Positions 1 through 32,000 of a stretch of DNA of 32,000 nt are shown here, in pieces (positions within the stretch are counted from its first letter, which is position 1; each line of letters begins with the position of its first letter). The translations under genes were made by a program, and so were the position numbers. The stretch is from positions 806,774 through 838,773 of the forward strand of contig NZ_CP022297.1 in NCBI RefSeq assembly GCF_017310015.1, given 5' to 3'. Below the pieces are notes generated by a model. The model was not told where the DNA came from. It searched no databases and worked only from the letters and a program-made list of their open reading frames with translations. This DNA comes from Marinobacterium iners (lineage in GTDB: Bacteria; Pseudomonadota; Gammaproteobacteria; Pseudomonadales; Balneatricaceae).

Positions 1-221
1 ACGAAAACGTGCTTGCTATTAGGTCAAACGTAACGGATGCAGAGCTCGCTATATGGCGTTCAGGCACTCGTAGCGAAGTTGTTCCAGCTACTTGTTCAAT
101 GCTAAAGCGAGATCCTTTCTTTAAAAAAGGCCTGTACTTCCGCTACATCTACTTAAGTCGACGCGGCGAAGTTCTTGATGACTTCGTGGTCAATAGGCCT
201 GCGTGCAGCGGCTTATAATTC

Positions 222-252
222 CAAAAATGAACCCGACTCCATGAGCGGGTTC
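222..252 (-). terminator. Candidate rho-independent terminator at the end of the minus-strand operon
   Basis: Perfect 7-bp stem GAACCCG/CGGGTTC (229-235 and 246-252) with a 10-nt loop. On the minus strand the stem is followed directly by ATTTTT (reverse complement of 222-228). It lies about 170 bp downstream of the stop at 423, so linking it to that operon is tentative. Confidence 0.35.
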
Positions 253-422
253 CCTGTATGTTCTGAACCACATCAATTTGTAGCTGTGAGCTGCACAGCC
301 GGCGTATCAATTTAGGAAAGTTTCTCCGCCGATGTATGTCCACCAATTTCATTTATTTAACTGCAAAGATTACTGTTTATATATACTCGGTGCACCCTGA
401 AAAGAGCGCGCCTGATAGCAGT

Positions 423-1340
423 TCAGTTTGCTTCTGCAATTCCTTCTGCTATTCTTCTTATCTCTTGGGCGAAACGAATTCTATCATCGAACTCATACCT
501 GTTTTTTTCTCCAGTTATCACAACCTGTTTTCCTTTTTCGACTACATCATATCCTACAGATGAAAGCTGTTTCGAAATAAATAAATACAAAATCGTTTGG
601 TTGTTTTCATTAAGTATGCGGCTGTAGAAAGAATCGTTATACGCCATGATTCTCTTTATTGCATCGATTAAATCAGAAGGTTGAAAAAACTTATCTTCTA
701 TTTTTTCAATAATTTCTCTTGGCGAAACTTGATCGCCTACAATATTTATATGCTGTTTGAGATATTCTAGAGCGTCATGCCTTTCATCTCTGATAAGGTT
801 AAGTGCAAAGTTTTGTATGTCCTCACTTTTGCCATAGTGCTTTTCCAGATAAAGACTGAGTATCCTTTTCATCAGCCTTCCATCTTTATCAAGATAGTTT
901 TTTTTACAGGCTACTGCCATATACCTATCTGCAAGGTTTCTGGATAACTGATTTAGTCTTTGGTGATATTCACTCATCATTGGGCAGTACTCTGTAAGTA
1001 CTTCCCACTTTTCTTGGCTTTCAAAATTGCTAGTTGTGATTGTTTTTGGAGGGGTTTCTTTTTTAGAGTGTTCAGTCTTTTCATTCTGATTCGTTGATAT
1101 CGGGTTTTCACTATTAGATTGCTGTATTGATTCTTTTTTCTTATAAAAAATAAGGCCTAAAATAAAAGCAATAGGGCTAAAAATAACTAATCCACCAATA
1201 AATCTTAAAATGGCCATTGCAAACTCGCCTGAAAAATCAGGACCATTAATTGCGTAAAGTACTTTAAAAAAATTATAAGCAAAATATAAAAAGTTTATTG
1301 TCCAAACATATCTAAATCCATTTTTAGTTCTTTCACTCAT
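423..1340 (-). CDS. Two-TM membrane protein of unknown function with a soluble C-terminal domain (possible abortive-infection-type cargo)
   Basis: 305-aa ORF. The N-terminal ~65 aa hold two hydrophobic segments (INFLYFAYNFFKVLYAI and AILRFIGGLVIFSPIAFILGLIFY). A polar linker and a ~200-aa domain follow, with no motif I recognise. The gene is conspicuously AT-rich compared with all its neighbours. Confidence 0.65.
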   Translation of the reverse strand: MSERTKNGFRYVWTINFLYFAYNFFKVLYAINGPDFSGEFAMAILRFIGGLVIFSPIAFILGLIFYKKKESIQQSNSENPISTNQNEKTEHSKKETPPKTITTSNFESQEKWEVLTEYCPMMSEYHQRLNQLSRNLADRYMAVACKKNYLDKDGRLMKRILSLYLEKHYGKSEDIQNFALNLIRDERHDALEYLKQHINIVGDQVSPREIIEKIEDKFFQPSDLIDAIKRIMAYNDSFYSRILNENNQTILYLFISKQLSSVGYDVVEKGKQVVITGEKNRYEFDDRIRFAQEIRRIAEGIAEAN

Positions 1341-1393
1341 TTTAAGTCCCTCTTTATAAAATATAGTGCCATGCGAGTGTATTCTTTATAACT

Positions 1394-2668
1394 TCAGATA
1401 TTAAAATCCTTCTCCACCAGCCGCCCAGTCGTATTATCCATCCGATACCGGATAATGCTGCCGTCTATAATACGCTTCACGACTTCCCGTGCGGTATCCA
1501 GCTCTACATCGAACCACTCACGGGGGCGATAGGTGCCACCGTCACGGCTGTGCAGTGTCACGTTCACTCGCTGGTTATGTAGCATGGCATGGATCAGTCG
1601 TTCAAAGCGGTGCGGGTCCAGGTTGTAGCAGTCGAATGACGCCACCACCTTTACCGGTGCTTCAAGGTAGGTCTGCTGGCGCTCGGCACCGGCCAGACGC
1701 TTGTCCAAGTCCTTTTCGGTGTAGCCTATTTTGTGCAGGTGCCGTACCTGCCGCAATACCGGGTCATGGCTCAGCGAGCGCAGAATATAGATGATGCCGG
1801 TTTGCTGGTCTTTGTGGGTCAGTCCTGCAAGGCCATTCAGGGCTTTATCCTGCTGCAGGATGCGGCGACCGGTTTCGTCCTTGTACAGTGCCCGAGCCAG
1901 CGAGCGCAATAGCAGGTTGGATTCAGTCCCGTTGTCGAATACTACGCGCAGCCTAGGGTTAAACTTGGTGCCGGCGCCTACACTTTCCTTGCCGACCTGA
2001 TCGGCGATACAGATCATGCCATTGAGGATGAACATATCGCCTTCATCAATCTGCGACTCTTTTTTGAAGGGTACGGTTTCAGCACCGCCGTTGCGTATGG
2101 CGTCACGGACTTCATCAAACAGGCGCTCGAAGCGGTAGAAGTCGTCACAGACTGTGCGCTTGGCAATCTCGTCCGGGCGCTCCTTTTCTTCAGCCTCGCT
2201 CACATGCGCCATATCAAAGATGGATTCAGCTTCAGCATCCACTGACAGCAGGCCCAAGGGGTCGCTCTCGAGTATGTCATCCAGTGAACTTACATCGTCT
2301 AACCCGGCTGCTTCAGTCACGCAGGCAGGCGGGTGTGTGCCAATCTGTCCGTCAGTGTCTGTGCTGGCGCTCAATAACCTGAGACTGTCATGTTGCGCCA
2401 GTCTGTCCAGGTGTTCAGGATTGGCTCTGATGGCGGCCAAGCGCACGGCTAGGGTGGCTTCCTGCAAATCTTCAGCGTCTTGGTCAGGCTCCCGCCCGTT
2501 TTCACTCACAAATACTTCAACAGCCTTAAAACCACTCAAAAGGCGCTCATCCGCCGTGGGTGCTGATGCCCGTGAAGCCGTTACATTGAGCAGGCCCAAG
2601 GGATCATCACCGGAAAAAATATCATCCAAGGTGCGCCTGGCCGGTCGCTCACGGCGGGTGCGAATCAT
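1394..2668 (-). CDS. T5orf172 / MUG113 (GIY-YIG-like) domain protein, putative nuclease
   Basis: 424-aa ORF. The C-terminal ~110 aa (GIIYILRSL...LHKIGYTEKDLDKRL...PHRFERLIHAMLHNQRV...PREWFDVELDTAREVV) fit the T5orf172 pattern as I know it. The N-terminal half is acidic and low-complexity with two LDDI-x-DPLGLL-V motifs. The start overlaps the helicase stop by 4 bp (2665-2668). Confidence 0.8.
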   Translation of the reverse strand: MIRTRRERPARRTLDDIFSGDDPLGLLNVTASRASAPTADERLLSGFKAVEVFVSENGREPDQDAEDLQEATLAVRLAAIRANPEHLDRLAQHDSLRLLSASTDTDGQIGTHPPACVTEAAGLDDVSSLDDILESDPLGLLSVDAEAESIFDMAHVSEAEEKERPDEIAKRTVCDDFYRFERLFDEVRDAIRNGGAETVPFKKESQIDEGDMFILNGMICIADQVGKESVGAGTKFNPRLRVVFDNGTESNLLLRSLARALYKDETGRRILQQDKALNGLAGLTHKDQQTGIIYILRSLSHDPVLRQVRHLHKIGYTEKDLDKRLAGAERQQTYLEAPVKVVASFDCYNLDPHRFERLIHAMLHNQRVNVTLHSRDGGTYRPREWFDVELDTAREVVKRIIDGSIIRYRMDNTTGRLVEKDFNI

Positions 2669-4746
2669 GCGGTGGCTCCTTTCATCCGCTCACGTTTCTT
2701 CTGTTGAATATAGGCCAATGCTTCGGCATAGCGTACTTCCATTTGATCGTCACTGGTCACGGAAGGTGGTCGGCCCTTCTGCTGAACAAAGGCATTGATG
2801 CGGGGCCAGAGAATCACCGCTTCCTCTTCAGTCATCTGGGTACGCTTGCTGACAACGACATCCTGAATGGTCTTGAGTACCGGTGCGGTCAGCGCCTTGG
2901 ACAGAATCTCGTAGGCGCCCTGGAAGGGGTTGATCTGATTGATAAGGTCGATGTTCAAGTGTTCAATGTTGACGAACTTGTCACCTATTTTGAGGAACTG
3001 ACGTCCGCCACCAGCACTGCCGGTATCGATGTTATCTTCATCAGCCGATTCACCTGGTCGCTGATCGGGATTGACGGCTTCACCGGCGGGCTGCGTGTCG
3101 TAGCGACCGTCTGGTTCCAATATCTGTGCGCCGTCTGGCAAGTCCTCTTCATTGAACAGGCCACCGGTGGCGCGTGCCTGCATAGTGGTCAGTACGGTTT
3201 CACGCAGCAGTTCCCGTTCGCCTTCATCTAAATCAGGGTGCAGTCGCTCTATGACCTTGGGTATCTCGGTCTGATTAATCACTTCAGGTTCAGTGGACTC
3301 AGTGACGGCCGCAGCGGCTACTTTGGGTTCCTGCAACAGGGCGGCAATAATGTCCTCCTGCCCACCGGACTGCAGAATATCCATCACCTTTTGAGAAACC
3401 GGTGCGGCCGTGTCTTCGATTACGACTGTGCCTGGCTCAACCGTTTCGTCGGGCTTCATACGAGAGCGGGGCTTGAAGTTGATGCTGGGCGCCAGCACTT
3501 GTTCCATCAGCAGGGAAACAGTAATCGCCTTGAGCAGGTTGTTGACGCTGTTCTGCACGTCTTCATCTTCGGCATCAGGCTGGGCGATCAGGTTGGTGAA
3601 TTGAGCGTGTGTTTTACCTTCGCTGTCACGTGTTGCACGGCCGATGATCTGGATAATCTCGGTCATCGAGTTGCGGTAGCCGATGGTCAGCACATGCTCA
3701 CAGTAGGGCCAGTCAAACCCCTCTTTGGCCATGCCCAGGGCGATAATCACATCCACATCATCCCGATGGTTTACTTGGCGCAGGTATTCCTGAATGTGGG
3801 TGCGGACAAGGGTATCCGTTACCAGGTCGGCAACCTTCAGCAGGCGACCAGATGAGTGACGTACAGTGATAATGCCTGTTTTGGCATCCTGATCTTCGAC
3901 CTTGCCCAGCGCATCCAGAATGTAATCCACTTCACTGTACTTATCAGTGGTGCTCTCGCCGCTGTTGCGATGGGGAATGTGAACAATGGTTTTGCGTTCC
4001 GGGTCCAGCACTTCATGGATGGCATCCAGATAGCTGCCCTGATAGAAGTGATAGCCGATCCCCAATGACTTCAGGTAACGGTAGCCATTGAGCTGTTCAT
4101 AGTAGGTATAGGTCACTTTATCGAACAGGGCTTCATCGTCCGGCAGCAGGATAGGGGCTGCATCACCTCGGAAGTAAGAGCCGGTCATGGCAATAATATG
4201 GGCGCTGGATGATCGTATCAGGTCATCAATCAGGGCGCCCAGCCGGTTGTTTTCGTCAGCGGACACATGATGGAATTCATCAATCGCCACCAGACAGTCG
4301 TTGAAGTCGACAGGGGTGAGTTTGTCGAAGGCAAAGCGCAGGGTCGCGTGAGTGCAGACCAGTGTCTTGGCAGCGGGGTCTTTCATAAAAGCACGGAAAG
4401 CGTCTACCTTGCCGCTGTCATTGCCGGCACGGCAAAGGTCATGCCGGCTTTCAACGTGCCAATCCCATTCAAAGCCATGTGTGGTAAGGTCGGTGTCCTT
4501 GAAGCTGGCGCCGATGGATTTTTCCGGCACGGCAACAATCACCTTGCGTAGCCCCTGGCGATTCAGCTTGTGCAACGCCAGGAACATCAGCGCCCGTGAT
4601 TTACCTGATGCCGGTGGTGCCTTGATCAGCAGGTACTGGCTGTCTCGCTTGGCATAGGCGCGGGCCTGCATCTCCCGCATTCCTTGTGCGTTACTGCTGG
4701 CGCTTTTACCGTTGCGTGCGTACTCGACCTTGATCAACTCGGCCAT
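2665..4746 (-). CDS. SF2 DEAD/DEAH-box (ResIII-like) helicase with a long acidic C-terminal extension
   Basis: 693-aa ORF. Walker A is APPASGKSRA, motif II is DEFHH, motif III-like is MTGS, and motif VI is QIIGRATRD. The last ~240 aa are not helicase-like: acidic and low-complexity, then a conserved-looking helical tail. Confidence 0.9.
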   Translation of the reverse strand: MAELIKVEYARNGKSASSNAQGMREMQARAYAKRDSQYLLIKAPPASGKSRALMFLALHKLNRQGLRKVIVAVPEKSIGASFKDTDLTTHGFEWDWHVESRHDLCRAGNDSGKVDAFRAFMKDPAAKTLVCTHATLRFAFDKLTPVDFNDCLVAIDEFHHVSADENNRLGALIDDLIRSSSAHIIAMTGSYFRGDAAPILLPDDEALFDKVTYTYYEQLNGYRYLKSLGIGYHFYQGSYLDAIHEVLDPERKTIVHIPHRNSGESTTDKYSEVDYILDALGKVEDQDAKTGIITVRHSSGRLLKVADLVTDTLVRTHIQEYLRQVNHRDDVDVIIALGMAKEGFDWPYCEHVLTIGYRNSMTEIIQIIGRATRDSEGKTHAQFTNLIAQPDAEDEDVQNSVNNLLKAITVSLLMEQVLAPSINFKPRSRMKPDETVEPGTVVIEDTAAPVSQKVMDILQSGGQEDIIAALLQEPKVAAAAVTESTEPEVINQTEIPKVIERLHPDLDEGERELLRETVLTTMQARATGGLFNEEDLPDGAQILEPDGRYDTQPAGEAVNPDQRPGESADEDNIDTGSAGGGRQFLKIGDKFVNIEHLNIDLINQINPFQGAYEILSKALTAPVLKTIQDVVVSKRTQMTEEEAVILWPRINAFVQQKGRPPSVTSDDQMEVRYAEALAYIQQKKRERMKGATA

Positions 4747-4775
4747 TGTTCAGCCCTCCCTGGTTCAGTGTTTGG

Positions 4776-5084
4776 TTAGTGTGATGCCGCCTGTGTCAGG
4801 TCGTGGAAGTGGATTCCGGTCGCTCGCATTACGGCCGTCATGGTACGCAGTGTGGGGTTACCCTTAGGTGACAGGGCACGGTACAGGCTTTCCCGAGACA
4901 CCTTGGCCCGTTCAGCAATTACGGTCATGCCGCCCTGTGCCTCAACCACATGGCGCAGGGCGATCAGAAAGGCAGATTCGCCGCCTTCTTCGTCCAGTTC
5001 GTCAAACGCTGCACGCAGGTACTCAACCGCCATGTTGGGGTCGGAACGCAGCATCTCGATTACAGCATCGTCATGGTTTTTCAT
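4776..5084 (-). CDS. HTH antitoxin (addiction-module antidote protein, HigA-like; TIGR02684-like from memory)
   Basis: 102 aa. LRAAFDELDEEGGESAFLIALRHVVEAQGGMTVIAERAKVSRESLYRALSPKGNPTLRT is the typical antidote-protein HTH. There is a 4-bp ATGA overlap with the upstream toxin gene. Confidence 0.85.
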   Translation of the reverse strand: MKNHDDAVIEMLRSDPNMAVEYLRAAFDELDEEGGESAFLIALRHVVEAQGGMTVIAERAKVSRESLYRALSPKGNPTLRTMTAVMRATGIHFHDLTQAASH

Positions 5085-5422
5085 GATTCTATTCTCTCTC
5101 GATAATCCGCCAGAAACGCTTTAGCCTGGGTGATATCCTGCTGTTGGCGTTTTTTGCTGCCACCAATCAGCAGTAACACCCGGCGTTCGCCAATATCGGC
5201 GTAATACACTCGATAGCCGGGGCCATAGGTAATACGCAGCTCCATCACGCCTTCACCAACGGCTTTGGTATCGCCGGCATTGCCCAGCGCCAGTCGGTTG
5301 AGGCGGGTCAGCACGCGCATGGCCGCCTGAATATCCTTTTTCTTGGTGGCATCGAGCCATGCCTGAAAAGGGTCATGGCCATCGCTGGTCAGGTAGTGCT
5401 TTAGCTCAATCATATCAATCAT
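5081..5422 (-). CDS. RelE/ParE-superfamily toxin (addiction-module killer protein; TIGR02683-like from memory)
   Basis: 113 aa. FQAWLDATKKKDIQAAMRVLTRLNRLALGNAGDTKAVGEGVMELRITYGPGYRVYY is the characteristic killer-protein core. The gene is paired with the antitoxin just downstream. Confidence 0.85.
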   Translation of the reverse strand: MIDMIELKHYLTSDGHDPFQAWLDATKKKDIQAAMRVLTRLNRLALGNAGDTKAVGEGVMELRITYGPGYRVYYADIGERRVLLLIGGSKKRQQQDITQAKAFLADYRERIES

Positions 5423-5465
5423 TGTAGCTTGAAAGCTACGTCAGTGCCTATGCAGGTGAGGCTAT

Positions 5466-8210
5466 TCAGTCGCTGGATGTGCGCCGCCTTGCGCGGGTCT
5501 TGGCGTTACGCTGTTCCGCTTCAATTAAAGCTTCATAGCGTGCCAGCAAGAACTCCTGCCGCTCGGCCGTATCACGGAAAGGGCGCTCTCGGTACAGGTG
5601 CTCTACTGCACGGTCGAGTGCCTGGTGTGCCTGCAGTAGATCGTCCGGCATTTTGTCGGGATCGTACATCTGCGCCAGCGTTTTGTCAGGGTGCGCACCA
5701 CGGGCGAGGATTATCTGCCTGCCCAACTTTTCAATGGCGCTGCGCTGGGTATTGCTGGCGTCAGGCCAAGGGAAGGTGTTGTAAACCAGCGTGGCCGAAT
5801 AGCGGTAGTCGCTTTTGAGCCGGCCGCCGACCAGCCGCAACCAGTCCATGTGCATCTGGGTGGACAAGATTGCTAACTCGTAGAGAGTGCCATTGGGGAT
5901 GGTTTGTACGAGGTCAGTGACTATTGTTGTTCCATCAAAAATGCCTACAGGGCTGTAAACCCTTCTCTCTGAGGTAACACGGGGAACGAGGATAAAGGTG
6001 TCTGGATTATTAATATCACGGAACTGGTGTGGTCTTTCAGCCAGTTTATGGGCGCCAGCATCGCGGCTGGCAAGGCGCATCTCCTTGACATCTTCAACAC
6101 GCTTTTTCACCAGAGGCATGGCGTCAATGTCGGATTGGTCTGCACCCACTAACCATAGACACCAGCGCTCTTTGCCCTGCAGAAACTCTTGGGCACCAAG
6201 GAGTTGTCTGATCCACTTCGCGGCTTCAGGCTCAGTCAGCAACAACTGATTTTTTTCCTCTGTAGAAAGAATCAGGTGTCCGCCATCAAGTGGCTTATTG
6301 CCATAAACCATAGCTGCACAGGGTAATAACGGATGGCGGCGACTGCCCACTACAACGTTACCAGCTTCAAGCAGGTATGGACTGATATTAACAACCTCCC
6401 GCAGACGCCACTGGCTATCCAACTGCTGATAAAGGCGCTTGGACTCAGGTTTGGAACAAAGGCCAATGATCACCACATGAACACCGGCATTGCCTTGGGC
6501 GCTGTTCTTCCAACTGAAGGTTTGGTACGCAAAGGCTATCTGAACCTGCAGATCCAGTATGGCTGGCCAGAGCATGGCCACCTGCTCGCCCTGGCAGATT
6601 GAGTTGGTTGCCACCAAGGCGATTTGACCGCGTTGGCGGATATACTGTGCGCCTTTCCAGAAAAAGCTTGCCACATAATCCAGATAACGGTGTTTCTTGA
6701 ACCCGGCAAATACCAGATCCATATCGGCGTTTTGTACTGCAGAGCGATAGGTGGCCCCTCGGAATGGTGGATTGCCGCATACAAACACCTCGGCCTCGCC
6801 ATCATTCGGGCATACCGCATTCCAGTCCATACGCAGGCTGTTACCCAGTACCAGATGGCCGTAGTCCTTCAAGGGCAGCAGAGGTTCCGCATGGCCGAAC
6901 TCCTTGGCAAACAGGGTATTCATCTGGTGCTCAGCCAGCCATAACGAAAGCTGTGCGATCTCATGGGCTGCGTCATCAATTTCGATGCCGTAGAACTGGC
7001 TCAGACGGATACCGCTCATGAAGAACTCATTTTGCTGCATCTGCATTGCGTTCTTCAGGTTGACGGCCTGCAGCTCACGTAAAACCGCCATCTCCAATCG
7101 GCGCAGCTCCTTGTAGGCGATGATCAGAAAGTTGCCTGATCCCATTGCCGGGTCGAATACCCGAATTCGGGTCAGACGCCCCAGCAGGGATTCCAGTTTC
7201 TTGCGCTGGCCTTTGGCGCTGTCCAGGCTGGCATAGAGGTCATCCAGAAACAGTGGTCGTATCACCTTCATGATGTTGGGCACGGAGGTATAGTGCTGGC
7301 CCAGGCTGTCACGACTTTCCTCATCCACAACCGCTTGGAACATCGAGCCGAAGATATCCGGGTTTACTGCTTCCCAGTTGAGCTGGCCGCACTCGATCAT
7401 CATGCGCCGTGCTCTGGCGCCAATGGTGGGCATTGGCAGGTCATCGCTGAACAGGCCGCCATTAACGTATGGGAACTGGCTGATGTGCGCCGGCAGGTCG
7501 GCAGGGCGGTCTGACTCAGGCTGGTTCATAATTGTGAATAGCTGCGCCAGCAAGGCTGGCAGGTCGTCGCCGCTGTCGCTGCTGGCCTCAGTGATTACAC
7601 GCGTGAAGGCGCCAGATTTGAAAATGCCGGTGTCTTCGGCGAAGTAGCAGAACAGCAGACGAGTCAGAAAAACGTTGAGCGCATGGCGCTGTTCAGTGGT
7701 TTCAAAGGCATTGTGTTCCTTGAGGCGATCAAACAACCGGCCCATCTTGGCGGCTGCCTTGAGGTCCGCTGATGCCTCCTCAAAGTGCTTGGTGCGCTCC
7801 AGCCCCGCCATTGGTGCAAAGAACAGGTACTGAGTGGCCAGCTTGTCGAAGTCCACCTCGAGCCGTTCATCTGTGCGGGTATCCAGAGCCGTGATTTCAC
7901 GGTGGTCCGTGACCAACAGAAAGCGGCATTTGTGCCGGCGTGGTTCGTCATCGTCGGCGAGTGCCTGTTGGGCTTCATGGATGCTTTCACCATCACGCAC
8001 CGGCATGAAGTACAGCCAATTCTTCAGCGCCACATGGCCGTCTTCCTTACGAGATGCCACATTGCGCTGCCCATTGTTGCGCACCTGGGTGATCGTTGCT
8101 TTGGGGAAACCGTAAGCGTCAAGAAAGGCGAATATGAACTCACCGGGATCAGCGCCTGCAGCGGTGGCAGCCGTGAGGGTGTTCATACAGTAGGTCTGGT
8201 CGAAAGCCAT
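5466..8210 (-). CDS. MmeI-family (type IIL/IIG, PglX-like) gamma-class N6-adenine DNA methyltransferase with target-recognition domain; N-terminal nuclease motif apparently not conserved
   Basis: The ORF is open to 8300. I prefer the Met at 8210 (MAFDQ...) or 8186 (MNTLT...). SAM motif is FDPAMGSGNFLI and the catalytic NPPF lies at 6762-6773. Long blocks are collinear with MmeI as I remember it (LTRLLFCYFAEDTGIF, FPYVNGGLF, IFGSMFQ...LGQHYTS, YRYSATLVYNTFPWP, MYDPDKMPDDLLQAHQALDRAV). Confidence 0.9.
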   Translation of the reverse strand: MAFDQTYCMNTLTAATAAGADPGEFIFAFLDAYGFPKATITQVRNNGQRNVASRKEDGHVALKNWLYFMPVRDGESIHEAQQALADDDEPRRHKCRFLLVTDHREITALDTRTDERLEVDFDKLATQYLFFAPMAGLERTKHFEEASADLKAAAKMGRLFDRLKEHNAFETTEQRHALNVFLTRLLFCYFAEDTGIFKSGAFTRVITEASSDSGDDLPALLAQLFTIMNQPESDRPADLPAHISQFPYVNGGLFSDDLPMPTIGARARRMMIECGQLNWEAVNPDIFGSMFQAVVDEESRDSLGQHYTSVPNIMKVIRPLFLDDLYASLDSAKGQRKKLESLLGRLTRIRVFDPAMGSGNFLIIAYKELRRLEMAVLRELQAVNLKNAMQMQQNEFFMSGIRLSQFYGIEIDDAAHEIAQLSLWLAEHQMNTLFAKEFGHAEPLLPLKDYGHLVLGNSLRMDWNAVCPNDGEAEVFVCGNPPFRGATYRSAVQNADMDLVFAGFKKHRYLDYVASFFWKGAQYIRQRGQIALVATNSICQGEQVAMLWPAILDLQVQIAFAYQTFSWKNSAQGNAGVHVVIIGLCSKPESKRLYQQLDSQWRLREVVNISPYLLEAGNVVVGSRRHPLLPCAAMVYGNKPLDGGHLILSTEEKNQLLLTEPEAAKWIRQLLGAQEFLQGKERWCLWLVGADQSDIDAMPLVKKRVEDVKEMRLASRDAGAHKLAERPHQFRDINNPDTFILVPRVTSERRVYSPVGIFDGTTIVTDLVQTIPNGTLYELAILSTQMHMDWLRLVGGRLKSDYRYSATLVYNTFPWPDASNTQRSAIEKLGRQIILARGAHPDKTLAQMYDPDKMPDDLLQAHQALDRAVEHLYRERPFRDTAERQEFLLARYEALIEAEQRNAKTRARRRTSSD

Positions 8211-8517
8211 GAAGCGTGCGTCCTGCGTGTAGCGTATATATGACAGACAACTATAGCCGCTTGGGCAGAGAGGGGGTAGGGGTGGTGCCATCCTTGGCAC
8301 CGTAATCAGTGCAGTCTTGTCCTCAGCCAGGTGTTGGCAGCAAAGCGACCTGCATTGTCACGCTGGCGCTTTGTGCCGGTGGTGAATGTCATAAGCGGCC
8401 ACCAATGCTTATGCCCGTCTTGTGACACTAGTCAGTCAGATATTAACCAGCTCGGTGTATTTGAACGCTTCCTGAAGCGGTTGCATCTGTAGTGGCCTGA
8501 TCGTCTTGCGCGTAGGG

Positions 8518-8595
8518 GTGTTTCCTTCGCTGGTAACAGTGTTTCCTTCGTGCGCGTGAGCCTGTTAACTTCGGTGTTAACCACTACCTGTTAAC
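8518..8595. repeat. Two families of short direct repeats: GTGTTTCCTTCG x2 and TGTTAAC x3
   Basis: GTGTTTCCTTCG occurs at 8518-8529 and 8539-8550 (21-bp spacing). TGTTAAC occurs at 8563, 8575 and 8589 (12- and 14-bp spacing). Confidence 0.8.
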
Positions 8596-8602
8596 GCTGC
8601 GG

Positions 8603-8785
8603 TGCGCACCTGAATGCGTACCAATTTTGTGCGCACTTCCCTGCGTACCTTGGTGCGTACCTTGCCCGGTTGGTTTGCACTCTACTGCGAACCTGAAGCC
8701 GCGAACCTCAATGCGAACCTTGCTCGCTGTGCCGGTCGGTACGAACTCCAATTCGTACCAAACTTGTTCGAACCTCTGTTCGTAC
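8603..8785. repeat. Iteron-like phased array of about 13 octamers, T(G/T)CGNAC(C)
   Basis: Copies start at 8603, 8615, 8630, 8642, 8654, (8675 degenerate), 8686, 8700, 8712, (8739), 8752, 8767 and 8779. Spacing is mostly 11-15 bp. The core drifts along the array from GCGCAC/GCGTAC to GCGAAC to TCGTAC/TCGAAC. Confidence 0.8.
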
Positions 8786-8947
8786 TTTCAGCCCTTATCG
8801 TTTTCGCTGGGGCCACAACCTTTCGATAGCTGGCGCTGATCTGTACTCGACCAGCCTTCGGATTGTTCATCCTCCATTGGAGGTTAGGGTCAGCAGGGTG
8901 GACGTTTTGTCCACCCCTCGATCATGGTTGGAGTCGGTCAAGCTGTC

Positions 8948-9066
8948 GGTGGGGTGTCACGTTTCGTTACCCCCTTCGAGGTCTGGTGTCGTGCTTTGCG
9001 ACTCCAGCCTGAATCTACCCAATATCGGGATCGTTCGATGGGGTATCGCATTTCGCTACCCCCTTC
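8948..9066. repeat. Pair of ~30-bp direct repeats, TGGGGT-TC-C-TTTCG-TACCCCCTTCG
   Basis: 8948-8977 (tggggtgtcacgtttcgttacccccttcg) and 9037-9066 (tggggtatcgcatttcgctacccccttcg) lie 89 bp apart. A degenerate third copy sits near 9105-9125. Confidence 0.7.
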
Positions 9067-9726
9067 GTTGCCTGATCCAGCGCCAGCAGGTCGATAGCGG
9101 GATTCCGCTACCGGGGCAGCCATTACGGGGCGGGCAACAGCTCCGGCGGTCAACGGTGCGCCAGTGGGTACGATTCAGCGCCAGCGAATTACAGGTTGAT
9201 AGCTAATAACAATGACGATTCTTGCAACCTGATTTCAGGCATGGTTTTTGATATACCCTGTTCGCCTCGCTATACGGTTGCATTGCCCTGCAACAATCAA
9301 GTAATAAGCAAAAGCCGTGCCCATGATATTTTTCTATCAATGTGCCGGTCGCCTGCAACGCTCAGTATTGTTCATGGCAGGTATGGCTGTGGTGATTGGT
9401 GCGAGCCTTTCATTCTGGCCCTGTGCGGTGCGTTCGTCTTTGATCCATGCGCCAGCATACCCGCAACAGAACGGCGCTCTGGTCGCTTCCTGATACCGCT
9501 CCCCATTGGTGGTTAGGCATTTGGTAACTCCCTGCGGCGTAGGAGGTTAATCGGCTGCTGAATGATGGCCTGATTAACTTCCCCCATTGGGGGGAGTTGG
9601 TATGCGCAAGCATCTACGCTCCCGAAATATCGGTAACGTCCTCAATCTGAGGAAGTTGGTTCCGGGCTTTTACCCCATTGGGGGGGAAAGGCACTGCTGA
9701 ATAATCAGCAGTCGAGATCGGCAGCA

Positions 9727-9815
9727 GGTGTGTTGCTGGTGTGTTAGAAGGTGTGTTGCAGTATCGCTCAATGCGGAATGGCTACAGGCTTCCGGCATGT
9801 TGATTGGTGTGTTGG
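9727..9815. repeat. Four copies of GGTGTGTT(G/A)(C/G), three of them at 11-12-bp spacing
   Basis: ggtgtgttgc at 9727, ggtgtgttag at 9738, ggtgtgttgc at 9750 and ggtgtgttgg at 9806. Confidence 0.7.
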
Positions 9816-9961
9816 CTGAAGTGTTACCGGAATCCCGGCATCGGTAACTCTGGAAGCTGGCGCAATATCGGCGCTGGCTCCGGGTATCCCCAAATCTGGG
9901 GAAGCCCATTCGGATTTCAAATCTTTGTGGGATCACTCATGAAAACTCAGGAACGTGGCTC

Positions 9962-10255
9962 ACCCGAAAAACCGGGTCAGTCATTCACCTGAAAAATCAG
10001 GTCAATGGATCACTACCCTTTTTGTGTAGTGATCTGCTGCGGCGCTGTTCAAAAGTAACGATTCGTTACCTTTGCGCCCAAAACTACTGTTTCGGTAGTT
10101 TTGCCTGAGTGGTAACGGTGGCGGCGTTACCTGATCGTTACCGGCTGATCCGCTGGTTGATCGGCAGGTGAAAGTTCCGGATTCACGGAACAAAGGTTCC
10201 GGCTACGCGGAACTATCCGGCAGCGCCAGCAGGTTTGTGACACGGTGTCTCAAAC
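9962..10255. promoter_or_regulatory. Dense cluster of distinct small palindromes/hairpins immediately upstream of the ADP-ribosylglycohydrolase gene
   Basis: The elements, in order:
- ACCCG-AAAAAC-CGGGT (9962-9977).
- ACCTGA-AAAA-TCAGGT (9987-10002).
- GATCACTAC-N9-GTAGTGATC (10008-10034).
- GTAACG-ATT-CGTTAC (10055-10069).
- AAACTAC-N7-GTAGTTT (10081-10101).
- GGTAACG-N7-CGTTACC (10111-10131).
- GTTCCG-N6-CGGAAC twice (10174-10191 and 10196-10213).
- GTTTGTGACAC/GTGTCTCAAAC (10233-10255). Confidence 0.6.
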
Positions 10256-10307
10256 TACCGGGATGCCGGTATTATGAAGGCAACATCAAGGGTTAGAGGT
10301 TCTGATT

Positions 10308-11246
10308 ATGTTCAGCAGGGATAGAGCAATGGGCGCACTGGTTGGGTTAGCGGTTGGTGACGCTCTGGGCGCACCGGTGGAGTTCTGCCAAAGGGGGCGT
10401 TTTACTCCGGTCACTACCATGGCAGCAGGTGGCAAGTTCAAGATGAGCCTGGGTGAATGGACCGATGATACCGCCATGGCTCTGTGTTTGGCTGATAGCC
10501 TGATTGAATGCCGTGGCTTTGATGCTCGAGACCAGATGGAACGGTATTGGCGCTGGGGTAACGAAGGCTACAACTCGACCCGTGAAAGAGCCTTTGGCGT
10601 TGGCAAGACGGTGGCCAAGGCCATGAGCCGATACCGGCGTACCGGTGATCCTTTTGCGGGCTCTGATGATCCTTTGTCGGCAGGGAATGGATCCATCATG
10701 CGTCTGGCTCCGGTCGTTCTGTACTACCTTTCCCGGCCAGATGAGGCAACCCGTTTTGCTGCTGAGTCTTCACGAACAACACACCAGGCAGAGGAGTCGA
10801 TACAAGCCTGTCAGCTGATGGCGCATGTGATGTGTAAGGCGATTCACGGCGCAGAAGAAAAGGCCGAGCTGTTTCAAAACGCTTCCCACTTGGGCTGCTC
10901 TGGGCTGATTACTGGCATTGCAAACCGGTCATACCTCGATAAGCAGGAAGGCCAGATTCAAGGCAGCGGGTATGTTGTGGAGTCCTTGGAGGCGGCACTC
11001 TGGTGCTTTGAAACTACGGACAGTTTCCATGATGCGGTGCTGAAAGCAGTGAACCTGGGGGATGATGCCGATACTACTGGCGCTGTATGCGGGCAGATAG
11101 CTGGCGCTTATTACGGCTTTGACTCAATACCACCAGAGTGGGTTGGCGATCTCATGGAAGGACAGAGAATCATTGAAGCAGCAGAGTCTCTAATCAATCA
11201 GGGAATGGAAGTTATCCAGCCCAGTGACCACAAGGGCAGCATTTGA
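10308..11246 (+). CDS. ADP-ribosylglycohydrolase (ARH/DraG family)
   Basis: 312 aa. Family hallmarks are present: ALVGLAVGDALGAPVEF, WTDDTAMALCLADSL, GNGSIMRLAPV and GDDADTTGAVCGQIAGAYYG. An AGAGG-like RBS precedes the ATG. Confidence 0.9.
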   Translation: MFSRDRAMGALVGLAVGDALGAPVEFCQRGRFTPVTTMAAGGKFKMSLGEWTDDTAMALCLADSLIECRGFDARDQMERYWRWGNEGYNSTRERAFGVGKTVAKAMSRYRRTGDPFAGSDDPLSAGNGSIMRLAPVVLYYLSRPDEATRFAAESSRTTHQAEESIQACQLMAHVMCKAIHGAEEKAELFQNASHLGCSGLITGIANRSYLDKQEGQIQGSGYVVESLEAALWCFETTDSFHDAVLKAVNLGDDADTTGAVCGQIAGAYYGFDSIPPEWVGDLMEGQRIIEAAESLINQGMEVIQPSDHKGSI

Positions 11247-12092
11247 AATGTAACCCCTGGGCTTTTACGCAGTCTGTGGAAAAGGGGAGGCGTCATCCAG
11301 TGTTCGGTGAATGTTCGCCTGGTAATCGGTGAATCAGCGCCAGCAGTGCCGCTCAGTCGCTGTCCTTTCGGGTGTATCGAATCTCCATGTAGCGGTCTGT
11401 TTCCCTGTCGTAGGTATCGAATGCCGGGAGGGTCACCGACTCCGGCTCTGGTGGCTTCTTGTGCGGCTTCAGCTTCGATTTGATCCGGCTCCAGATACCG
11501 GCCTTTGCTGATCTGTCTGTGGCTGTCATAGTGTCCTGATTCCGTTCAGTGGGTGAATGGACAGAATGCGCGAAGGCTGGCGGCAGAGCAATATCGGATT
11601 TTAAATCCAGATGGGGTAAACGGAATGAGCAATCCAACAGATAAGACGCAAGGCAAGCAGCAGGAACGGCAAGGCGGCGTGCGGTGCTTAACGCTCATGC
11701 TTCAGGATGAGGATCAGCAGCCGGTGATGAGGGAGGCCCAGATACAGGGCACCCCTGACCAGCCGCCAGAATCTGAAGCGCCAGCTCGGTAAGCAATGGA
11801 ATCTAGCCATTACCGGCTTGGTCGGATTTGAGATGCGGGTAAGATCAGCAGGTCACTCTAAGCCCTGTGGCGGGCTTTCGTGTATCCGGCAGGGCCAACG
11901 ATGGGGCCAACATTAGGGCCAACTGAAAGTGTTGCTCCTGCTGGTGCTGGTCAAGGAGGCGGTGATTTGCAGCCCCTCTGGAGCTGTTCCTGATTTAGTG
12001 CTGGCTGCGGTGCCTGGGGGTCTGATTCGGGGCACCCTTCAGACCGTTAAGCGGGTTCCATGCTGGAGCTGGTTCCAGATCGGAGCCAGTTG

Positions 12093-12485
12093 CTACAGAT
12101 CAGGCGATGGTGCTCGCTTCAGCTTCGGATCAAGTGCTGTACGCCAGTCGCTGCCTCGCTGCCTGCGCTTCTGTACCGTGCGCCACTTCAAGCCCAGTAG
12201 TCGGGCGAGGATACCGGCAGTCTCTTTGCCCTTCAGGGCGGTCTGTTCACGCCCATTGATCTTGATAACAACCTCAATGTCGAGCTGCTTGTTCCGTGAC
12301 GCCACACACTGATCCGCGTTATCTCGCATTGTGAAGCCGCTCCCGTTCGCTGGATGGTCGGTGGATATTCTATGCGGGGTGAGCTGCGTCAGCCAGTGAT
12401 CCAGCGCCAGCATACCCGGAAGGTTTGGCAGCAGCCGGGTAATGATCTGGTCATACCCAAACATGCTGCCTGTGCTCATCGTCAT
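12093..12485 (-). CDS. Hypothetical protein with a possible C-terminal HTH (island regulatory or accessory protein)
   Basis: 130-aa ORF co-directional with the replication module. The C-terminal segment ETAGILARLLGLKWRTVQKRRQRG looks HTH-like. The start is uncertain and it overlaps a competing plus-strand ORF (11929-12312), which I consider less likely. Confidence 0.45.
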   Translation of the reverse strand: MTMSTGSMFGYDQIITRLLPNLPGMLALDHWLTQLTPHRISTDHPANGSGFTMRDNADQCVASRNKQLDIEVVIKINGREQTALKGKETAGILARLLGLKWRTVQKRRQRGSDWRTALDPKLKRAPSPDL

Positions 12486-12539
12486 TACCTCATACGTTCG
12501 GGGAAGGATAGGGCCACCAGATCGGCAGCCCTGATTGGG

Positions 12540-12941
12540 TTAGTGCAGCCGCGTCCGCAGCCACGTGTTAGCAGCAAACCGTCCTGCATTGTCACGCTGG
12601 TACGATTTCAACTCAGGTGCGCCAGCAGTGGCCAGCCAGTGCGCCCGGTACTCTGTCAGCAACGCCTGCCTTTCATGCTCTGATCGGTACTGAATCAGTC
12701 CATCGATCCAAACCTGATCGTCCCATAGCAGGGGCAGATCAAGATCAGCCGCGCAGTACAGCATCATGCTTGTGTCGTTGGCAGCAGGGATGCCGCGCAG
12801 CTCATCCAGTAGTTGCTGCTTGTGTCGAGATAGCCAGTTGAGTTGATCCGGTGATAGCGGCTCCGGTGCCTGTACCTGCAAGTTATCGCCATCGGCTTGC
12901 AGGATCAGTCCGCGTTGAGCCAGGGTGTCAATCATGCTCAT
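12540..12941 (-). CDS. Hypothetical protein with a TubC-N-like docking motif, typical neighbour of P4-type primase/helicase genes
   Basis: 133 aa. The N-terminus LAQRGLILQADGDNLQVQAPEPLSPDQLNWLSRHKQQLLDEL resembles the short N-terminal domain seen next to satellite and island replication genes. It begins 10 bp after the upstream gene's stop. Confidence 0.55.
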   Translation of the reverse strand: MSMIDTLAQRGLILQADGDNLQVQAPEPLSPDQLNWLSRHKQQLLDELRGIPAANDTSMMLYCAADLDLPLLWDDQVWIDGLIQYRSEHERQALLTEYRAHWLATAGAPELKSYQRDNAGRFAANTWLRTRLH

Positions 12942-12951
12942 CTGCCAGACC

Positions 12952-14523
12952 TCACAGGGTATACTTTGCGGACTGAAGTCCTGAATGTCCTATGTCCTGC
13001 TGTTTTACCTCCTCATGCCAGGACTTAGGACTTGCAGGACTTTGATCCGGTAACTTTACCTTGATACACCAGTGGACAGCCCCGCCTATCTTGCCCATTG
13101 AGTCACACTCAATATCGAGCTGGCGCAGTGCAGGTGCTGATCGGCGCAGCGCATCGCCCAACCCCTTTGCAGACTTCGGCCAGGAATCGCAACGCTCAGG
13201 CCGGTACTGCTCCAGGATGCGCATGATCTCCTTCACCGGGGCGTTGATCTCTTTGCGGTGTTCCAGTGCCTCGATAATCGCGGTGCAGACGGGACTGCTG
13301 TCTATGGTGCGGGATATGCTTTCACGGCGGTTGCCTTTGAACAGATCGAGAAATAGCCTTTCGTCCTGGTGGCTGATCCGAGTGAGTGCCATCCCAAGGG
13401 CGCAATACTCGATCATCCGTGGCCGGTCGGCTGCATCAATCGAGATAGTCGGCAGCAGCGCCAGAGCAGCACTTGCCAGGTCAAACAGTCCACTCAGTAT
13501 GGCCGGAAGGTCGCGCTCGAAATCGGCCCACTGGTCAGCCGAAGCGGTGCGGCTCTTAATCACGGGACACTCAATGCAAACCGTCCGGTCGAGCAAATCC
13601 TGTGCCGTAACCAATGCGCTGATCCCATTCACCAGCCAGGGGCGTTGAACGCTGATAACACTCTCATCTGCATCCGAGTACAGCTTGCGCTTGGCGAACC
13701 CGCCCCCGGTAGACAGCACGCACATGGCATCCTGCATCGGCCCGGTTAGGTGGCTCAGGTTTTCGTATGCAACCAAGTGGTTGACGCCTGCACAAACAAA
13801 CACATCTTCGGTGGCCTTGGGTGCGCCTCGCAGATTGCAGCCGTTCGGGTCGATCAGTCGGCGCAGTGACTCGGACGCAGTGCTTTTGCCTGATCCTTGC
13901 TCACCGATAAGCTCCAGTCCGGGGAAGGGGGTATCCGGTCGCAGTGCATCGATCAGCCAAGCAATCACCAGTGGCCGGTCGGCAGCAGGGATATTACAGA
14001 TACGCCATAACGGGTCGAGCGAGCCGTTTGCAGCAGGGACTGGCAGCGGCTGCATTGCCTCACCACGCACAAACAGGACGCCATGATTCTCAACCACGCG
14101 CCAGCCGGTACTGCTCCACTCAATCGCCCGACTTTTGCCTGGTTCACATAGGTCCAGGTAGTAGCGGCCACCCTGTTTGGCAACTCTCAGGTTAACGGTG
14201 CGCTCCTCACCTTCAAACCGCGCCAGGGCAGCCAAGGTGCCTAACGCTTCAGTCAAGGACTGGGACTTAACGGACTTCTGTTCTTCCTGGTAGAAGCCAG
14301 CGGCCAGCCAGTCCTTGAAGGCGCGGGAGTCAAGGCGGCGCGTTTCCTGAGTGTCCTGATCCAGTGCGTAGCAATCCCGGTTGCAGTCATGGAACAGCAC
14401 AACCCTTGCCTTGGCGTATTCAACCAAGCGGTCAGCCTGGGAGCGGCGATCCTCATCCGGTTTCTGCTGTTCCGGCACCGGCATGGCATCGATCTCTTCC
14501 AGCACATCGAGATAATCACCCAT
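12952..14523 (-). CDS. P-loop NTPase, putative replication helicase/initiator of a P4/PICI-like island
   Basis: 523 aa. Walker A is LIGEQGSGKSTA and a Walker B-like motif is LVAYENLSH. Synteny is int-alpA-ZnF primase-ATPase. The start overlaps the upstream gene by 8 bp (14516-14523). Confidence 0.7.
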   Translation of the reverse strand: MGDYLDVLEEIDAMPVPEQQKPDEDRRSQADRLVEYAKARVVLFHDCNRDCYALDQDTQETRRLDSRAFKDWLAAGFYQEEQKSVKSQSLTEALGTLAALARFEGEERTVNLRVAKQGGRYYLDLCEPGKSRAIEWSSTGWRVVENHGVLFVRGEAMQPLPVPAANGSLDPLWRICNIPAADRPLVIAWLIDALRPDTPFPGLELIGEQGSGKSTASESLRRLIDPNGCNLRGAPKATEDVFVCAGVNHLVAYENLSHLTGPMQDAMCVLSTGGGFAKRKLYSDADESVISVQRPWLVNGISALVTAQDLLDRTVCIECPVIKSRTASADQWADFERDLPAILSGLFDLASAALALLPTISIDAADRPRMIEYCALGMALTRISHQDERLFLDLFKGNRRESISRTIDSSPVCTAIIEALEHRKEINAPVKEIMRILEQYRPERCDSWPKSAKGLGDALRRSAPALRQLDIECDSMGKIGGAVHWCIKVKLPDQSPASPKSWHEEVKQQDIGHSGLQSAKYTL

Positions 14524-14974
14524 TGCGCAGCACCTCCTTGATCTTGGCTACTCGTGCAACTGCCTGCTGATAGTCGGCTTGATCCTTATCGGACAGTGCT
14601 TGTCCGGCCTTTTGAGCGTTCTCCGTCATCAGGATCAGCAGCTTCAGGTGGGACATTGCATCCTCAAGACGGCGGCGCTTCCAGTCGGGCAGTCCGGCAT
14701 AGTGCGGACGGTCGGTGCGCGGGTACAGATCGGCCACCTCAAGGCCAATGGCGGCGCAAATGTCGCTGATCTCACAACCCGCAAAACAGTGCATCAGCAC
14801 ACGGCCATCGGTGGTGTCGAAGCGGACAGACAGACTCGGGCTTTTGTCCTGGTGTGCAGGGCAACAGGCCATGTAACGATCTTTGCCGGTGGGCTTTACC
14901 CTGTCGAGCCGTCCCAGCAGATCGGCGGCGGTCAGCGGGTGACGCTGGTGTGGTTGTTTGAGCGGTGCGGTCAT
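14516..14974 (-). CDS. CHC2-type zinc-finger primase-like protein (zinc-binding domain only)
   Basis: 152 aa. KDRYMACCPAHQDKSPSLSV...HCFAGC matches the CHC2 zinc-finger pattern of DnaG/P4-alpha-type primases. I see no TOPRIM or AEP catalytic domain in this ORF. Confidence 0.7.
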   Translation of the reverse strand: MTAPLKQPHQRHPLTAADLLGRLDRVKPTGKDRYMACCPAHQDKSPSLSVRFDTTDGRVLMHCFAGCEISDICAAIGLEVADLYPRTDRPHYAGLPDWKRRRLEDAMSHLKLLILMTENAQKAGQALSDKDQADYQQAVARVAKIKEVLRNG

Positions 14975-15108
14975 CGGATCAGCCCCCAGTGAATAGCGGT
15001 CACGAAAAGGATGGTCGCGGTTTCGATAGGCCAGCCGGTCAGTGCTATAATGAGCATCTGCTTGACGGCGGCGGCCTGTGTGGTGCGGGTCGCTGCTTCC
15101 TTTCTCAT
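14971..15108 (-). CDS. Possible 45-aa small hydrophobic protein
   Basis: Hand translation gives MRKEAATRTTQAAAVKQMLIIALTGWPIETATILFVTAIHWGLIR. Its TGA (14971-14973) overlaps the downstream ATG in an ATGA junction. It is too short to appear in the ORF track, so it stays speculative. Confidence 0.3.
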   Translation of the reverse strand: MRKEAATRTTQAAAVKQMLIIALTGWPIETATILFVTAIHWGLIR

Positions 15109-15119
15109 ATCACACCCCC

Positions 15120-15347
15120 TCAGGCCACACGGCTGTCAGCAATACGCGCTTCGATCCACGCATAAATCTCGCTTGCCAGCCAACCAACACTGGTGCCATT
15201 GGGGTTCAGTTTGATGGGCTTCGGGAAGCGGTCGAGGGAAATTTCACGATAGATTGTGCTGCGGCCAAGGCCGGTCAGCTCTTCCACCTGACGGCGGCGC
15301 AGAATCTGGAGTTCACGCTGTTGCAGCATTTCGGGGGTTGCGGTCAT
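15120..15347 (-). CDS. alpA: AlpA-family transcriptional regulator / excisionase-like HTH
   Basis: LQILRRRQVEELTGLGRSTIYREISLDRFPKPIKLNPNGTSVGWLASEIYAWIEARI is a classic AlpA/MerR-like phage HTH. I prefer the Met at 15347, although the ORF is open to 15362. Confidence 0.85.
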   Translation of the reverse strand: MTATPEMLQQRELQILRRRQVEELTGLGRSTIYREISLDRFPKPIKLNPNGTSVGWLASEIYAWIEARIADSRVA

Positions 15348-15857
15348 ATTGCGTCTCCTCAACCAAAGCCATCTTGCCCCTCACGTTTGGACGCTATGGG
15401 ACAGCATGAGACCGATATGGCTACAAGCAAAGCTTGACTGAACCACAAGTTCACTGATAACTTTGGCAATGTAAGTTAGGTTACTTAACATCTCTGCCAA
15501 GCAGTTAGCGGCTGCTGTGGGGAGGAAAATCGGCTCTGAAGCGCAAGCTCCAGGGCTTTTCTTCGTCTCCTGCAAAGACTTGTTGGCATTATACATACCG
15601 ATTGGGACTGTTTTTGCTATTTTTTTTGCTGCCCATCGAACCTGTGCTTTAAGAGTGAGGTTTTCTCAACCCAATAGAGGCGTTTGGAGTCGTTTCGCGT
15701 ACTTACGGGTAGTTTTGCGCCCATGGGAATATTAGAAAGTATCAAGCTGGCACCTGCCTCTTAACGCCGCGAGACTGTCACCTGCTCATCAAATCGCGTC
15801 ATCTGAAGTGTTCGTCAGGCTGATCGGCTGCCAAAGCTGGCCCCTCGATTTAAGGGG

Positions 15858-17219
15858 TCAGCCTGCCTGTTTGCCAAAGCTGGCGCTGATTACGTTGCTG
15901 CCCTCAGGCTGAGTCAGTACCGCCAGCCGTTGGCCTAGCGTCTGCCACGCGTGTTGCATCTCAGCAGCGTAGCTGTGGCGTTGGTATGTCCGCTTAACCC
16001 GGTTTTGCTCGGCATGGTTCAAGCAGCGTTCGGCCACTTCGGGCAGAATACCGGCCTCAACCATCATCGTTGCAGCGGTGCGCCTCAGATCGTGCGGTGT
16101 CCACTTGCCGCCCGGAAGCAACAGAGCCTGGCTGCTTTTGCTGCGGCCACTCATACGGTCTTGGTCTGGCTGACGCTGTCGATCCTGAAGCTGCTTGTTA
16201 ACGGTTTTGGGACATACCGGAGCGGTGCCATTTCTGTTCGGATAACACCATTGGCCTGAACCAGTGTGCTGCTGCAACGCTCTGAACTGCTGTACTGCAA
16301 AGTCAGATAGGTAAACAGTATGCGGTTTACCATTCTTGGTGCTGGGCATGTACCAAGTGTGCTGCTCAATGTTGATATGCCCCCACTCAGCAGACAGTAG
16401 CTCTCCAATTCGACAGCCGGTGGATAGAGCGATCCATACAGCCAGCTCGGTTGTTGGCATCAGCCCAGCGTCTGGCATCTGTTTTACCAGTAAGCGAACT
16501 TCCTCCTCCGACAGTACCCGGTCACGCTCCATGTTTTTGCCACCAATGTTGGCTTTGGCAATGGCAGCGGTAGGGTCAGCCTCGATAATTTCACGCACCA
16601 CAGCAAAGCGGAACATCTGCCGCATTTCGGACAGAGCTACCTTTGCCATACGGGGCGCACCCCTTGCCATGATTGAGTCTGTGATTTGGGTAACATGGCT
16701 GCGGCGAATATCCTCGGCTGCAAGCTGGCCTATCTTTGGCAGCACGTCAATCGTAAACAGGCGTAGGGTACTTTCACCTCGGTCTTTTCTGCGGATCAGA
16801 TCAACCTTCATCCAGTGTTTAAACAGATCGTTGATCGTCATGCGGCTACGGTGAAGCTGGTTCTCTCTTTCCAGACGGATGCGCTCGGCTTCCTCCCTTG
16901 CCTGCCTGTGCTGTTCCTCCGCTTCAAGGTGTTCACGCAGATTGGTAATGCCGCTCTGGTGTAGACCGGCAAGCTCTTTGGCCCTGAGTCTGGCTTGTGT
17001 CAATGTCAGGCAGCCCAACTTCTCCTCTCGGCTGTAATTGCCGATAGGCATCGTTACCCGCTTGCCCTGGCTATCGATATACCGGAAGTAGAAAATGCGC
17101 TCGCCTTTGGGGGTGATCCTCACAGTCAGGGCGCCATGACCTCTGATAACGCTCTCACTCAGCCACCGGCTTCCTGTGCCGGGTTTCGCATTGATCTGAC
17201 GGTCAGTAATTGAAGCCAT
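15858..17219 (-). CDS. int: Tyrosine recombinase, P4-type integrase (DUF4102-like N-terminal arm-binding domain)
   Basis: 453 aa. The N-terminus is LSESVIRGHGALTVRITPKGERIFYFRY. Catalytic-domain motifs are CRIGELLS, HDLRRTAATMM and LNHAEQNRVKRTYQRHSY. Confidence 0.9.
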   Translation of the reverse strand: MASITDRQINAKPGTGSRWLSESVIRGHGALTVRITPKGERIFYFRYIDSQGKRVTMPIGNYSREEKLGCLTLTQARLRAKELAGLHQSGITNLREHLEAEEQHRQAREEAERIRLERENQLHRSRMTINDLFKHWMKVDLIRRKDRGESTLRLFTIDVLPKIGQLAAEDIRRSHVTQITDSIMARGAPRMAKVALSEMRQMFRFAVVREIIEADPTAAIAKANIGGKNMERDRVLSEEEVRLLVKQMPDAGLMPTTELAVWIALSTGCRIGELLSAEWGHINIEQHTWYMPSTKNGKPHTVYLSDFAVQQFRALQQHTGSGQWCYPNRNGTAPVCPKTVNKQLQDRQRQPDQDRMSGRSKSSQALLLPGGKWTPHDLRRTAATMMVEAGILPEVAERCLNHAEQNRVKRTYQRHSYAAEMQHAWQTLGQRLAVLTQPEGSNVISASFGKQAG

Positions 17220-17239
17220 GTTGTACCCATCCCAAAGCT

Positions 17240-17260
17240 GGTTGCCATTCGGTTGCCATT
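17240..17260. repeat. Direct repeat GGTTGCCATT x2 (11-bp period) just upstream of the P4-type int start
   Basis: Copies at 17240-17249 and 17251-17260, 21-41 bp upstream of the int ATG at 17219. Candidate operator or arm-type site. Confidence 0.5.
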
Positions 17261-17388
17261 TGAGATTAGCTTAGCTAGGTACGAATGGGAACGATAAGGA
17301 CGAGGAGTTTTTAATAATGCTTTAGTTTCAGATAGTTACGTATGTTCGGTGGAATGGCTTGGATTTGCTGGGAATGGTTTTTTCTTTT

Positions 17389-17433
17389 ATGGGGTGCAAG
17401 GGGTAGCAGGTTCAAATCCTGCCGTCCCGACCA
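17389..17433 (+). other. 3' half of a tRNA-Pro(GGG) gene (anticodon loop to CCA): att-site remnant, not a complete tRNA
   Basis: The sequence atggggt gcaag gggta gcagg ttcaaat cctgc cgtcccg a cca parses as follows: anticodon loop (U33, GGG, G37), 3' anticodon stem, 5-nt variable loop, T arm (GCAGG/TTCAAAT/CCTGC), 3' acceptor strand, discriminator A, CCA. Upstream there is no D arm and no CGGGACG 5' acceptor strand. Confidence 0.65.
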
Positions 17434-17479
17434 TTTATTTGATTTATTTTCAATAGGTTAGCAGCATTCAGTGTGGGAT

Positions 17480-17498
17480 TTGTCCCATCATTGTCCCA
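17480..17498. repeat. Direct repeat TTGTCCCA x2 (11-bp period) between the tRNA fragment and the 3' end of the second integrase gene
   Basis: Copies at 17480-17487 and 17491-17498, with an inverted TGGGA at 17474-17478. Candidate integrase-binding sites of the right-hand element. Confidence 0.45.
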
Positions 17499-17512
17499 CA
17501 GCCTTATATTTG

Positions 17513-18757
17513 CTAACCGTTCACGACCTCCGAATTATTAGTTTCGTTCATGTTATCACTGTCATTGAGTGCATCCAGCATCTTGCTTTGGCTGGTTGTC
17601 GTGACTCCGTTTATCCACTTAGAGTAGCGGGTTAGTGTCATCTGAGTTGTCGAATGCCCCATTTGCTTACTGACCCACATTACGTTTGCGCCTGCAATCA
17701 ATGCCAGCGTGCAAAACGTGTGGCGCGTGTTGTAGGGAGGGCGGTGTCGAATCCCCAGTTTCCTCAAGGCCTTCTTGAAGAAAGTGCGTACTGCCTTGTT
17801 GGTCATGTAATGCTCACCGGTATTGGGGTTAATGAACACCTCCTTAGCCTGTAGTTCAGACCATCGCCTTTGGCGTTGAAGCGCCGCTTTGGCTCTGGCA
17901 TTAAGCTCCACATCTCGAACTTCATAGGTCTTTGTCGGCTTCAAACCACCTCCAGACCGATCCCGGGCACGTTGTACTCTGACTGTAGACTGTTGCCAGT
18001 CAACATCAGACCACATCAGGCCTGAAAGCTCTGACGATCTCAGGCCGGTCCAAAAAGCAAACTCAATCAAATTTGCTTCGCATGGGTGGGCATTTTTGTC
18101 GAGCCAACCGGTGATCATATTGAGCTCTTGTAGGGTGAATGGATCTGGTTCTGGTTTGATATGCTTCTGGTTCTTCAAATACTCCGATGGATCGCGTTCG
18201 ATCTGCATATCTTGTACTGCGAACTTGAAACATCCCCTCAGCGGAGTTAATGCGTTGTTCCGTGTTTTGGCTGAAGACCAGGGAATGCTGTTAACGACCT
18301 CGATTAAATCCGAAAACCGGATGTCGCGTATCAGCATACTCCCCAGTTCTGGCACCCAGTATTTTCGGAGGACCTTTTTGTACTCCATAATCGTAGAGTC
18401 TGCCAACATCAGACTACTCATATAGGTCTGTGCAACCTGTTCGAATGTGCTGTCAGTTTTTTTCTCCTTCTGTGCGTGTTTGCTATCAGGAAACCAGTTT
18501 GCAAATGTGAAGCTACCTAGCTCGATCTCCCTGAGAATCTCGGCACGCATCCGTGCTGCAGCTTTGATGTTTGCTTGTGTCGGCTTCATGCGGACCGTTT
18601 CCTCATACCGCTGCCCCTGGTACTGGAAGCGGACGAGGATAGATGTAGGCCTGATTTTCAGGCCTGTTTGCCGGATTGCACCCAATTTTCGTACTCCTCC
18701 AAATTGAAGTGCAGCCGGCCATCGGGCGACTTCACGTAGATTACCCCCTCTCGCCAT
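17513..18757 (-). CDS. int: Tyrosine recombinase / phage integrase (DUF3596-like arm-binding N-terminus)
   Basis: 414-aa ORF. The N-terminal domain reads IRPTSILVRFQYQGQRYEETV. Catalytic motifs are GLRSSELSGL, TRHTFCTLAL and GHSTTQMTLTRYSKW. The annotated start at 18757 would overlap the xis-like gene by 100 bp. The real start is probably nearer 18660 and may use a non-ATG codon. Confidence 0.85.
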   Translation of the reverse strand: MARGGNLREVARWPAALQFGGVRKLGAIRQTGLKIRPTSILVRFQYQGQRYEETVRMKPTQANIKAAARMRAEILREIELGSFTFANWFPDSKHAQKEKKTDSTFEQVAQTYMSSLMLADSTIMEYKKVLRKYWVPELGSMLIRDIRFSDLIEVVNSIPWSSAKTRNNALTPLRGCFKFAVQDMQIERDPSEYLKNQKHIKPEPDPFTLQELNMITGWLDKNAHPCEANLIEFAFWTGLRSSELSGLMWSDVDWQQSTVRVQRARDRSGGGLKPTKTYEVRDVELNARAKAALQRQRRWSELQAKEVFINPNTGEHYMTNKAVRTFFKKALRKLGIRHRPPYNTRHTFCTLALIAGANVMWVSKQMGHSTTQMTLTRYSKWINGVTTTSQSKMLDALNDSDNMNETNNSEVVNG

Positions 18758-18855
18758 ACACCGTCACGGACTTTTGTTTCAATTGCTGCAACAGTGTAAC
18801 CAGTGAGCTCTGCCAGCTTTTTCTTGGTTACAAAGCTGATTGGTTTTACCTTCAT
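18658..18855 (-). CDS. xis: Excisionase-like small DNA-binding protein
   Basis: 65 aa, MKVKPISFVTKKKLAELTGYTVAAIETKVRDGVWREGVIYVKSPDGRLHFNLEEYENWV. It sits immediately upstream of int and is co-directional with it, giving a lambda-like xis-int-att order. Confidence 0.65.
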   Translation of the reverse strand: MKVKPISFVTKKKLAELTGYTVAAIETKVRDGVWREGVIYVKSPDGRLHFNLEEYENWVQSGKQA

Positions 18856-19382
18856 ATGCGATGCTCTCTACCCTGATCTCTGACTTTAAATTGATTCTTA
18901 ACCTTTTCAGTGAAAGTCACCCGGATGACTGGATGTAGATACTATTTCAAGAGAGTCTGATGTAGAGCGGTGAAATTGCCGAAAAAACGCAATAATTAGA
19001 GGGTCACTTATATTTTATGAGGTTATGGTTTTTTACTATTAACGATAAGCTTATGTGAGTTTGAAATCTAAATGTTCTATATTTTGAAAGCCAAAAAATT
19101 GGCAGTAGTCTGGTCGTGAAATCCCTCACTTGCGAGAAGTGATTCCGCCGTTTTCCATATGCCAGTTGTGCTGTCTAATTTCATGCAGCATAAGTTACTG
19201 TGTGACCGATAACGTCATCAGCTATAACTTCGATGAGCTCTGGTGCAGCAGGGTAGCACTGCAGAGCATCAAGCCTCGTGAGCATCTCATCCTTTAATGG
19301 TCCCGGCCCTGAGTTCTCAAGATGTGATAGGTAATTATGGATGAAGTGCTCGAATGTCTGAATTGGGTCCGGTATCTCTGGC

Positions 19383-21349
19383 AGAAATGTAAGTGCCTGA
19401 GATTGCCTCCGGATCCAATTTGGATTGAAGTGTCGAATCTTCGACACGGGCTTGAGACTGGTCAGGAACGAACGGCACCATGCTGGAGATTCGTGCCTGA
19501 AACGGCCCCCGGATCCAGTTTGGACTGAAGTGTCGATTCTTCGACACGGGCTTGGGACTGACGCATGAATGAACTGCACCGTGCTGAATGTCAGTGCCTG
19601 AGATTGCCCCCGGATCCAGTTTGGACTGAAGTGTCGAATCTTCGACACGGGCTTGAGACTGGTCAGGAACGAACGGCTCCATGCTGGAGATTCGTGCCTG
19701 AAACGGCCTACGGATCCAGTTGGGACTGAAGTGTCGATTCTTCTACACCAGCTTGGGACTGACGCATCAATGAACTGCACCATGCTGAATGTCAGTGCCT
19801 GAAACTGCCTCCGGAACCGGTTTGGGTTGAAGTGTCGATTCTTCGACACGGGCTTGAGACTGGTCAGGAACGAACGGCTCCATGCTGGAGATTCGTGCCT
19901 GAAACGGCCCCCGGATCCAGTTGGGACTGAAGTGTCGATTCTTCGACACGAGCTTGGGACTGGCGCAGGAATGAACTGCACCGTACCGAATGTCAGTGCC
20001 TGAAACTGCCCCCGGATCCAGTTTGGACTGAAGTGTCGATTCTTCGACACCAGCTTGGGACTGACGCATGAATGAACTGCACCATGCTGAATGTCAGTGC
20101 CTGAAACTGCCTCCGGAACCGGTTTGGGTTGAAGTGTCGATTCTTCGACACCAGCTTGGCACTGGCGCAGGAATAAACTGCACCGTACTGAATGTCAGTG
20201 CCTGAAACTGCCCCCGGATCCAGTTTGGACTGAAGTGTCGATTCTTCGACACCAGCTTGGGACTGGCGCAGGAATGAACTGCACCGTACCGAATGTACGT
20301 GCCTGAAACTGCCCCCGGATCCAGTTTGGACTGAAGTGTCGAATCTTCGACACGGGCTTGAGACTGGTCAGGAACGAACGGCACCATGCTGGAGGTTCGT
20401 GCCTGAGATCACCTTCGGCCCAGTGTGATTGAAGTGTCGAGTCTTCGACACCAGCTTGAGGCTGGCCAAGAATGAACTGCACCATGTTGAAGGTCAGTGC
20501 CTGAAACTGCCCCCGGATCCAGTTTGGGGTGAAGTGTCGAGTCTTCGACACGCGCTTGGCACTGGCGCAGGAATGAACGGCACCATGCTGGAAATTCGTG
20601 CCTGAGATCACCTCCGCTCAATGTGATTGAAGTGTCGAATCTTCGACACCAGCTTGGCACTGGCGCAGGAATGAACGGCACCATGCTGGAAATTCGTGCC
20701 TGAGATCACCTCCGGAACCAGTTTGGGGTGAAGTGTCGAGTCTTCGACACCAGCTTGGCACTGGCGCAGGAATGAACGGCACCATGCTGGAAATTCGTGC
20801 CTGAGATCACCTCCGCTCAATGTGATTGAAGTGTCGAATCTTCGACACCAGCTTGGGACTGACGCAGGAATGAACGGCACCGTACCGAATGTCAGTGCCT
20901 GAGATTGCCTCCGGCCCAGTGTGACTGAAGTGTCGAGTCTTCGACACCCGCTTGGCACTGGCACAGGAATGAACGGCACCATGTGAAGGTCAGTGCCTGA
21001 AATTGCCCCCGGCTCCAGTTTAGACTGAAGTGTCGATTCTTCGACATGAGCTTAGGACTGGCACAGGAATGAACGGCACCATGCTGGAGATTCGTGCCTG
21101 AGATCACTTCCGGAACCGGTTTGGGTTGAAGTGTCGAGTCTTCGACACCCGCTTGGCACTGGCGCAGGAATGAACGGCACCATGCTGGAGGTTCGTGCCT
21201 GAGATCAACTCCGGAACCGGTTTGGGTTGAAGTGTCGAGTATTCGACACAAGCTTGGCACTGGCGCAGGAATGAACGGCACCATGCTGGAGGTTCGTGCC
21301 TGAGATCGCCTCCGGCCCCAGTGTGATTGAAATGTCGAATTTTCGACAC
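19383..21349. repeat. Head-to-tail tandem array of 20 units of about 100 bp, each with a near-invariant palindrome GTGTCGA-NNNN-TCGACAC
   Basis: - Palindrome starts: 19430, 19530, 19631, 19731, 19832, 19932, 20033, 20134, 20235, 20336, 20434, 20534, 20632, 20733, 20831, 20930, 21030, 21131, 21232, 21332.
- Spacing is 98-101 bp.
- The inter-palindrome DNA is homologous between units and falls into at least three interleaved subtypes. Confidence 0.95.
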
Positions 21350-21500
21350 TTATCCAGTATCACAGCCACCAGTTTGGTAGCAGCTCCTGCACCTATGGGT
21401 TCCCAAAGCGATCATCCATCAGCTCCACGATACCCCGTCTTCTGGAGTCCGAATCAGACGCCAGCGGCGTGGATCACCTTGCGGATACGCGGGTATAGGT

Positions 21501-21899
21501 GTGTACAAGCGTATTCCTACCCAAAGTGTGCCAGCAGGCGTTGGGCCAACTGCTTATGTGAGTCAGAAATGCTTCAAAATCCTGGCGATGCCCGACGCTC
21601 ATCCAGCGCAGCGACATGATCTGTCGTTTGGCTCTGTCATATTGCTCACAGGTGACCGCTGCGATGTCTGTGGTGACAGCACATCGGACGGAGGTGGATA
21701 TACCCCTCAATTTGGCGTGCTCAAAGCTGATTGGGGGTATGGATCCCGCTATGATGGAGCCCGATACGAGCTGCACTTGTGCGAAAGCTGCTTTTTCTCT
21801 GCGCTGGCGACACTGAAGCAGGAGCGCCTAGCCTGCCGCATGTTTGACGAAAACGAGGGTGATCAGGCTGCAGAGTTTGGATTGGTGGTTAAAGGCTAA
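21501..21899 (+). CDS. Small hypothetical protein with a CxxC...CxxC zinc-ribbon-like motif
   Basis: The ORF is 132 aa. A more plausible start is the Met at 21588 (MPDAHPAQ..., about 103 aa). The motif reads DRCDVCGD...WGYGSRYDGARYELHLCESCF. A competing antisense ORF (21474-21776) has no recognisable features. Confidence 0.45.
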   Translation: MYKRIPTQSVPAGVGPTAYVSQKCFKILAMPDAHPAQRHDLSFGSVILLTGDRCDVCGDSTSDGGGYTPQFGVLKADWGYGSRYDGARYELHLCESCFFSALATLKQERLACRMFDENEGDQAAEFGLVVKG

Positions 21900-22079
21900 C
21901 ACGGATAAGGAGGGGGCTTACAACCCCGTTCAGGCTCTGGAGTCTGTGTGCAGGTATAGGTTATGTCAGTCTTGGAAACGAGGGTGTTTTTCATCCTCGA
22001 TGAGATAAATTGTCGTTGGCTGGATAGTTGTGTAATCTGTAGGCGATAGGTAGCTGTTTGAAAAGGACGACACTAACTC

Positions 22080-23798
22080 ATGGACTACCAGTTATCCCAG
22101 AGCGGGCAAACAGCTCATGTTGAAGTCACGCGGCTTCCAACAGGTGATCCTCTCCCCGCACTGATTGAATTAGAGAAAGAGCTGGCAGATCAAAATCTGA
22201 GACGGATTGAGCTGTTTTTCAGTGAAGGAGCATCCCCTCCGGTAGATCGCCTGACTCATGCCGGCTATCAGGAATCTGGCTCAGAACGCTTCTTCAAGTC
22301 GGTACACTATCAACCTTCTGTTCGTTTCTCGATCACTGAAAAGTGCAATTACGCATGCTTCTTCTGCCATGAAGAAGGCATGGAGATGGGCAAAGCACGT
22401 GCTGCTGCCCAACAGGAACAGCTATTTGACGTTCTGCGGCAATTCCATGAGTTGAATTATCAGGATTTTACCTTTACCGGCGGAGAGCCTTTGCTCAACC
22501 CGAATAAGATTGTTGCCTGTCTCGATTACATGGAATCAATAGGCTACCTGCCTGACATCACGTTTGTTTCCAATGGGCTGGCTCTGACCGAAAAACTTTT
22601 GGCCCGCCTGCAAGCCTATCCTGGCAAAATGCGCTTTAACATTTCGATGCATAGCCTTGAAGAGCATGCCTACAACCAGATTGTGCAGGATATACAAAAG
22701 CCGAACGCGCCACTTCGTCACAACGAGCACCGCCGCGTAAAAGAAAATTTGCTGAAGCTGCAAGCGGCAGGTATCCCTTTCAAGCTTAACTTTGTTCTAT
22801 TAAAAGGTCTCAATACGTCAGATGAAGCCATCCAGGCTGTGTTGGATTACGCGTTACAGCTTGGCGCAACGCGGATCAAGTTTCTGGAGCTGCTGTTAAC
22901 TAAAGAGCTGAATCATCTGTATGGATACTTCTACCGGCTGGATGCACTGCGCGAGCGTCTAAGTGACCAGCTGACTCTTACAGAGCGGAGTTTCAGGCGT
23001 GATGTGTATCGCTATGCAGACACACAGTTGGAGCTTGAATTCCAGCATTGTACCTGTGCCAGAGGCTGCAACACCTGCACCGTAAATCGTGACGCTAACT
23101 TTACTGCAGAGCTGAAATACTTTCCCTGTTTCCTGCATTCGGATGAAGACTTTGATTTGAAAACTGTGGCGCTTGAAGAGGCGATCACGCAAGGCGATCA
23201 AAAAATTCAACGCATGGCACAGTACTATGGTGATGACAGTCCCATCATTGTTCGTAATCACTATCTGACTCAAGAAGAGCAGTTTTATTACTATCTGGCC
23301 TCATCCAGCGCTATAGAGCAGCTCAAAAGAAAGCTTTCACTGGAGGAAAGGCTGGAGCGCAGACGGGACTTCAACGAGATCTACCTGACGTTGGTGGGTC
23401 AGGCAGGCGACGATTTTTCCACTGTGTACAAGCTAAGCCGCAATAGTTACGACCAGCACGCACTGGAAATCGAGCAGGCTTACAGTTTTGATCCGCTCAA
23501 GCCAGGATTGGTCACGACGCATTTTTCTGGCGAAAGCCAGAAGGTCATTGACCCGGACTTGTACCTGAAACAGCTGGCAGAGCAGGGGTATGAGCAGCGT
23601 TTAAACTTGAACTGGTCCATCTTTTTTTACCGTTTGCGGCGGTCCAGTTTTGTGCGGCAATCAGAGTTATCCATCAGCCATAACCTTGAGAGTGGGCTGT
23701 TCTTTGTAAGATCTGATACTCCCTTGGATGATGAGCAATTGAAGCCAATGACAGAACCCCTAGCTTCGTATATAAGCACCAGAATGCGGCTGGCATGA
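22080..23798 (+). CDS. MoaA-like radical SAM enzyme with an N-terminal ~75-aa leader domain and a ~175-aa C-terminal extension (possibly CYTH-like), first large gene of the type III-B operon
   Basis: - Size: 572 aa.
- Radical SAM cluster: CX3CX2C motif CNYACFFC (C89-C96, nt 22344-22367).
- Collinearity with MoaA by eye: FSITEKCNYACFFC, FTFTGGEPLL, ITFVSNG, RFNISMHSLE, FKLNFVLLKGLN and IKFLELL.
- Second Cys cluster: CNTCTVNRDANFTAELKYFPC, at the position of the MoaA auxiliary cluster. Confidence 0.85.
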   Translation: MDYQLSQSGQTAHVEVTRLPTGDPLPALIELEKELADQNLRRIELFFSEGASPPVDRLTHAGYQESGSERFFKSVHYQPSVRFSITEKCNYACFFCHEEGMEMGKARAAAQQEQLFDVLRQFHELNYQDFTFTGGEPLLNPNKIVACLDYMESIGYLPDITFVSNGLALTEKLLARLQAYPGKMRFNISMHSLEEHAYNQIVQDIQKPNAPLRHNEHRRVKENLLKLQAAGIPFKLNFVLLKGLNTSDEAIQAVLDYALQLGATRIKFLELLLTKELNHLYGYFYRLDALRERLSDQLTLTERSFRRDVYRYADTQLELEFQHCTCARGCNTCTVNRDANFTAELKYFPCFLHSDEDFDLKTVALEEAITQGDQKIQRMAQYYGDDSPIIVRNHYLTQEEQFYYYLASSSAIEQLKRKLSLEERLERRRDFNEIYLTLVGQAGDDFSTVYKLSRNSYDQHALEIEQAYSFDPLKPGLVTTHFSGESQKVIDPDLYLKQLAEQGYEQRLNLNWSIFFYRLRRSSFVRQSELSISHNLESGLFFVRSDTPLDDEQLKPMTEPLASYISTRMRLA

Positions 23799-23868
23799 AT
23801 ACCAACAAATTTGTTTGCAACACAATGATACCCGGGTCTGTTCATAATACGGAGCTGATGGTAACGAG

Positions 23869-25191
23869 ATGAAGGGGCAGGTTATGCCAACGACAATGAA
23901 CGTCGCTAATTCAAATGGACCGGTCGAAAGTGACCATTGGCTGATCTGTGTCGCGGGATCATCTCCGGCCGTTGTGACCGAAACACTCTATTGCTTGAAA
24001 GACCGTGAAAATTTCCCGAATAAGGTCGTGATATTCACAACCCTACATGGTAAGGGCCAGATCGAAAAACAAGGCTTGAAACAGCAAGTTTCGAATCTGT
24101 GTCGGGACTATAACCTGCCGGTTATCAGTGGCGCTAAGATTGAGGTGCGTATTGTAACGAATTCAGCGGGCGTTGAGCTCGAGGATATACGGACTTCTGA
24201 GCATCAAGAAGCAATGGCTGATTTTTTGACACGACAGATTCGTGAAATAACCCACCCACGAGGCAAAGGCAAAAAGCGCCCTGATTCAATACATGCATCC
24301 TTAGCCGGTGGGCGAAAGAGTATGTCGTTTTATATGGGCAATATCTTCTCATTCTTCGCGAGTGCGAATGATGAGCTCAGTCATGTTCTGGTGGAACCGG
24401 GCTATGAGGTCCCAGGTTTTTGGTATCCGAAACCAGAGCCTTTTAATATCACAGTAAAAAGCTATGCAACCGGAGATGTCACCGGTGTGCTGGATGCGAG
24501 CAAAGCAGAAATTGAGTTGTCCACAATTCCGTTTGTGCAGCTCAGCAATGCATTAGTGAGTACAGATTCGGATGCTTTTCATAATCTGAGCTATCAACAG
24601 TTGGTGGATATTTATCAGGTTACCCTAGATCCAAGTCGGATCAAACTGACATTTAATATTAAAAATCTATCCGTTGACCTCAATGGCCGTGTATTGCCAA
24701 TCCGGAATTTTGATAGTTATCTGTTGTATTACCTAGTCGCACGAGATAGCCATGAAAACTCATTCTCATATCAAAAAGAAGTTTTTGGTAATAAAGAGCA
24801 TGCCTTGACGCAGGCACTATGGCAGCTAATGGGTGAAGTTACGGGTATAAGGGATTTCGAAAGCCTGATAGGTAACAGCTGGGAGGCGCCTGCAGAGTAT
24901 GTCGAAAAGTATATTGCTAGGCTAAAACAAGAAAATCCAGACCTTATTCCTCTTCATCAGAGCCCCAAGCTCTTTAGTTCCCTCTCCAAAGACGGAGTCA
25001 TCAGCGAGAAATCGATTGAGCGGATGATGACCGATATCCGCAAGGCATTAGAGCAGACTGAGGGCCGTCCAACCGTGAATGTATGTAAAGTGGCCACATT
25101 GAAAGAGGATGGCGAGGAACGCAAAGCAGCCAAGGGAGTAGATGCGTACTTGGGGCTTTTATTGCCTGCCCATCAAATTCAACTTATTTAG
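23869..25191 (+). CDS. CARF-domain protein of the Cas_NE0113 type (TIGR02584/PF09623-like from memory) with an uncharacterised ~230-aa C-terminal region
   Basis: 440 aa. The family signature is present: WLICVAGSSPAVVTETLYCL and HASLAGGRKSMSFYMG. An alternative start is the Met at 23884, which has a better RBS (AAGGGG). Confidence 0.8.
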   Translation: MKGQVMPTTMNVANSNGPVESDHWLICVAGSSPAVVTETLYCLKDRENFPNKVVIFTTLHGKGQIEKQGLKQQVSNLCRDYNLPVISGAKIEVRIVTNSAGVELEDIRTSEHQEAMADFLTRQIREITHPRGKGKKRPDSIHASLAGGRKSMSFYMGNIFSFFASANDELSHVLVEPGYEVPGFWYPKPEPFNITVKSYATGDVTGVLDASKAEIELSTIPFVQLSNALVSTDSDAFHNLSYQQLVDIYQVTLDPSRIKLTFNIKNLSVDLNGRVLPIRNFDSYLLYYLVARDSHENSFSYQKEVFGNKEHALTQALWQLMGEVTGIRDFESLIGNSWEAPAEYVEKYIARLKQENPDLIPLHQSPKLFSSLSKDGVISEKSIERMMTDIRKALEQTEGRPTVNVCKVATLKEDGEERKAAKGVDAYLGLLLPAHQIQLI

Positions 25192-25291
25192 TCATTAACG
25201 CTATCGAGTTGGTTTAATGAGCTGATTTGATGATTAGGATAAAGACTTTAAAAGCGGTAAAAGCCGCAGCAATATTACAGGGAGCAATGGC

Positions 25292-26560
25292 ATGACGCAG
25301 TTGCAAACATGGATTGACCTGCTGGATCAAACCAATGAAGAACCCAACCTGAAAGCCGAGTTTCAGGTTGTAACGCCGATGTTTATCGGTGACGGTGAAC
25401 AGAAGGCCGACAGTATACGGCCTCCAGCGATCAAGGGCGCGCTCCGCTTCTGGTGGCGGGCGCTGAATTGGAGCCGTTGTCTGCAGCAGGCAGGCAATGA
25501 AGCCAGTGCGCTTAAACAGTTGCATGATGAAGAGGCAGTACTCTTCGGGCTTGCAGCAAAACAGGATGCGCAGGGTAACCAGACTGGAGGACAAGGGGTT
25601 TTCAGCTTGAAGCTAACCCAGAAGTTGGAGCTTTTAAAAGACTGGTCCCCGGGGGCAGGGATCCAGTACCTGCTTGGCCAAGGATTGTGGAATTACAAAG
25701 AGAAGCTGTTGAGAAATGCCATCGCTGATGGTAGCTGCTTTACGATTGAATTGCGTTGGCATCCCAATCGTCTTGATATTGCCGCTTCGAAACTTGTTCT
25801 GAATGTTTCATCGATAAAAGAAACAATAGACGATGCACTGATGGCCTTTGGTCTGCTGAGTGGACTGGGCAGTCGGGCTCGAAAAGGGCTGGGAGCAGTT
25901 TCGATAACAGCGTTATCTGGCAGTCGCTGGTCTGTCCCGACGTCAATGAAATCTTACAAGGAAACCTTGCAAAAGCTTTTGCAACCCAGGTTATCCACCC
26001 GAGTACTCCCTCCATTCACTGCTGTGAGTGCCAACACCCGACTAGACTTCTCCTCTACCGGCAAGGCTGCGAATGCCCTGTTGGAAGAGATGGGCGGGCA
26101 GATGCAGATGTACCGTAGCTGGGGTCGAGAGGGAAAAGTAAACGGTAAATCTGCTGAACAAAATTTCAGAGGAGATCACGATGAAGCTTTGTTCGCGACT
26201 CAAGGCGAGCAACCAAGGAAGCAACCTGAGCGCGCGGTGTTCGGTTTGCCGCATAATTATTTTTTCAGCAGTACAAAGGGTAAAGTTGATATACATGTGA
26301 AAAAGGATGCAGCCGGTGAGCGTCGAGCCAGCCCTCTTTTTCTCCATACCCACTTATTGCCTGATGGTAGTTTTGTAGCCGTACAGCTGCTAATGCCAGC
26401 AGTCTTTTTGCCCGGCAATAATCCCATGCTTGAGTATAAGAGCAAACGTAGTTTTACACTGCCGGCTTCTGATGCTGATTGGAGTGTTATTACCCGATAT
26501 ATGGATCGCTTTAAAAACAAAGAGACTGTAATAACGACTGATCTGCAGGGAGCACAATAA
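25292..26560 (+). CDS. cmr1: Type III-B RAMP protein Cmr1
   Basis: 422 aa. FQVVTPMFIGDGEQKADSIRPPAIKGALRFWWRAL is the Cmr1 N-terminal signature. A G-rich loop GLGSRARKGLGAVSI is present, and a second RAMP-like half contains VFGLPHNY. Confidence 0.85.
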   Translation: MTQLQTWIDLLDQTNEEPNLKAEFQVVTPMFIGDGEQKADSIRPPAIKGALRFWWRALNWSRCLQQAGNEASALKQLHDEEAVLFGLAAKQDAQGNQTGGQGVFSLKLTQKLELLKDWSPGAGIQYLLGQGLWNYKEKLLRNAIADGSCFTIELRWHPNRLDIAASKLVLNVSSIKETIDDALMAFGLLSGLGSRARKGLGAVSITALSGSRWSVPTSMKSYKETLQKLLQPRLSTRVLPPFTAVSANTRLDFSSTGKAANALLEEMGGQMQMYRSWGREGKVNGKSAEQNFRGDHDEALFATQGEQPRKQPERAVFGLPHNYFFSSTKGKVDIHVKKDAAGERRASPLFLHTHLLPDGSFVAVQLLMPAVFLPGNNPMLEYKSKRSFTLPASDADWSVITRYMDRFKNKETVITTDLQGAQ

Positions 26561-26562
26561 CC

Positions 26563-28584
26563 GTGAATGAACTGAAAGCCTATTTCCACCTTACCCTGGG
26601 CCCGGTTCAGGGTTTTGTTGCACAGGCACGTCGTACGCGGGACTTCTGGGCGGGGTCTTTCCTGCTGTCCTGGCTCTCCAGCGTGGCGATGGCATCGGCT
26701 CAAAAGCAGGGTGGTGTGATCAATTTTCCGATTCCTGATGACCACTTCATGGCTGCGTTGAAAGGTGAAGCTAAAAACAATCCGCCCCAGCAGGGCAGCG
26801 TGCCCAACCGGTTTAAAACCCTTGAGGTCCAAGTCGATCAGCACTTTGACCCTCAACGGGTTGTCACTGATATGCAAGCGGCTTGGAGGGCACTTTGTGA
26901 GCACATCTGGCAGCGTGATATGGTGCCGACGCTTGGCAGCGATTCAAAGCAGGAGCAGATAACCAAACAGATCTGGCATCGTCAGTTGCACCACTACTGG
27001 GAGATCAACTGGTGTCTGGCTGATGAGGCTCATGTTAGCAATATGTTGGATCGCAGAAAAAACTGGCGCTCACATACATTACCGCCTGAGCCTGGGGTTA
27101 AGTGTATGATGATGGAAGGGTTTCAGGAGCTTTCCGGGCTTGAATACCCGGATCAGAAAAAGCTCGACAATTTCTGGCAGCGGATACGTCGTTCAGTTAA
27201 GTCTGGAACGAGCGACCTGCGCCCGGGTGAGTGTCTGAGTGCCCTTGGTTTTGTGAAACGCCGATTTGTGCGCCACTTTAAGGACTTTCAGGGTACCTTG
27301 CCATCCGGCCAAGCCATTTCGGGCTGGCCGCTGCCAGCTCAGGTGCCATCGGTGGCGCATATTGCCGCCGCTCCCTGGTATGCAGCGGTGCTTGAAAACG
27401 CTCAGTTAGACAAAGATGTCGATCAAGCACTGAACCGTTTTTATGATGTGGCCGAGCAGTTGGTCGATTTCAGTGAAACCGCCAACCCCATTCAGCGTGT
27501 GGACTCAGCCATAAAGAGGACGGGCTATCACAAGGAGTGGGCAGGTCTTGATGGCAATGTATTTCACGTCAGTCAATTAGAGAACAGCAAACTTTTTGAT
27601 GACGATCCTGGCACTCAACGTAAGGCAAAGTCGATGCTGAGCGCGCTGAATGAGCTGCGCCAGAGCACAGGTCTGCCAGAGGCAAGTAGCTTCTATGCAG
27701 TGCTCATTATGGATGGCGACAGTCTGGGCAGTCAGATGAGTGACCCTGACAAGCAGGAGGCTATCTCCAAGGGGCTTAACAACTTCACGACCGGTGTACC
27801 ATCCATTGTGCAGGATCAGGATGGCTTTCTGGTCTATGCCGGTGGTGATGATGTGTTGGCGCTGGTGTGCCTCGATAAAGCAGTAGAGCTGGCCTTGCAG
27901 TTGCGTAATTTCTACGCAGAGTGTTTTGCACAACAGAACAAGAATCTGAGCACTGACAAGCAGATCACTACCAGCCTGTCGGGGGCGATTGAGTTCTGCC
28001 ATATGAAGACGCCGCTGACTTTTGTACTCGGTGACTCTCATAGCTTGCTGGATGATATCGCCAAGGATAGAACCGGACGTGATGCGCTGGCGGTTCGCGT
28101 CTGGAAACCCGGGGGCCTCCACCTTGAATGGTCACAACCTTGGCAATATTTGATAGATCAGGCGCAGCAGACCGGTAATCTGCTGTCTGATGTAGTCAAA
28201 ATGTTTTCCGAGCGTGAGCAGAACAGCCCGTTCACCAATAAGTTCATTTTCAAGGCTGAGGAGATGTTGCAGCGTTTGCCGCAGCAGCTGTTGAAGGCAG
28301 AGCAGGATGAGGAGCTGCTGGCAAAAATGCTGCAGGCCGAACTGGTTCACTCAGGGCTTGATCTCAACCAGAATAGCCGTAATAAACAGCAGATTTTGGA
28401 TGAGCTGTTGCAGCCTCTGATCGCACTAGCTACCCCTCATGTGCGTAAAACGGATGATCAGGGGCGCTTTAAAGAGCTGAAACCACAACACCGTTTTGAC
28501 GCAGATGCACTCAAGCTGGTGCGTTTCTTGACCCAGGAGTCAATTTGTCAGCCTATGCAAGAAAACAAGGAGGTGCACGCATGA
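26563..28584 (+). CDS. cas10: Cas10/Cmr2, HD-less form with an intact GGDD cyclase motif
   Basis: 673 aa with a GTG start 3 bp after the cmr1 stop. The N-terminus LTLGPVQGFVAQARRTRDFWAGSFLLSWL corresponds to the post-HD region of Cmr2 proteins. The palm 1 metal site is IMDGDSLG (27709-27720). GGDD lies at residues 427-430 (27841-27852). Confidence 0.9.
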   Translation: MNELKAYFHLTLGPVQGFVAQARRTRDFWAGSFLLSWLSSVAMASAQKQGGVINFPIPDDHFMAALKGEAKNNPPQQGSVPNRFKTLEVQVDQHFDPQRVVTDMQAAWRALCEHIWQRDMVPTLGSDSKQEQITKQIWHRQLHHYWEINWCLADEAHVSNMLDRRKNWRSHTLPPEPGVKCMMMEGFQELSGLEYPDQKKLDNFWQRIRRSVKSGTSDLRPGECLSALGFVKRRFVRHFKDFQGTLPSGQAISGWPLPAQVPSVAHIAAAPWYAAVLENAQLDKDVDQALNRFYDVAEQLVDFSETANPIQRVDSAIKRTGYHKEWAGLDGNVFHVSQLENSKLFDDDPGTQRKAKSMLSALNELRQSTGLPEASSFYAVLIMDGDSLGSQMSDPDKQEAISKGLNNFTTGVPSIVQDQDGFLVYAGGDDVLALVCLDKAVELALQLRNFYAECFAQQNKNLSTDKQITTSLSGAIEFCHMKTPLTFVLGDSHSLLDDIAKDRTGRDALAVRVWKPGGLHLEWSQPWQYLIDQAQQTGNLLSDVVKMFSEREQNSPFTNKFIFKAEEMLQRLPQQLLKAEQDEELLAKMLQAELVHSGLDLNQNSRNKQQILDELLQPLIALATPHVRKTDDQGRFKELKPQHRFDADALKLVRFLTQESICQPMQENKEVHA

Positions 28585-29759
28585 CACTGCGTTGGTCATT
28601 GCAACCTGTTGATAGCTGGTTCTTCCGTGAGGCCCGCTCCCATGATGCGGTTGGTGTAGGGCAGTTGAATTCGATATTTCCGCCCCCTGCCACCACCCTT
28701 GCCGGTGCTATTCGCACCTCTATGGGCGATCATCTTGGCGTTGATTGGCATGAGTTTAATATCAACAATGGCAAACACCATGAGCTTTTGGGGGAAGGCA
28801 ACAACCTGGGCTTACTGAATATTGCAGCGATACAGGTCGTTGTTGATGGGGAGCCTGTCTATCCGGCCCCTCAGGATCTTCTCAAAGGCGCAGATCAAAA
28901 TGATCCGCTGTACCGACTTAAAATTGGTGCTCCGGTGCGCTGTGACCTCGGTTATGTCGCCATGCCTGAGATGGATGCCCCAGCTGGCAGTAAACCACTC
29001 GAAAACCACTGGATTACGGCCAAGGGGTTGCAGCAGTGGCTGACGGGTGGACTGCCGGATAAATCTGAGCTAATCGCGCAAAGTGAGTTGATTACCAGTG
29101 AGGCGCGTCTCGGTATCGGCCGAATCAATAAACTAGGGGTTGTTGATAAAGACAATGGGCTGCTTTACCAGACCCGACATTTACGTCCGACCGGTGAAAA
29201 ACAGTTCAGCATTGATGTGTACCTGCAGGGGATCAGTGACGATCTGGCCCAGCAGTTACCAGAGTCAACCAGCCTGCGTTTGGGTGGGGAAGGGCGCGAA
29301 GCCGCTGTCGCCATTACAAGTGCCGATTTGCCTGCAGTCAAGCTGCCGGATATGCCAACCTGTAAAAAGGCCCGTGGAGTTGTGCTGTATCTGACAAGTC
29401 CCGCCAACCTCAATAGCGACGCGGCGAATGCTGCCTGGTGTCTGCCTGGTTTTACCCCGGTTAAAAATGAGCGCGGTGAGATAACACACTGGATCGGTGA
29501 ACTGGCCGGTGTTGCACTGAAACTGGTTAGCTGTGTGCTGCCAAGGCCGGAACGTTTGGGTGGCTGGGATCAAAAACTGCGTAAACCCAAACCCCTGATC
29601 TCGCTGGCTGCCGCTGGCAGTCTCTACTACTGCGAGTTGCAGCACCCTGACCTGCAGCCACTGACGCCCGAGTTGCTGCTAACGCTGCAGCAACAACCGA
29701 TCGGCACTGATACCAGTTTGGGCTATGGCCGTCTGTTGGCCGGCCTCTGGTTGAACTGA
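28581..29759 (+). CDS. cmr3: Type III-B Cmr3
   Basis: I prefer the ATG at 28581, which forms an ATGA overlap with the cas10 stop and has an AAGGAGG RBS at 28567-28573. MTLRWSLQPVDSWFFREARSHD...FPPPATTLAGAIRTSMG is the Cmr3 signature. Confidence 0.85.
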   Translation: MTLRWSLQPVDSWFFREARSHDAVGVGQLNSIFPPPATTLAGAIRTSMGDHLGVDWHEFNINNGKHHELLGEGNNLGLLNIAAIQVVVDGEPVYPAPQDLLKGADQNDPLYRLKIGAPVRCDLGYVAMPEMDAPAGSKPLENHWITAKGLQQWLTGGLPDKSELIAQSELITSEARLGIGRINKLGVVDKDNGLLYQTRHLRPTGEKQFSIDVYLQGISDDLAQQLPESTSLRLGGEGREAAVAITSADLPAVKLPDMPTCKKARGVVLYLTSPANLNSDAANAAWCLPGFTPVKNERGEITHWIGELAGVALKLVSCVLPRPERLGGWDQKLRKPKPLISLAAAGSLYYCELQHPDLQPLTPELLLTLQQQPIGTDTSLGYGRLLAGLWLN

Positions 29760-29804
29760 TCAACAGCTACCCAGTATTACACAGTCTTACATAAGGATAT
29801 AAAC

Positions 29805-30716
29805 ATGACCGCGATTGCCCATCAGATTGTTGGTTTGACCTGCGAAACCCCCATGCATGCCGGTGGCGGCAGCAAGGAAGAGGTGATCGACCTGCCGATT
29901 CAGAAAGAAGCACATACTAACTGGCCCTGCGTTTATGGCTCATCGATGAAGGGGGCGCTGCGTGCACGCGCAGAAACGCAGGTGAAGATGGATGCTTCAT
30001 TGATCGCACAAGCGTTCGGCCCTGATACCCTCAACGCCAGCGAACACGCCGGTGCATTGCTGGTCAGTGATGCCCGTTTGCTGTTGTTGCCAGTGCGTTC
30101 GTTGACCAGCCATTTCAAACTGGTGACGTGCCCGGCCTTACTGGCCCGCCTGCTGGCTGATCTGGCACGCACGGGCAACGCACAAATGTTTAAGGTACCT
30201 GCTGTGGCGGCCGATCGGGCGATCAGTCCTGATTGCCAGGGGAGAGATGAGATCTACCTGGAAGAATTTAGCTTCGCGCTATCTGACTGGGCTGATGCAG
30301 ATGGTTGGATTGAACTGTTGCTGAATCTGATTGCCGCCGTGCCAGGTGTGAGCCGTGGCGATCAGAAAGCCGAGTTACAAAAACAGCTGGTAGTGATCGA
30401 CAACGACAGCTTTCGACACCTAAGTCAGGCCGCCCTGCCGGTGCTGCCGCATATCGCCATCAATAGTGAGACCAAAACCGTGCGTAACGGCGCACTTTGG
30501 TATGAAGAAAATCTGCCGGCTGAAACCCTGCTGTACACGGTGCTTGGCTGCCAGCCTTCGCGCAAAAAAGGTGCTAACACCAGCGCCGCTGAGCTCTTGA
30601 AAGCGGTAACAGGACAGCTGTTCGGTCAGCCCTACATTCAGATTGGCGGTAACGAAACCACCGGCATGGGCTGGTGCCGTGTTGCACTGCCACAGCTGGC
30701 ACAAGGAGGTGAGTAA
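29805..30716 (+). CDS. cmr4: Type III-B Cmr4 (Cas7-like backbone, target-RNA cleaving subunit)
   Basis: 303 aa. LTCETPMHAGGGSKEEVIDLPIQKEAHTNWPCVYGSSMKGALRA is the Cmr4 signature. The conserved Asp (D29, nt 29889-29891) is present. Confidence 0.9.
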   Translation: MTAIAHQIVGLTCETPMHAGGGSKEEVIDLPIQKEAHTNWPCVYGSSMKGALRARAETQVKMDASLIAQAFGPDTLNASEHAGALLVSDARLLLLPVRSLTSHFKLVTCPALLARLLADLARTGNAQMFKVPAVAADRAISPDCQGRDEIYLEEFSFALSDWADADGWIELLLNLIAAVPGVSRGDQKAELQKQLVVIDNDSFRHLSQAALPVLPHIAINSETKTVRNGALWYEENLPAETLLYTVLGCQPSRKKGANTSAAELLKAVTGQLFGQPYIQIGGNETTGMGWCRVALPQLAQGGE

Positions 30717-31210
30717 TGGCCAAGTATAAGAAAAATATTAAACAGCCTGCACCTGTTGTTGTATCGACTGCGAGTATTTCATCGGATCAAAGGCCTTTAC
30801 CCCAACTGCTTGAGCAGCACCGAGCCGAATTTGCGCTCAAACAGATTCAGGCCGCTGTAAATCGTCCGGAAGAGGGCAAATACAAACACAGTCAGGTGAA
30901 AAGTTTTTGTCGTCGTTTTCCCGGTATGGTGCAGAGCAACGGCTTTGGACAGGCAGTCGCGTTTTTCTACTCAAAGCGTAATGACTACCCTGCGTATGGC
31001 GTGATCTATCAACTGGTTGAAGACTGGCTGTGCCAGGACAGCAAGGTTTACGCTGCCTTTGCTGAAGCCCAGGCACCACGGCTGTTGAAAGCGATTACCG
31101 AAAGCGACCAGCACGCCTATCGCTTGGCCACCGCTGAAACGCAGGCATTGATGATCTGGGTGAAGAAGTTTGCCGAGGGATTGATCCTGAAAGATGAGGA
31201 GGCCTACTGA
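30716..31210 (+). CDS. cmr5: Type III-B small subunit Cmr5 (Cas11)
   Basis: 164 aa. The start overlaps the cmr4 TAA by 1 nt and has an AAGGAGG RBS at 30703-30709. FCRRFPGMVQSNGFGQAVAFFYSK matches the Cmr5 helical-core pattern. Confidence 0.8.
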   Translation: MAKYKKNIKQPAPVVVSTASISSDQRPLPQLLEQHRAEFALKQIQAAVNRPEEGKYKHSQVKSFCRRFPGMVQSNGFGQAVAFFYSKRNDYPAYGVIYQLVEDWLCQDSKVYAAFAEAQAPRLLKAITESDQHAYRLATAETQALMIWVKKFAEGLILKDEEAY

Positions 31211-32000
31211 TGCTACCCCTCTATAATTGGCAGACGCATGCGATTCCTTCGGGTGAGGATGCTCAGCGCCAGATTCAGCATAGGGGCTGTCATCCCGGCC
31301 TCTGGTTTGAGCGGTTTTTTAATCAGTATGATGATGAATTCGCGATTAGGGATACGGCAAAAAGCAGTTTCATTAAGGGATTAGCTGGTGGCTGTGGCAA
31401 TGCTCAGGCCTTGCAGCAAGCGTACCTGCGGCAGTCCGCGCTGGTGAAGGCGTGCAGTGGGGTAACAATTACCCTGCAGGCAGACTGGCATTTTGCCACC
31501 GGGCTGGGTAACCCGCATCCGGTGGAGAATGGATTTCTACTTCACCCAACACTGGCCGCGCCTTATTTGCCTGGCAGCAGTGTCAAGGGACTAGTACGCA
31601 GCTGGCTGGAGCAGAATCTCGGTGACAAGGCAGGCATGCTGTTTCACTGTCTGTTTGGCAGCGAAGATAAGGACCCCACTAAATGTCAGCAGGATTTTCA
31701 GGCTGGTGATGTGATTTTTTTTGATGCACTACCGGTACTGCCGGCCACGCTGCTCTTAGATACTATGACCCCGCACATGGGAGGTTGGTACGAAAAGGGC
31801 GGTACAGAGGATGTATCCATGGCTGCCAACCAGCCTGCCGACTGGCATGATCCCGTACCTGTGCCCTTTTTGGCGGCCAAAGAGCTGGTGCTGATGTTCA
31901 GTTTTGCACCTAGGAAAAGGGATGCTGATTCTGACCAGTTGATGCGACTTGTCGGCAAGGCGTTGCAGGATGCTTTGTTCCATGCTGGAGCCGGAGCCAA
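31210..32000 (+). CDS. cmr6: Type III-B RAMP protein Cmr6 (3'-truncated by the window edge)
   Basis: Hand-translated frame 1 from the ATG at 31210, which overlaps the cmr5 TGA. The sequence reads MLPLYNWQTH...HFATGLGNPHPVENGFLLHPTLAAPYLPGSSVKGLVRSWLEQ...DVIFFDALP...TPHMGGWY...HAGAGA. There is no stop before 32000, and the gene is absent from the ORF track for that reason. Confidence 0.85.
   Translation, partial: MLPLYNWQTHAIPSGEDAQRQIQHRGCHPGLWFERFFNQYDDEFAIRDTAKSSFIKGLAGGCGNAQALQQAYLRQSALVKACSGVTITLQADWHFATGLGNPHPVENGFLLHPTLAAPYLPGSSVKGLVRSWLEQNLGDKAGMLFHCLFGSEDKDPTKCQQDFQAGDVIFFDALPVLPATLLLDTMTPHMGGWYEKGGTEDVSMAANQPADWHDPVPVPFLAAKELVLMFSFAPRKRDADSDQLMRLVGKALQDALFHAGAGA

Follow-up and report, generated by a model that had tools for sequence, protein, structure and literature searches.

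Five co-directional genes on the minus strand of a 32,000-nt stretch of the Marinobacterium iners genome (GCF_017310015.1, NZ_CP022297.1:806774-838773; hereafter the window) encode, in this order, a DNA methylase, a toxin, an antitoxin, a helicase and a T5orf172 protein. Do they form a single defence system and, if so, of what kind? An initial annotation, made from the sequence alone, treated all five as one unit, a candidate split restriction or BREX-like system in a combination that it did not recognise as a named one. Its description of the layout stands, as the same order and junctions (+43, -4 (ATGA), +29 and -4 bp) were read off the sequence. The combination does, however, have a name.

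By sequence, the locus is a new example of the YeeA(DnmA)-YeeB-YeeC gene trio, matched by the published description of its parts. Neither the class nor the split-restriction idea is new, both having been published in 2009. Morgan et al. (2009; PMC2731913) described a "second set" of MmeI homologs devoid of the PD-ExK motif (YeeA), next to which genes for a DEAD helicase (YeeB) and a GIY-YIG protein (YeeC) are "invariably" found, and proposed a split, Type I-like mode of restriction for YeeA/YeeB/YeeC; YeeA and MslORFHP, when expressed, had no endonuclease activity. The features of that trio (MmeI likeness past the first ~100 residues, no PD-ExK, a helicase downstream and a GIY-YIG/T5orf172 gene next) are all found here. 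The trio was revisited in work of 2020-2023 (PMC7261158; PMC9973331; bioRxiv 10.1101/2021.05.05.442762).

The methylase and its nuclease-like domain

Although the methylase ORF is open as far as a GTG at 8300, its start was placed at the ATG at 8210, the one that homologs use; their sequences begin MAFDQTYCM. The resulting YeeA/DnmA-type protein (5466..8210, minus strand; 914 aa) matches the Pfam families MmeI_N (1.5e-20), MmeI_hel, MmeI_Mtase (4.9e-98), MmeI_TRD (3e-76) and MmeI_C, the last confirming the MmeI-type C-terminal region claimed earlier, and aligns with MmeI (PDB 5hr4) from MmeI residue 103 on (phmmer 6.9e-190, query 120-925). The PADLOC model REase_MTase_IIG (PDLC03598) covers its full length (3e-301), and NCBI labels one of its homologs (P0066) "DNA methylase subunit YeeA". 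The SAM-binding and NPPF motifs are intact, with DPAMGSGNF at 7128-7154 and NPPF at exactly the positions first reported (6762-6773). The protein is a predicted full-length MmeI-family gamma-class N6-adenine DNA methyltransferase with a fused target-recognition domain.

The N-terminal domain (aa 1-135; 7806..8210, minus strand) is homologous to the MmeI nuclease domain. A profile built from nine diverse N-termini aligned with MmeI residues 28-248 at E = 1.8e-32 and placed A61, M69 and V71 (914-aa numbering) where MmeI has its catalytic D70, E80 and K82; a two-residue shift of the register brings H59 opposite D70, again a non-acidic residue. The 120 closest homologs, the most distant of them 52% identical, all have this same N-terminus lacking D...ExK. 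In the AF2 model the domain has an alpha/beta topology, with pLDDT >90 for aa 10-130. The earlier by-eye reading, in which all three catalytic positions are lost, is thus borne out by the profile alignment, which revealed no intact PD-ExK; the catalytic residues are gone and the nuclease-like domain is, as judged from the alignment, degenerate.

These data bear on two alternative readings of the locus. The full-length MmeI-family architecture and the match to the type IIG model are what would be expected of an ordinary stand-alone type IIL (MmeI-like) restriction-modification enzyme with unrelated neighbours. Yet A, M and V stand in place of D70, E80 and K82, the family members YeeA and MslORFHP lack endonuclease activity (PMC2731913), and partner genes are present in every locus scored; the probability of this reading is negligible, and it was rejected since the profile alignment shows no PD-ExK. 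As regards MmeI itself (PDB 5hr4), the methylase, helical spacer, recognition and C-terminal domains are homologous, the N-terminal domain at the profile level, and modification of one strand to m6A is likely by homology. MmeI works alone and without ATP, whereas the present clade, with the three catalytic residues replaced, always occurs with helicase and nuclease partners.

The second reading is that of a BREX- or DISARM-like multi-gene epigenetic defence built around a PglX- or DrmMI-type methylase. BREX PglX, like the present protein, is a distant MmeI-type methylase, nuclease-less and dependent on partners, and weak, partial matches to the PglX and DrmMI models, relatives of the MmeI-type methylases, were obtained. 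The BREX MTaseX models, however, scored only 27.4 bits (NF033452, cut-off 500) and 29.3 bits (NF033455, cut-off 900), and the DrmMI match is confined to the C-terminal half of the methylase. Among the window ORFs scanned (a part of the window's ORFs) none matched PglZ, BrxA, BrxB, BrxC, BrxL or DrmA/B/C-type proteins, in agreement with the initial annotation, which had noted no brx or pglZ genes; nor did PADLOC find Drm matches for the other genes of the trio locus. With PglX scores far under the cut-offs and no pglZ or brx genes in the scanned ORFs, the BREX-like half of the original proposal was rejected as very improbable, while its split-restriction half remains the best reading.

The helicase and the T5orf172 protein

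The YeeB-type SF2 helicase/translocase (2665..4746, minus strand; 693 aa) matches Pfam DEAD, ResIII and Helicase_C and also has a conserved C-terminal domain. Its motifs I (APPASGKS, 4597-4620), II (DEFHH, 4267-4281) and VI (QIIGRATRD, 3625-3651) are invariant across the alignment (A2). A Vibrio cholerae helicase is 65% identical and falls in the same proteobacterial group as the window proteins. Matches to HsdR-type models in PADLOC are marginal (E = 0.0023), and no close counterpart was found among solved structures.

The next gene begins just inside the end of the helicase gene, with a 4-bp overlap of start and stop. Its product, a YeeC-type protein of the T5orf172/GIY-YIG superfamily (1394..2668, minus strand; 424 aa), matches Pfam T5orf172 (1e-16) and MUG113 (2.2e-18). 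Residues G291, Y294, K313-I-G315, R324, E356, H360 and E384-W-F386 are conserved in at least 90% of 72 orthologs, which carry the RefSeq name GIY-YIG nuclease family protein. From this motif conservation we infer that the protein is probably a nuclease.

Co-occurrence of the three genes

Scanning 185,579 species-representative genomes with a helicase profile yielded at least 589 related helicase loci. The trio and inserts at the methylase-helicase junction were examined in related loci, and co-occurrence was scored in a non-random sample comprising the 80 best-matching genome loci and 51 loci from a viral collection. A T5orf172 gene lies directly 3' of the helicase gene, abutting or overlapping it, in 116/116 cases (full-length helicases with downstream room), and an MmeI-like methylase gene lies upstream on the same strand in all 79 of the 79 loci with at least 6 kb of flank. 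The linkage suggested at the outset therefore holds throughout the sample, and a helicase/T5orf172 pair independent of MmeI-like genes was not seen in any of these 79 loci. Firmicutes are represented by Bacillus mediterraneensis (L014), Clostridium (L038 and L049) and Streptococcus mitis (L062), with helicase identities of 50-52%. Since the helicase and T5orf172 genes are linked to the methylase without exception (116/116, 79/79), a split, ATP-dependent restriction system is the best reading of the locus.

Evolution of the locus

The window shares an 8.1-kb cassette (422..8496) with a locus of Marinobacterium weihaiense (L081; 89.7% nucleotide identity by blastn against the window). The cassette is placed downstream of unrelated replication genes on an integrase-bearing island, and integrase and/or mobile-element DNA-replication genes adjoin the trio in three loci, those of the window, M. 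weihaiense and E. coli ECCHD184. At one end of the cassette, in a low-GC stretch (GC 0.40 over window positions 1-1000), lies a gene (423..1340, minus strand) whose 305-aa product has hydrophobic segments in its N-terminal part and could be assigned to no family, as Pfam, PADLOC and NCBIfam gave no match of note. A 94% identical ortholog is encoded 3' of the T5orf172 gene in M. weihaiense and none is present at the relative locus L082; given that it travels with the system in one relative only, its membership in the system is doubtful.

Comparison with two relatives gave dN/dS values of 0.02-0.20 across all five genes, and purifying selection acts on each of them. Against the M. weihaiense orthologs, which are 97% (helicase) and 94% (T5orf172 protein) identical, the values are 0.06 and 0.13, respectively. 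The methylase displays a different pattern. Over aa 451-800 (5811..6860, minus strand), which cover the C-terminal part of the methyltransferase domain and the target-recognition domain, identity to M. weihaiense in 50-aa windows drops to 42-78%, as against 90-100% in the other windows within aa 1-900; another homolog (P0002) gave a variable-region pattern similar to that seen with M. weihaiense. The recognition region is thus a mosaic when near-identical loci are compared, as would suit a role in defence.

A different view has been taken of the trio in Bacillus subtilis. There DnmA (YeeA) makes m6A within GACGAG and affects gene expression, no restriction of plasmid transformation by the trio was observed, deletion of yeeB or yeeC left infection by three phages unchanged, and phage genomes show no avoidance of the DnmA site; the authors consider the locus a relic with an orphan methylase (PMC7261158; PMC9973331). 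The B. subtilis locus resembles the one in the window: its MmeI-like methylase has no PD-ExK in the N-terminal ~100 aa, genes for a DEAD-type SF2 helicase and then a T5orf172/GIY-YIG protein come next in the same orientation, and the cluster resides on DNA acquired horizontally, close to toxin-antitoxin genes, albeit of the two loci only that in the window has such a pair between methylase and helicase.

Extended to M. iners, the B. subtilis view would make an epigenetic methylase regulating gene expression the sole functional part, with helicase and T5orf172 genes as dead remnants of restriction, and the negative restriction and phage assays together with the expression effects of DnmA speak for it. 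We consider it unlikely here. The helicase and the T5orf172 protein are nearly identical to those of M. weihaiense at low dN/dS, both retain intact catalytic motifs that are conserved across phyla, the three genes stay together in every locus scored (79/79 and 116/116), and near-identical loci are exchanging the recognition domain. Moreover, stretches found in the Vibrio proteins are missing from YeeB and YeeC of B. subtilis, as pointed out by Fernandez et al. (PMC7261158; PMC9973331). In Vibrio crassostreae 7F1_18, gene inactivation showed yeeAB to confer resistance to one phage subclade (bioRxiv 10.1101/2021.05.05.442762). Those genes are of the same family as ours, in a gammaproteobacterium and within a strain-specific genomic region, although no embedded toxin-antitoxin pair has been reported for them.

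A probable three-component restriction system

Overall, the locus is probably a restriction-modification (anti-phage) system of the Type I/ISP-like kind, made up of three components and borne as cargo by an integrase-bearing island. In the mechanism that we propose, the methylase would recognise an asymmetric site and methylate one adenine in it, as MmeI and DnmA (GACGAG) do. At an unmodified site its degenerate N-terminal domain would recruit or license the helicase, which would then translocate DNA at the expense of ATP and deliver the GIY-YIG nuclease for cleavage. As restriction would depend on a helicase and nuclease triggered by the methylase, deletion of the methylase gene is not expected to be lethal. 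Our literature searches found no biochemical study demonstrating that any member of the trio family forms a complex, translocates DNA in an ATP-dependent manner or cleaves it.

The probable working analogy is with the type ISP enzymes LlaGI and LlaBIII (PMC2790903, PMC3553950), which likewise combine a nuclease, an SF2 helicase, a gamma-class adenine methylase and a recognition domain and in which site-triggered, ATP-driven translocation leads to cleavage away from the site. A type ISP enzyme, however, has all of these in one polypeptide, its nuclease being of the Mrr (PD-ExK) type, whereas the window has three ORFs and a nuclease domain of the T5orf172/GIY-YIG type. As in the Type I HsdM/S/R systems, modification and recognition are separate from motor and nuclease, restriction is expected to be methylase-dependent, and the junction between the modules takes up cargo; unlike in Type I, the recognition domain is fused to the methylase, with no HsdS present, and the putative nuclease, of the GIY-YIG type, is a protein in its own right instead of forming part of HsdR.

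The toxin-antitoxin pair and the methylase-helicase junction

The two remaining genes, overlapping by 4 bp, are inserted between methylase and helicase. They encode a RelE/ParE-superfamily toxin of the Gp49/upstrm_HI1419 family (5081..5422, minus strand; Pfam Gp49; TIGR02683, 109 bits against a cut-off of 62.85) and an HTH antitoxin of the dnstrm_HI1420 family (4776..5084, minus strand; Pfam PF21716; TIGR02684, 61.4 bits against 53.7). With both curated models exceeded, the pair is classified as a type II toxin-antitoxin system, HI1419/HI1420.

Could the pair be a functional arm of an integrated five-gene system, for example an abortive-infection back-up comparable to PrrC, which is embedded in the EcoprrI type I operon? 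Its position inside the operon, flanked by gaps of 43 and 29 bp in which no terminator-like site was detected, would be in line with this, as would its retention under strong purifying selection in three loci diverged to dS ~1 and the presence of other cargo at the same junction in 33 of 107 family loci (~31%). On the other hand, the pair occupies this junction only in the window and its two closest relatives and in none of the 131 other trio-family loci (80 genome and 51 viral-collection loci), toxin relatives up to 97% identical occur in 80 metagenome loci, never adjoining the trio, and addiction alone could explain the retention. An integrated five-gene system, suggested by analogy, therefore seems improbable, and the five genes cannot be kept as the single unit first supposed, with the pair restricted to a narrow lineage and its relatives found in unrelated contexts. 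Judged by this distribution, the pair is a separately acquired, independent mobile module outside the core system, most likely acting as an addiction or stabilisation element.

The cargo found elsewhere at this junction includes RhuM, Fic, Schlafen AlbA_2, YhcG/DUF1016, PIN and Hachiman genes. Genes of the RhuM, Fic, Schlafen AlbA_2, YhcG/DUF1016 and PIN types are also found inside hsd operons. By analogy, one could speculate, with little confidence, that the YeeABC methylase-helicase junction is a dedicated docking site for "guard" modules, wired to the system as an abortive-infection back-up against anti-restriction proteins. If so, the RelE/ParE-type pair would fire once a phage anti-restriction protein disables the complex, on the model of PrrC in EcoprrI.

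Gene organization and assignment to the YeeA-YeeB-YeeC cluster

The region 1394-8210 contains five co-directional genes on the minus strand: a methylase (5466-8210; 914 aa from the ATG common to its homologs), a toxin (5081-5422; 113 aa), an antitoxin (4776-5084; 102 aa), a helicase (2665-4746; 693 aa) and a T5orf172 protein (1394-2668; 424 aa), separated by junctions of +43, -4, +29 and -4 bp, the same layout as described in the initial annotation. The methylase motifs DPAMGSGNF (7128-7154) and NPPF (6762-6773) were found where that annotation had placed them. All five MmeI Pfam domains are present, namely N (1.5e-20), helical spacer, Mtase (4.9e-98), TRD (3e-76) and C. The PADLOC type IIG model (PADLOC was used as HMM searches) covers the methylase end to end (3e-301), while for the helicase and the T5orf172 protein PADLOC models give weak and partial matches only. 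The toxin passes the curated RelE/ParE-family model TIGR02683 (109 bits with a cut-off of 62.85) and the antitoxin passes TIGR02684 (61.4 bits with a cut-off of 53.7). The helicase matches Pfam DEAD, ResIII and Helicase_C, and its motifs I (APPASGKS), II (DEFHH) and VI (QIIGRATRD) are invariant across relatives. The T5orf172 protein carries a C-terminal T5orf172/MUG113 domain (Pfam), whose GIY-YIG-type residues (G291, Y294, K313-I-G315, R324, E356, H360 and E384-W-F386) show at least 90% conservation in a set of 72 orthologs drawn from many phyla.

This gene combination, which the initial annotation did not recognize as a named system, is almost certainly the YeeA-YeeB-YeeC cluster. Morgan et al. 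2009 (PMC2731913) divided the MmeI homologs into two sets, the first with a PD-ExK motif and inconsistent neighbours, the second lacking PD-ExK, differing in the first 100 residues and "invariably" adjoining a DEAD helicase (YeeB) and a GIY-YIG protein (YeeC). The conserved synteny of the three genes was confirmed by Fernandez et al. 2023 (PMC9973331). The division of roles put forward in the initial annotation, with specificity and modification coming from the methylase and cutting from the helicase and nuclease, is the one on which Morgan et al. had already speculated. The locus is thus a further example of a known and widespread kind, and adds little as a discovery because the literature already contains both this combination of genes and this reading of it. 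No newer name for the trio and no mechanistic study of it was found in the 2021-2026 literature. The comparison with BREX made in the initial annotation did not hold, as model matches fail to reveal the defining features of BREX, and a reading as DISARM fails in the same way.

Further searches with the helicase and T5orf172 protein were not informative. There was no credible Pfam match at E up to 10 for the helicase C-terminus or for the N-terminal and middle regions of the T5orf172 protein; PDB searches, run with a profile for the helicase and with the sequence of the T5orf172 protein, returned nothing useful, and the AlphaFold (AF2) model of the latter is mediocre (pLDDT 68), with meaningless Foldseek matches. 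A motif of ~40 residues, F..F....GR.P......E..LA..L, is common to the C-terminal part of the helicase (aa 646-685; 2689-2808) and the N-terminal part of the T5orf172 protein (aa 46-85; 2414-2533), with an hhalign profile-profile probability of 70% (E = 4e-5), and a conserved DPLGLL motif occurs twice in the T5orf172 protein (aa 21-27 and 135-141). These elements could be docking sites for one common partner. The promoter/terminator scan gave fewer sites than shuffled sequences and none within the intergenic gaps of the five-gene region, which is compatible with a single operon but is no proof of it.

The degenerate nuclease-like domain of the methylase

The direct search of the methylase against MmeI (PDB 5hr4) gave a match at 6.9e-190, but the alignment starts at MmeI residue 103 and therefore leaves out the catalytic region. 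A profile built from nine diverse methylase N-termini aligned with MmeI residues 28-248 (E = 1.8e-32), placing A61, M69 and V71 opposite D70, E80 and K82, the putative catalytic residues of MmeI according to Morgan et al. 2009 (PMC2731913). In a MAFFT alignment the register differed from that of the HMM by two residues, with H59 opposite D70; both registers are reported here and the HMM register was retained for residue assignment. In either of them the catalytic triad is absent, in agreement with the by-eye assessment in the initial annotation that no catalytic D, E or K appears conserved. The reading of the methylase as a stand-alone type IIL enzyme fails accordingly, as A, M and V replace the PD-ExK catalytic residues in the profile alignment. 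Each of the 120 closest homologs, the most distant at 52% identity, has the same N-terminus, which AF2 models in the methylase as a compact alpha/beta domain (aa 10-130 with pLDDT >90; mean for the model 79.7). A Foldseek comparison of the modeled N-terminus with the PDB produced no significant match, the only hits being weak and aminoacyl-tRNA-synthetase-like (E ≥4e-3, TM ~0.2), and thus gave no structural support for a retained PD-(D/E)xK fold.

Co-occurrence and distribution of the trio

A helicase-profile scan of 185,579 species-representative genomes detected at least 589 loci, the best 80 of which are spread over Proteobacteria, Bacteroidota, Firmicutes, Actinomycetota, Planctomycetota, Chlamydiae, Spirochaetota and candidate-phyla-radiation bacteria. 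The co-occurrence was assessed in a best-matching, non-random sample of 131 loci, comprising these 80 and 51 from IMG/VR. The T5orf172 gene lies directly 3' of a full-length helicase gene in all 116 loci with downstream room (gap of approximately -50 to +109 nt), and an MmeI-like methylase is encoded upstream on the same strand in all 79 loci whose flank measures 6 kb or more. Hence, among the best-matching loci of the YeeB family, the helicase/T5orf172 pair is not found apart from the methylase; independent occurrence of the pair is what the initial annotation had named in advance as evidence against its proposal. Three loci from the viral collection have a truncated helicase and no T5orf172 gene, and look decayed. 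The trio is also present in E. coli ECCHD184, where it is annotated as a class I SAM-dependent DNA methyltransferase, a DEAD/DEAH box helicase and a GIY-YIG nuclease family protein, and the helicase gene was matched in about 101 of 5,426 complete E. coli genomes. A megablast comparison of the 6.9-kb region with E. coli genomes and plasmids yielded no usable match. The representative library also contains distant relatives of the helicase core (P0449, P0466, P0479 and P0503; 900-1250 aa, 31-36% identity over aa ~20-430), in which Pfam INT_rpt (PF14882) repeats replace the YeeB C-terminal domain.

The toxin-antitoxin pair and other junction cargo

The initial annotation treated the five genes as one unit. 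The toxin-antitoxin pair, however, is found in none of the 131 other trio loci (best 80 genome loci and 51 from IMG/VR), and the five-gene layout is common only to the two closest relatives, Marinobacterium weihaiense, the closest named one (methylase identity of 82% in BLASTP and 83% in a codon alignment), and a JGI contig (87%). In Halomonas lysinitropha (helicase 80% identical) the methylase gene directly adjoins the helicase gene. Relatives of the toxin (44-97% identical) occur in 80 metagenome loci, and in none of these is the gene for the methylase, the helicase or the T5orf172 protein close by. The pair is therefore cargo, and the locus is the trio with an insertion.

The methylase-helicase junction is in fact an insertion hotspot: in 33 of 107 loci (about 31%) it is split by 0.15-5.4 kb of co-directional genes. 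The cargo, seen in loci L012-L080 of the genome collection, includes Schlafen AlbA_2/HATPase_c_4, RhuM, Fic, PIN, HamA plus a helicase, YhcG/DUF1016, XisH/XisI, AAA_21 with DUF4276, Abi_C and others. Cargo of a like kind is known within type I hsd operons. The helicase-T5orf172 junction is uninterrupted in every locus surveyed, which suggests two modules, one for modification and recognition and the other combining motor and nuclease.

Mobile-island context

The segment 422-8496 matches the M. weihaiense locus collinearly (89.7% nucleotide identity) and extends from ~290 bp upstream of the methylase to take in a sixth gene (423-1340). The product of this gene, which is located 53 bp downstream of the T5orf172 gene, is 305 aa long, has hydrophobic N-terminal segments and falls into no family of Pfam, PADLOC or NCBIfam. 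The gene lies in the lowest-GC stretch of the window (~40% compared with ~54% around it), is 94% identical at the protein level in M. weihaiense and is absent from the JGI relative; it is possibly an accessory gene or a separate cargo. In both the window genome and M. weihaiense the cassette is located downstream of integrase and replication-type genes, the latter being unrelated between the two, so that the cassette appears to move between islands. Neither an Rfam family nor a tRNA gene turned up in the window, and the island attachment site was consequently not located.

The mobile-island backbone (12540-18757) comprises a TubC_N-like gene (12540-12941), a gene for a 523-aa protein without a family match (12952-14523), a CHC2 zinc-ribbon protein gene (14516-14974), a 45-aa ORF (14974-15108) that is 95.6% identical to its M. 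weihaiense counterpart, a tyrosine integrase gene (15858-17219) and a second integrase gene (17513-18757). A 59-nt direct repeat (8308-8366 and 12542-12600; 86% identical), whose right copy forms the 3' end of the TubC_N-like gene and whose left copy is just upstream of the methylase, flanks 4.2 kb containing an ADP-ribosylglycohydrolase gene (10308-11246), and looks like a cargo-insertion boundary duplicated via successive insertions. The stretch 8550-9487 appears to be a decayed gene: its fragments resemble a 197-aa gene that precedes the methylase in M. weihaiense, with 45% identity across 181 aligned residues and a separate piece that is 78% identical.

Beyond the second integrase gene there is a 2-kb array (19386-21349) in which a 101-nt unit, containing the short inverted repeat GTGTCGA...TCGACAC, is repeated in tandem ~19.6 times (83% matches). 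The array matches no Rfam family; its period and whole-unit similarity are unlike those of a CRISPR array. It is followed by a Cmr-type (III-B) CRISPR-Cas gene set (22080-31210), in which genes for a 572-aa radical SAM protein (22080-23798) and a Cas_NE0113 protein (23869-25191) precede those for a RAMP (25292-26560), Cas10/Cmr2 (26563-28584) and Cmr3 (28545-29759), with more ORFs up to 31210. The window shows no canonical CRISPR array.

Selection, recognition-region turnover and functional implications

The experimental record on the family is divided, with no restriction in B. subtilis and phage resistance in Vibrio. Morgan et al. (PMC2731913) found no endonuclease activity for YeeA and MslORFHP. 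Nye et al. 2020 (PMC7261158) demonstrated m6A formation by YeeA (DnmA) at GACGAG, without restriction of transformation. On the other hand, Piel et al. (bioRxiv 10.1101/2021.05.05.442762) reported that yeeAB of Vibrio crassostreae confers resistance to one phage subclade. The main alternative reading of the window locus takes the methylase as an orphan and its partners as relics. This was the argument made for B. subtilis by Fernandez et al. 2023 (PMC9973331), who saw no effect on three Bacillus phages and termed that locus a relic. Evidence against this reading of the window locus comes from its intact motifs, from the purifying selection acting on all five genes (dN/dS 0.02-0.20 in comparisons with M. 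weihaiense and the JGI relative) and from the turnover of its recognition domain. Identity to M. weihaiense is 97% for the helicase, 94% for the T5orf172 protein and 99% for the toxin-antitoxin pair, whereas the methylase reaches just 83%, its differences being clustered in aa 451-800 (the last part of the methyltransferase domain together with the recognition domain), where identity is 42-78% compared with 90-100% in the other 50-aa windows of aa 1-900. The methylase relative P0002 shows a similar mosaic pattern. Such an exchange of recognition specificity between near-identical loci would be expected of a system under phage pressure and not of a housekeeping epigenetic regulator. The selection and turnover are signs that the window copy may be active.

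Overall, we consider it fairly probable that the locus is a working ATP-dependent, Type I/ISP-like restriction-modification system. The methylase would mark self DNA and recognize unmodified sites, its degenerate N-terminal domain may couple it to the helicase, and the GIY-YIG-type protein would presumably cleave the DNA; we infer every step beyond methylation by the methylase.

The trio is very widespread, yet PADLOC models would label its methylase as a single-gene type IIG enzyme. Its intact motifs, the strong purifying selection on its genes and the recent swap of its recognition domain make the window locus a reasonable candidate that could serve as a biochemical test case for the hypothesis Morgan et al. 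put forward in 2009.

Follow-up and report, generated by a model that had tools for sequence, protein, structure and literature searches.

The window analysed here, a stretch of Marinobacterium iners DNA 32,000 nucleotides long, contains a gene-free stretch of about 1.8 kb (positions 8493-10307) that has no coding signal and is rich in short repeated words and hairpins. The region is also a place of cargo exchange, where genes, an IS element and small modules have been gained and lost between repeats. By analogy with known elements, we tentatively propose that this module may be a cis-acting nucleoprotein region of the origin or crr type that doubles as a platform for cargo exchange, a reading that we prefer and hold at somewhat less than an even chance.

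Coding potential and repeat density

A sequence-only reading of this DNA had claimed about 2 kb without a credible ORF between 8300 and 10300. The claim was borne out for 8493-10307, where the lengths of 85 distinct indels between homologues show no preference for multiples of three (27:32:26 by length modulo 3) and the period-3 pattern of substitutions, in the homologue comparison, is confined to 9303-9392. The left edge of the interval (8309-8492) consists of two gene remnants and not of repeat DNA. On the minus strand, 8309-8407 is what remains, the final 33 codons, of a paralogue of the gene for a 133-aa protein at 12540-12941; tblastn aligns 33 aa at 64% identity (E = 9e-10), and the DNA at 8308-8366 matches 12542-12600 at 86%. 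This remnant marks a recombination junction and lies outside the repeat module. On the plus strand, 8396-8492 holds the last ~32 codons of a 175-aa zinc-ribbon gene that is intact, with a ribosome-binding site, in the homologous locus L163 (6588-7115). The 175-aa protein matches the window at 8379-8489 by tblastn, and the remnant frame has a pN/pS of 0.18 among homologues. These left-edge remnants, together with a possible small ORF, Chi-like octamers and the role in cargo exchange, add to what the first reading had noticed.

The homologues were also checked for an intact ORF, of which the present copy would be a decayed relative. None was intact: no conserved long ORF was found in any homologue, and blastx against all ORFs of related loci matched only orthologous non-coding DNA. 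We consider it very improbable that the stretch is a decayed protein-coding gene with intact homologues elsewhere, even though locus L166 has a 243-codon stop-free frame over window positions 8588-9203 and genuine gene remnants lie at the edges of the interval first proposed. Besides the indel lengths and the restricted period-3 pattern, the 587-aa gene that stands at this position in L153 is an insertion and not an ancestor (tblastn negative in the window).

One short ORF may be real. A candidate 45-codon hydrophobic ORF, MIFFYQCAGRLQRSVLFMAGMAVVIGASLSFWPCAVRSSLIHAPA, occupies 9323-9460 on the plus strand, where the period-3 signal falls, and its pN/pS is 0.34 vs. 0.56 and 2.6 in the other two frames. 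Its stop codon is TAG in the homologues and TAC in the window, so that the frame here reads on to 9493. It has no preceding Shine-Dalgarno sequence, and a family match for its product was not found; L167 lacks part of it, and L154 has a frameshift in it. A 31-codon minus-strand ORF in 9078-9187 was rejected as a gene (pN/pS 1.14, not coding).

The repeats and hairpins listed in the first reading were all present at the positions given there, and their density exceeds expectation. Local 7-mer pairs no more than 60 nt apart numbered 53 in direct orientation, vs. 8.0 ± 3.5 in dinucleotide shuffles, and local inverted 7-mer pairs numbered 28 vs. 6.6 ± 3.4; overall, local repeats of both kinds are 4-12 times as dense as in shuffled sequence. 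Beyond the 7-13 kb stretch, direct 7-mer pairs numbered 1-25 per counting window. Hairpins with at least 7 Watson-Crick pairs numbered 20, vs. 3.2 ± 1.7 expected. Folding z-scores ranged from -2 to -6 in 8500-9100 and 9500-10300 and were near 0 in 9100-9500 and in the flanking genes; they were negative to about the same degree on both strands. The shuffled controls did not reproduce the density and, with the ORF check of the homologues, support the view that the stretch is unusual and non-random. A second repeat-bearing non-coding stretch in the window (11598-11930) lies closer to the helicase gene.

Architecture of the two arms and the centre

The left arm begins with two copies of GTGTTTCCTTCG on the plus strand, 21 bp apart (8518 and 8539; 8518-8550), which were recovered by the repeat-family search and as invariant columns and are retained in all homologues, the most distant included. 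Three plus-strand copies of TGTTAAC follow at 12-14 bp spacing (8563, 8575 and 8589; 8563-8595), again conserved among homologues. Next comes a block of T[G/T]CGNAC[C/T] octamers at 8601-8786, with 12 exact and 2 degenerate copies. The 12 exact matches fall within 186 bp, the whole 32 kb holding 31 where 15 were expected; 10 of them read on the plus strand and the other 2 on the minus strand. Direct repetition at intervals of about 12 bp predominates, with some copies inverted around a 6-bp spacer (8-6-8 pairs). With a G+C content of 52-59%, this block is the best-conserved part of the module and nearly invariant, with identical runs of 51, 38 and 53 bases in three homologues. The remainder of the arm (8869-9074, plus strand) comprises hairpins at 8869-8885, 8896-8916 and 8983-9007 (folding z -2.2 to -2.7) and two ~40-bp repeats, GGGGT..TACCCCCTTCG, at 8946-8985 and 9035-9074, which are 80% identical. 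Shared k-mer runs identify 9078-9187 as a block that all homologues conserve. The hairpin CGATAGCGG-gatt-CCGCTACCG lies inside it, and minus-strand copies of the Chi-like octamer GCTGGCGC at 9080 and 9178 form its boundaries. The central segment (9190-9322) is unstructured (folding z about 0) and variable, and neither L167 nor L170, the most distant homologue, has it. G+C falls to 43-47% only in 9150-9350.

The right arm opens with hairpin units that follow the pattern (T/A)AAC-TTCC-NNN-loop-NNN-GGRA-GTTG and are duplicated in tandem (9501-9712, plus strand); their stems covary. The family has 11 distinct units, all in one orientation, each of ~26 nt with a single 10-bp stem, and their number varies between homologues. 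In the alignment of the units, 96% of cells are paired and one position shows four pair types; the covariation score is 0.276 vs. 0.089, and none of 500 shuffles reached 0.276. Within the same interval lie three plus-strand copies of CCCCATTGG(G/T)GG (9501, 9582 and 9673) and the plus-strand hairpin CTGCTGA-ATAA-TCAGCAG (9693-9712). Four GGTGTGTTGC-like words follow on the plus strand (9727, 9738, 9750 and 9806; 9727-9815), and the run 9720-9745 in this word block is invariant among homologues. From 9823 to 10255 there are about 12 different short palindromes or hairpins, mostly with A-rich loops on the plus strand and with folding z down to -5.9; examples are CACCCG-AAAAA-CCGGGT, CACCTG-AAAAA-TCAGGT and GGTAACG-N7-CGTTACC. 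Twin 18-bp palindromes, GTTCCG-N6-CGGAAC, stand 22 bp apart at 10174-10213 and are kept in most homologues. These observations support a role for part of the right arm as hairpins that would function single-stranded. Between orthologues the covariation is weak: 30 hairpins did not differ from slid controls, and compensated cells numbered 19 vs. 24 double breaks. Stems overall contained 53 G.T and 35 A.C pairs, a count that is weak as a strand test.

Such hairpins might also act in RNA. The region may be transcribed, either as a long structured 3' UTR or read-through of the operon of the 63-aa and 175-aa genes or as separate non-coding RNAs, and its hairpin arrays would then bind protein, stabilise or insulate transcripts, or act as decoys. 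We judge this reading unlikely, and nevertheless a serious rival; the covarying hairpins fit RNA and single-stranded DNA alike. Apart from the covariation itself, 8 of the 11 units have a U.G pair on the plus strand that would be a C.A mismatch on the other strand, and the shared orientation of the units is that of the upstream 175-aa gene, after which there is no convincing terminator; the A-rich loops of nearly all palindromes and the low folding z-scores point the same way. However, in one homologue the loop of the same palindrome is T-rich, the folding scores are about equal on both strands, the excess of G.T over A.C is small and the orthologous covariation is weak. A sigma-70-like promoter was not found in the region or its intact homologue, and the module is intact in the window despite the loss of the upstream gene and its promoter. 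The structured RNA suggested earlier found no counterpart among known families: a search of the whole window against Rfam 15 gave no match at the gathering score and, at E <= 5, only chance-level microRNA and snoRNA matches. In the left arm, moreover, the signal is one of word conservation in direct repeats, which is typical of protein-DNA sites.

The word pairs and palindromes could alternatively be operators, each for a different regulator of the island, a helper phage or the host, forming a hub that controls divergent central promoters and the adjacent cargo genes. Several small HTH proteins are encoded in the island, and the gene for an ADP-ribosyl-glycohydrolase (ARH) is preceded by a TATTAT box with a dyad immediately upstream of it; the conservation of the twin palindromes and the better conservation of words than of spacers also speak for operators. 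We nevertheless find a hub quite improbable. Promoter-like sites were not found, at most one short ORF is available for regulation within the 1.8 kb, fourteen octamers at 12-bp spacing resemble an oligomer-loading array and not an operator, and covarying stems are unexpected of operators.

Island context and exchange of cargo

About 10 homologues of the module were found, with 66-96% identity. All appear to belong to islands of Marinobacterium that have tRNA-Pro or tmRNA as their integration site, and every named homologue of the preceding 175-aa gene was likewise from a Marinobacterium species. The order in intact islands is tRNA-Pro, 63-aa gene, 175-aa gene, module, cargo, minus-strand genes, AlpA, integrase and att', the att' copy in the window being 17389-17437. 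The module always lies at the integrase-distal end, after the 175-aa zinc-ribbon gene (AlphaFold model of the protein: pLDDT 49); the window copy has lost this gene and its promoter and kept the module intact. The earlier suggestion of a P4/PICI-like element agrees with the gene content: in addition to its HTH proteins, the element carries an integrase, an AlpA-like gene, a CHC2 zinc-ribbon ORF and a protein with an SF3-helicase fold. The integrases present have P4-type arm-binding domains. The last-named protein, a P-loop protein of 523 aa, has a fold like those of the SaPI5 primase-helicase, SCCmec Cch and poxvirus D5 SF3 helicases (Foldseek probability 1.0, E = 1e-5 to 1e-4). Most of its homologues are fusions of ~800 aa with a Toprim primase domain, which the helicase in the window lacks, and sequence similarity between the 523-aa helicase and P4 alpha was not found. 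The module is at least 2.6 kb from the helicase gene. Loci L153-L157 lack the 523-aa helicase and have nearly identical octamers (identical runs of 38-53 bp in L153); therefore, the octamers do not track the helicase.

Several kinds of cargo are found at the region, including an MmeI-type restriction enzyme, the ARH, other genes and an IS element. Three genes have been inserted in L153 between window positions 10012 and 10111, 748 bp have been inserted in L168 at ~10130-10156, and the L170 copy of the module contains an IS30-like element (a neighbour in L170 taken for TerS-like proved to be an IS30-like transposase). The repeated 12-mer CAGCGCCAGCAG (10221-10232, plus strand), with a Chi-like octamer on the minus strand, forms the left junction of the ARH cassette; it occurs again at 11335-11346, past the ARH gene, and at 9078-9089, and L163, L167 and L169 have no ARH gene between these points. 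Some cargo junctions fall at copies of GCTGGCGC, of which positions 1-16000 of the window contain 23 where 2.1 are expected. The octamer GCTGGCGC is the experimentally defined RecBCD Chi of Pseudomonas syringae (PMC5959072), and it may act as Chi in the Marinobacterium host as well. Exact-protein look-ups of the ARH, the MmeI-type enzyme, the helicase and the 133-aa protein found none on record, and a scan of a genome collection with the ARH protein returned only relatives of ~55%, with unrelated upstream DNA.

A hotspot of this kind could leave behind a largely functionless spacer, a graveyard of junctions and gene fragments in which the echoes arise from slippage, tandem duplication and template switching in palindromes. 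The left edge does contain gene remnants, many word families consist simply of 8-25-bp units duplicated in tandem, differently in different homologues, indels are frequent and of any length, and Chi-like sites would promote recombination. Large parts of the module are missing in L167 and L170, the latter with its IS30-like element inside. Much of the module may be dispensable, because such large indels are tolerated. The words are constrained all the same, and we regard a functionless spacer as improbable. The same words recur in an unchanged order down to 66-70% overall identity, and in L170, a homologue at that level, words are 82% identical vs. 61% for the spacers between them (Fisher p = 1e-8); in close homologues the values are 91.6% vs. 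86.0% (p = 7e-9). Nor would a spacer be expected to keep a nearly invariant octamer block or covarying stems with 96% pairing, or to persist in at least three island backgrounds that differ in their integrases and replication genes.

Known systems and possible function

The closest parallel is with P4, in which crr has 10 copies and ori 6 copies of the 8-bp type-1 repeat TGTTCACC, on both strands and beside a different, 10-bp repeat family (NC_001609). Like P4 ori/crr, the module combines many copies of an 8-bp word, in either orientation and roughly one helical turn apart, with an adjoining short repeat family of another kind, and its 12 exact octamers within 8601-8786 show the P4-type arrangement of one octamer at least six times, in both orientations, within ~300 bp. 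The P4 crr (4291-4590) adjoins attP (4078-4097) at the end opposite the integrase, and the module is likewise att-adjacent and integrase-distal; the island, judged from the fold of its 523-aa protein, also encodes a replication protein of the primase/helicase type, although an alpha-type protein would bind the octamer through its C-terminal domain and similarity to alpha was not found. However, P4 ori/crr is ~300-700 bp long and AT-rich with one main word, TGTTCACC, whereas the module is 1.8 kb long, has more than 10 word families and a hairpin array, and uses the word T[G/T]CGNACC in a block of 52-59% G+C and not in an AT-rich context. Iterons would also be expected to track their cognate replication protein, and nearly identical octamers occur in L153-L157, which lack the 523-aa helicase.

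In the SaPI origin, an AT-rich segment lies between two groups of short iterons. The module similarly has two repeat arms around a centre of lower G+C, and the island's 523-aa protein has the fold of the SaPI5 primase-helicase. In contrast, SaPI origins span ~200-300 bp directly 3' of rep, whereas the module is much larger, lies several kb away and occurs in helicase-less islands as well. DnaA boxes (TTWTNCACA) and IHF sites were not found in 8493-10307, and a literature search for the P4 iteron gave nothing usable. BLAST searches of E. coli genomes, plasmids and phages with the region as query found nothing similar; in scans of a viral collection, a triple-octamer pattern matched only unrelated coding repeats and a hairpin-flank pattern gave only single chance matches.

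The hairpins also invite comparison with other repeat classes. REP/BIME elements are similar in being clustered, imperfect intergenic palindromes of 20-35 nt with conserved flanks, variable stems and variable copy number. However, REPs are dispersed genome-wide in hundreds of copies with a RAYT transposase; there is no RAYT gene near the module, and copies of its hairpins were found neither in the rest of the 32-kb window nor in the chromosomal DNA on either side of the homologue loci. Integron attC sites resemble the units as hairpins with conserved outer ..AAC and GTT.. borders and variable, covarying inner stems, located where cargo turns over. They differ in length (57-141 nt vs. ~26 nt) and in having two binding boxes per arm, R''/L'' and L'/R'; moreover, an IntI-type integrase is absent here, the cargo genes do not each have a unit, and the junctions are at CAGCGCCAGCAG repeats. 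An integron attC array was therefore rejected, the units having a single stem, the integrases being of P4 type and the cassette junctions not falling at units. Sites of the dif/IMEX type were rejected as well: the window has no match within 3 mismatches to the 28-bp 11-6-11 site with its XerC and XerD arms, none was found in the homologue loci, and only the 8-mer GGTGCGCA is common with the dif site. A CRISPR or type III toxin-antitoxin repeat array was rejected, as there are only short arrays of 2-3 copies with differing units and no adjacent ToxN-like gene; a nearby "array" considered as CRISPR-repeat mimicry is a 101-bp tandem repeat.

Three options had been put forward at the outset, a nucleoprotein region, an operator hub and structured RNA. 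For the left arm the first is best supported, by the constraint on words over spacers and by the P4-like octamers; in part of the right arm the covarying stems favour hairpins that would function single-stranded, as RNA or as DNA. In the reading that we prefer, the left arm would be a series of short candidate protein-binding words (GTGTTTCC twice, TGTTAAC three times and ~14 T[G/T]CGNACC octamers at ~12-bp spacing in both orientations), a design resembling that of SaPI origins and of the P4 ori/crr type-1 iterons. The centre would be less structured, with lower G+C and possibly one small ORF, and the tandemly duplicated short hairpins of the right arm would act single-stranded on the plus strand. 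The most likely use would be the loading of a replication protein at an ori/crr-like site, which D5/SaPI-type helicases of the island family might serve in cis or in trans; packaging or transfer functions would also be possible. That proteins bind the words, which proteins these would be, and that replication is the function are conjectures from sequence comparison. Some features sit poorly with an origin: ~1.8 kb and more than 10 word families are far more than any known origin needs, the helicase has neither similarity to P4 alpha nor a Toprim domain, the module is at least 2.6 kb from it, and the octamer block is not AT-rich.

A more speculative possibility, which we think doubtful, is that the hairpin arm or the whole module represents a new single-strand-active platform in which every word or hairpin family would have its own partner. 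It might be a structure-specific site of cassette capture or recombination, analogous to attC and distinct from it, which would explain why cargo enters here. Alternatively, it might be a battery of mimic sites, resembling ori, oriT or pac, by which several different helper elements would replicate or move the island.

Satellite-like islands are known as carriers of defence genes. In this family, a conserved 1.8-kb module without genes sits where cargo enters and leaves. If it is an origin or loading site used in trans, this would explain the persistence of the helicase-less islands of the family; if its hairpins are recombination or hitch-hiking sites, they would represent a new mechanism of cargo capture or mobilisation.

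Island setting and coding status

The repeat and hairpin module (8493-10307) lies between a minus-strand MmeI-family restriction-methylase gene (5466-8210; 914 aa, with all five MmeI Pfam domains) and a plus-strand ADP-ribosylglycohydrolase (ARH) gene (10308-11246). Further right, the minus strand carries genes for a small HTH-like protein (12093-12485), a 133-aa protein (12540-12941) and a 523-aa P-loop protein (12952-14523), then a 152-aa CHC2 zinc-ribbon ORF (14516-14974), an AlpA-like ORF (15120-15362) and a P4-type integrase (15858-17219). The MmeI-family gene belongs to a defence-type cargo block (1394-8210, all minus strand) that holds, to its left, a Gp49/HI1420 (HigBA-like) toxin-antitoxin pair, a DEAD/ResIII helicase and a T5orf172/MUG113 protein; an ORF of unknown function with 34% G+C occupies 423-1340. 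From this gene content we therefore conclude that the window contains a P4/PICI-like island with defence-type cargo. The sequence-only reading had proposed such an element, and the P4-type integrase, the AlpA-like and CHC2 zinc-ribbon ORFs and the SF3-type helicase fold of the 523-aa protein support it. A 49-bp copy of a tRNA-Pro 3' half (17389-17437; 98% identical to the gene in the homologous locus L170) sits between the P4-type integrase and a second integrase gene (17513-18757), pointing to a tandem or composite arrangement of islands. The window contains neither an intact tRNA gene nor an intact tmRNA gene. Beyond the island integrases, a 101-bp unit in 19.6 tandem copies (83% matches; 19386-21349), overlapped by broken, repetitive ORFs, lies directly upstream of a type III-B CRISPR-Cas set (radical SAM protein, Cas_NE0113, RAMP, Cas10/Cmr2; 22080-31210). 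It was rejected as a repeat-spacer CRISPR array because conservation spans the whole unit.

The same reading had described about 2 kb without a credible ORF. This stands for 8493-10307 and fails for 8309-8492, where two gene remnants lie: the 3' end (33 codons) of a gene paralogous to the 133-aa gene (8309-8407, minus strand) and the 3' end (~32 codons) of a 175-aa zinc-ribbon gene (8396-8492, plus strand), which sister islands carry intact. The module does not behave as a decayed gene. The 85 distinct indels among homologues are neutral with respect to frame (27:32:26 by length modulo 3), a period-3 substitution signal is restricted to 9303-9392, and blastx of the region against every ORF in related loci matched only orthologous non-coding DNA; no homologue with an intact ORF was found. 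A 587-aa gene that occupies the module's position in the metagenomic contig L153 was rejected as an ancestor, as it has left no trace in the window. A possible hydrophobic 45-codon ORF (9323-9460) has a pN/pS of 0.34, with the two remaining frames at 0.56 and 2.6. Neither a Shine-Dalgarno sequence nor a family match was found for it; L154 has a frameshift in it, L167 a partial deletion, and L170 lacks it. We consider the odds that it is a real gene to be about even. Coding constraint was not seen in a 31-codon minus-strand ORF (9242-9150; pN/pS 1.14).

Repeat density and conservation of the words

Every repeated word and hairpin listed by the sequence-only reading was found in its place, and their density is well above chance. 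Counted over 8213-10307 or 8493-10307 and compared with dinucleotide shuffles, there were 53 direct 7-mer pairs within 60 nt (8.0 +/- 3.5 in shuffles), 28 inverted pairs within 60 nt (6.6 +/- 3.4), 20 hairpins with at least 7 Watson-Crick pairs (3.2 +/- 1.7) and 13 with at least 8 (1.1). Two-kilobase windows beyond the 7-13 kb stretch contained 1-25 direct pairs. Folding energy was 2-6 SD below shuffles on both strands in 8500-9100 and 9500-10300 and unremarkable at 9100-9500 and in the flanking genes, and G+C is lower (43-47%) in the central segment; thus, two structured, repeat-rich arms flank a plainer centre.

The words were also examined for constraint, word positions being those covered by 7-mers repeated within 60 nt and set from the window alone. 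In the distant homologue L170 they are 82% identical compared to 61% elsewhere in the module, and the fraction retained identical is 59% for words versus 40% for the rest (Fisher p = 1e-8); the corresponding identities in close homologues are 91.6% and 86.0% (p = 7e-9). Their order is kept in L170 as well, where GTGTTTCC and TGTTAAC each occur as a pair, two TGCGTAC copies come after GGTGCGCACC, and the GGTGTGTT words and several hairpins are also present. The left-arm block of T[G/T]CGNAC[C/T] octamers (8601-8786) is almost invariant; stretches of 51, 38 and 53 bp are unchanged in three homologues. The module is real, conserved and under selection. Homologues carry extra word clusters of their own (TGGATACC x3, TGGGGCC x6, GACGTAACGG x3, GTCCTGCT x3 and TACCCGAAAACGGGTA x4), so units are continually being duplicated and replaced. 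That the whole is functionless recombination debris nevertheless seems improbable to us, given the same words in the same order in L170 and their excess identity there. After it we rank, with slightly less credence, a multi-operator regulatory hub, one of the options raised from the sequence.

Hairpins and known replication origins

In the P4 record (NC_001609), crr contains 10 copies and ori 6 copies of an 8-bp type-1 repeat, TGTTCACC, in either orientation and adjoined by a different 10-bp type-2 repeat, and crr lies next to attP at the non-integrase end. The octamer block agrees with this in the length, number and orientation of its words and in where it lies. The fold of the 523-aa protein is that of the SaPI5 primase-helicase, SCCmec Cch and D5-type SF3 helicases, and its homologues are mostly ~800-aa fusions with Toprim primase domains. 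The window's helicase module (12952-14974) has only the separate CHC2 zinc-ribbon ORF, with no Toprim domain detected, and looks reduced. However, the resemblance has limits: the octamer block is 52-59% G+C, unlike the AT-rich ori and crr of P4, and the same octamers are present in islands without the 523-aa helicase, which would not be expected of its cognate origin. No DnaA or IHF sites were found in 8493-10307, and the 523-aa protein has no sequence similarity to P4 alpha. In size and word variety the module goes far beyond any origin described to our knowledge. An attC array, a dif site, a CRISPR array and a type III antitoxin array were each compared with the module and did not fit. For REP/BIME clusters, whose palindromes are dispersed through a genome, the comparison covered the window and the chromosomal flanks of the related loci, where no copies of the module's hairpins occurred outside the module. 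A further conserved stretch in which no ORF is convincing (11598-11930; 91% identical in L153, L163 and L169) lies nearer the helicase gene than the module does and has its own local repeats (GGGCCAAC x3 at 11891-11923); it could instead be the island origin, or encode an sRNA. Rfam sRNA-Xcc1 (RF02221, 67 bits) occurs on the minus strand of two sister islands (L153:8945-9029 and L154:7237-7321), with no copy in the window's island.

Among 30 orthologous hairpins, 19 compensated cells were offset by 24 double breaks, and covariation was no better than in slid controls. A family of tandem units, (T/A)AAC-TTCC-NNN-loop-NNN-GGRA-GTTG, chosen by flanks alone, does covary: across 11 distinct sequences, 96% of cells are paired, one pair occurs as four Watson-Crick types and another as two, and the score of 0.276 (0.089 +/- 0.023 in shuffles) was reached by 0 of 500 shuffles. 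A plus-strand U.G pair, corresponding to a C.A mismatch on the opposite strand, is kept in 8 of the 11 units; all units share one orientation, although tandem duplication alone would preserve it, and the loops of almost every palindrome are A-rich on the plus strand, with a T-rich loop in one homologue as a counterexample. Together, these features favour formation of the hairpins in a single plus strand, as RNA or as ssDNA. A structured transcript is the main rival reading and a serious one, in keeping with the covariation and the U.G pairs, but we regard it as less likely than the nucleoprotein reading, as no Rfam family matches the module and neither promoter-like sites nor an excess of terminators was found there.

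Cargo turnover and distribution among islands

The module's surroundings and interior vary among homologues. The ARH gene is missing from L163, L167 and L169; in L153 the interval 10012-10111 of the window holds three additional genes; in L168, 748 bp are inserted at ~10130-10156; L163 and L167 carry an additional 62-bp module; and the central part is absent in L167 and L170. The most diverged module copy, that of L170, has an IS30-like transposase inside its right arm (L170:11586-13171, split by assembly gaps). Copies of the 12-mer CAGCGCCAGCAG border the ARH cassette and the 62-bp module, and its reverse complement contains GCTGGCGC, the experimentally defined Chi of Pseudomonas syringae RecBCD (PMC5959072). 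Positions 1-16000 of the window hold 23 copies of GCTGGCGC against 2.1 expected (~11-fold excess), including those at 8829, 9080, 9178, 9449, 9856, 10223, 11337 and 12404, and 16000-32000 holds 0; copies between 9000 and 12700 are mostly on the minus strand. GCTGGCGC may also serve as a Chi site in Marinobacterium.

Similar sequence was not found in public E. coli, plasmid and phage collections. Metagenomic contigs L153-L157 were reached through a 97%-identical ARH protein (identity of 84-89% between L153:816-2660 and window 8396-10012), L163 (IMG/VR) and L164-L169 with conserved 20-22-mers, and L170-L179, whose module copy is only 66-70% identical to the window, through homologues of the 175-aa protein. 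Named relatives of that protein come from Marinobacterium species only, and one M. iners contig carries an intact 175-aa gene. Several independent metagenome contigs begin or end within the module (the starts of L153-L157, at ~window 9089 or near the left end), perhaps because of strain variants or repeated copies. In L163, an inovirus-like block (1253-6329; Zot-family assembly ATPase, DUF2523 and a tyrosine integrase with an Int_N domain) lies directly left of the 175-aa gene and module.

Intact copies share the order tRNA-Pro, 63-aa gene, 175-aa zinc-ribbon gene, module, cargo, minus-strand small genes, replication genes, AlpA, integrase and partial tRNA copy; L153 has the same distal part with a different integrase adjoining tmRNA. 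The module is therefore a core feature of the integrase-far island end, common to islands with differing integrases and differing replication genes. Tentatively, and ahead of the alternatives, we read it as a putative cis-acting nucleoprotein platform, in which the left arm would act in cis in an ori/crr-like manner, the same platform would be a recombination-prone place of cargo exchange, and the right-arm hairpins would work in single-stranded form.

Follow-up and report, generated by a model that had tools for sequence, protein, structure and literature searches.

Relatives of a three-domain radical SAM (rSAM) gene from Marinobacterium iners sit almost exclusively beside type III CRISPR systems, in distant bacteria, and its product is thus probably an antiviral enzyme of a new kind, triggered by CRISPR. 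More specifically, we put at roughly 55% the probability that the gene encodes an ancillary effector dedicated to type III CRISPR-Cas, which performs radical SAM chemistry on a nucleotide. Coordinates of the gene and its neighbors (Table 1) refer to the window, i.e. the whole 32,000-nucleotide stretch of DNA that was analyzed. The protein was modeled by AF2 with a pLDDT of 88.1 and a pTM of 0.82, and full-length homologues (555-595 aa) were found in Vibrio, Allochromatium, Thiocapsa, Photobacterium, Psychromonas, and Fusobacterium. The CRISPR-linked family with this rSAM-CYTH-like architecture is small, and the AF2 model is a confident one.

Table 1. Features of the rSAM gene and of the adjacent type III module, in window coordinates.
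Feature	Coordinates	Strand	Evidence and remarks
Cassette of 2,066 bp: rSAM gene, 95 bp upstream, ~250 bp downstream	21985..24050	+	blastn against L007 and L087
Three-domain radical SAM protein gene (CRISPR-linked rSAM, CYTH-like tail)	22080..23798	+	572 aa, ATG start
N-terminal domain, aa 1-78, beta-beta-alpha-beta-alpha-beta-beta	22080..22313	+	pLDDT >90
Radical SAM core, aa 80-385, MoaA/viperin-like	22317..23234	+	Pfam PF04055, E 4e-20
CX3CX2C motif (C89, C93, C96) for the SAM-binding [4Fe-4S] cluster	22344..22367	+	Invariant, 82 sequences
Auxiliary-cluster Cys motif C324-x-C326-x3-C330-x2-C333-x16-C350	23049..23129	+	Five Cys invariant in alignment A1
CYTH/TTM-fold barrel without ExExK, aa 399-572	23274..23795	+	Foldseek, E 3e-7 to 4e-6
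NE0113/TIGR02584 CARF protein, 440 aa	23869..25191	+	Pfam Cas_NE0113, E 4e-29; PADLOC CARF5
cmr1	25292..26560	+	RAMPs, TIGR01894
cas10/cmr2	26563..28584	+	Cmr2_N and Cas10 palm2 domains; GGDD at aa 427, no HD domain (motif check)
cmr3	28545..29759	+	Cas_Cmr3, E 3e-56
cmr4	29805..30716	+	TIGR02580, 226 bits
cmr5	30716..31210	+	Cas_Cmr5, E 6e-29
cmr6, runs past the window end	31210..32000	+	tblastn, 72% identity to V. metschnikovii Cmr6

Genomic Context and Linkage to Type III CRISPR Systems

The stop codon of the rSAM gene (23798) and the start of the CARF gene (23869) are separated by a gap without a terminator-like site, and ORF coordinates and strands confirm what the sequence-only reading had stated, namely that the gene lies 70 bp upstream of a CARF gene and in the orientation of cmr1-6. 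Both genes are probably co-transcribed. The CARF protein scores 146 bits against its NCBIfam model (cut-off 81), and its AF2 model (pLDDT 90.9) matches the CARF domains of Cad1, Crn1, Can2, and Csm6 in Foldseek. When its C-terminal half (~190 aa) was modeled and submitted to the same search, CARF-domain matches alone were returned, with no other assignment. An Rfam scan of the whole window matched nothing, and the window has no CRISPR array, the 101-bp tandem array at positions 19386-21349 not being CRISPR-like.

Beyond this locus, jackhmmer searches found 19 distinct loci of the clade, from Gammaproteobacteria, Fusobacteriota, and other phyla, with Cas10 no more than 10 kb away, versus none of 12 sister-clade loci and none of 50 loci of a MoaA-like outgroup. 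Enrichment of the clade next to type III loci was a check set beforehand, and these counts bear it out. The gene had first been attributed to a type III-B system; its link to type III holds, but the restriction to III-B does not, as III-A/Csm-like and III-D-like modules are also found beside the clade. In most loci examined, the rSAM gene directly adjoins type III genes, mostly on the same strand (it is divergent in V. alfacsensis). Its placement by Cas10 is operon-like in V. metschnikovii, an A. vinosum plasmid, F. polymorphum, Nitrincola, and V. alfacsensis, as well as on a Csm-carrying plasmid-like contig. Similarly, a Fusobacterium-type form devoid of the N-terminal domain stands operon-like beside Cas10, and its stop codon overlaps the start of the next gene. 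The associated Cas10 proteins that were inspected all have GGDD (5/5) and all lack the HD nuclease domain (5/5). In one well-flanked locus (L020), cas1 alone is found nearby.

Systems of this make-up require an effector, and the rSAM enzyme is the sole non-core (accessory) gene in the Fusobacterium loci. Many other loci of the clade bear further effectors (Card1, NE0113 CARF), so that the main effector of those loci may be another protein. Of the clade loci, only about half carry the NE0113 CARF gene; its pairing with the rSAM gene is conserved in V. metschnikovii and many Chromatiaceae as well as in Marinobacterium. In Psychromonas sp. SA13A, an NE0113 protein is encoded on the same contig as the rSAM gene of locus L017. 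Homologues of Csx16, which has been experimentally confirmed to be a cA4-specific ring nuclease (PMC12409355), occur in about nine clade loci. An NrdD-like gene and its activase, located upstream of the Fusobacterium-type locus, were considered as a second radical partner and rejected, as their scores are those of an ordinary anaerobic ribonucleotide reductase. No phage-encoded homologue was found in IMG/VR, where the search returned a single weak match to an unrelated rSAM protein.

The rSAM gene belongs to a cassette that shows 96-97% nucleotide identity with two Nitrincola loci (L007 and L087), whose flanks are unrelated to those of the window. The rSAM proteins are 98-99% identical across the two genera and stand by unrelated type III modules, the cassette alone being shared. 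Occurrence of a near-identical protein by two unrelated modules speaks for a diffusible molecule as the coupling agent and makes docking unlikely. In Nitrincola, the adjacent CARF gene is a 72-aa scar (the 72-aa ORF of L087 corresponds to the first 59 codons of the CARF gene of the window), and another copy lies 8 kb off.

The Radical SAM Core

The core scores 73 bits against Pfam Radical_SAM (gathering cut-off 29.5) and thus belongs to this superfamily. As anticipated, the CX3CX2C motif is present, and it shows no variation among the 82 homologues; nor does GGEP (positions 134-137), which includes the GGE SAM-binding motif (G134-G135-E136). MoaA (1tv7/2fb2) is the best match in both sequence and fold, sharing with our protein the rSAM TIM-barrel core, both of these motifs, and an auxiliary CxxCx(n)C motif. 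Similarity to MoaA is collinear over aa 80-379 (NCBIfam; S. aureus MoaA 1tv7, E 1e-10) and runs through the second cysteine cluster, as had been proposed, with C330-N-T-C333-x16-C350 invariant. With the AF2 model as a query, Foldseek retrieves MoaA 2fb2 (E 1e-12) and viperins (E 5e-11, target TM-score 0.76).

The auxiliary [4Fe-4S] cluster of MoaA has three cysteine ligands and an open iron site for GTP, and thereby anchors the substrate. In our protein, the MoaA-type triad (C330, C333, C350) is accompanied near the cluster by a fourth and a fifth conserved cysteine. The fourth, C326, is found family-wide, being kept with the triad in both the CRISPR-linked and the sister clades, while the fifth, C324, is restricted to the CRISPR clade, throughout which it is present; MoaA-like outgroups carry equivalents of the triad only. 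The auxiliary cluster of BtrN-type dehydrogenases is fully cysteine-ligated, and the rSAM cluster would resemble it if so ligated.

S. aureus MoaA presumably contacts GTP through R17, K69, R71, K163, R192, R266, and R268, and the roles of such residues were reportedly described by Hänzelmann and Schindelin in 2006; the title of PDB entry 2fb2 corroborates R17, R266, and R268 only. Residues aligned with MoaA R17, N124, K163, and R192 (R82, N187, K235, and K267, respectively) are invariant in the rSAM family, whereas K69 and R71 are replaced by an invariant D129 and T131, so that an NTP substrate is not assured. In the same comparison, R337 is partly conserved and falls within a region bearing a 3-residue insertion.

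Sister Clade and N-Terminal Domain

The closest relatives of the CRISPR-linked clade form a sister clade of GNAT-rSAM-CYTH-like proteins, which are not CRISPR-linked and whose genes overlap a DegT/PseC-like aminotransferase gene. One of them is flanked by genes for a Schlafen-NACHT protein and a Macro-domain protein. As core residues are common to both clades, their chemistry is likely shared; since the sister clade has no CRISPR link, this chemistry would be independent of Cas10, and the enzyme might show constitutive activity. Pairing of a DegT-family PLP aminotransferase with an rSAM enzyme is known from DesI/DesII and BtrS/BtrN, which act on NDP-sugars or aminocyclitols, and the sister clade resembles these pairs. 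DesII is also matched by Foldseek (E 2e-7), but its sequence similarity is weak (E 0.1), and the CRISPR-linked clade differs from these systems in having no aminotransferase partner and a truncated GNAT domain.

The N-terminal domain of the CRISPR-linked protein is a probable degenerate remnant of this GNAT domain. From residue 2 onward, tblastn aligns it with the GNAT domain of sister-clade proteins (L031), over the C-terminal half of the latter domain; this GNAT domain is recognized by Pfam Acetyltransf_1 (E 1e-8, 35.5 bits versus a cut-off of 20.7). Residues 1-80 match nothing in Pfam even at E<=10 and lack the R/QxxGxG/A acetyl-CoA motif. The full GNAT domain is found in the sister clade only, and some CRISPR-clade members are devoid of the N-terminal domain altogether (e.g. 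P0090, 508 aa). The ~75 residues ahead of the core had been described as a leader: the region exists, but it is a folded degenerate GNAT-like domain instead of a leader.

The C-Terminal CYTH-Like Barrel

The C-terminal domain (aa ~399-572) is predicted to be folded (AF2 pLDDT 88, pTM 0.82) as an eight-stranded, tunnel-shaped barrel, like that of CYTH/TTM enzymes (SaTTM 7nsd/7nsf, class IV adenylate cyclase, ThTPase). Foldseek matches include SaTTM (7nsd, E 3e-7; 7nsf, target TM-score 0.72 over 189 columns), HpAC1 (6yp4), PH1819 (2een), and 7z67. The sequence-only reading had guessed a CYTH-type fold for a ~175-aa C-terminal extension, and the guess is supported at the level of the fold: the beta-like segments it listed fall in predicted beta strands. 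The assignment is structural only, as the domain has no match in Pfam (CYTH included) at E<=10, nor among PDB sequences in a sequence-profile search.

The degenerate acidic residues noted earlier are also real. Strand 1 of the barrel reads R427-x-R429-x-F-x-E433-x-Y435, i.e. xE433xY435 stands in place of the ExExK of CYTH/TTM enzymes; K451 alone is invariant, E433 is nearly so (81/82), and the conserved charges amount to about three basic and one or two acidic residues. As ExExK is missing, conserved charges are few, and Pfam yields no CYTH match, the barrel, judged from its sequence, is probably not a phosphohydrolase or a cyclase. We regard it as a candidate ligand-binding (sensor) domain. 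Conservation of several polar or aromatic residues (R427, R429, E433, N455, E463, Q466, Y495, and W512) is specific to the CRISPR clade, which suggests a function gained together with CRISPR association. A profile search among 1.84e9 representatives found the domain confined to the rSAM family (73 clusters) and in the rSAM architecture only, and we rejected the notion of a sensor module shuffled among other effectors.

Proposed Function and Alternative Explanations

As an ancillary effector, the enzyme would act as follows. Upon target-RNA binding, Cas10 would make a cyclic oligoadenylate (cOA), probably cA4, because Csx16, Card1/Can2, and CARF genes co-occur with the rSAM gene. This messenger would turn the enzyme on, most likely by binding in a putative polar and aromatic pocket of the CYTH-like barrel formed by the CRISPR-clade-conserved residues; in some hosts, the neighboring CARF protein may act instead of, or besides, the barrel. 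The core would then cleave SAM reductively, and the 5'-deoxyadenosyl radical would take a ribose hydrogen from a phosphate-bearing nucleotide held by R82, K235, K267, and N187. Given the fourth conserved cysteine (C326), the auxiliary cluster is probably fully ligated and would therefore be an electron conduit, not a substrate anchor as in MoaA. The product would be a modified (oxidized, dehydrated, or cyclized) nucleotide that poisons polymerases; alternatively, turnover may deplete NTP and SAM, and either output would halt the virus or the cell it infects. Against this effector reading, neither a CARF nor a SAVED sensor was detected in the rSAM protein by Pfam, NCBIfam, PADLOC, or Foldseek, and we know of no precedent for a CYTH-fold cOA sensor. 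The specific version of a "conditional viperin", whose CYTH barrel senses cOA or another Cas10 product and whose core then makes an antiviral nucleotide analogue or drains NTP and SAM in infected cells only, is a tentative possibility.

The protein could instead be a stand-alone, viperin-like defense enzyme, constitutive or transcriptionally induced, which escapes control by a Cas10 messenger and travels with type III systems via defense islands; we find this unlikely. Viperins and prokaryotic viperins (pVips) are antiviral rSAM enzymes that yield ddhNTP chain terminators (3'-deoxy-3',4'-didehydro-NTP). Our protein shares with them an antiviral genomic context, a nucleotide-type rSAM core, and the CNYxCxFC form of the cluster motif. 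It is matched by PADLOC pVip models at E 1.6e-20, these models having no curated cut-off, and lies below the cut-offs of the NCBIfam pVip models (NF038283, 65.4 versus 180; TIGR04278, 25.7 versus 450). To our knowledge, viperins have neither an auxiliary cluster nor a CYTH-like domain, and we know of no pVip inside a type III CRISPR operon. Occurrence of sister-clade members outside CRISPR loci, including the one between Schlafen-NACHT and Macro-domain proteins, would suit a stand-alone enzyme, as would the lack of CARF and SAVED domains and a self-contained 2-kb cassette that moves with 95 bp of upstream sequence. However, such an enzyme fits poorly with the tight adjacency to type III genes across several phyla and subtypes (with one stop/start overlap), with the contrast in Cas10 proximity between clade and sister-clade loci, and with C-domain residues specific to the CRISPR clade.

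Two further explanations are improbable. In the first, the enzyme would process a Cas10 product (cOA, linear pppA(n), or SAM-AMP), either converting it to an active molecule or destroying it as an off-switch. The SAM scaffold bound by radical SAM enzymes is also part of SAM-AMP, CYTH tunnels fit adenine nucleotides and triphosphates (as in SaTTM-ATP, 7nsd), and coupling at the substrate level would account for the missing CARF/SAVED domain. However, a sister clade without Cas10 nearby keeps the catalytic core, implying that a common cellular compound is the substrate; a ring nuclease is already encoded in loci with Csx16; and the metal- and phosphate-binding residues of CYTH are mostly lost. 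The second is a two-component effector, in which the NE0113 CARF neighbor senses cOA and activates or induces a sensor-less rSAM enzyme. Conservation of the rSAM-NE0113 pair in several lineages, the short terminator-free gap between the two genes, and the unassigned C-terminal half of the CARF protein are consistent with such a partnership, which has little probability nonetheless: no NE0113 gene was detected by the rSAM gene in Fusobacterium, Photobacterium, Thiorhodospira, and other loci, the NE0113 family is very large (over 3,900 matches) and mostly occurs without an rSAM enzyme, and the adjacent Nitrincola CARF gene is a scar (although a second copy exists).

Very improbable is an rSAM maturase (twitch/SPASM-like) modifying a Cas protein or a small precursor peptide. 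Foldseek also matches SuiB and SkfB (E 1e-9 to 5e-8), the auxiliary motif is cysteine-rich, and the A. vinosum gene has a 61-aa ORF and a YydG-like rSAM gene as neighbors; but matches to MoaA and viperin, both nucleotide enzymes, score best and extend furthest, the equivalents of MoaA phosphate/ribose contacts are invariant, and no small ORF is conserved by the rSAM gene across loci. Finally, an ordinary MoaA (GTP 3',8-cyclase) devoted to molybdenum cofactor synthesis is effectively refuted, even though MoaA models are the top NCBIfam matches and JGI labels homologues MoaA: in checks set in advance, the protein scores 117.8, 111.4, and 105.5 bits against TIGR02668, NF001199, and TIGR02666, far below their NCBIfam equivalog cut-offs (325, 231, and 284, respectively), the rSAM family is monophyletic and outside MoaA-like sequences in an NJ tree (no support values), and no moa gene was found among the neighboring ORFs scanned in the window, where the context is CRISPR; moreover, the protein has extra terminal domains, carries D129/T131, and ends in ...TRMRLA after the 175-aa barrel, without the Gly-Gly tail of MoaA, as had been noticed from the start.

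Implications

The type III effectors known so far are for the most part nucleases, proteases, membrane proteins, a deaminase, and NADases. Like such effectors (Csm6/Csx1, Can1/2/Card1, NucC, Cad1, Cam1, Csx23, CalpL, CorA), the rSAM protein is encoded in or beside cyclase-active type III operons, is modular and variably present, and co-occurs with ring nucleases such as Csx16; unlike them, it has no CARF/SAVED domain and an rSAM enzyme as its output domain. No effector with rSAM chemistry appears in three type III surveys (PMC11229360, PMC6546367, PMC10910872), and in the literature the protein is uncharacterized, with one passing mention in a gene map, in agreement with the initial claim that no type III effector of this kind has been characterized.

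If our reading is true, an rSAM effector would bring a wholly different chemistry to CRISPR immunity and would join viperin-type chain terminators with cyclic-oligoadenylate signaling, the two antiviral strategies based on nucleotides that are best known. It would also be a candidate for the missing effector of type III loci, Fusobacterium-type and others, whose Cas10 is signaling-only and for which no receiver of the signal is known, including some of the 133 cyclase-positive, HD-less loci with no known effector recorded in one survey (PMC11229360). The CYTH-like barrel may represent a receptor fold for second messengers that is new, and the sister clade, with its GNAT-rSAM-CYTH-like protein and sugar-type aminotransferase, may lead to an unexplored modified-nucleotide or nucleotide-sugar pathway, possibly a defensive one.

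Domain architecture of the radical SAM protein

Pfam detects a Radical_SAM domain at aa 84-249 of the radical SAM (rSAM) protein (73 bits, cut-off 29.5). The top NCBIfam models are three MoaA equivalogs matching aa 80-378 at 105-118 bits (cut-offs 231-325), followed by the prokaryotic viperin model (65 bits, cut-off 180), and the pVip models of PADLOC also match (E 1.6e-20). Among solved structures, the best sequence match is S. aureus MoaA (1tv7, E 1e-10, rSAM aa 81-379), and this alignment takes in the second Cys cluster, up to which the sequence-only reading had indeed described collinear MoaA-like blocks. The CX3CX2C motif pointed out in the same reading (C89, C93, C96) is invariant among the 82 full-length homologues of our alignment (A1), as are G134-G135-E136-P137 and C324, C326, C330, C333 and C350.

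The AlphaFold2 model built from A1 (pLDDT 88.1, pTM 0.82) comprises an alpha/beta N-domain (aa 1-78), the rSAM core (aa 80-385) and a mostly-beta C-domain (aa 399-572). The N-terminal ~75 aa, initially taken for a leader, are thus modelled as a small alpha/beta domain instead. When the model is searched against the PDB with Foldseek, MoaA (2fb2, E 1e-12) ranks first and viperins second (E 5e-11, target TM-score up to 0.76), ahead of SuiB, SkfB and DesII. Fold matches of the C-domain are CYTH-superfamily triphosphate tunnel metalloenzymes (SaTTM 7nsd, E 3e-7; 7nsf, target TM-score 0.72; HpAC1 6yp4; PH1819 2een; AtTTM1 7z67), so that the faint CYTH-type resemblance of the tail noted earlier is borne out by the fold. 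The catalytic signature, however, is missing: CYTH enzymes carry ExExK on strand 1, whereas the first barrel strand of the modelled C-domain has R427-x-R429-x-F431-x-E433-x-Y435 in its place. K451 alone is invariant among the tunnel-type residues, E433 being nearly so (81/82), and the domain has no Pfam or PDB sequence-profile match, even at E<=10.

A small family divided into three clades

A profile of the C-domain, run against 1.84 billion representative proteins, retrieved only 73 clusters, all of which are the same rSAM fusion or its fragments. The family falls outside MoaA-like sequences and into three groups (genome scan, Pfam, and a core NJ tree without support values). Clade (a), which is CRISPR-linked, contains the window protein, proteins of other Gammaproteobacteria and of Fusobacteriota, and some forms without N-domain. 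Its sister clade (b) carries a full GNAT N-domain (Acetyltransf_1, E 1e-8), and the small clade (c) a nucleotidyltransferase-like one. The N-domain of the window protein aligns to the C-terminal half of the sister-clade GNAT domain without having the CoA motif, and so reads as a degenerate GNAT remnant.

At the loci checked, a DegT/PseC-like PLP aminotransferase gene overlaps the sister-clade gene upstream (loci L027, 7944-11524, and L029, 5719-14122), a pairing that recalls DesI/DesII and BtrS/BtrN. In L029 a Schlafen/AlbA_2-NACHT protein and a Macro-domain protein are encoded on either side of the two genes. The sister-clade enzyme and its aminotransferase are a candidate stand-alone pathway for a modified nucleotide or nucleotide sugar, possibly defensive.

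Genomic context in the window

As stated in the sequence-only reading, the rSAM gene lies 70 bp upstream of a CARF gene and is co-oriented with the cmr genes. The CARF gene belongs to the NE0113/TIGR02584 family and is on the same strand, and its product is 100% identical to a protein of Marinobacterium iners, pointing to this species as the likely source of the window. The 70-bp gap contains no terminator-like site, and cmr1, cas10/cmr2, cmr3, cmr4 and cmr5 follow on that strand, as does cmr6, which is cut by the window end. The C-terminal half of the CARF protein (aa ~250-440) is confidently modelled, with a beta-hairpin/helix unit followed by a helical bundle and a small sheet, but has no family or fold assignment; an HEPN R-x4-6-H motif is not evident in the protein, though the NCBI family name is 'ring nuclease Csm6'.

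Upstream of the rSAM gene, the cmr locus borders on an island of integrative or defence type. Between its integrases and the rSAM gene sits a tandem repeat of a 101-bp unit (~19.6 copies, 83% match), every unit of which holds the palindrome GTGTCGAAtcTTCGACAC. This array contains no long ORF that is intact, gives no match in Rfam, and is not CRISPR-like, unique spacers being absent. Just upstream of the mobile cassette described below, a Cys-rich 132-aa ORF (CDVCGD...CESC) has no match in Pfam, NCBIfam or PADLOC.

Features of the window (positions in nt)
Feature	Position	Strand	Remark
T5orf172/MUG113 protein	1394-2668		island
DEAD/ResIII helicase	2665-4746		island
MmeI-type restriction-modification gene	5466-8300		island
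ADP-ribosylglycohydrolase	10308-11246		island
CHC2 zinc-finger primase-like ORF	14516-14974		island
Tyrosine integrase	15858-17219	minus	island
Tyrosine integrase	17513-18757	minus	island
Integrative/defence island	423-18757		
101-bp tandem repeat	19386-21349		
Cys-rich ORF	21501-21899	+	
Mobile cassette	21985-24050		
rSAM gene	22080-23798	+	ORF confirmed, product 572 aa
CARF protein, aa ~250-440	24600-25191		
cmr6	from 31210		

Linkage to type III CRISPR systems

An iterative Cas10 search of all fetched loci found Cas10 within 10 kb of the rSAM gene in 19 distinct clade (a) loci, vs none of the 12 sister-clade loci and none of the 50 MoaA-like loci; the clade is thus enriched at type III loci. 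Clade (a) loci in which this search found no Cas10 are short or contig-edge loci, one with other cmr genes, one with a frameshifted rSAM gene, and one well-flanked locus (L020) with cas1 alone.

Clade (a) genes lie within type III operons or immediately next to them, in varying arrangements. V. metschnikovii has the layout of the window (rSAM-NE0113-cmr1-6), and on an A. vinosum plasmid cmr1-6 precede rSAM, followed by NE0113, Csx16 and cas1/2. In F. polymorphum a Cas10-RAMP operon ends 21 nt before the start of the rSAM gene, with no CARF gene, and the stop of a form without N-domain overlaps the start of a gene preceding Cas10. In Nitrincola and related metagenomes the rSAM gene lies in or beside the type III operon, in V. 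alfacsensis it is divergent from the Cas10 operon, with Card1, Csx16 and RT-Cas1 close by, and on a plasmid-like contig it accompanies a Csm system.

Other genes were observed at these loci. In the A. vinosum plasmid (L002, 11792-14353) and in Chromatium okenii (L013), the family rSAM gene is separated from NE0113 by ORFs of 61 and 190 aa, another radical SAM gene (341 aa, with a weak YydG-like match of 70 bits where the cut-off is 300) and a gene of the EcsC family, which may form a second, peptide-directed accessory module; an EcsC gene also adjoins a Fusobacterium-type locus (L091, 6645-7256). Three tandem dynamin/MMR_HSR1-type GTPase genes adjoin the type III module of V. metschnikovii (L001, 3487-8561), and an RT-Cas1 fusion that of V. 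alfacsensis (L093, 17528-19617).

The five associated Cas10 proteins inspected all keep GGDD and have no HD domain at their start, a signalling-only context. Csx16, for which experiments have demonstrated cA4-specific ring nuclease activity (PMC12409355), and Card1/Can2 co-occur with rSAM in several loci, which points to cA4 as the signal.

Searches of the openly accessible full-text literature found no account of radical SAM effectors in type III systems, nor did the accessory-gene surveys PMC6546367, PMC11229360, PMC12409355, PMC12255297 and PMC10910872. The sole mention found, one sentence and a gene map in the Cdn1 paper (PMC12825302), places 'a radical SAM enzyme' beside a 'ring nuclease Csm6' gene in the Psychrobacter lutiphocae III-B locus and does not take it further; this gene is a candidate family member.

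A mobile cassette

The window matches Nitrincola tapanii, and metagenome contigs related to it, over one stretch only, a cassette of 96-97% nucleotide identity made of the rSAM gene, 95 bp upstream and ~250 bp downstream. In Nitrincola, a 98-99% identical rSAM protein is encoded ahead of an unrelated type III module (Cas10 of 535 aa). On a Nitrincola-type metagenome contig, a 72-aa ORF (L087, 5994-6212), whose first 59 residues are the N-terminus of the window CARF protein before the sequence diverges, is the scar of the recombination that exchanged the downstream type III module. Because one enzyme goes with two unrelated effector complexes, these data argue against specific docking and favour coupling through a diffusible molecule, or none.

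Active site and clade-specific residues

R17, K69, R71, N124, K163 and R192 of S. aureus MoaA are taken here as contacts of its nucleotide, after the 2006 MoaA-GTP structure. The entry title of PDB 2fb2 corroborates such roles for R17, R266 and R268 only. Mapped through the alignment to 1tv7, R17, N124, K163 and R192 correspond to invariant R82, N187, K235 and K267 of the rSAM protein, whereas D129 and T131, likewise invariant, take the place of K69 and R71. On this basis the site still looks fit for a phosphate-bearing ligand, but differs from the GTP site of MoaA. Moreover, MoaA-like outgroups carry three Cys at the auxiliary cluster, whereas a fourth, C326, is conserved family-wide, which suggests a fully ligated cluster serving electron transfer.

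R82, H97, E99, D129, T131, N165, S189, H191, K235, K267, E270 and four Cys are conserved in both the CRISPR-linked and sister clades. A second set is conserved in the CRISPR clade only (E98, M103, R107, N336, T342 and E344 in the core; R427, R429, E433, N455, E463, Q466, Y495 and W512 in the C-domain), several of these C-domain positions being hydrophobic or small in the sister clade. Judged from residue conservation, this reads as a shared chemistry combined with a clade-specific putative ligand site in the barrel, and would fit, though not prove, a messenger sensor gained along with CRISPR association.

Proposed role

We favour, with a probability of roughly 0.55, an ancillary effector of type III systems whose radical SAM chemistry, acting on a nucleotide, is under the control of a Cas10 messenger. 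Architecture, linkage, the signalling-only Cas10 context and the mobility of the cassette are observed, whereas activation route, substrate, product and the part played by the auxiliary cluster are inferred. Best placed among the alternatives, although we consider it unlikely, is a stand-alone viperin-like enzyme hitch-hiking with CRISPR loci: the pVip models of PADLOC match the protein, and the gene moves as a self-contained cassette; on the other side stands Cas10 within 10 kb in 19 clade (a) loci. Less credence goes to an enzyme that processes the messenger, against which speaks the rSAM core conserved in a sister clade devoid of Cas10 at its loci. Rated about the same is an enzyme that serves as the output of the NE0113 CARF protein, the gene order of the window and V. 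metschnikovii speaking for it and the CARF-less F. polymorphum locus against it. A peptide maturase, with SuiB and SkfB among the lower-ranked fold matches, is very improbable, and a true MoaA is effectively refuted by scores well under all equivalog cut-offs and a position outside MoaA-like sequences in the NJ tree.

Under the favoured effector reading, the messenger produced by Cas10, probably cA4, would gate the enzyme, and its rSAM core would then perform radical chemistry on a nucleotide, which would either yield a toxic analogue or drain the NTP and SAM pools.

Follow-up and report, generated by a model that had tools for sequence, protein, structure and literature searches.

A probably complete type III-B (Cmr) CRISPR-Cas system dispersed over about 41 kb of the Marinobacterium iners genome

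How does a cmr effector operon with no CRISPR array, cas6 or adaptation genes in view obtain its guide RNAs, and by which route would it act on an invader? The question was raised by a 32,000-nucleotide stretch of M. iners DNA (the window). The original prediction, made from this stretch alone, concluded that the sequence downstream of the window, an array in trans or some non-canonical source must supply the crRNAs, and that defence must rely on signalling to unusual genes upstream. In this work we have examined the complete genome of 4.05 Mb; positions past the window are given as window-equivalent coordinates (genome coordinate minus 806773). With a probability of roughly 90%, the operon belongs to a type III-B (Cmr) CRISPR-Cas system that is complete and conventional and extends over about 41 kb; of this super-locus the window takes in the effector operon alone. 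The operon comprises the following genes.

25292 to 26560, plus strand: cmr1 (TIGR01894, 35 bits against a cut-off of 28.65)
26563 to 28584, plus strand: cas10/cmr2, 673 aa, GTG start (TIGR02577, 121 bits against a cut-off of 79)
28581 to 29759, plus strand: cmr3 (Pfam Cas_Cmr3, 192 bits against a cut-off of 21)
29805 to 30716, plus strand: cmr4, the Cas7 backbone (226 bits against a cut-off of 87)
30716 to 31210, plus strand: cmr5 (59 bits against a cut-off of 27.9)
31210 to 32000, plus strand: cmr6, 385 aa, truncated by the window end, with its true end at window-equivalent 32367

The Cmr-specific subunits, Cmr1 and Cmr3 to Cmr6, are thus encoded in one operon and all exceed their curated cut-offs, except Cmr3 on the TIGR model (81.5 bits, under the cut-off of 100.4), where the Pfam Cas_Cmr3 match rescues the call. 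Cmr6 reached 100 bits against a cut-off of 51 when the full 385-aa protein was scored. Cas10 is matched by the Pfam families palm2 (PF22335, 1.5e-31) and Cmr2_N (9.7e-17) and by Cmr2 structures in the PDB (up to 3e-21), and no second Cas10 was found in the genome, the one in the cmr operon being the only copy. The ATG of cmr3 overlaps the cas10 stop as ATGA at 28581, and two further junctions overlap as TAATG at 30714 and TGATG at 31208. Profile scores and junctions together bear out the six tightly coupled genes that had been proposed; the gap between cmr1 and cas10 had to be corrected, from 3 bp to 2 bp.

The genes that seemed to be missing were found downstream.

37145 to 38062, minus strand: cas6
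38301 to 39452: array 1
50338 to 51569: array 2
57146 to 59790: a Toprim protein, then cas2-cas1-cas2
60545 to 62870: array 3, interrupted by an IS5

From 17.4 to 32 kb the window does lack arrays, cas6, cas1 and cas2, and to this extent the earlier observation stands; for the genome it does not hold, because all of these elements lie 5 to 30 kb past the window end. A cas6 gene and an array downstream of cmr6 had been named as the finding that would speak against an unconventional locus, and essentially this was found: the distance from cmr6 is 4.8 kb to cas6 and 5.9 kb to the first array, with a four-gene cassette between. After array 1 there follow two more arrays and the cas2-cas1-cas2 genes; cas1 and the two cas2 genes adjoin array 3, and the Toprim gene overlaps them. 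The cognate array and Cas6 expected of a type III-B system are therefore present, beyond the window. A genome search with PF10040 missed cas6, and a fold search was needed to find the gene (predicted structure with a pLDDT of 86, the top Foldseek matches all being Cas6). The three arrays hold 50 copies of one 37-nt repeat and 45 spacers of 31-35 nt. Each has its own leader, about 150 nt of which are common to all three, and the terminal repeats are degenerate. The predicted 8-nt 5' handle of the crRNAs is AUUAAGAC, and the same 8-nt end appears as ATTAAGAC / GGGATTAAGAC in arrays near related cmr loci. The repeat can form a hairpin of only 4 bp, no more stable than shuffled sequence, and scans for promoters and terminators found no signal above chance level.

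Do these arrays belong to this Cas10? The arrays beside related cmr loci of G017 (a genome of the same family but another genus), Thiorhodospira sibirica and an Endozoicomonas MAG share the ending GGGATTAAGAC, and the repeat of G017, GTCCGAGACCTGCCCCGAAACCGGAGGGGATTAAGAC, is near-identical to ours. The arrays are linked to this Cas10 clade through the conserved repeat. G017 also encodes homologues, at 38-66% identity, of cas6, cmr1-6, csx1, the VWA, kinase and PP2C genes, the TPR protein, the Can2-like protein, NE0113, Toprim and cas2-cas1-cas2. Its order is compact (cas2-cas1-cas2, array, cas6, cmr1-6, csx1), with cas6 directly before cmr1 and a single array between cas2 and cas6, whereas the M. 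iners locus is rearranged: cas6 points away from cmr and four genes lie between. In the 40 kb of G017 that were examined there is neither a radical SAM gene nor an int2-type integrase, both of which occur in our window.

The origin of the locus was also reconsidered, since the cmr genes had been described as cargo of an element targeting tRNA-Pro. Two features of the window bear on this.

17389 to 17437, plus strand: att repeat, a 49-bp copy of the 3' part of tRNA-Pro(GGG)
17513 to 18757, minus strand: tyrosine integrase int2 (Phage_integrase 1.7e-21, Arm-DNA-bind_2)

The intact tRNA-Pro GGG lies at genome 805132-805208, 1.6 kb before the window start; the window holds no more than the partial copy at 17389-17437, which is why ARAGORN called no tRNA there. 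The att pair is the only one; its copies, at genome 805164-805212 and 824162-824210, are 98% identical over 49 bp. The CRISPR genes lie outside the neighbouring 19-kb element that this pair brackets, and the att copy in the window marks the right end of that element. Only 76 bp separate int2 from the 49-bp copy, and in the relative G006 a 75%-identical stretch comes straight after the tRNA-Pro. No second att was found around the CRISPR genes over genome 824-901 kb (BLAST-short and local alignment); at the right junction the best local score was 20, below the random-window mean of 21.3, and no other integrase was found in the block (genome 824.9-901 kb). The genomes G001, G002 and G005 have their homologue of genome 901266-902633 near tRNA-Pro, at a distance of 66-277 bp in G005 and G002, and no Cas10 was found in 15 congeners. 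The locus lies within a strain-specific block of about 96 kb, absent from the congeners, at a tRNA-Pro(GGG) hot spot, and the CRISPR super-locus has a GC of 0.47-0.55, lower than the 0.57-0.58 of the flanks from about 887 kb (genome) onward. Acquisition of this DNA by horizontal transfer, beside an integrase and a tRNA-Pro fragment, is supported. The idea of the cmr genes as one discrete att-bounded mobile unit is half right, as direct repeats flanking them were not found and the att pair belongs to the neighbouring element.

Could the locus be a decaying, non-functional remnant in an old, immobilised island? The rearranged module order relative to G017 and the IS5 inside array 3 would fit this, the lack of an attR makes the island look fixed, and array 1 had no match in the cultured-phage records of INPHARED. 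However, no truncation or loss of a catalytic motif was seen in any of the cas and effector ORFs examined, the three leaders are conserved, and a spacer match also speaks against decay. Each of the three arrays contributes to a set of four spacers that match a single 56-kb IMG/VR contig of an uncultivated virus, at 34/34, 31/32, 28/34 and 27/33 positions, and the 34/34 match is the leader-proximal spacer of array 2, which argues for recent acquisition. We therefore consider decay very unlikely. Two of the three exact-pattern spacer scans of IMG/VR returned no match, and no self-targeting spacers were found in the genome, where the longest chance match was 17 nt. The two best protospacers are antisense to predicted genes, and their flanks have no match to the handle. 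A strand bias as an argument for RNA targeting was weakened, because the 28/34 spacer is in sense orientation (its protospacer lies in a minus-strand gene, and the plus-strand ORFs there look spurious) and 3 to 1 is not significant.

The second part of the question concerns the output of the complex. To judge from its sequence, Cas10 is without an HD nuclease domain and has an intact cyclase site, as had been proposed. Its GGDD motif lies at 27841-27852 (aa 427-430). The DGD motif is likewise retained, within MDGD at aa 383-386; it had been placed in the first palm, but aa 384-386 fall within the Palm2 model (PF22335, aa 377-510). Both GGDD and MDGDxLG are invariant in five Cas10s of the clade with 42-55% identity. 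Residue 9 of Cas10 aligned to residue 29 of the P. furiosus Cmr2dHD construct, and residues 392-522 aligned to 653-777 of full-length P. furiosus Cmr2, so that the N-terminus corresponds to the position just after the HD domain of the latter. TIGR and Pfam profile searches found no HD family match in Cas10, and four clade relatives are equally short, which fits the HD-less state. An HD domain on an alternative upstream start, which had been held out as a possible objection, was also ruled out, since the reading frame closes 7 codons before the GTG.

The same six subunits and an 8-nt crRNA handle are known from the P. furiosus Cmr complex (PDB 3w2v, 4w8y, 4w8w, 3x1l), and its Cas10 D1/Palm regions, GGDD, Cmr4 fold and catalytic Asp align with those of M. 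iners, D29 of our Cmr4 falling on D26, in agreement with the conserved Asp noted before. The two differ in the N-terminal HD domain of about 210 aa, present in P. furiosus Cmr2 and absent here, and outside Palm2 their sequence identity is low. With no HD domain and an intact cyclase, the output would have to run through nucleotide signalling and RNA cleavage by Cmr4, and in this the original prediction appears sound. Such a Cas10 is in the majority: among 1113 type III loci surveyed, 39% have an HD domain and 92% a cyclase, and the HD-less, cyclase-positive form is the majority state (Hoikkala 2024, PMC11229360).

Which proteins could receive the signal? The neighbours of the operon and its arrays are as follows.

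22080 to 23798, plus strand: MoaA/viperin-like radical SAM protein, 572 aa (Radical_SAM 4.3e-20, pVip 1.6e-20)
23869 to 25191, plus strand: NE0113/CARF5-family CARF protein, 440 aa (TIGR02584 1e-42, CARF5--CARF 6.7e-68)
32829 to 36898, minus strand: VWA, kinase-like and PP2C proteins and a 335-aa protein of no known family
39555 to 40838: Can2/Card1-like CARF nuclease (CARF4-PD-(D/E)xK 8.5e-29, motif D...EIK)
40895 to 43582: TPR protein, 895 aa, paired with the Can2-like nuclease
51629 to 52915, minus strand: csx1 (CARF2-HEPN 2e-133, carries RNALAH)
55449 to 56789, minus strand: second NE0113/CARF5 protein

CARF-domain proteins are receptors of cyclic oligoadenylate (cOA), and the locus encodes four of them: Csx1, the Can2-like protein and two NE0113 proteins. 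Signalling had been thought to depend on the accessory genes upstream; this part of the prediction fails, as canonical Csx1 and Can2-like effectors are encoded further downstream. Type III-B systems are defined by target-RNA-activated cOA synthesis and by RNA cleavage at 6-nt intervals. In the M. iners system, Cas6 would cut the transcripts of the three arrays into crRNAs with the 8-nt 5' handle, and Cmr1-6, loaded with such guides, would bind invader transcripts complementary to them. Cmr4, through D29, would cleave the bound RNA, while the Palm/GGDD site of the HD-less Cas10, which itself would not cleave DNA, would produce cyclic oligoadenylate, probably cA4, as we would guess from the types of effector. 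This signal would turn on Csx1, a HEPN RNase, and the Can2/Card1-like PD-(D/E)xK nuclease; the two NE0113/CARF5 proteins are probably regulators or signal-degrading factors, and new spacers would come from the local cas2-cas1-cas2 module.

Another possibility is that the product of Cas10 is not cOA but a different signal, such as SAM-AMP, with the adjacent radical SAM enzyme in the pathway. In the account of Chi et al. (2023) as cited in PMC11229360, the III-B system of Bacteroides fragilis with CorA/NrN signals with SAM-AMP; it shares with ours a short HD-less Cas10/Cmr2, an active Palm site and a Cmr1-6 operon. A SAM-using enzyme is encoded two genes upstream and co-oriented with cmr, and the PDB matches include other short III-B Cas10s. 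SAM-AMP systems are accompanied by CorA, NrN/DEDD or SAM-lyase (PMC11229360), whereas none of these, nor any SAM-AMP-degrading enzyme, was seen among the annotated neighbours of the M. iners locus. The four CARF-domain proteins found instead point to cOA, and a SAM-AMP signal seems less likely still than decay. Least likely of all is an orphan, array-less Cmr module that uses borrowed or non-canonical crRNAs and signals only to the radical SAM and CARF genes upstream: these are the nearest co-oriented neighbours of the operon and the window from 17.4 kb would fit, but cas6, three cognate arrays, adaptation genes and canonical effectors lie in cis in the ~31 kb downstream, in three other genera, too, cmr loci with a Cas10 of this clade have arrays of the same repeat family, and the radical SAM protein has no homologue in the examined flanks of four related cmr loci.

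A cOA-signalling III-B system without an HD domain on a mobile element has a characterised precedent in VmeCmr, the prophage-encoded type III-B system of Vibrio metoecus (Grüschow et al. 2021, PMC8682760). VmeCmr also has Cmr1-6, a Cmr2/Cas10 entirely without HD that keeps the cyclase, and a Cmr4 catalytic Asp (D26 there), is carried by a mobile element of a gammaproteobacterium, and provides immunity purely by cyclic oligoadenylate and a trans-acting nuclease. It differs in having Cas6f, an I-F-type repeat, no adaptation genes and, as its sole effector, the non-CARF protein NucC, which cA3 activates, whereas the M. iners locus has a canonical Cas6, its own cas2-cas1-cas2, three arrays and four CARF proteins. 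Type III loci can evidently spread over tens of kb, and a claim that one lacks arrays needs its flanks checked first. The value of the present locus is that of an apparently intact, well-delimited multi-effector III-B system with a defined handle and a candidate target virus, which could become a tractable model.

The conserved non-CARF neighbours, with their putative link to type III signalling, are of interest as well. They comprise the TerY-P-like VWA/kinase/PP2C triad, in the same orientation as cas6, the 895-aa TPR protein with the Can2-like nuclease, and Toprim with cas2-cas1-cas2; for the TPR protein, a search of the protein atlas turned up no lead. These cassettes are still linked to the Cas10 clade across genera despite rearrangement. 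Perhaps they are new type III accessory modules, a suggestion we offer tentatively, and it is just as speculative that they would be wired to cOA signalling or to spacer acquisition. On this view the super-locus would amount to more than a III-B system with unrelated defence genes around it. The radical SAM enzyme, found only in this genome among those compared, might, with similar reserve, be regarded as a further such module.

The six cmr genes were confirmed by profile searches and all run in the same direction. The host genome is complete (4.05 Mb, 55% GC), the window being bases 806774-838773; positions here are counted from the window start and continue past its end, unless called genome positions.

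25292-26560, plus strand: cmr1
26563-28584, plus strand: cas10/cmr2, 673 aa, GTG start
28581-29759, plus strand: cmr3
29805-30716, plus strand: cmr4
30716-31210, plus strand: cmr5
31210-32367, plus strand: cmr6, extending 367 nt beyond the window end

The gene overlaps of the original prediction are exact (ATGA at 28581, TAATG at 30714, TGATG at 31208), as are the GGDD motif at 27841-27852 and D29 of Cmr4, which aligns with the catalytic D26 of P. furiosus. The gap between cmr1 and cas10 is 2 bp and not 3 bp, and the DGD motif is present but falls within the Palm2 model rather than the first palm. Residue 9 of Cas10 is aligned with residue 29 of the crystallised P. furiosus Cmr2dHD and its Palm2 region with residues 653-777 of full-length P. 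furiosus Cmr2, so the protein starts exactly where the HD domain ends. The frame is closed seven codons upstream. The same start point is found in four homologues, which come from the related genomes G017 and G034, from Thiorhodospira sibirica and from an Endozoicomonas MAG, and among which GGDD and MDGDxLG are invariant (identity 42-55%). A genome-wide search found no Cas10 besides this one. Hoikkala et al. surveyed 1113 type III loci and found the HD domain in 39% and the cyclase in 92% (PMC11229360), so an HD-less, cyclase-positive Cas10 is the norm. An HD-less type III-B system on a Vibrio prophage has been characterised by Grüschow et al., according to whom the HD domain is commonly absent from Cas10s of about 600 aa in proteobacteria and Bacteroidetes (PMC8682760). 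The original observation was accurate and its interpretation half right; its striking part, the lack of an array, cas6 and adaptation genes, is an artefact of the window edge, since all of these lie downstream of cmr6, which is followed by a convergent block of five genes, the last of them cas6.

32829-33836, minus strand: unknown 335-aa protein
33842-34978, minus strand: PP2C phosphatase
35011-36114, minus strand: kinase-like protein, assigned only from a language-model atlas (score 0.99) and weak HMM matches
36077-36898, minus strand: VWA protein
37145-38062, minus strand: cas6, 305 aa
38301-39452, plus strand: array 1, 17 copies of the 37-nt repeat GTCCGAGAGCTACCCCGACACCGGAGGGGATTAAGAC, starting about 240 bp past cas6
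50338-51569, plus strand: array 2, 18 copies of the same repeat, 18 kb after cmr6
57146-59790: Toprim gene followed by cas2-cas1-cas2, adjoining array 3
60545-62870, plus strand: array 3, the same repeat in 12 copies and 3 more past an IS5 insertion, 28 kb after cmr6

The 305-aa product gave a sub-threshold match to a Cas6 profile and was subjected to three further tests. The family alignment revealed a glycine-rich loop, GGGKTSFGLG, an AlphaFold model based on 12 homologues reached a pLDDT of 86, and its top Foldseek matches were Cas6 structures throughout (E 1e-9, probability 1.0). On these grounds we assign the gene, 4.8 kb past cmr6, as cas6. The other four genes of the block (32829-36898) form a cassette in the same orientation as cas6, and homologues of its VWA, kinase-like and PP2C genes occur near the cmr genes of G017 (48-63% identity). 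These three resemble the TerY-P triad, a known companion of defence systems of which a variant form defends alone (PMC11090510).

Do the arrays belong to this Cmr system? A conserved AT-rich leader of about 150 nt is common to all three, and their terminal repeats are degenerate; these features place transcription on the plus strand and predict AUUAAGAC as the handle, the 8-nt repeat-derived 5' end of the crRNAs. For comparison we took related cmr loci from two same-family genomes and the species collection. The order in G017 is compact and textbook-like: NE0113 (a CARF5-family protein), Toprim, cas2-cas1-cas2, array, cas6, cmr1-6 and csx1. Close by lie the VWA-kinase-PP2C triad, a TPR protein, a Can2-like protein and another NE0113. 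Repeats beside the cmr loci of G017, T. sibirica and Endozoicomonas end in GGGATTAAGAC at their 3' side and keep the CCC(C)/GGG(G) stem with a variable loop, so the repeat family and this Cas10 clade travel together. None of the 45 spacers (31-35 nt) matches the host genome. One uncultivated virus contig of 56 kb, IMGVR_UViG_3300042258_000141, carries matches to spacers from each of the three arrays, at 34/34, 31/32, 28/34 and 27/33 positions; this contig has nothing else in common with the host genome, and the protospacer flanks do not resemble the handle. At all four sites the credible surrounding genes lie on one strand, so one crRNA would be sense to mRNA and the other three, the two best matches among them, antisense, a distribution consistent with transcript targeting and not statistically significant.

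Spacers 7 and 11 of array 1 (genome 845530-845562 and 845808-845840) differ at 9 of 33 positions, and eight of the nine sit on every third base, as if one coding region had been taken from a pair of related invaders; no match to them was returned by a degenerate IMG/VR search. One cas1 flanked by two cas2 genes is unusual. The operon begins with the 351-aa Toprim-domain protein (57146-58201, plus strand), whose gene overlaps the cas2 start by 4 bp. The same order occurs in G017 (Toprim identity 40%), and the family is small, with 6 clusters in 5.8 billion proteins; the protein may have an accessory role in adaptation. Elsewhere in the genome (3435329-3440078) there is another CRISPR locus, unrelated to this one, which has its own cas1, an array of about 3.2 kb and a different, 32-nt repeat, GTTTCGATCCACGCACCCGCGTGGGGTGCGAC, which we take to resemble a type I-C repeat.

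Effectors were called with PADLOC and NCBIfam models.

23869-25191, plus strand: NE0113/CARF5 protein, directly upstream of cmr1
39555-40838: Can2/Card1-type protein, CARF4 plus PD-(D/E)xK (8.5e-29; D...EIK motif)
51629-52915, minus strand: Csx1, CARF2-HEPN (2e-133; RNALAH motif)
55449-56789, minus strand: second NE0113/CARF5 protein

The proposal that the output is signalling and RNA cleavage without an HD-mediated DNase holds, but judging from these genes the receivers would be mostly canonical downstream effectors and not the unusual upstream genes alone. From the effector types, the signal is probably cA4; cA4-activated effectors are often found together (PMC11229360). An 895-aa protein with only weak, C-terminal TPR matches (40895-43582, plus strand) is encoded beside the Can2-like CARF nuclease, a pairing shared with G017 (56% identity), and a homologue of it adjoins cmr1 in T. 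sibirica (30% identity). Between arrays 1 and 2 (43770-48730, plus strand) a 185-aa ORF accompanies three GTPases of the dynamin-like or MMR_HSR1 type, of 277, 598 and 548 aa; the group may be a separate defence cassette. The remaining lead is the non-CARF neighbours that stay with this Cas10 clade in different genera, along with the MoaA/viperin-like radical SAM gene (22080-23798, plus strand), present in this genome only among those compared.

Is the system, as originally proposed, cargo of a tRNA-Pro element? The intact tRNA-Pro(GGG) is found 1.6 kb upstream of the window, and 49 bp of its 3' part recur as a copy at 17389-17437, with an integrase on either side; this repeat pair bounds a 19-kb element to the left, with the CRISPR genes outside. 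The integrase int2 (17513-18757, minus strand) abuts the right side of the copy, and in the relative G006 a stretch 75% identical to its region directly follows tRNA-Pro, in an island that has segments in common with genome 875.8-883.2 kb. Since a homologue of genome 901266-902633 is found close to tRNA-Pro in G001, G002 and G005 (at 66-277 bp in the latter two), a block of about 96 kb is strain-specific. GC is lowered across this block, congeners match the 877-897 kb stretch only in patches, and a search of 15 congeneric species genomes yielded no Cas10. Neither an attR nor a further integrase was found in the block, and no int2-type integrase occurs within 40 kb of the G017 locus. There is good support for horizontal acquisition at a tRNA-Pro hot spot, but not for present mobility of a discrete cmr-carrying element. 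The tRNA-Pro(GGG) sites of G003, G004, G010 and G015 were also examined, and several congeners carry partial tRNA 3'-end copies at distances of 9 to 38 kb from the intact gene, which makes this tRNA-Pro a recurrent site of island insertion in the genus. Between int2 and the radical SAM gene lies a tandem array (19386-21349) in which a unit of about 101 bp is repeated 19.6 times.
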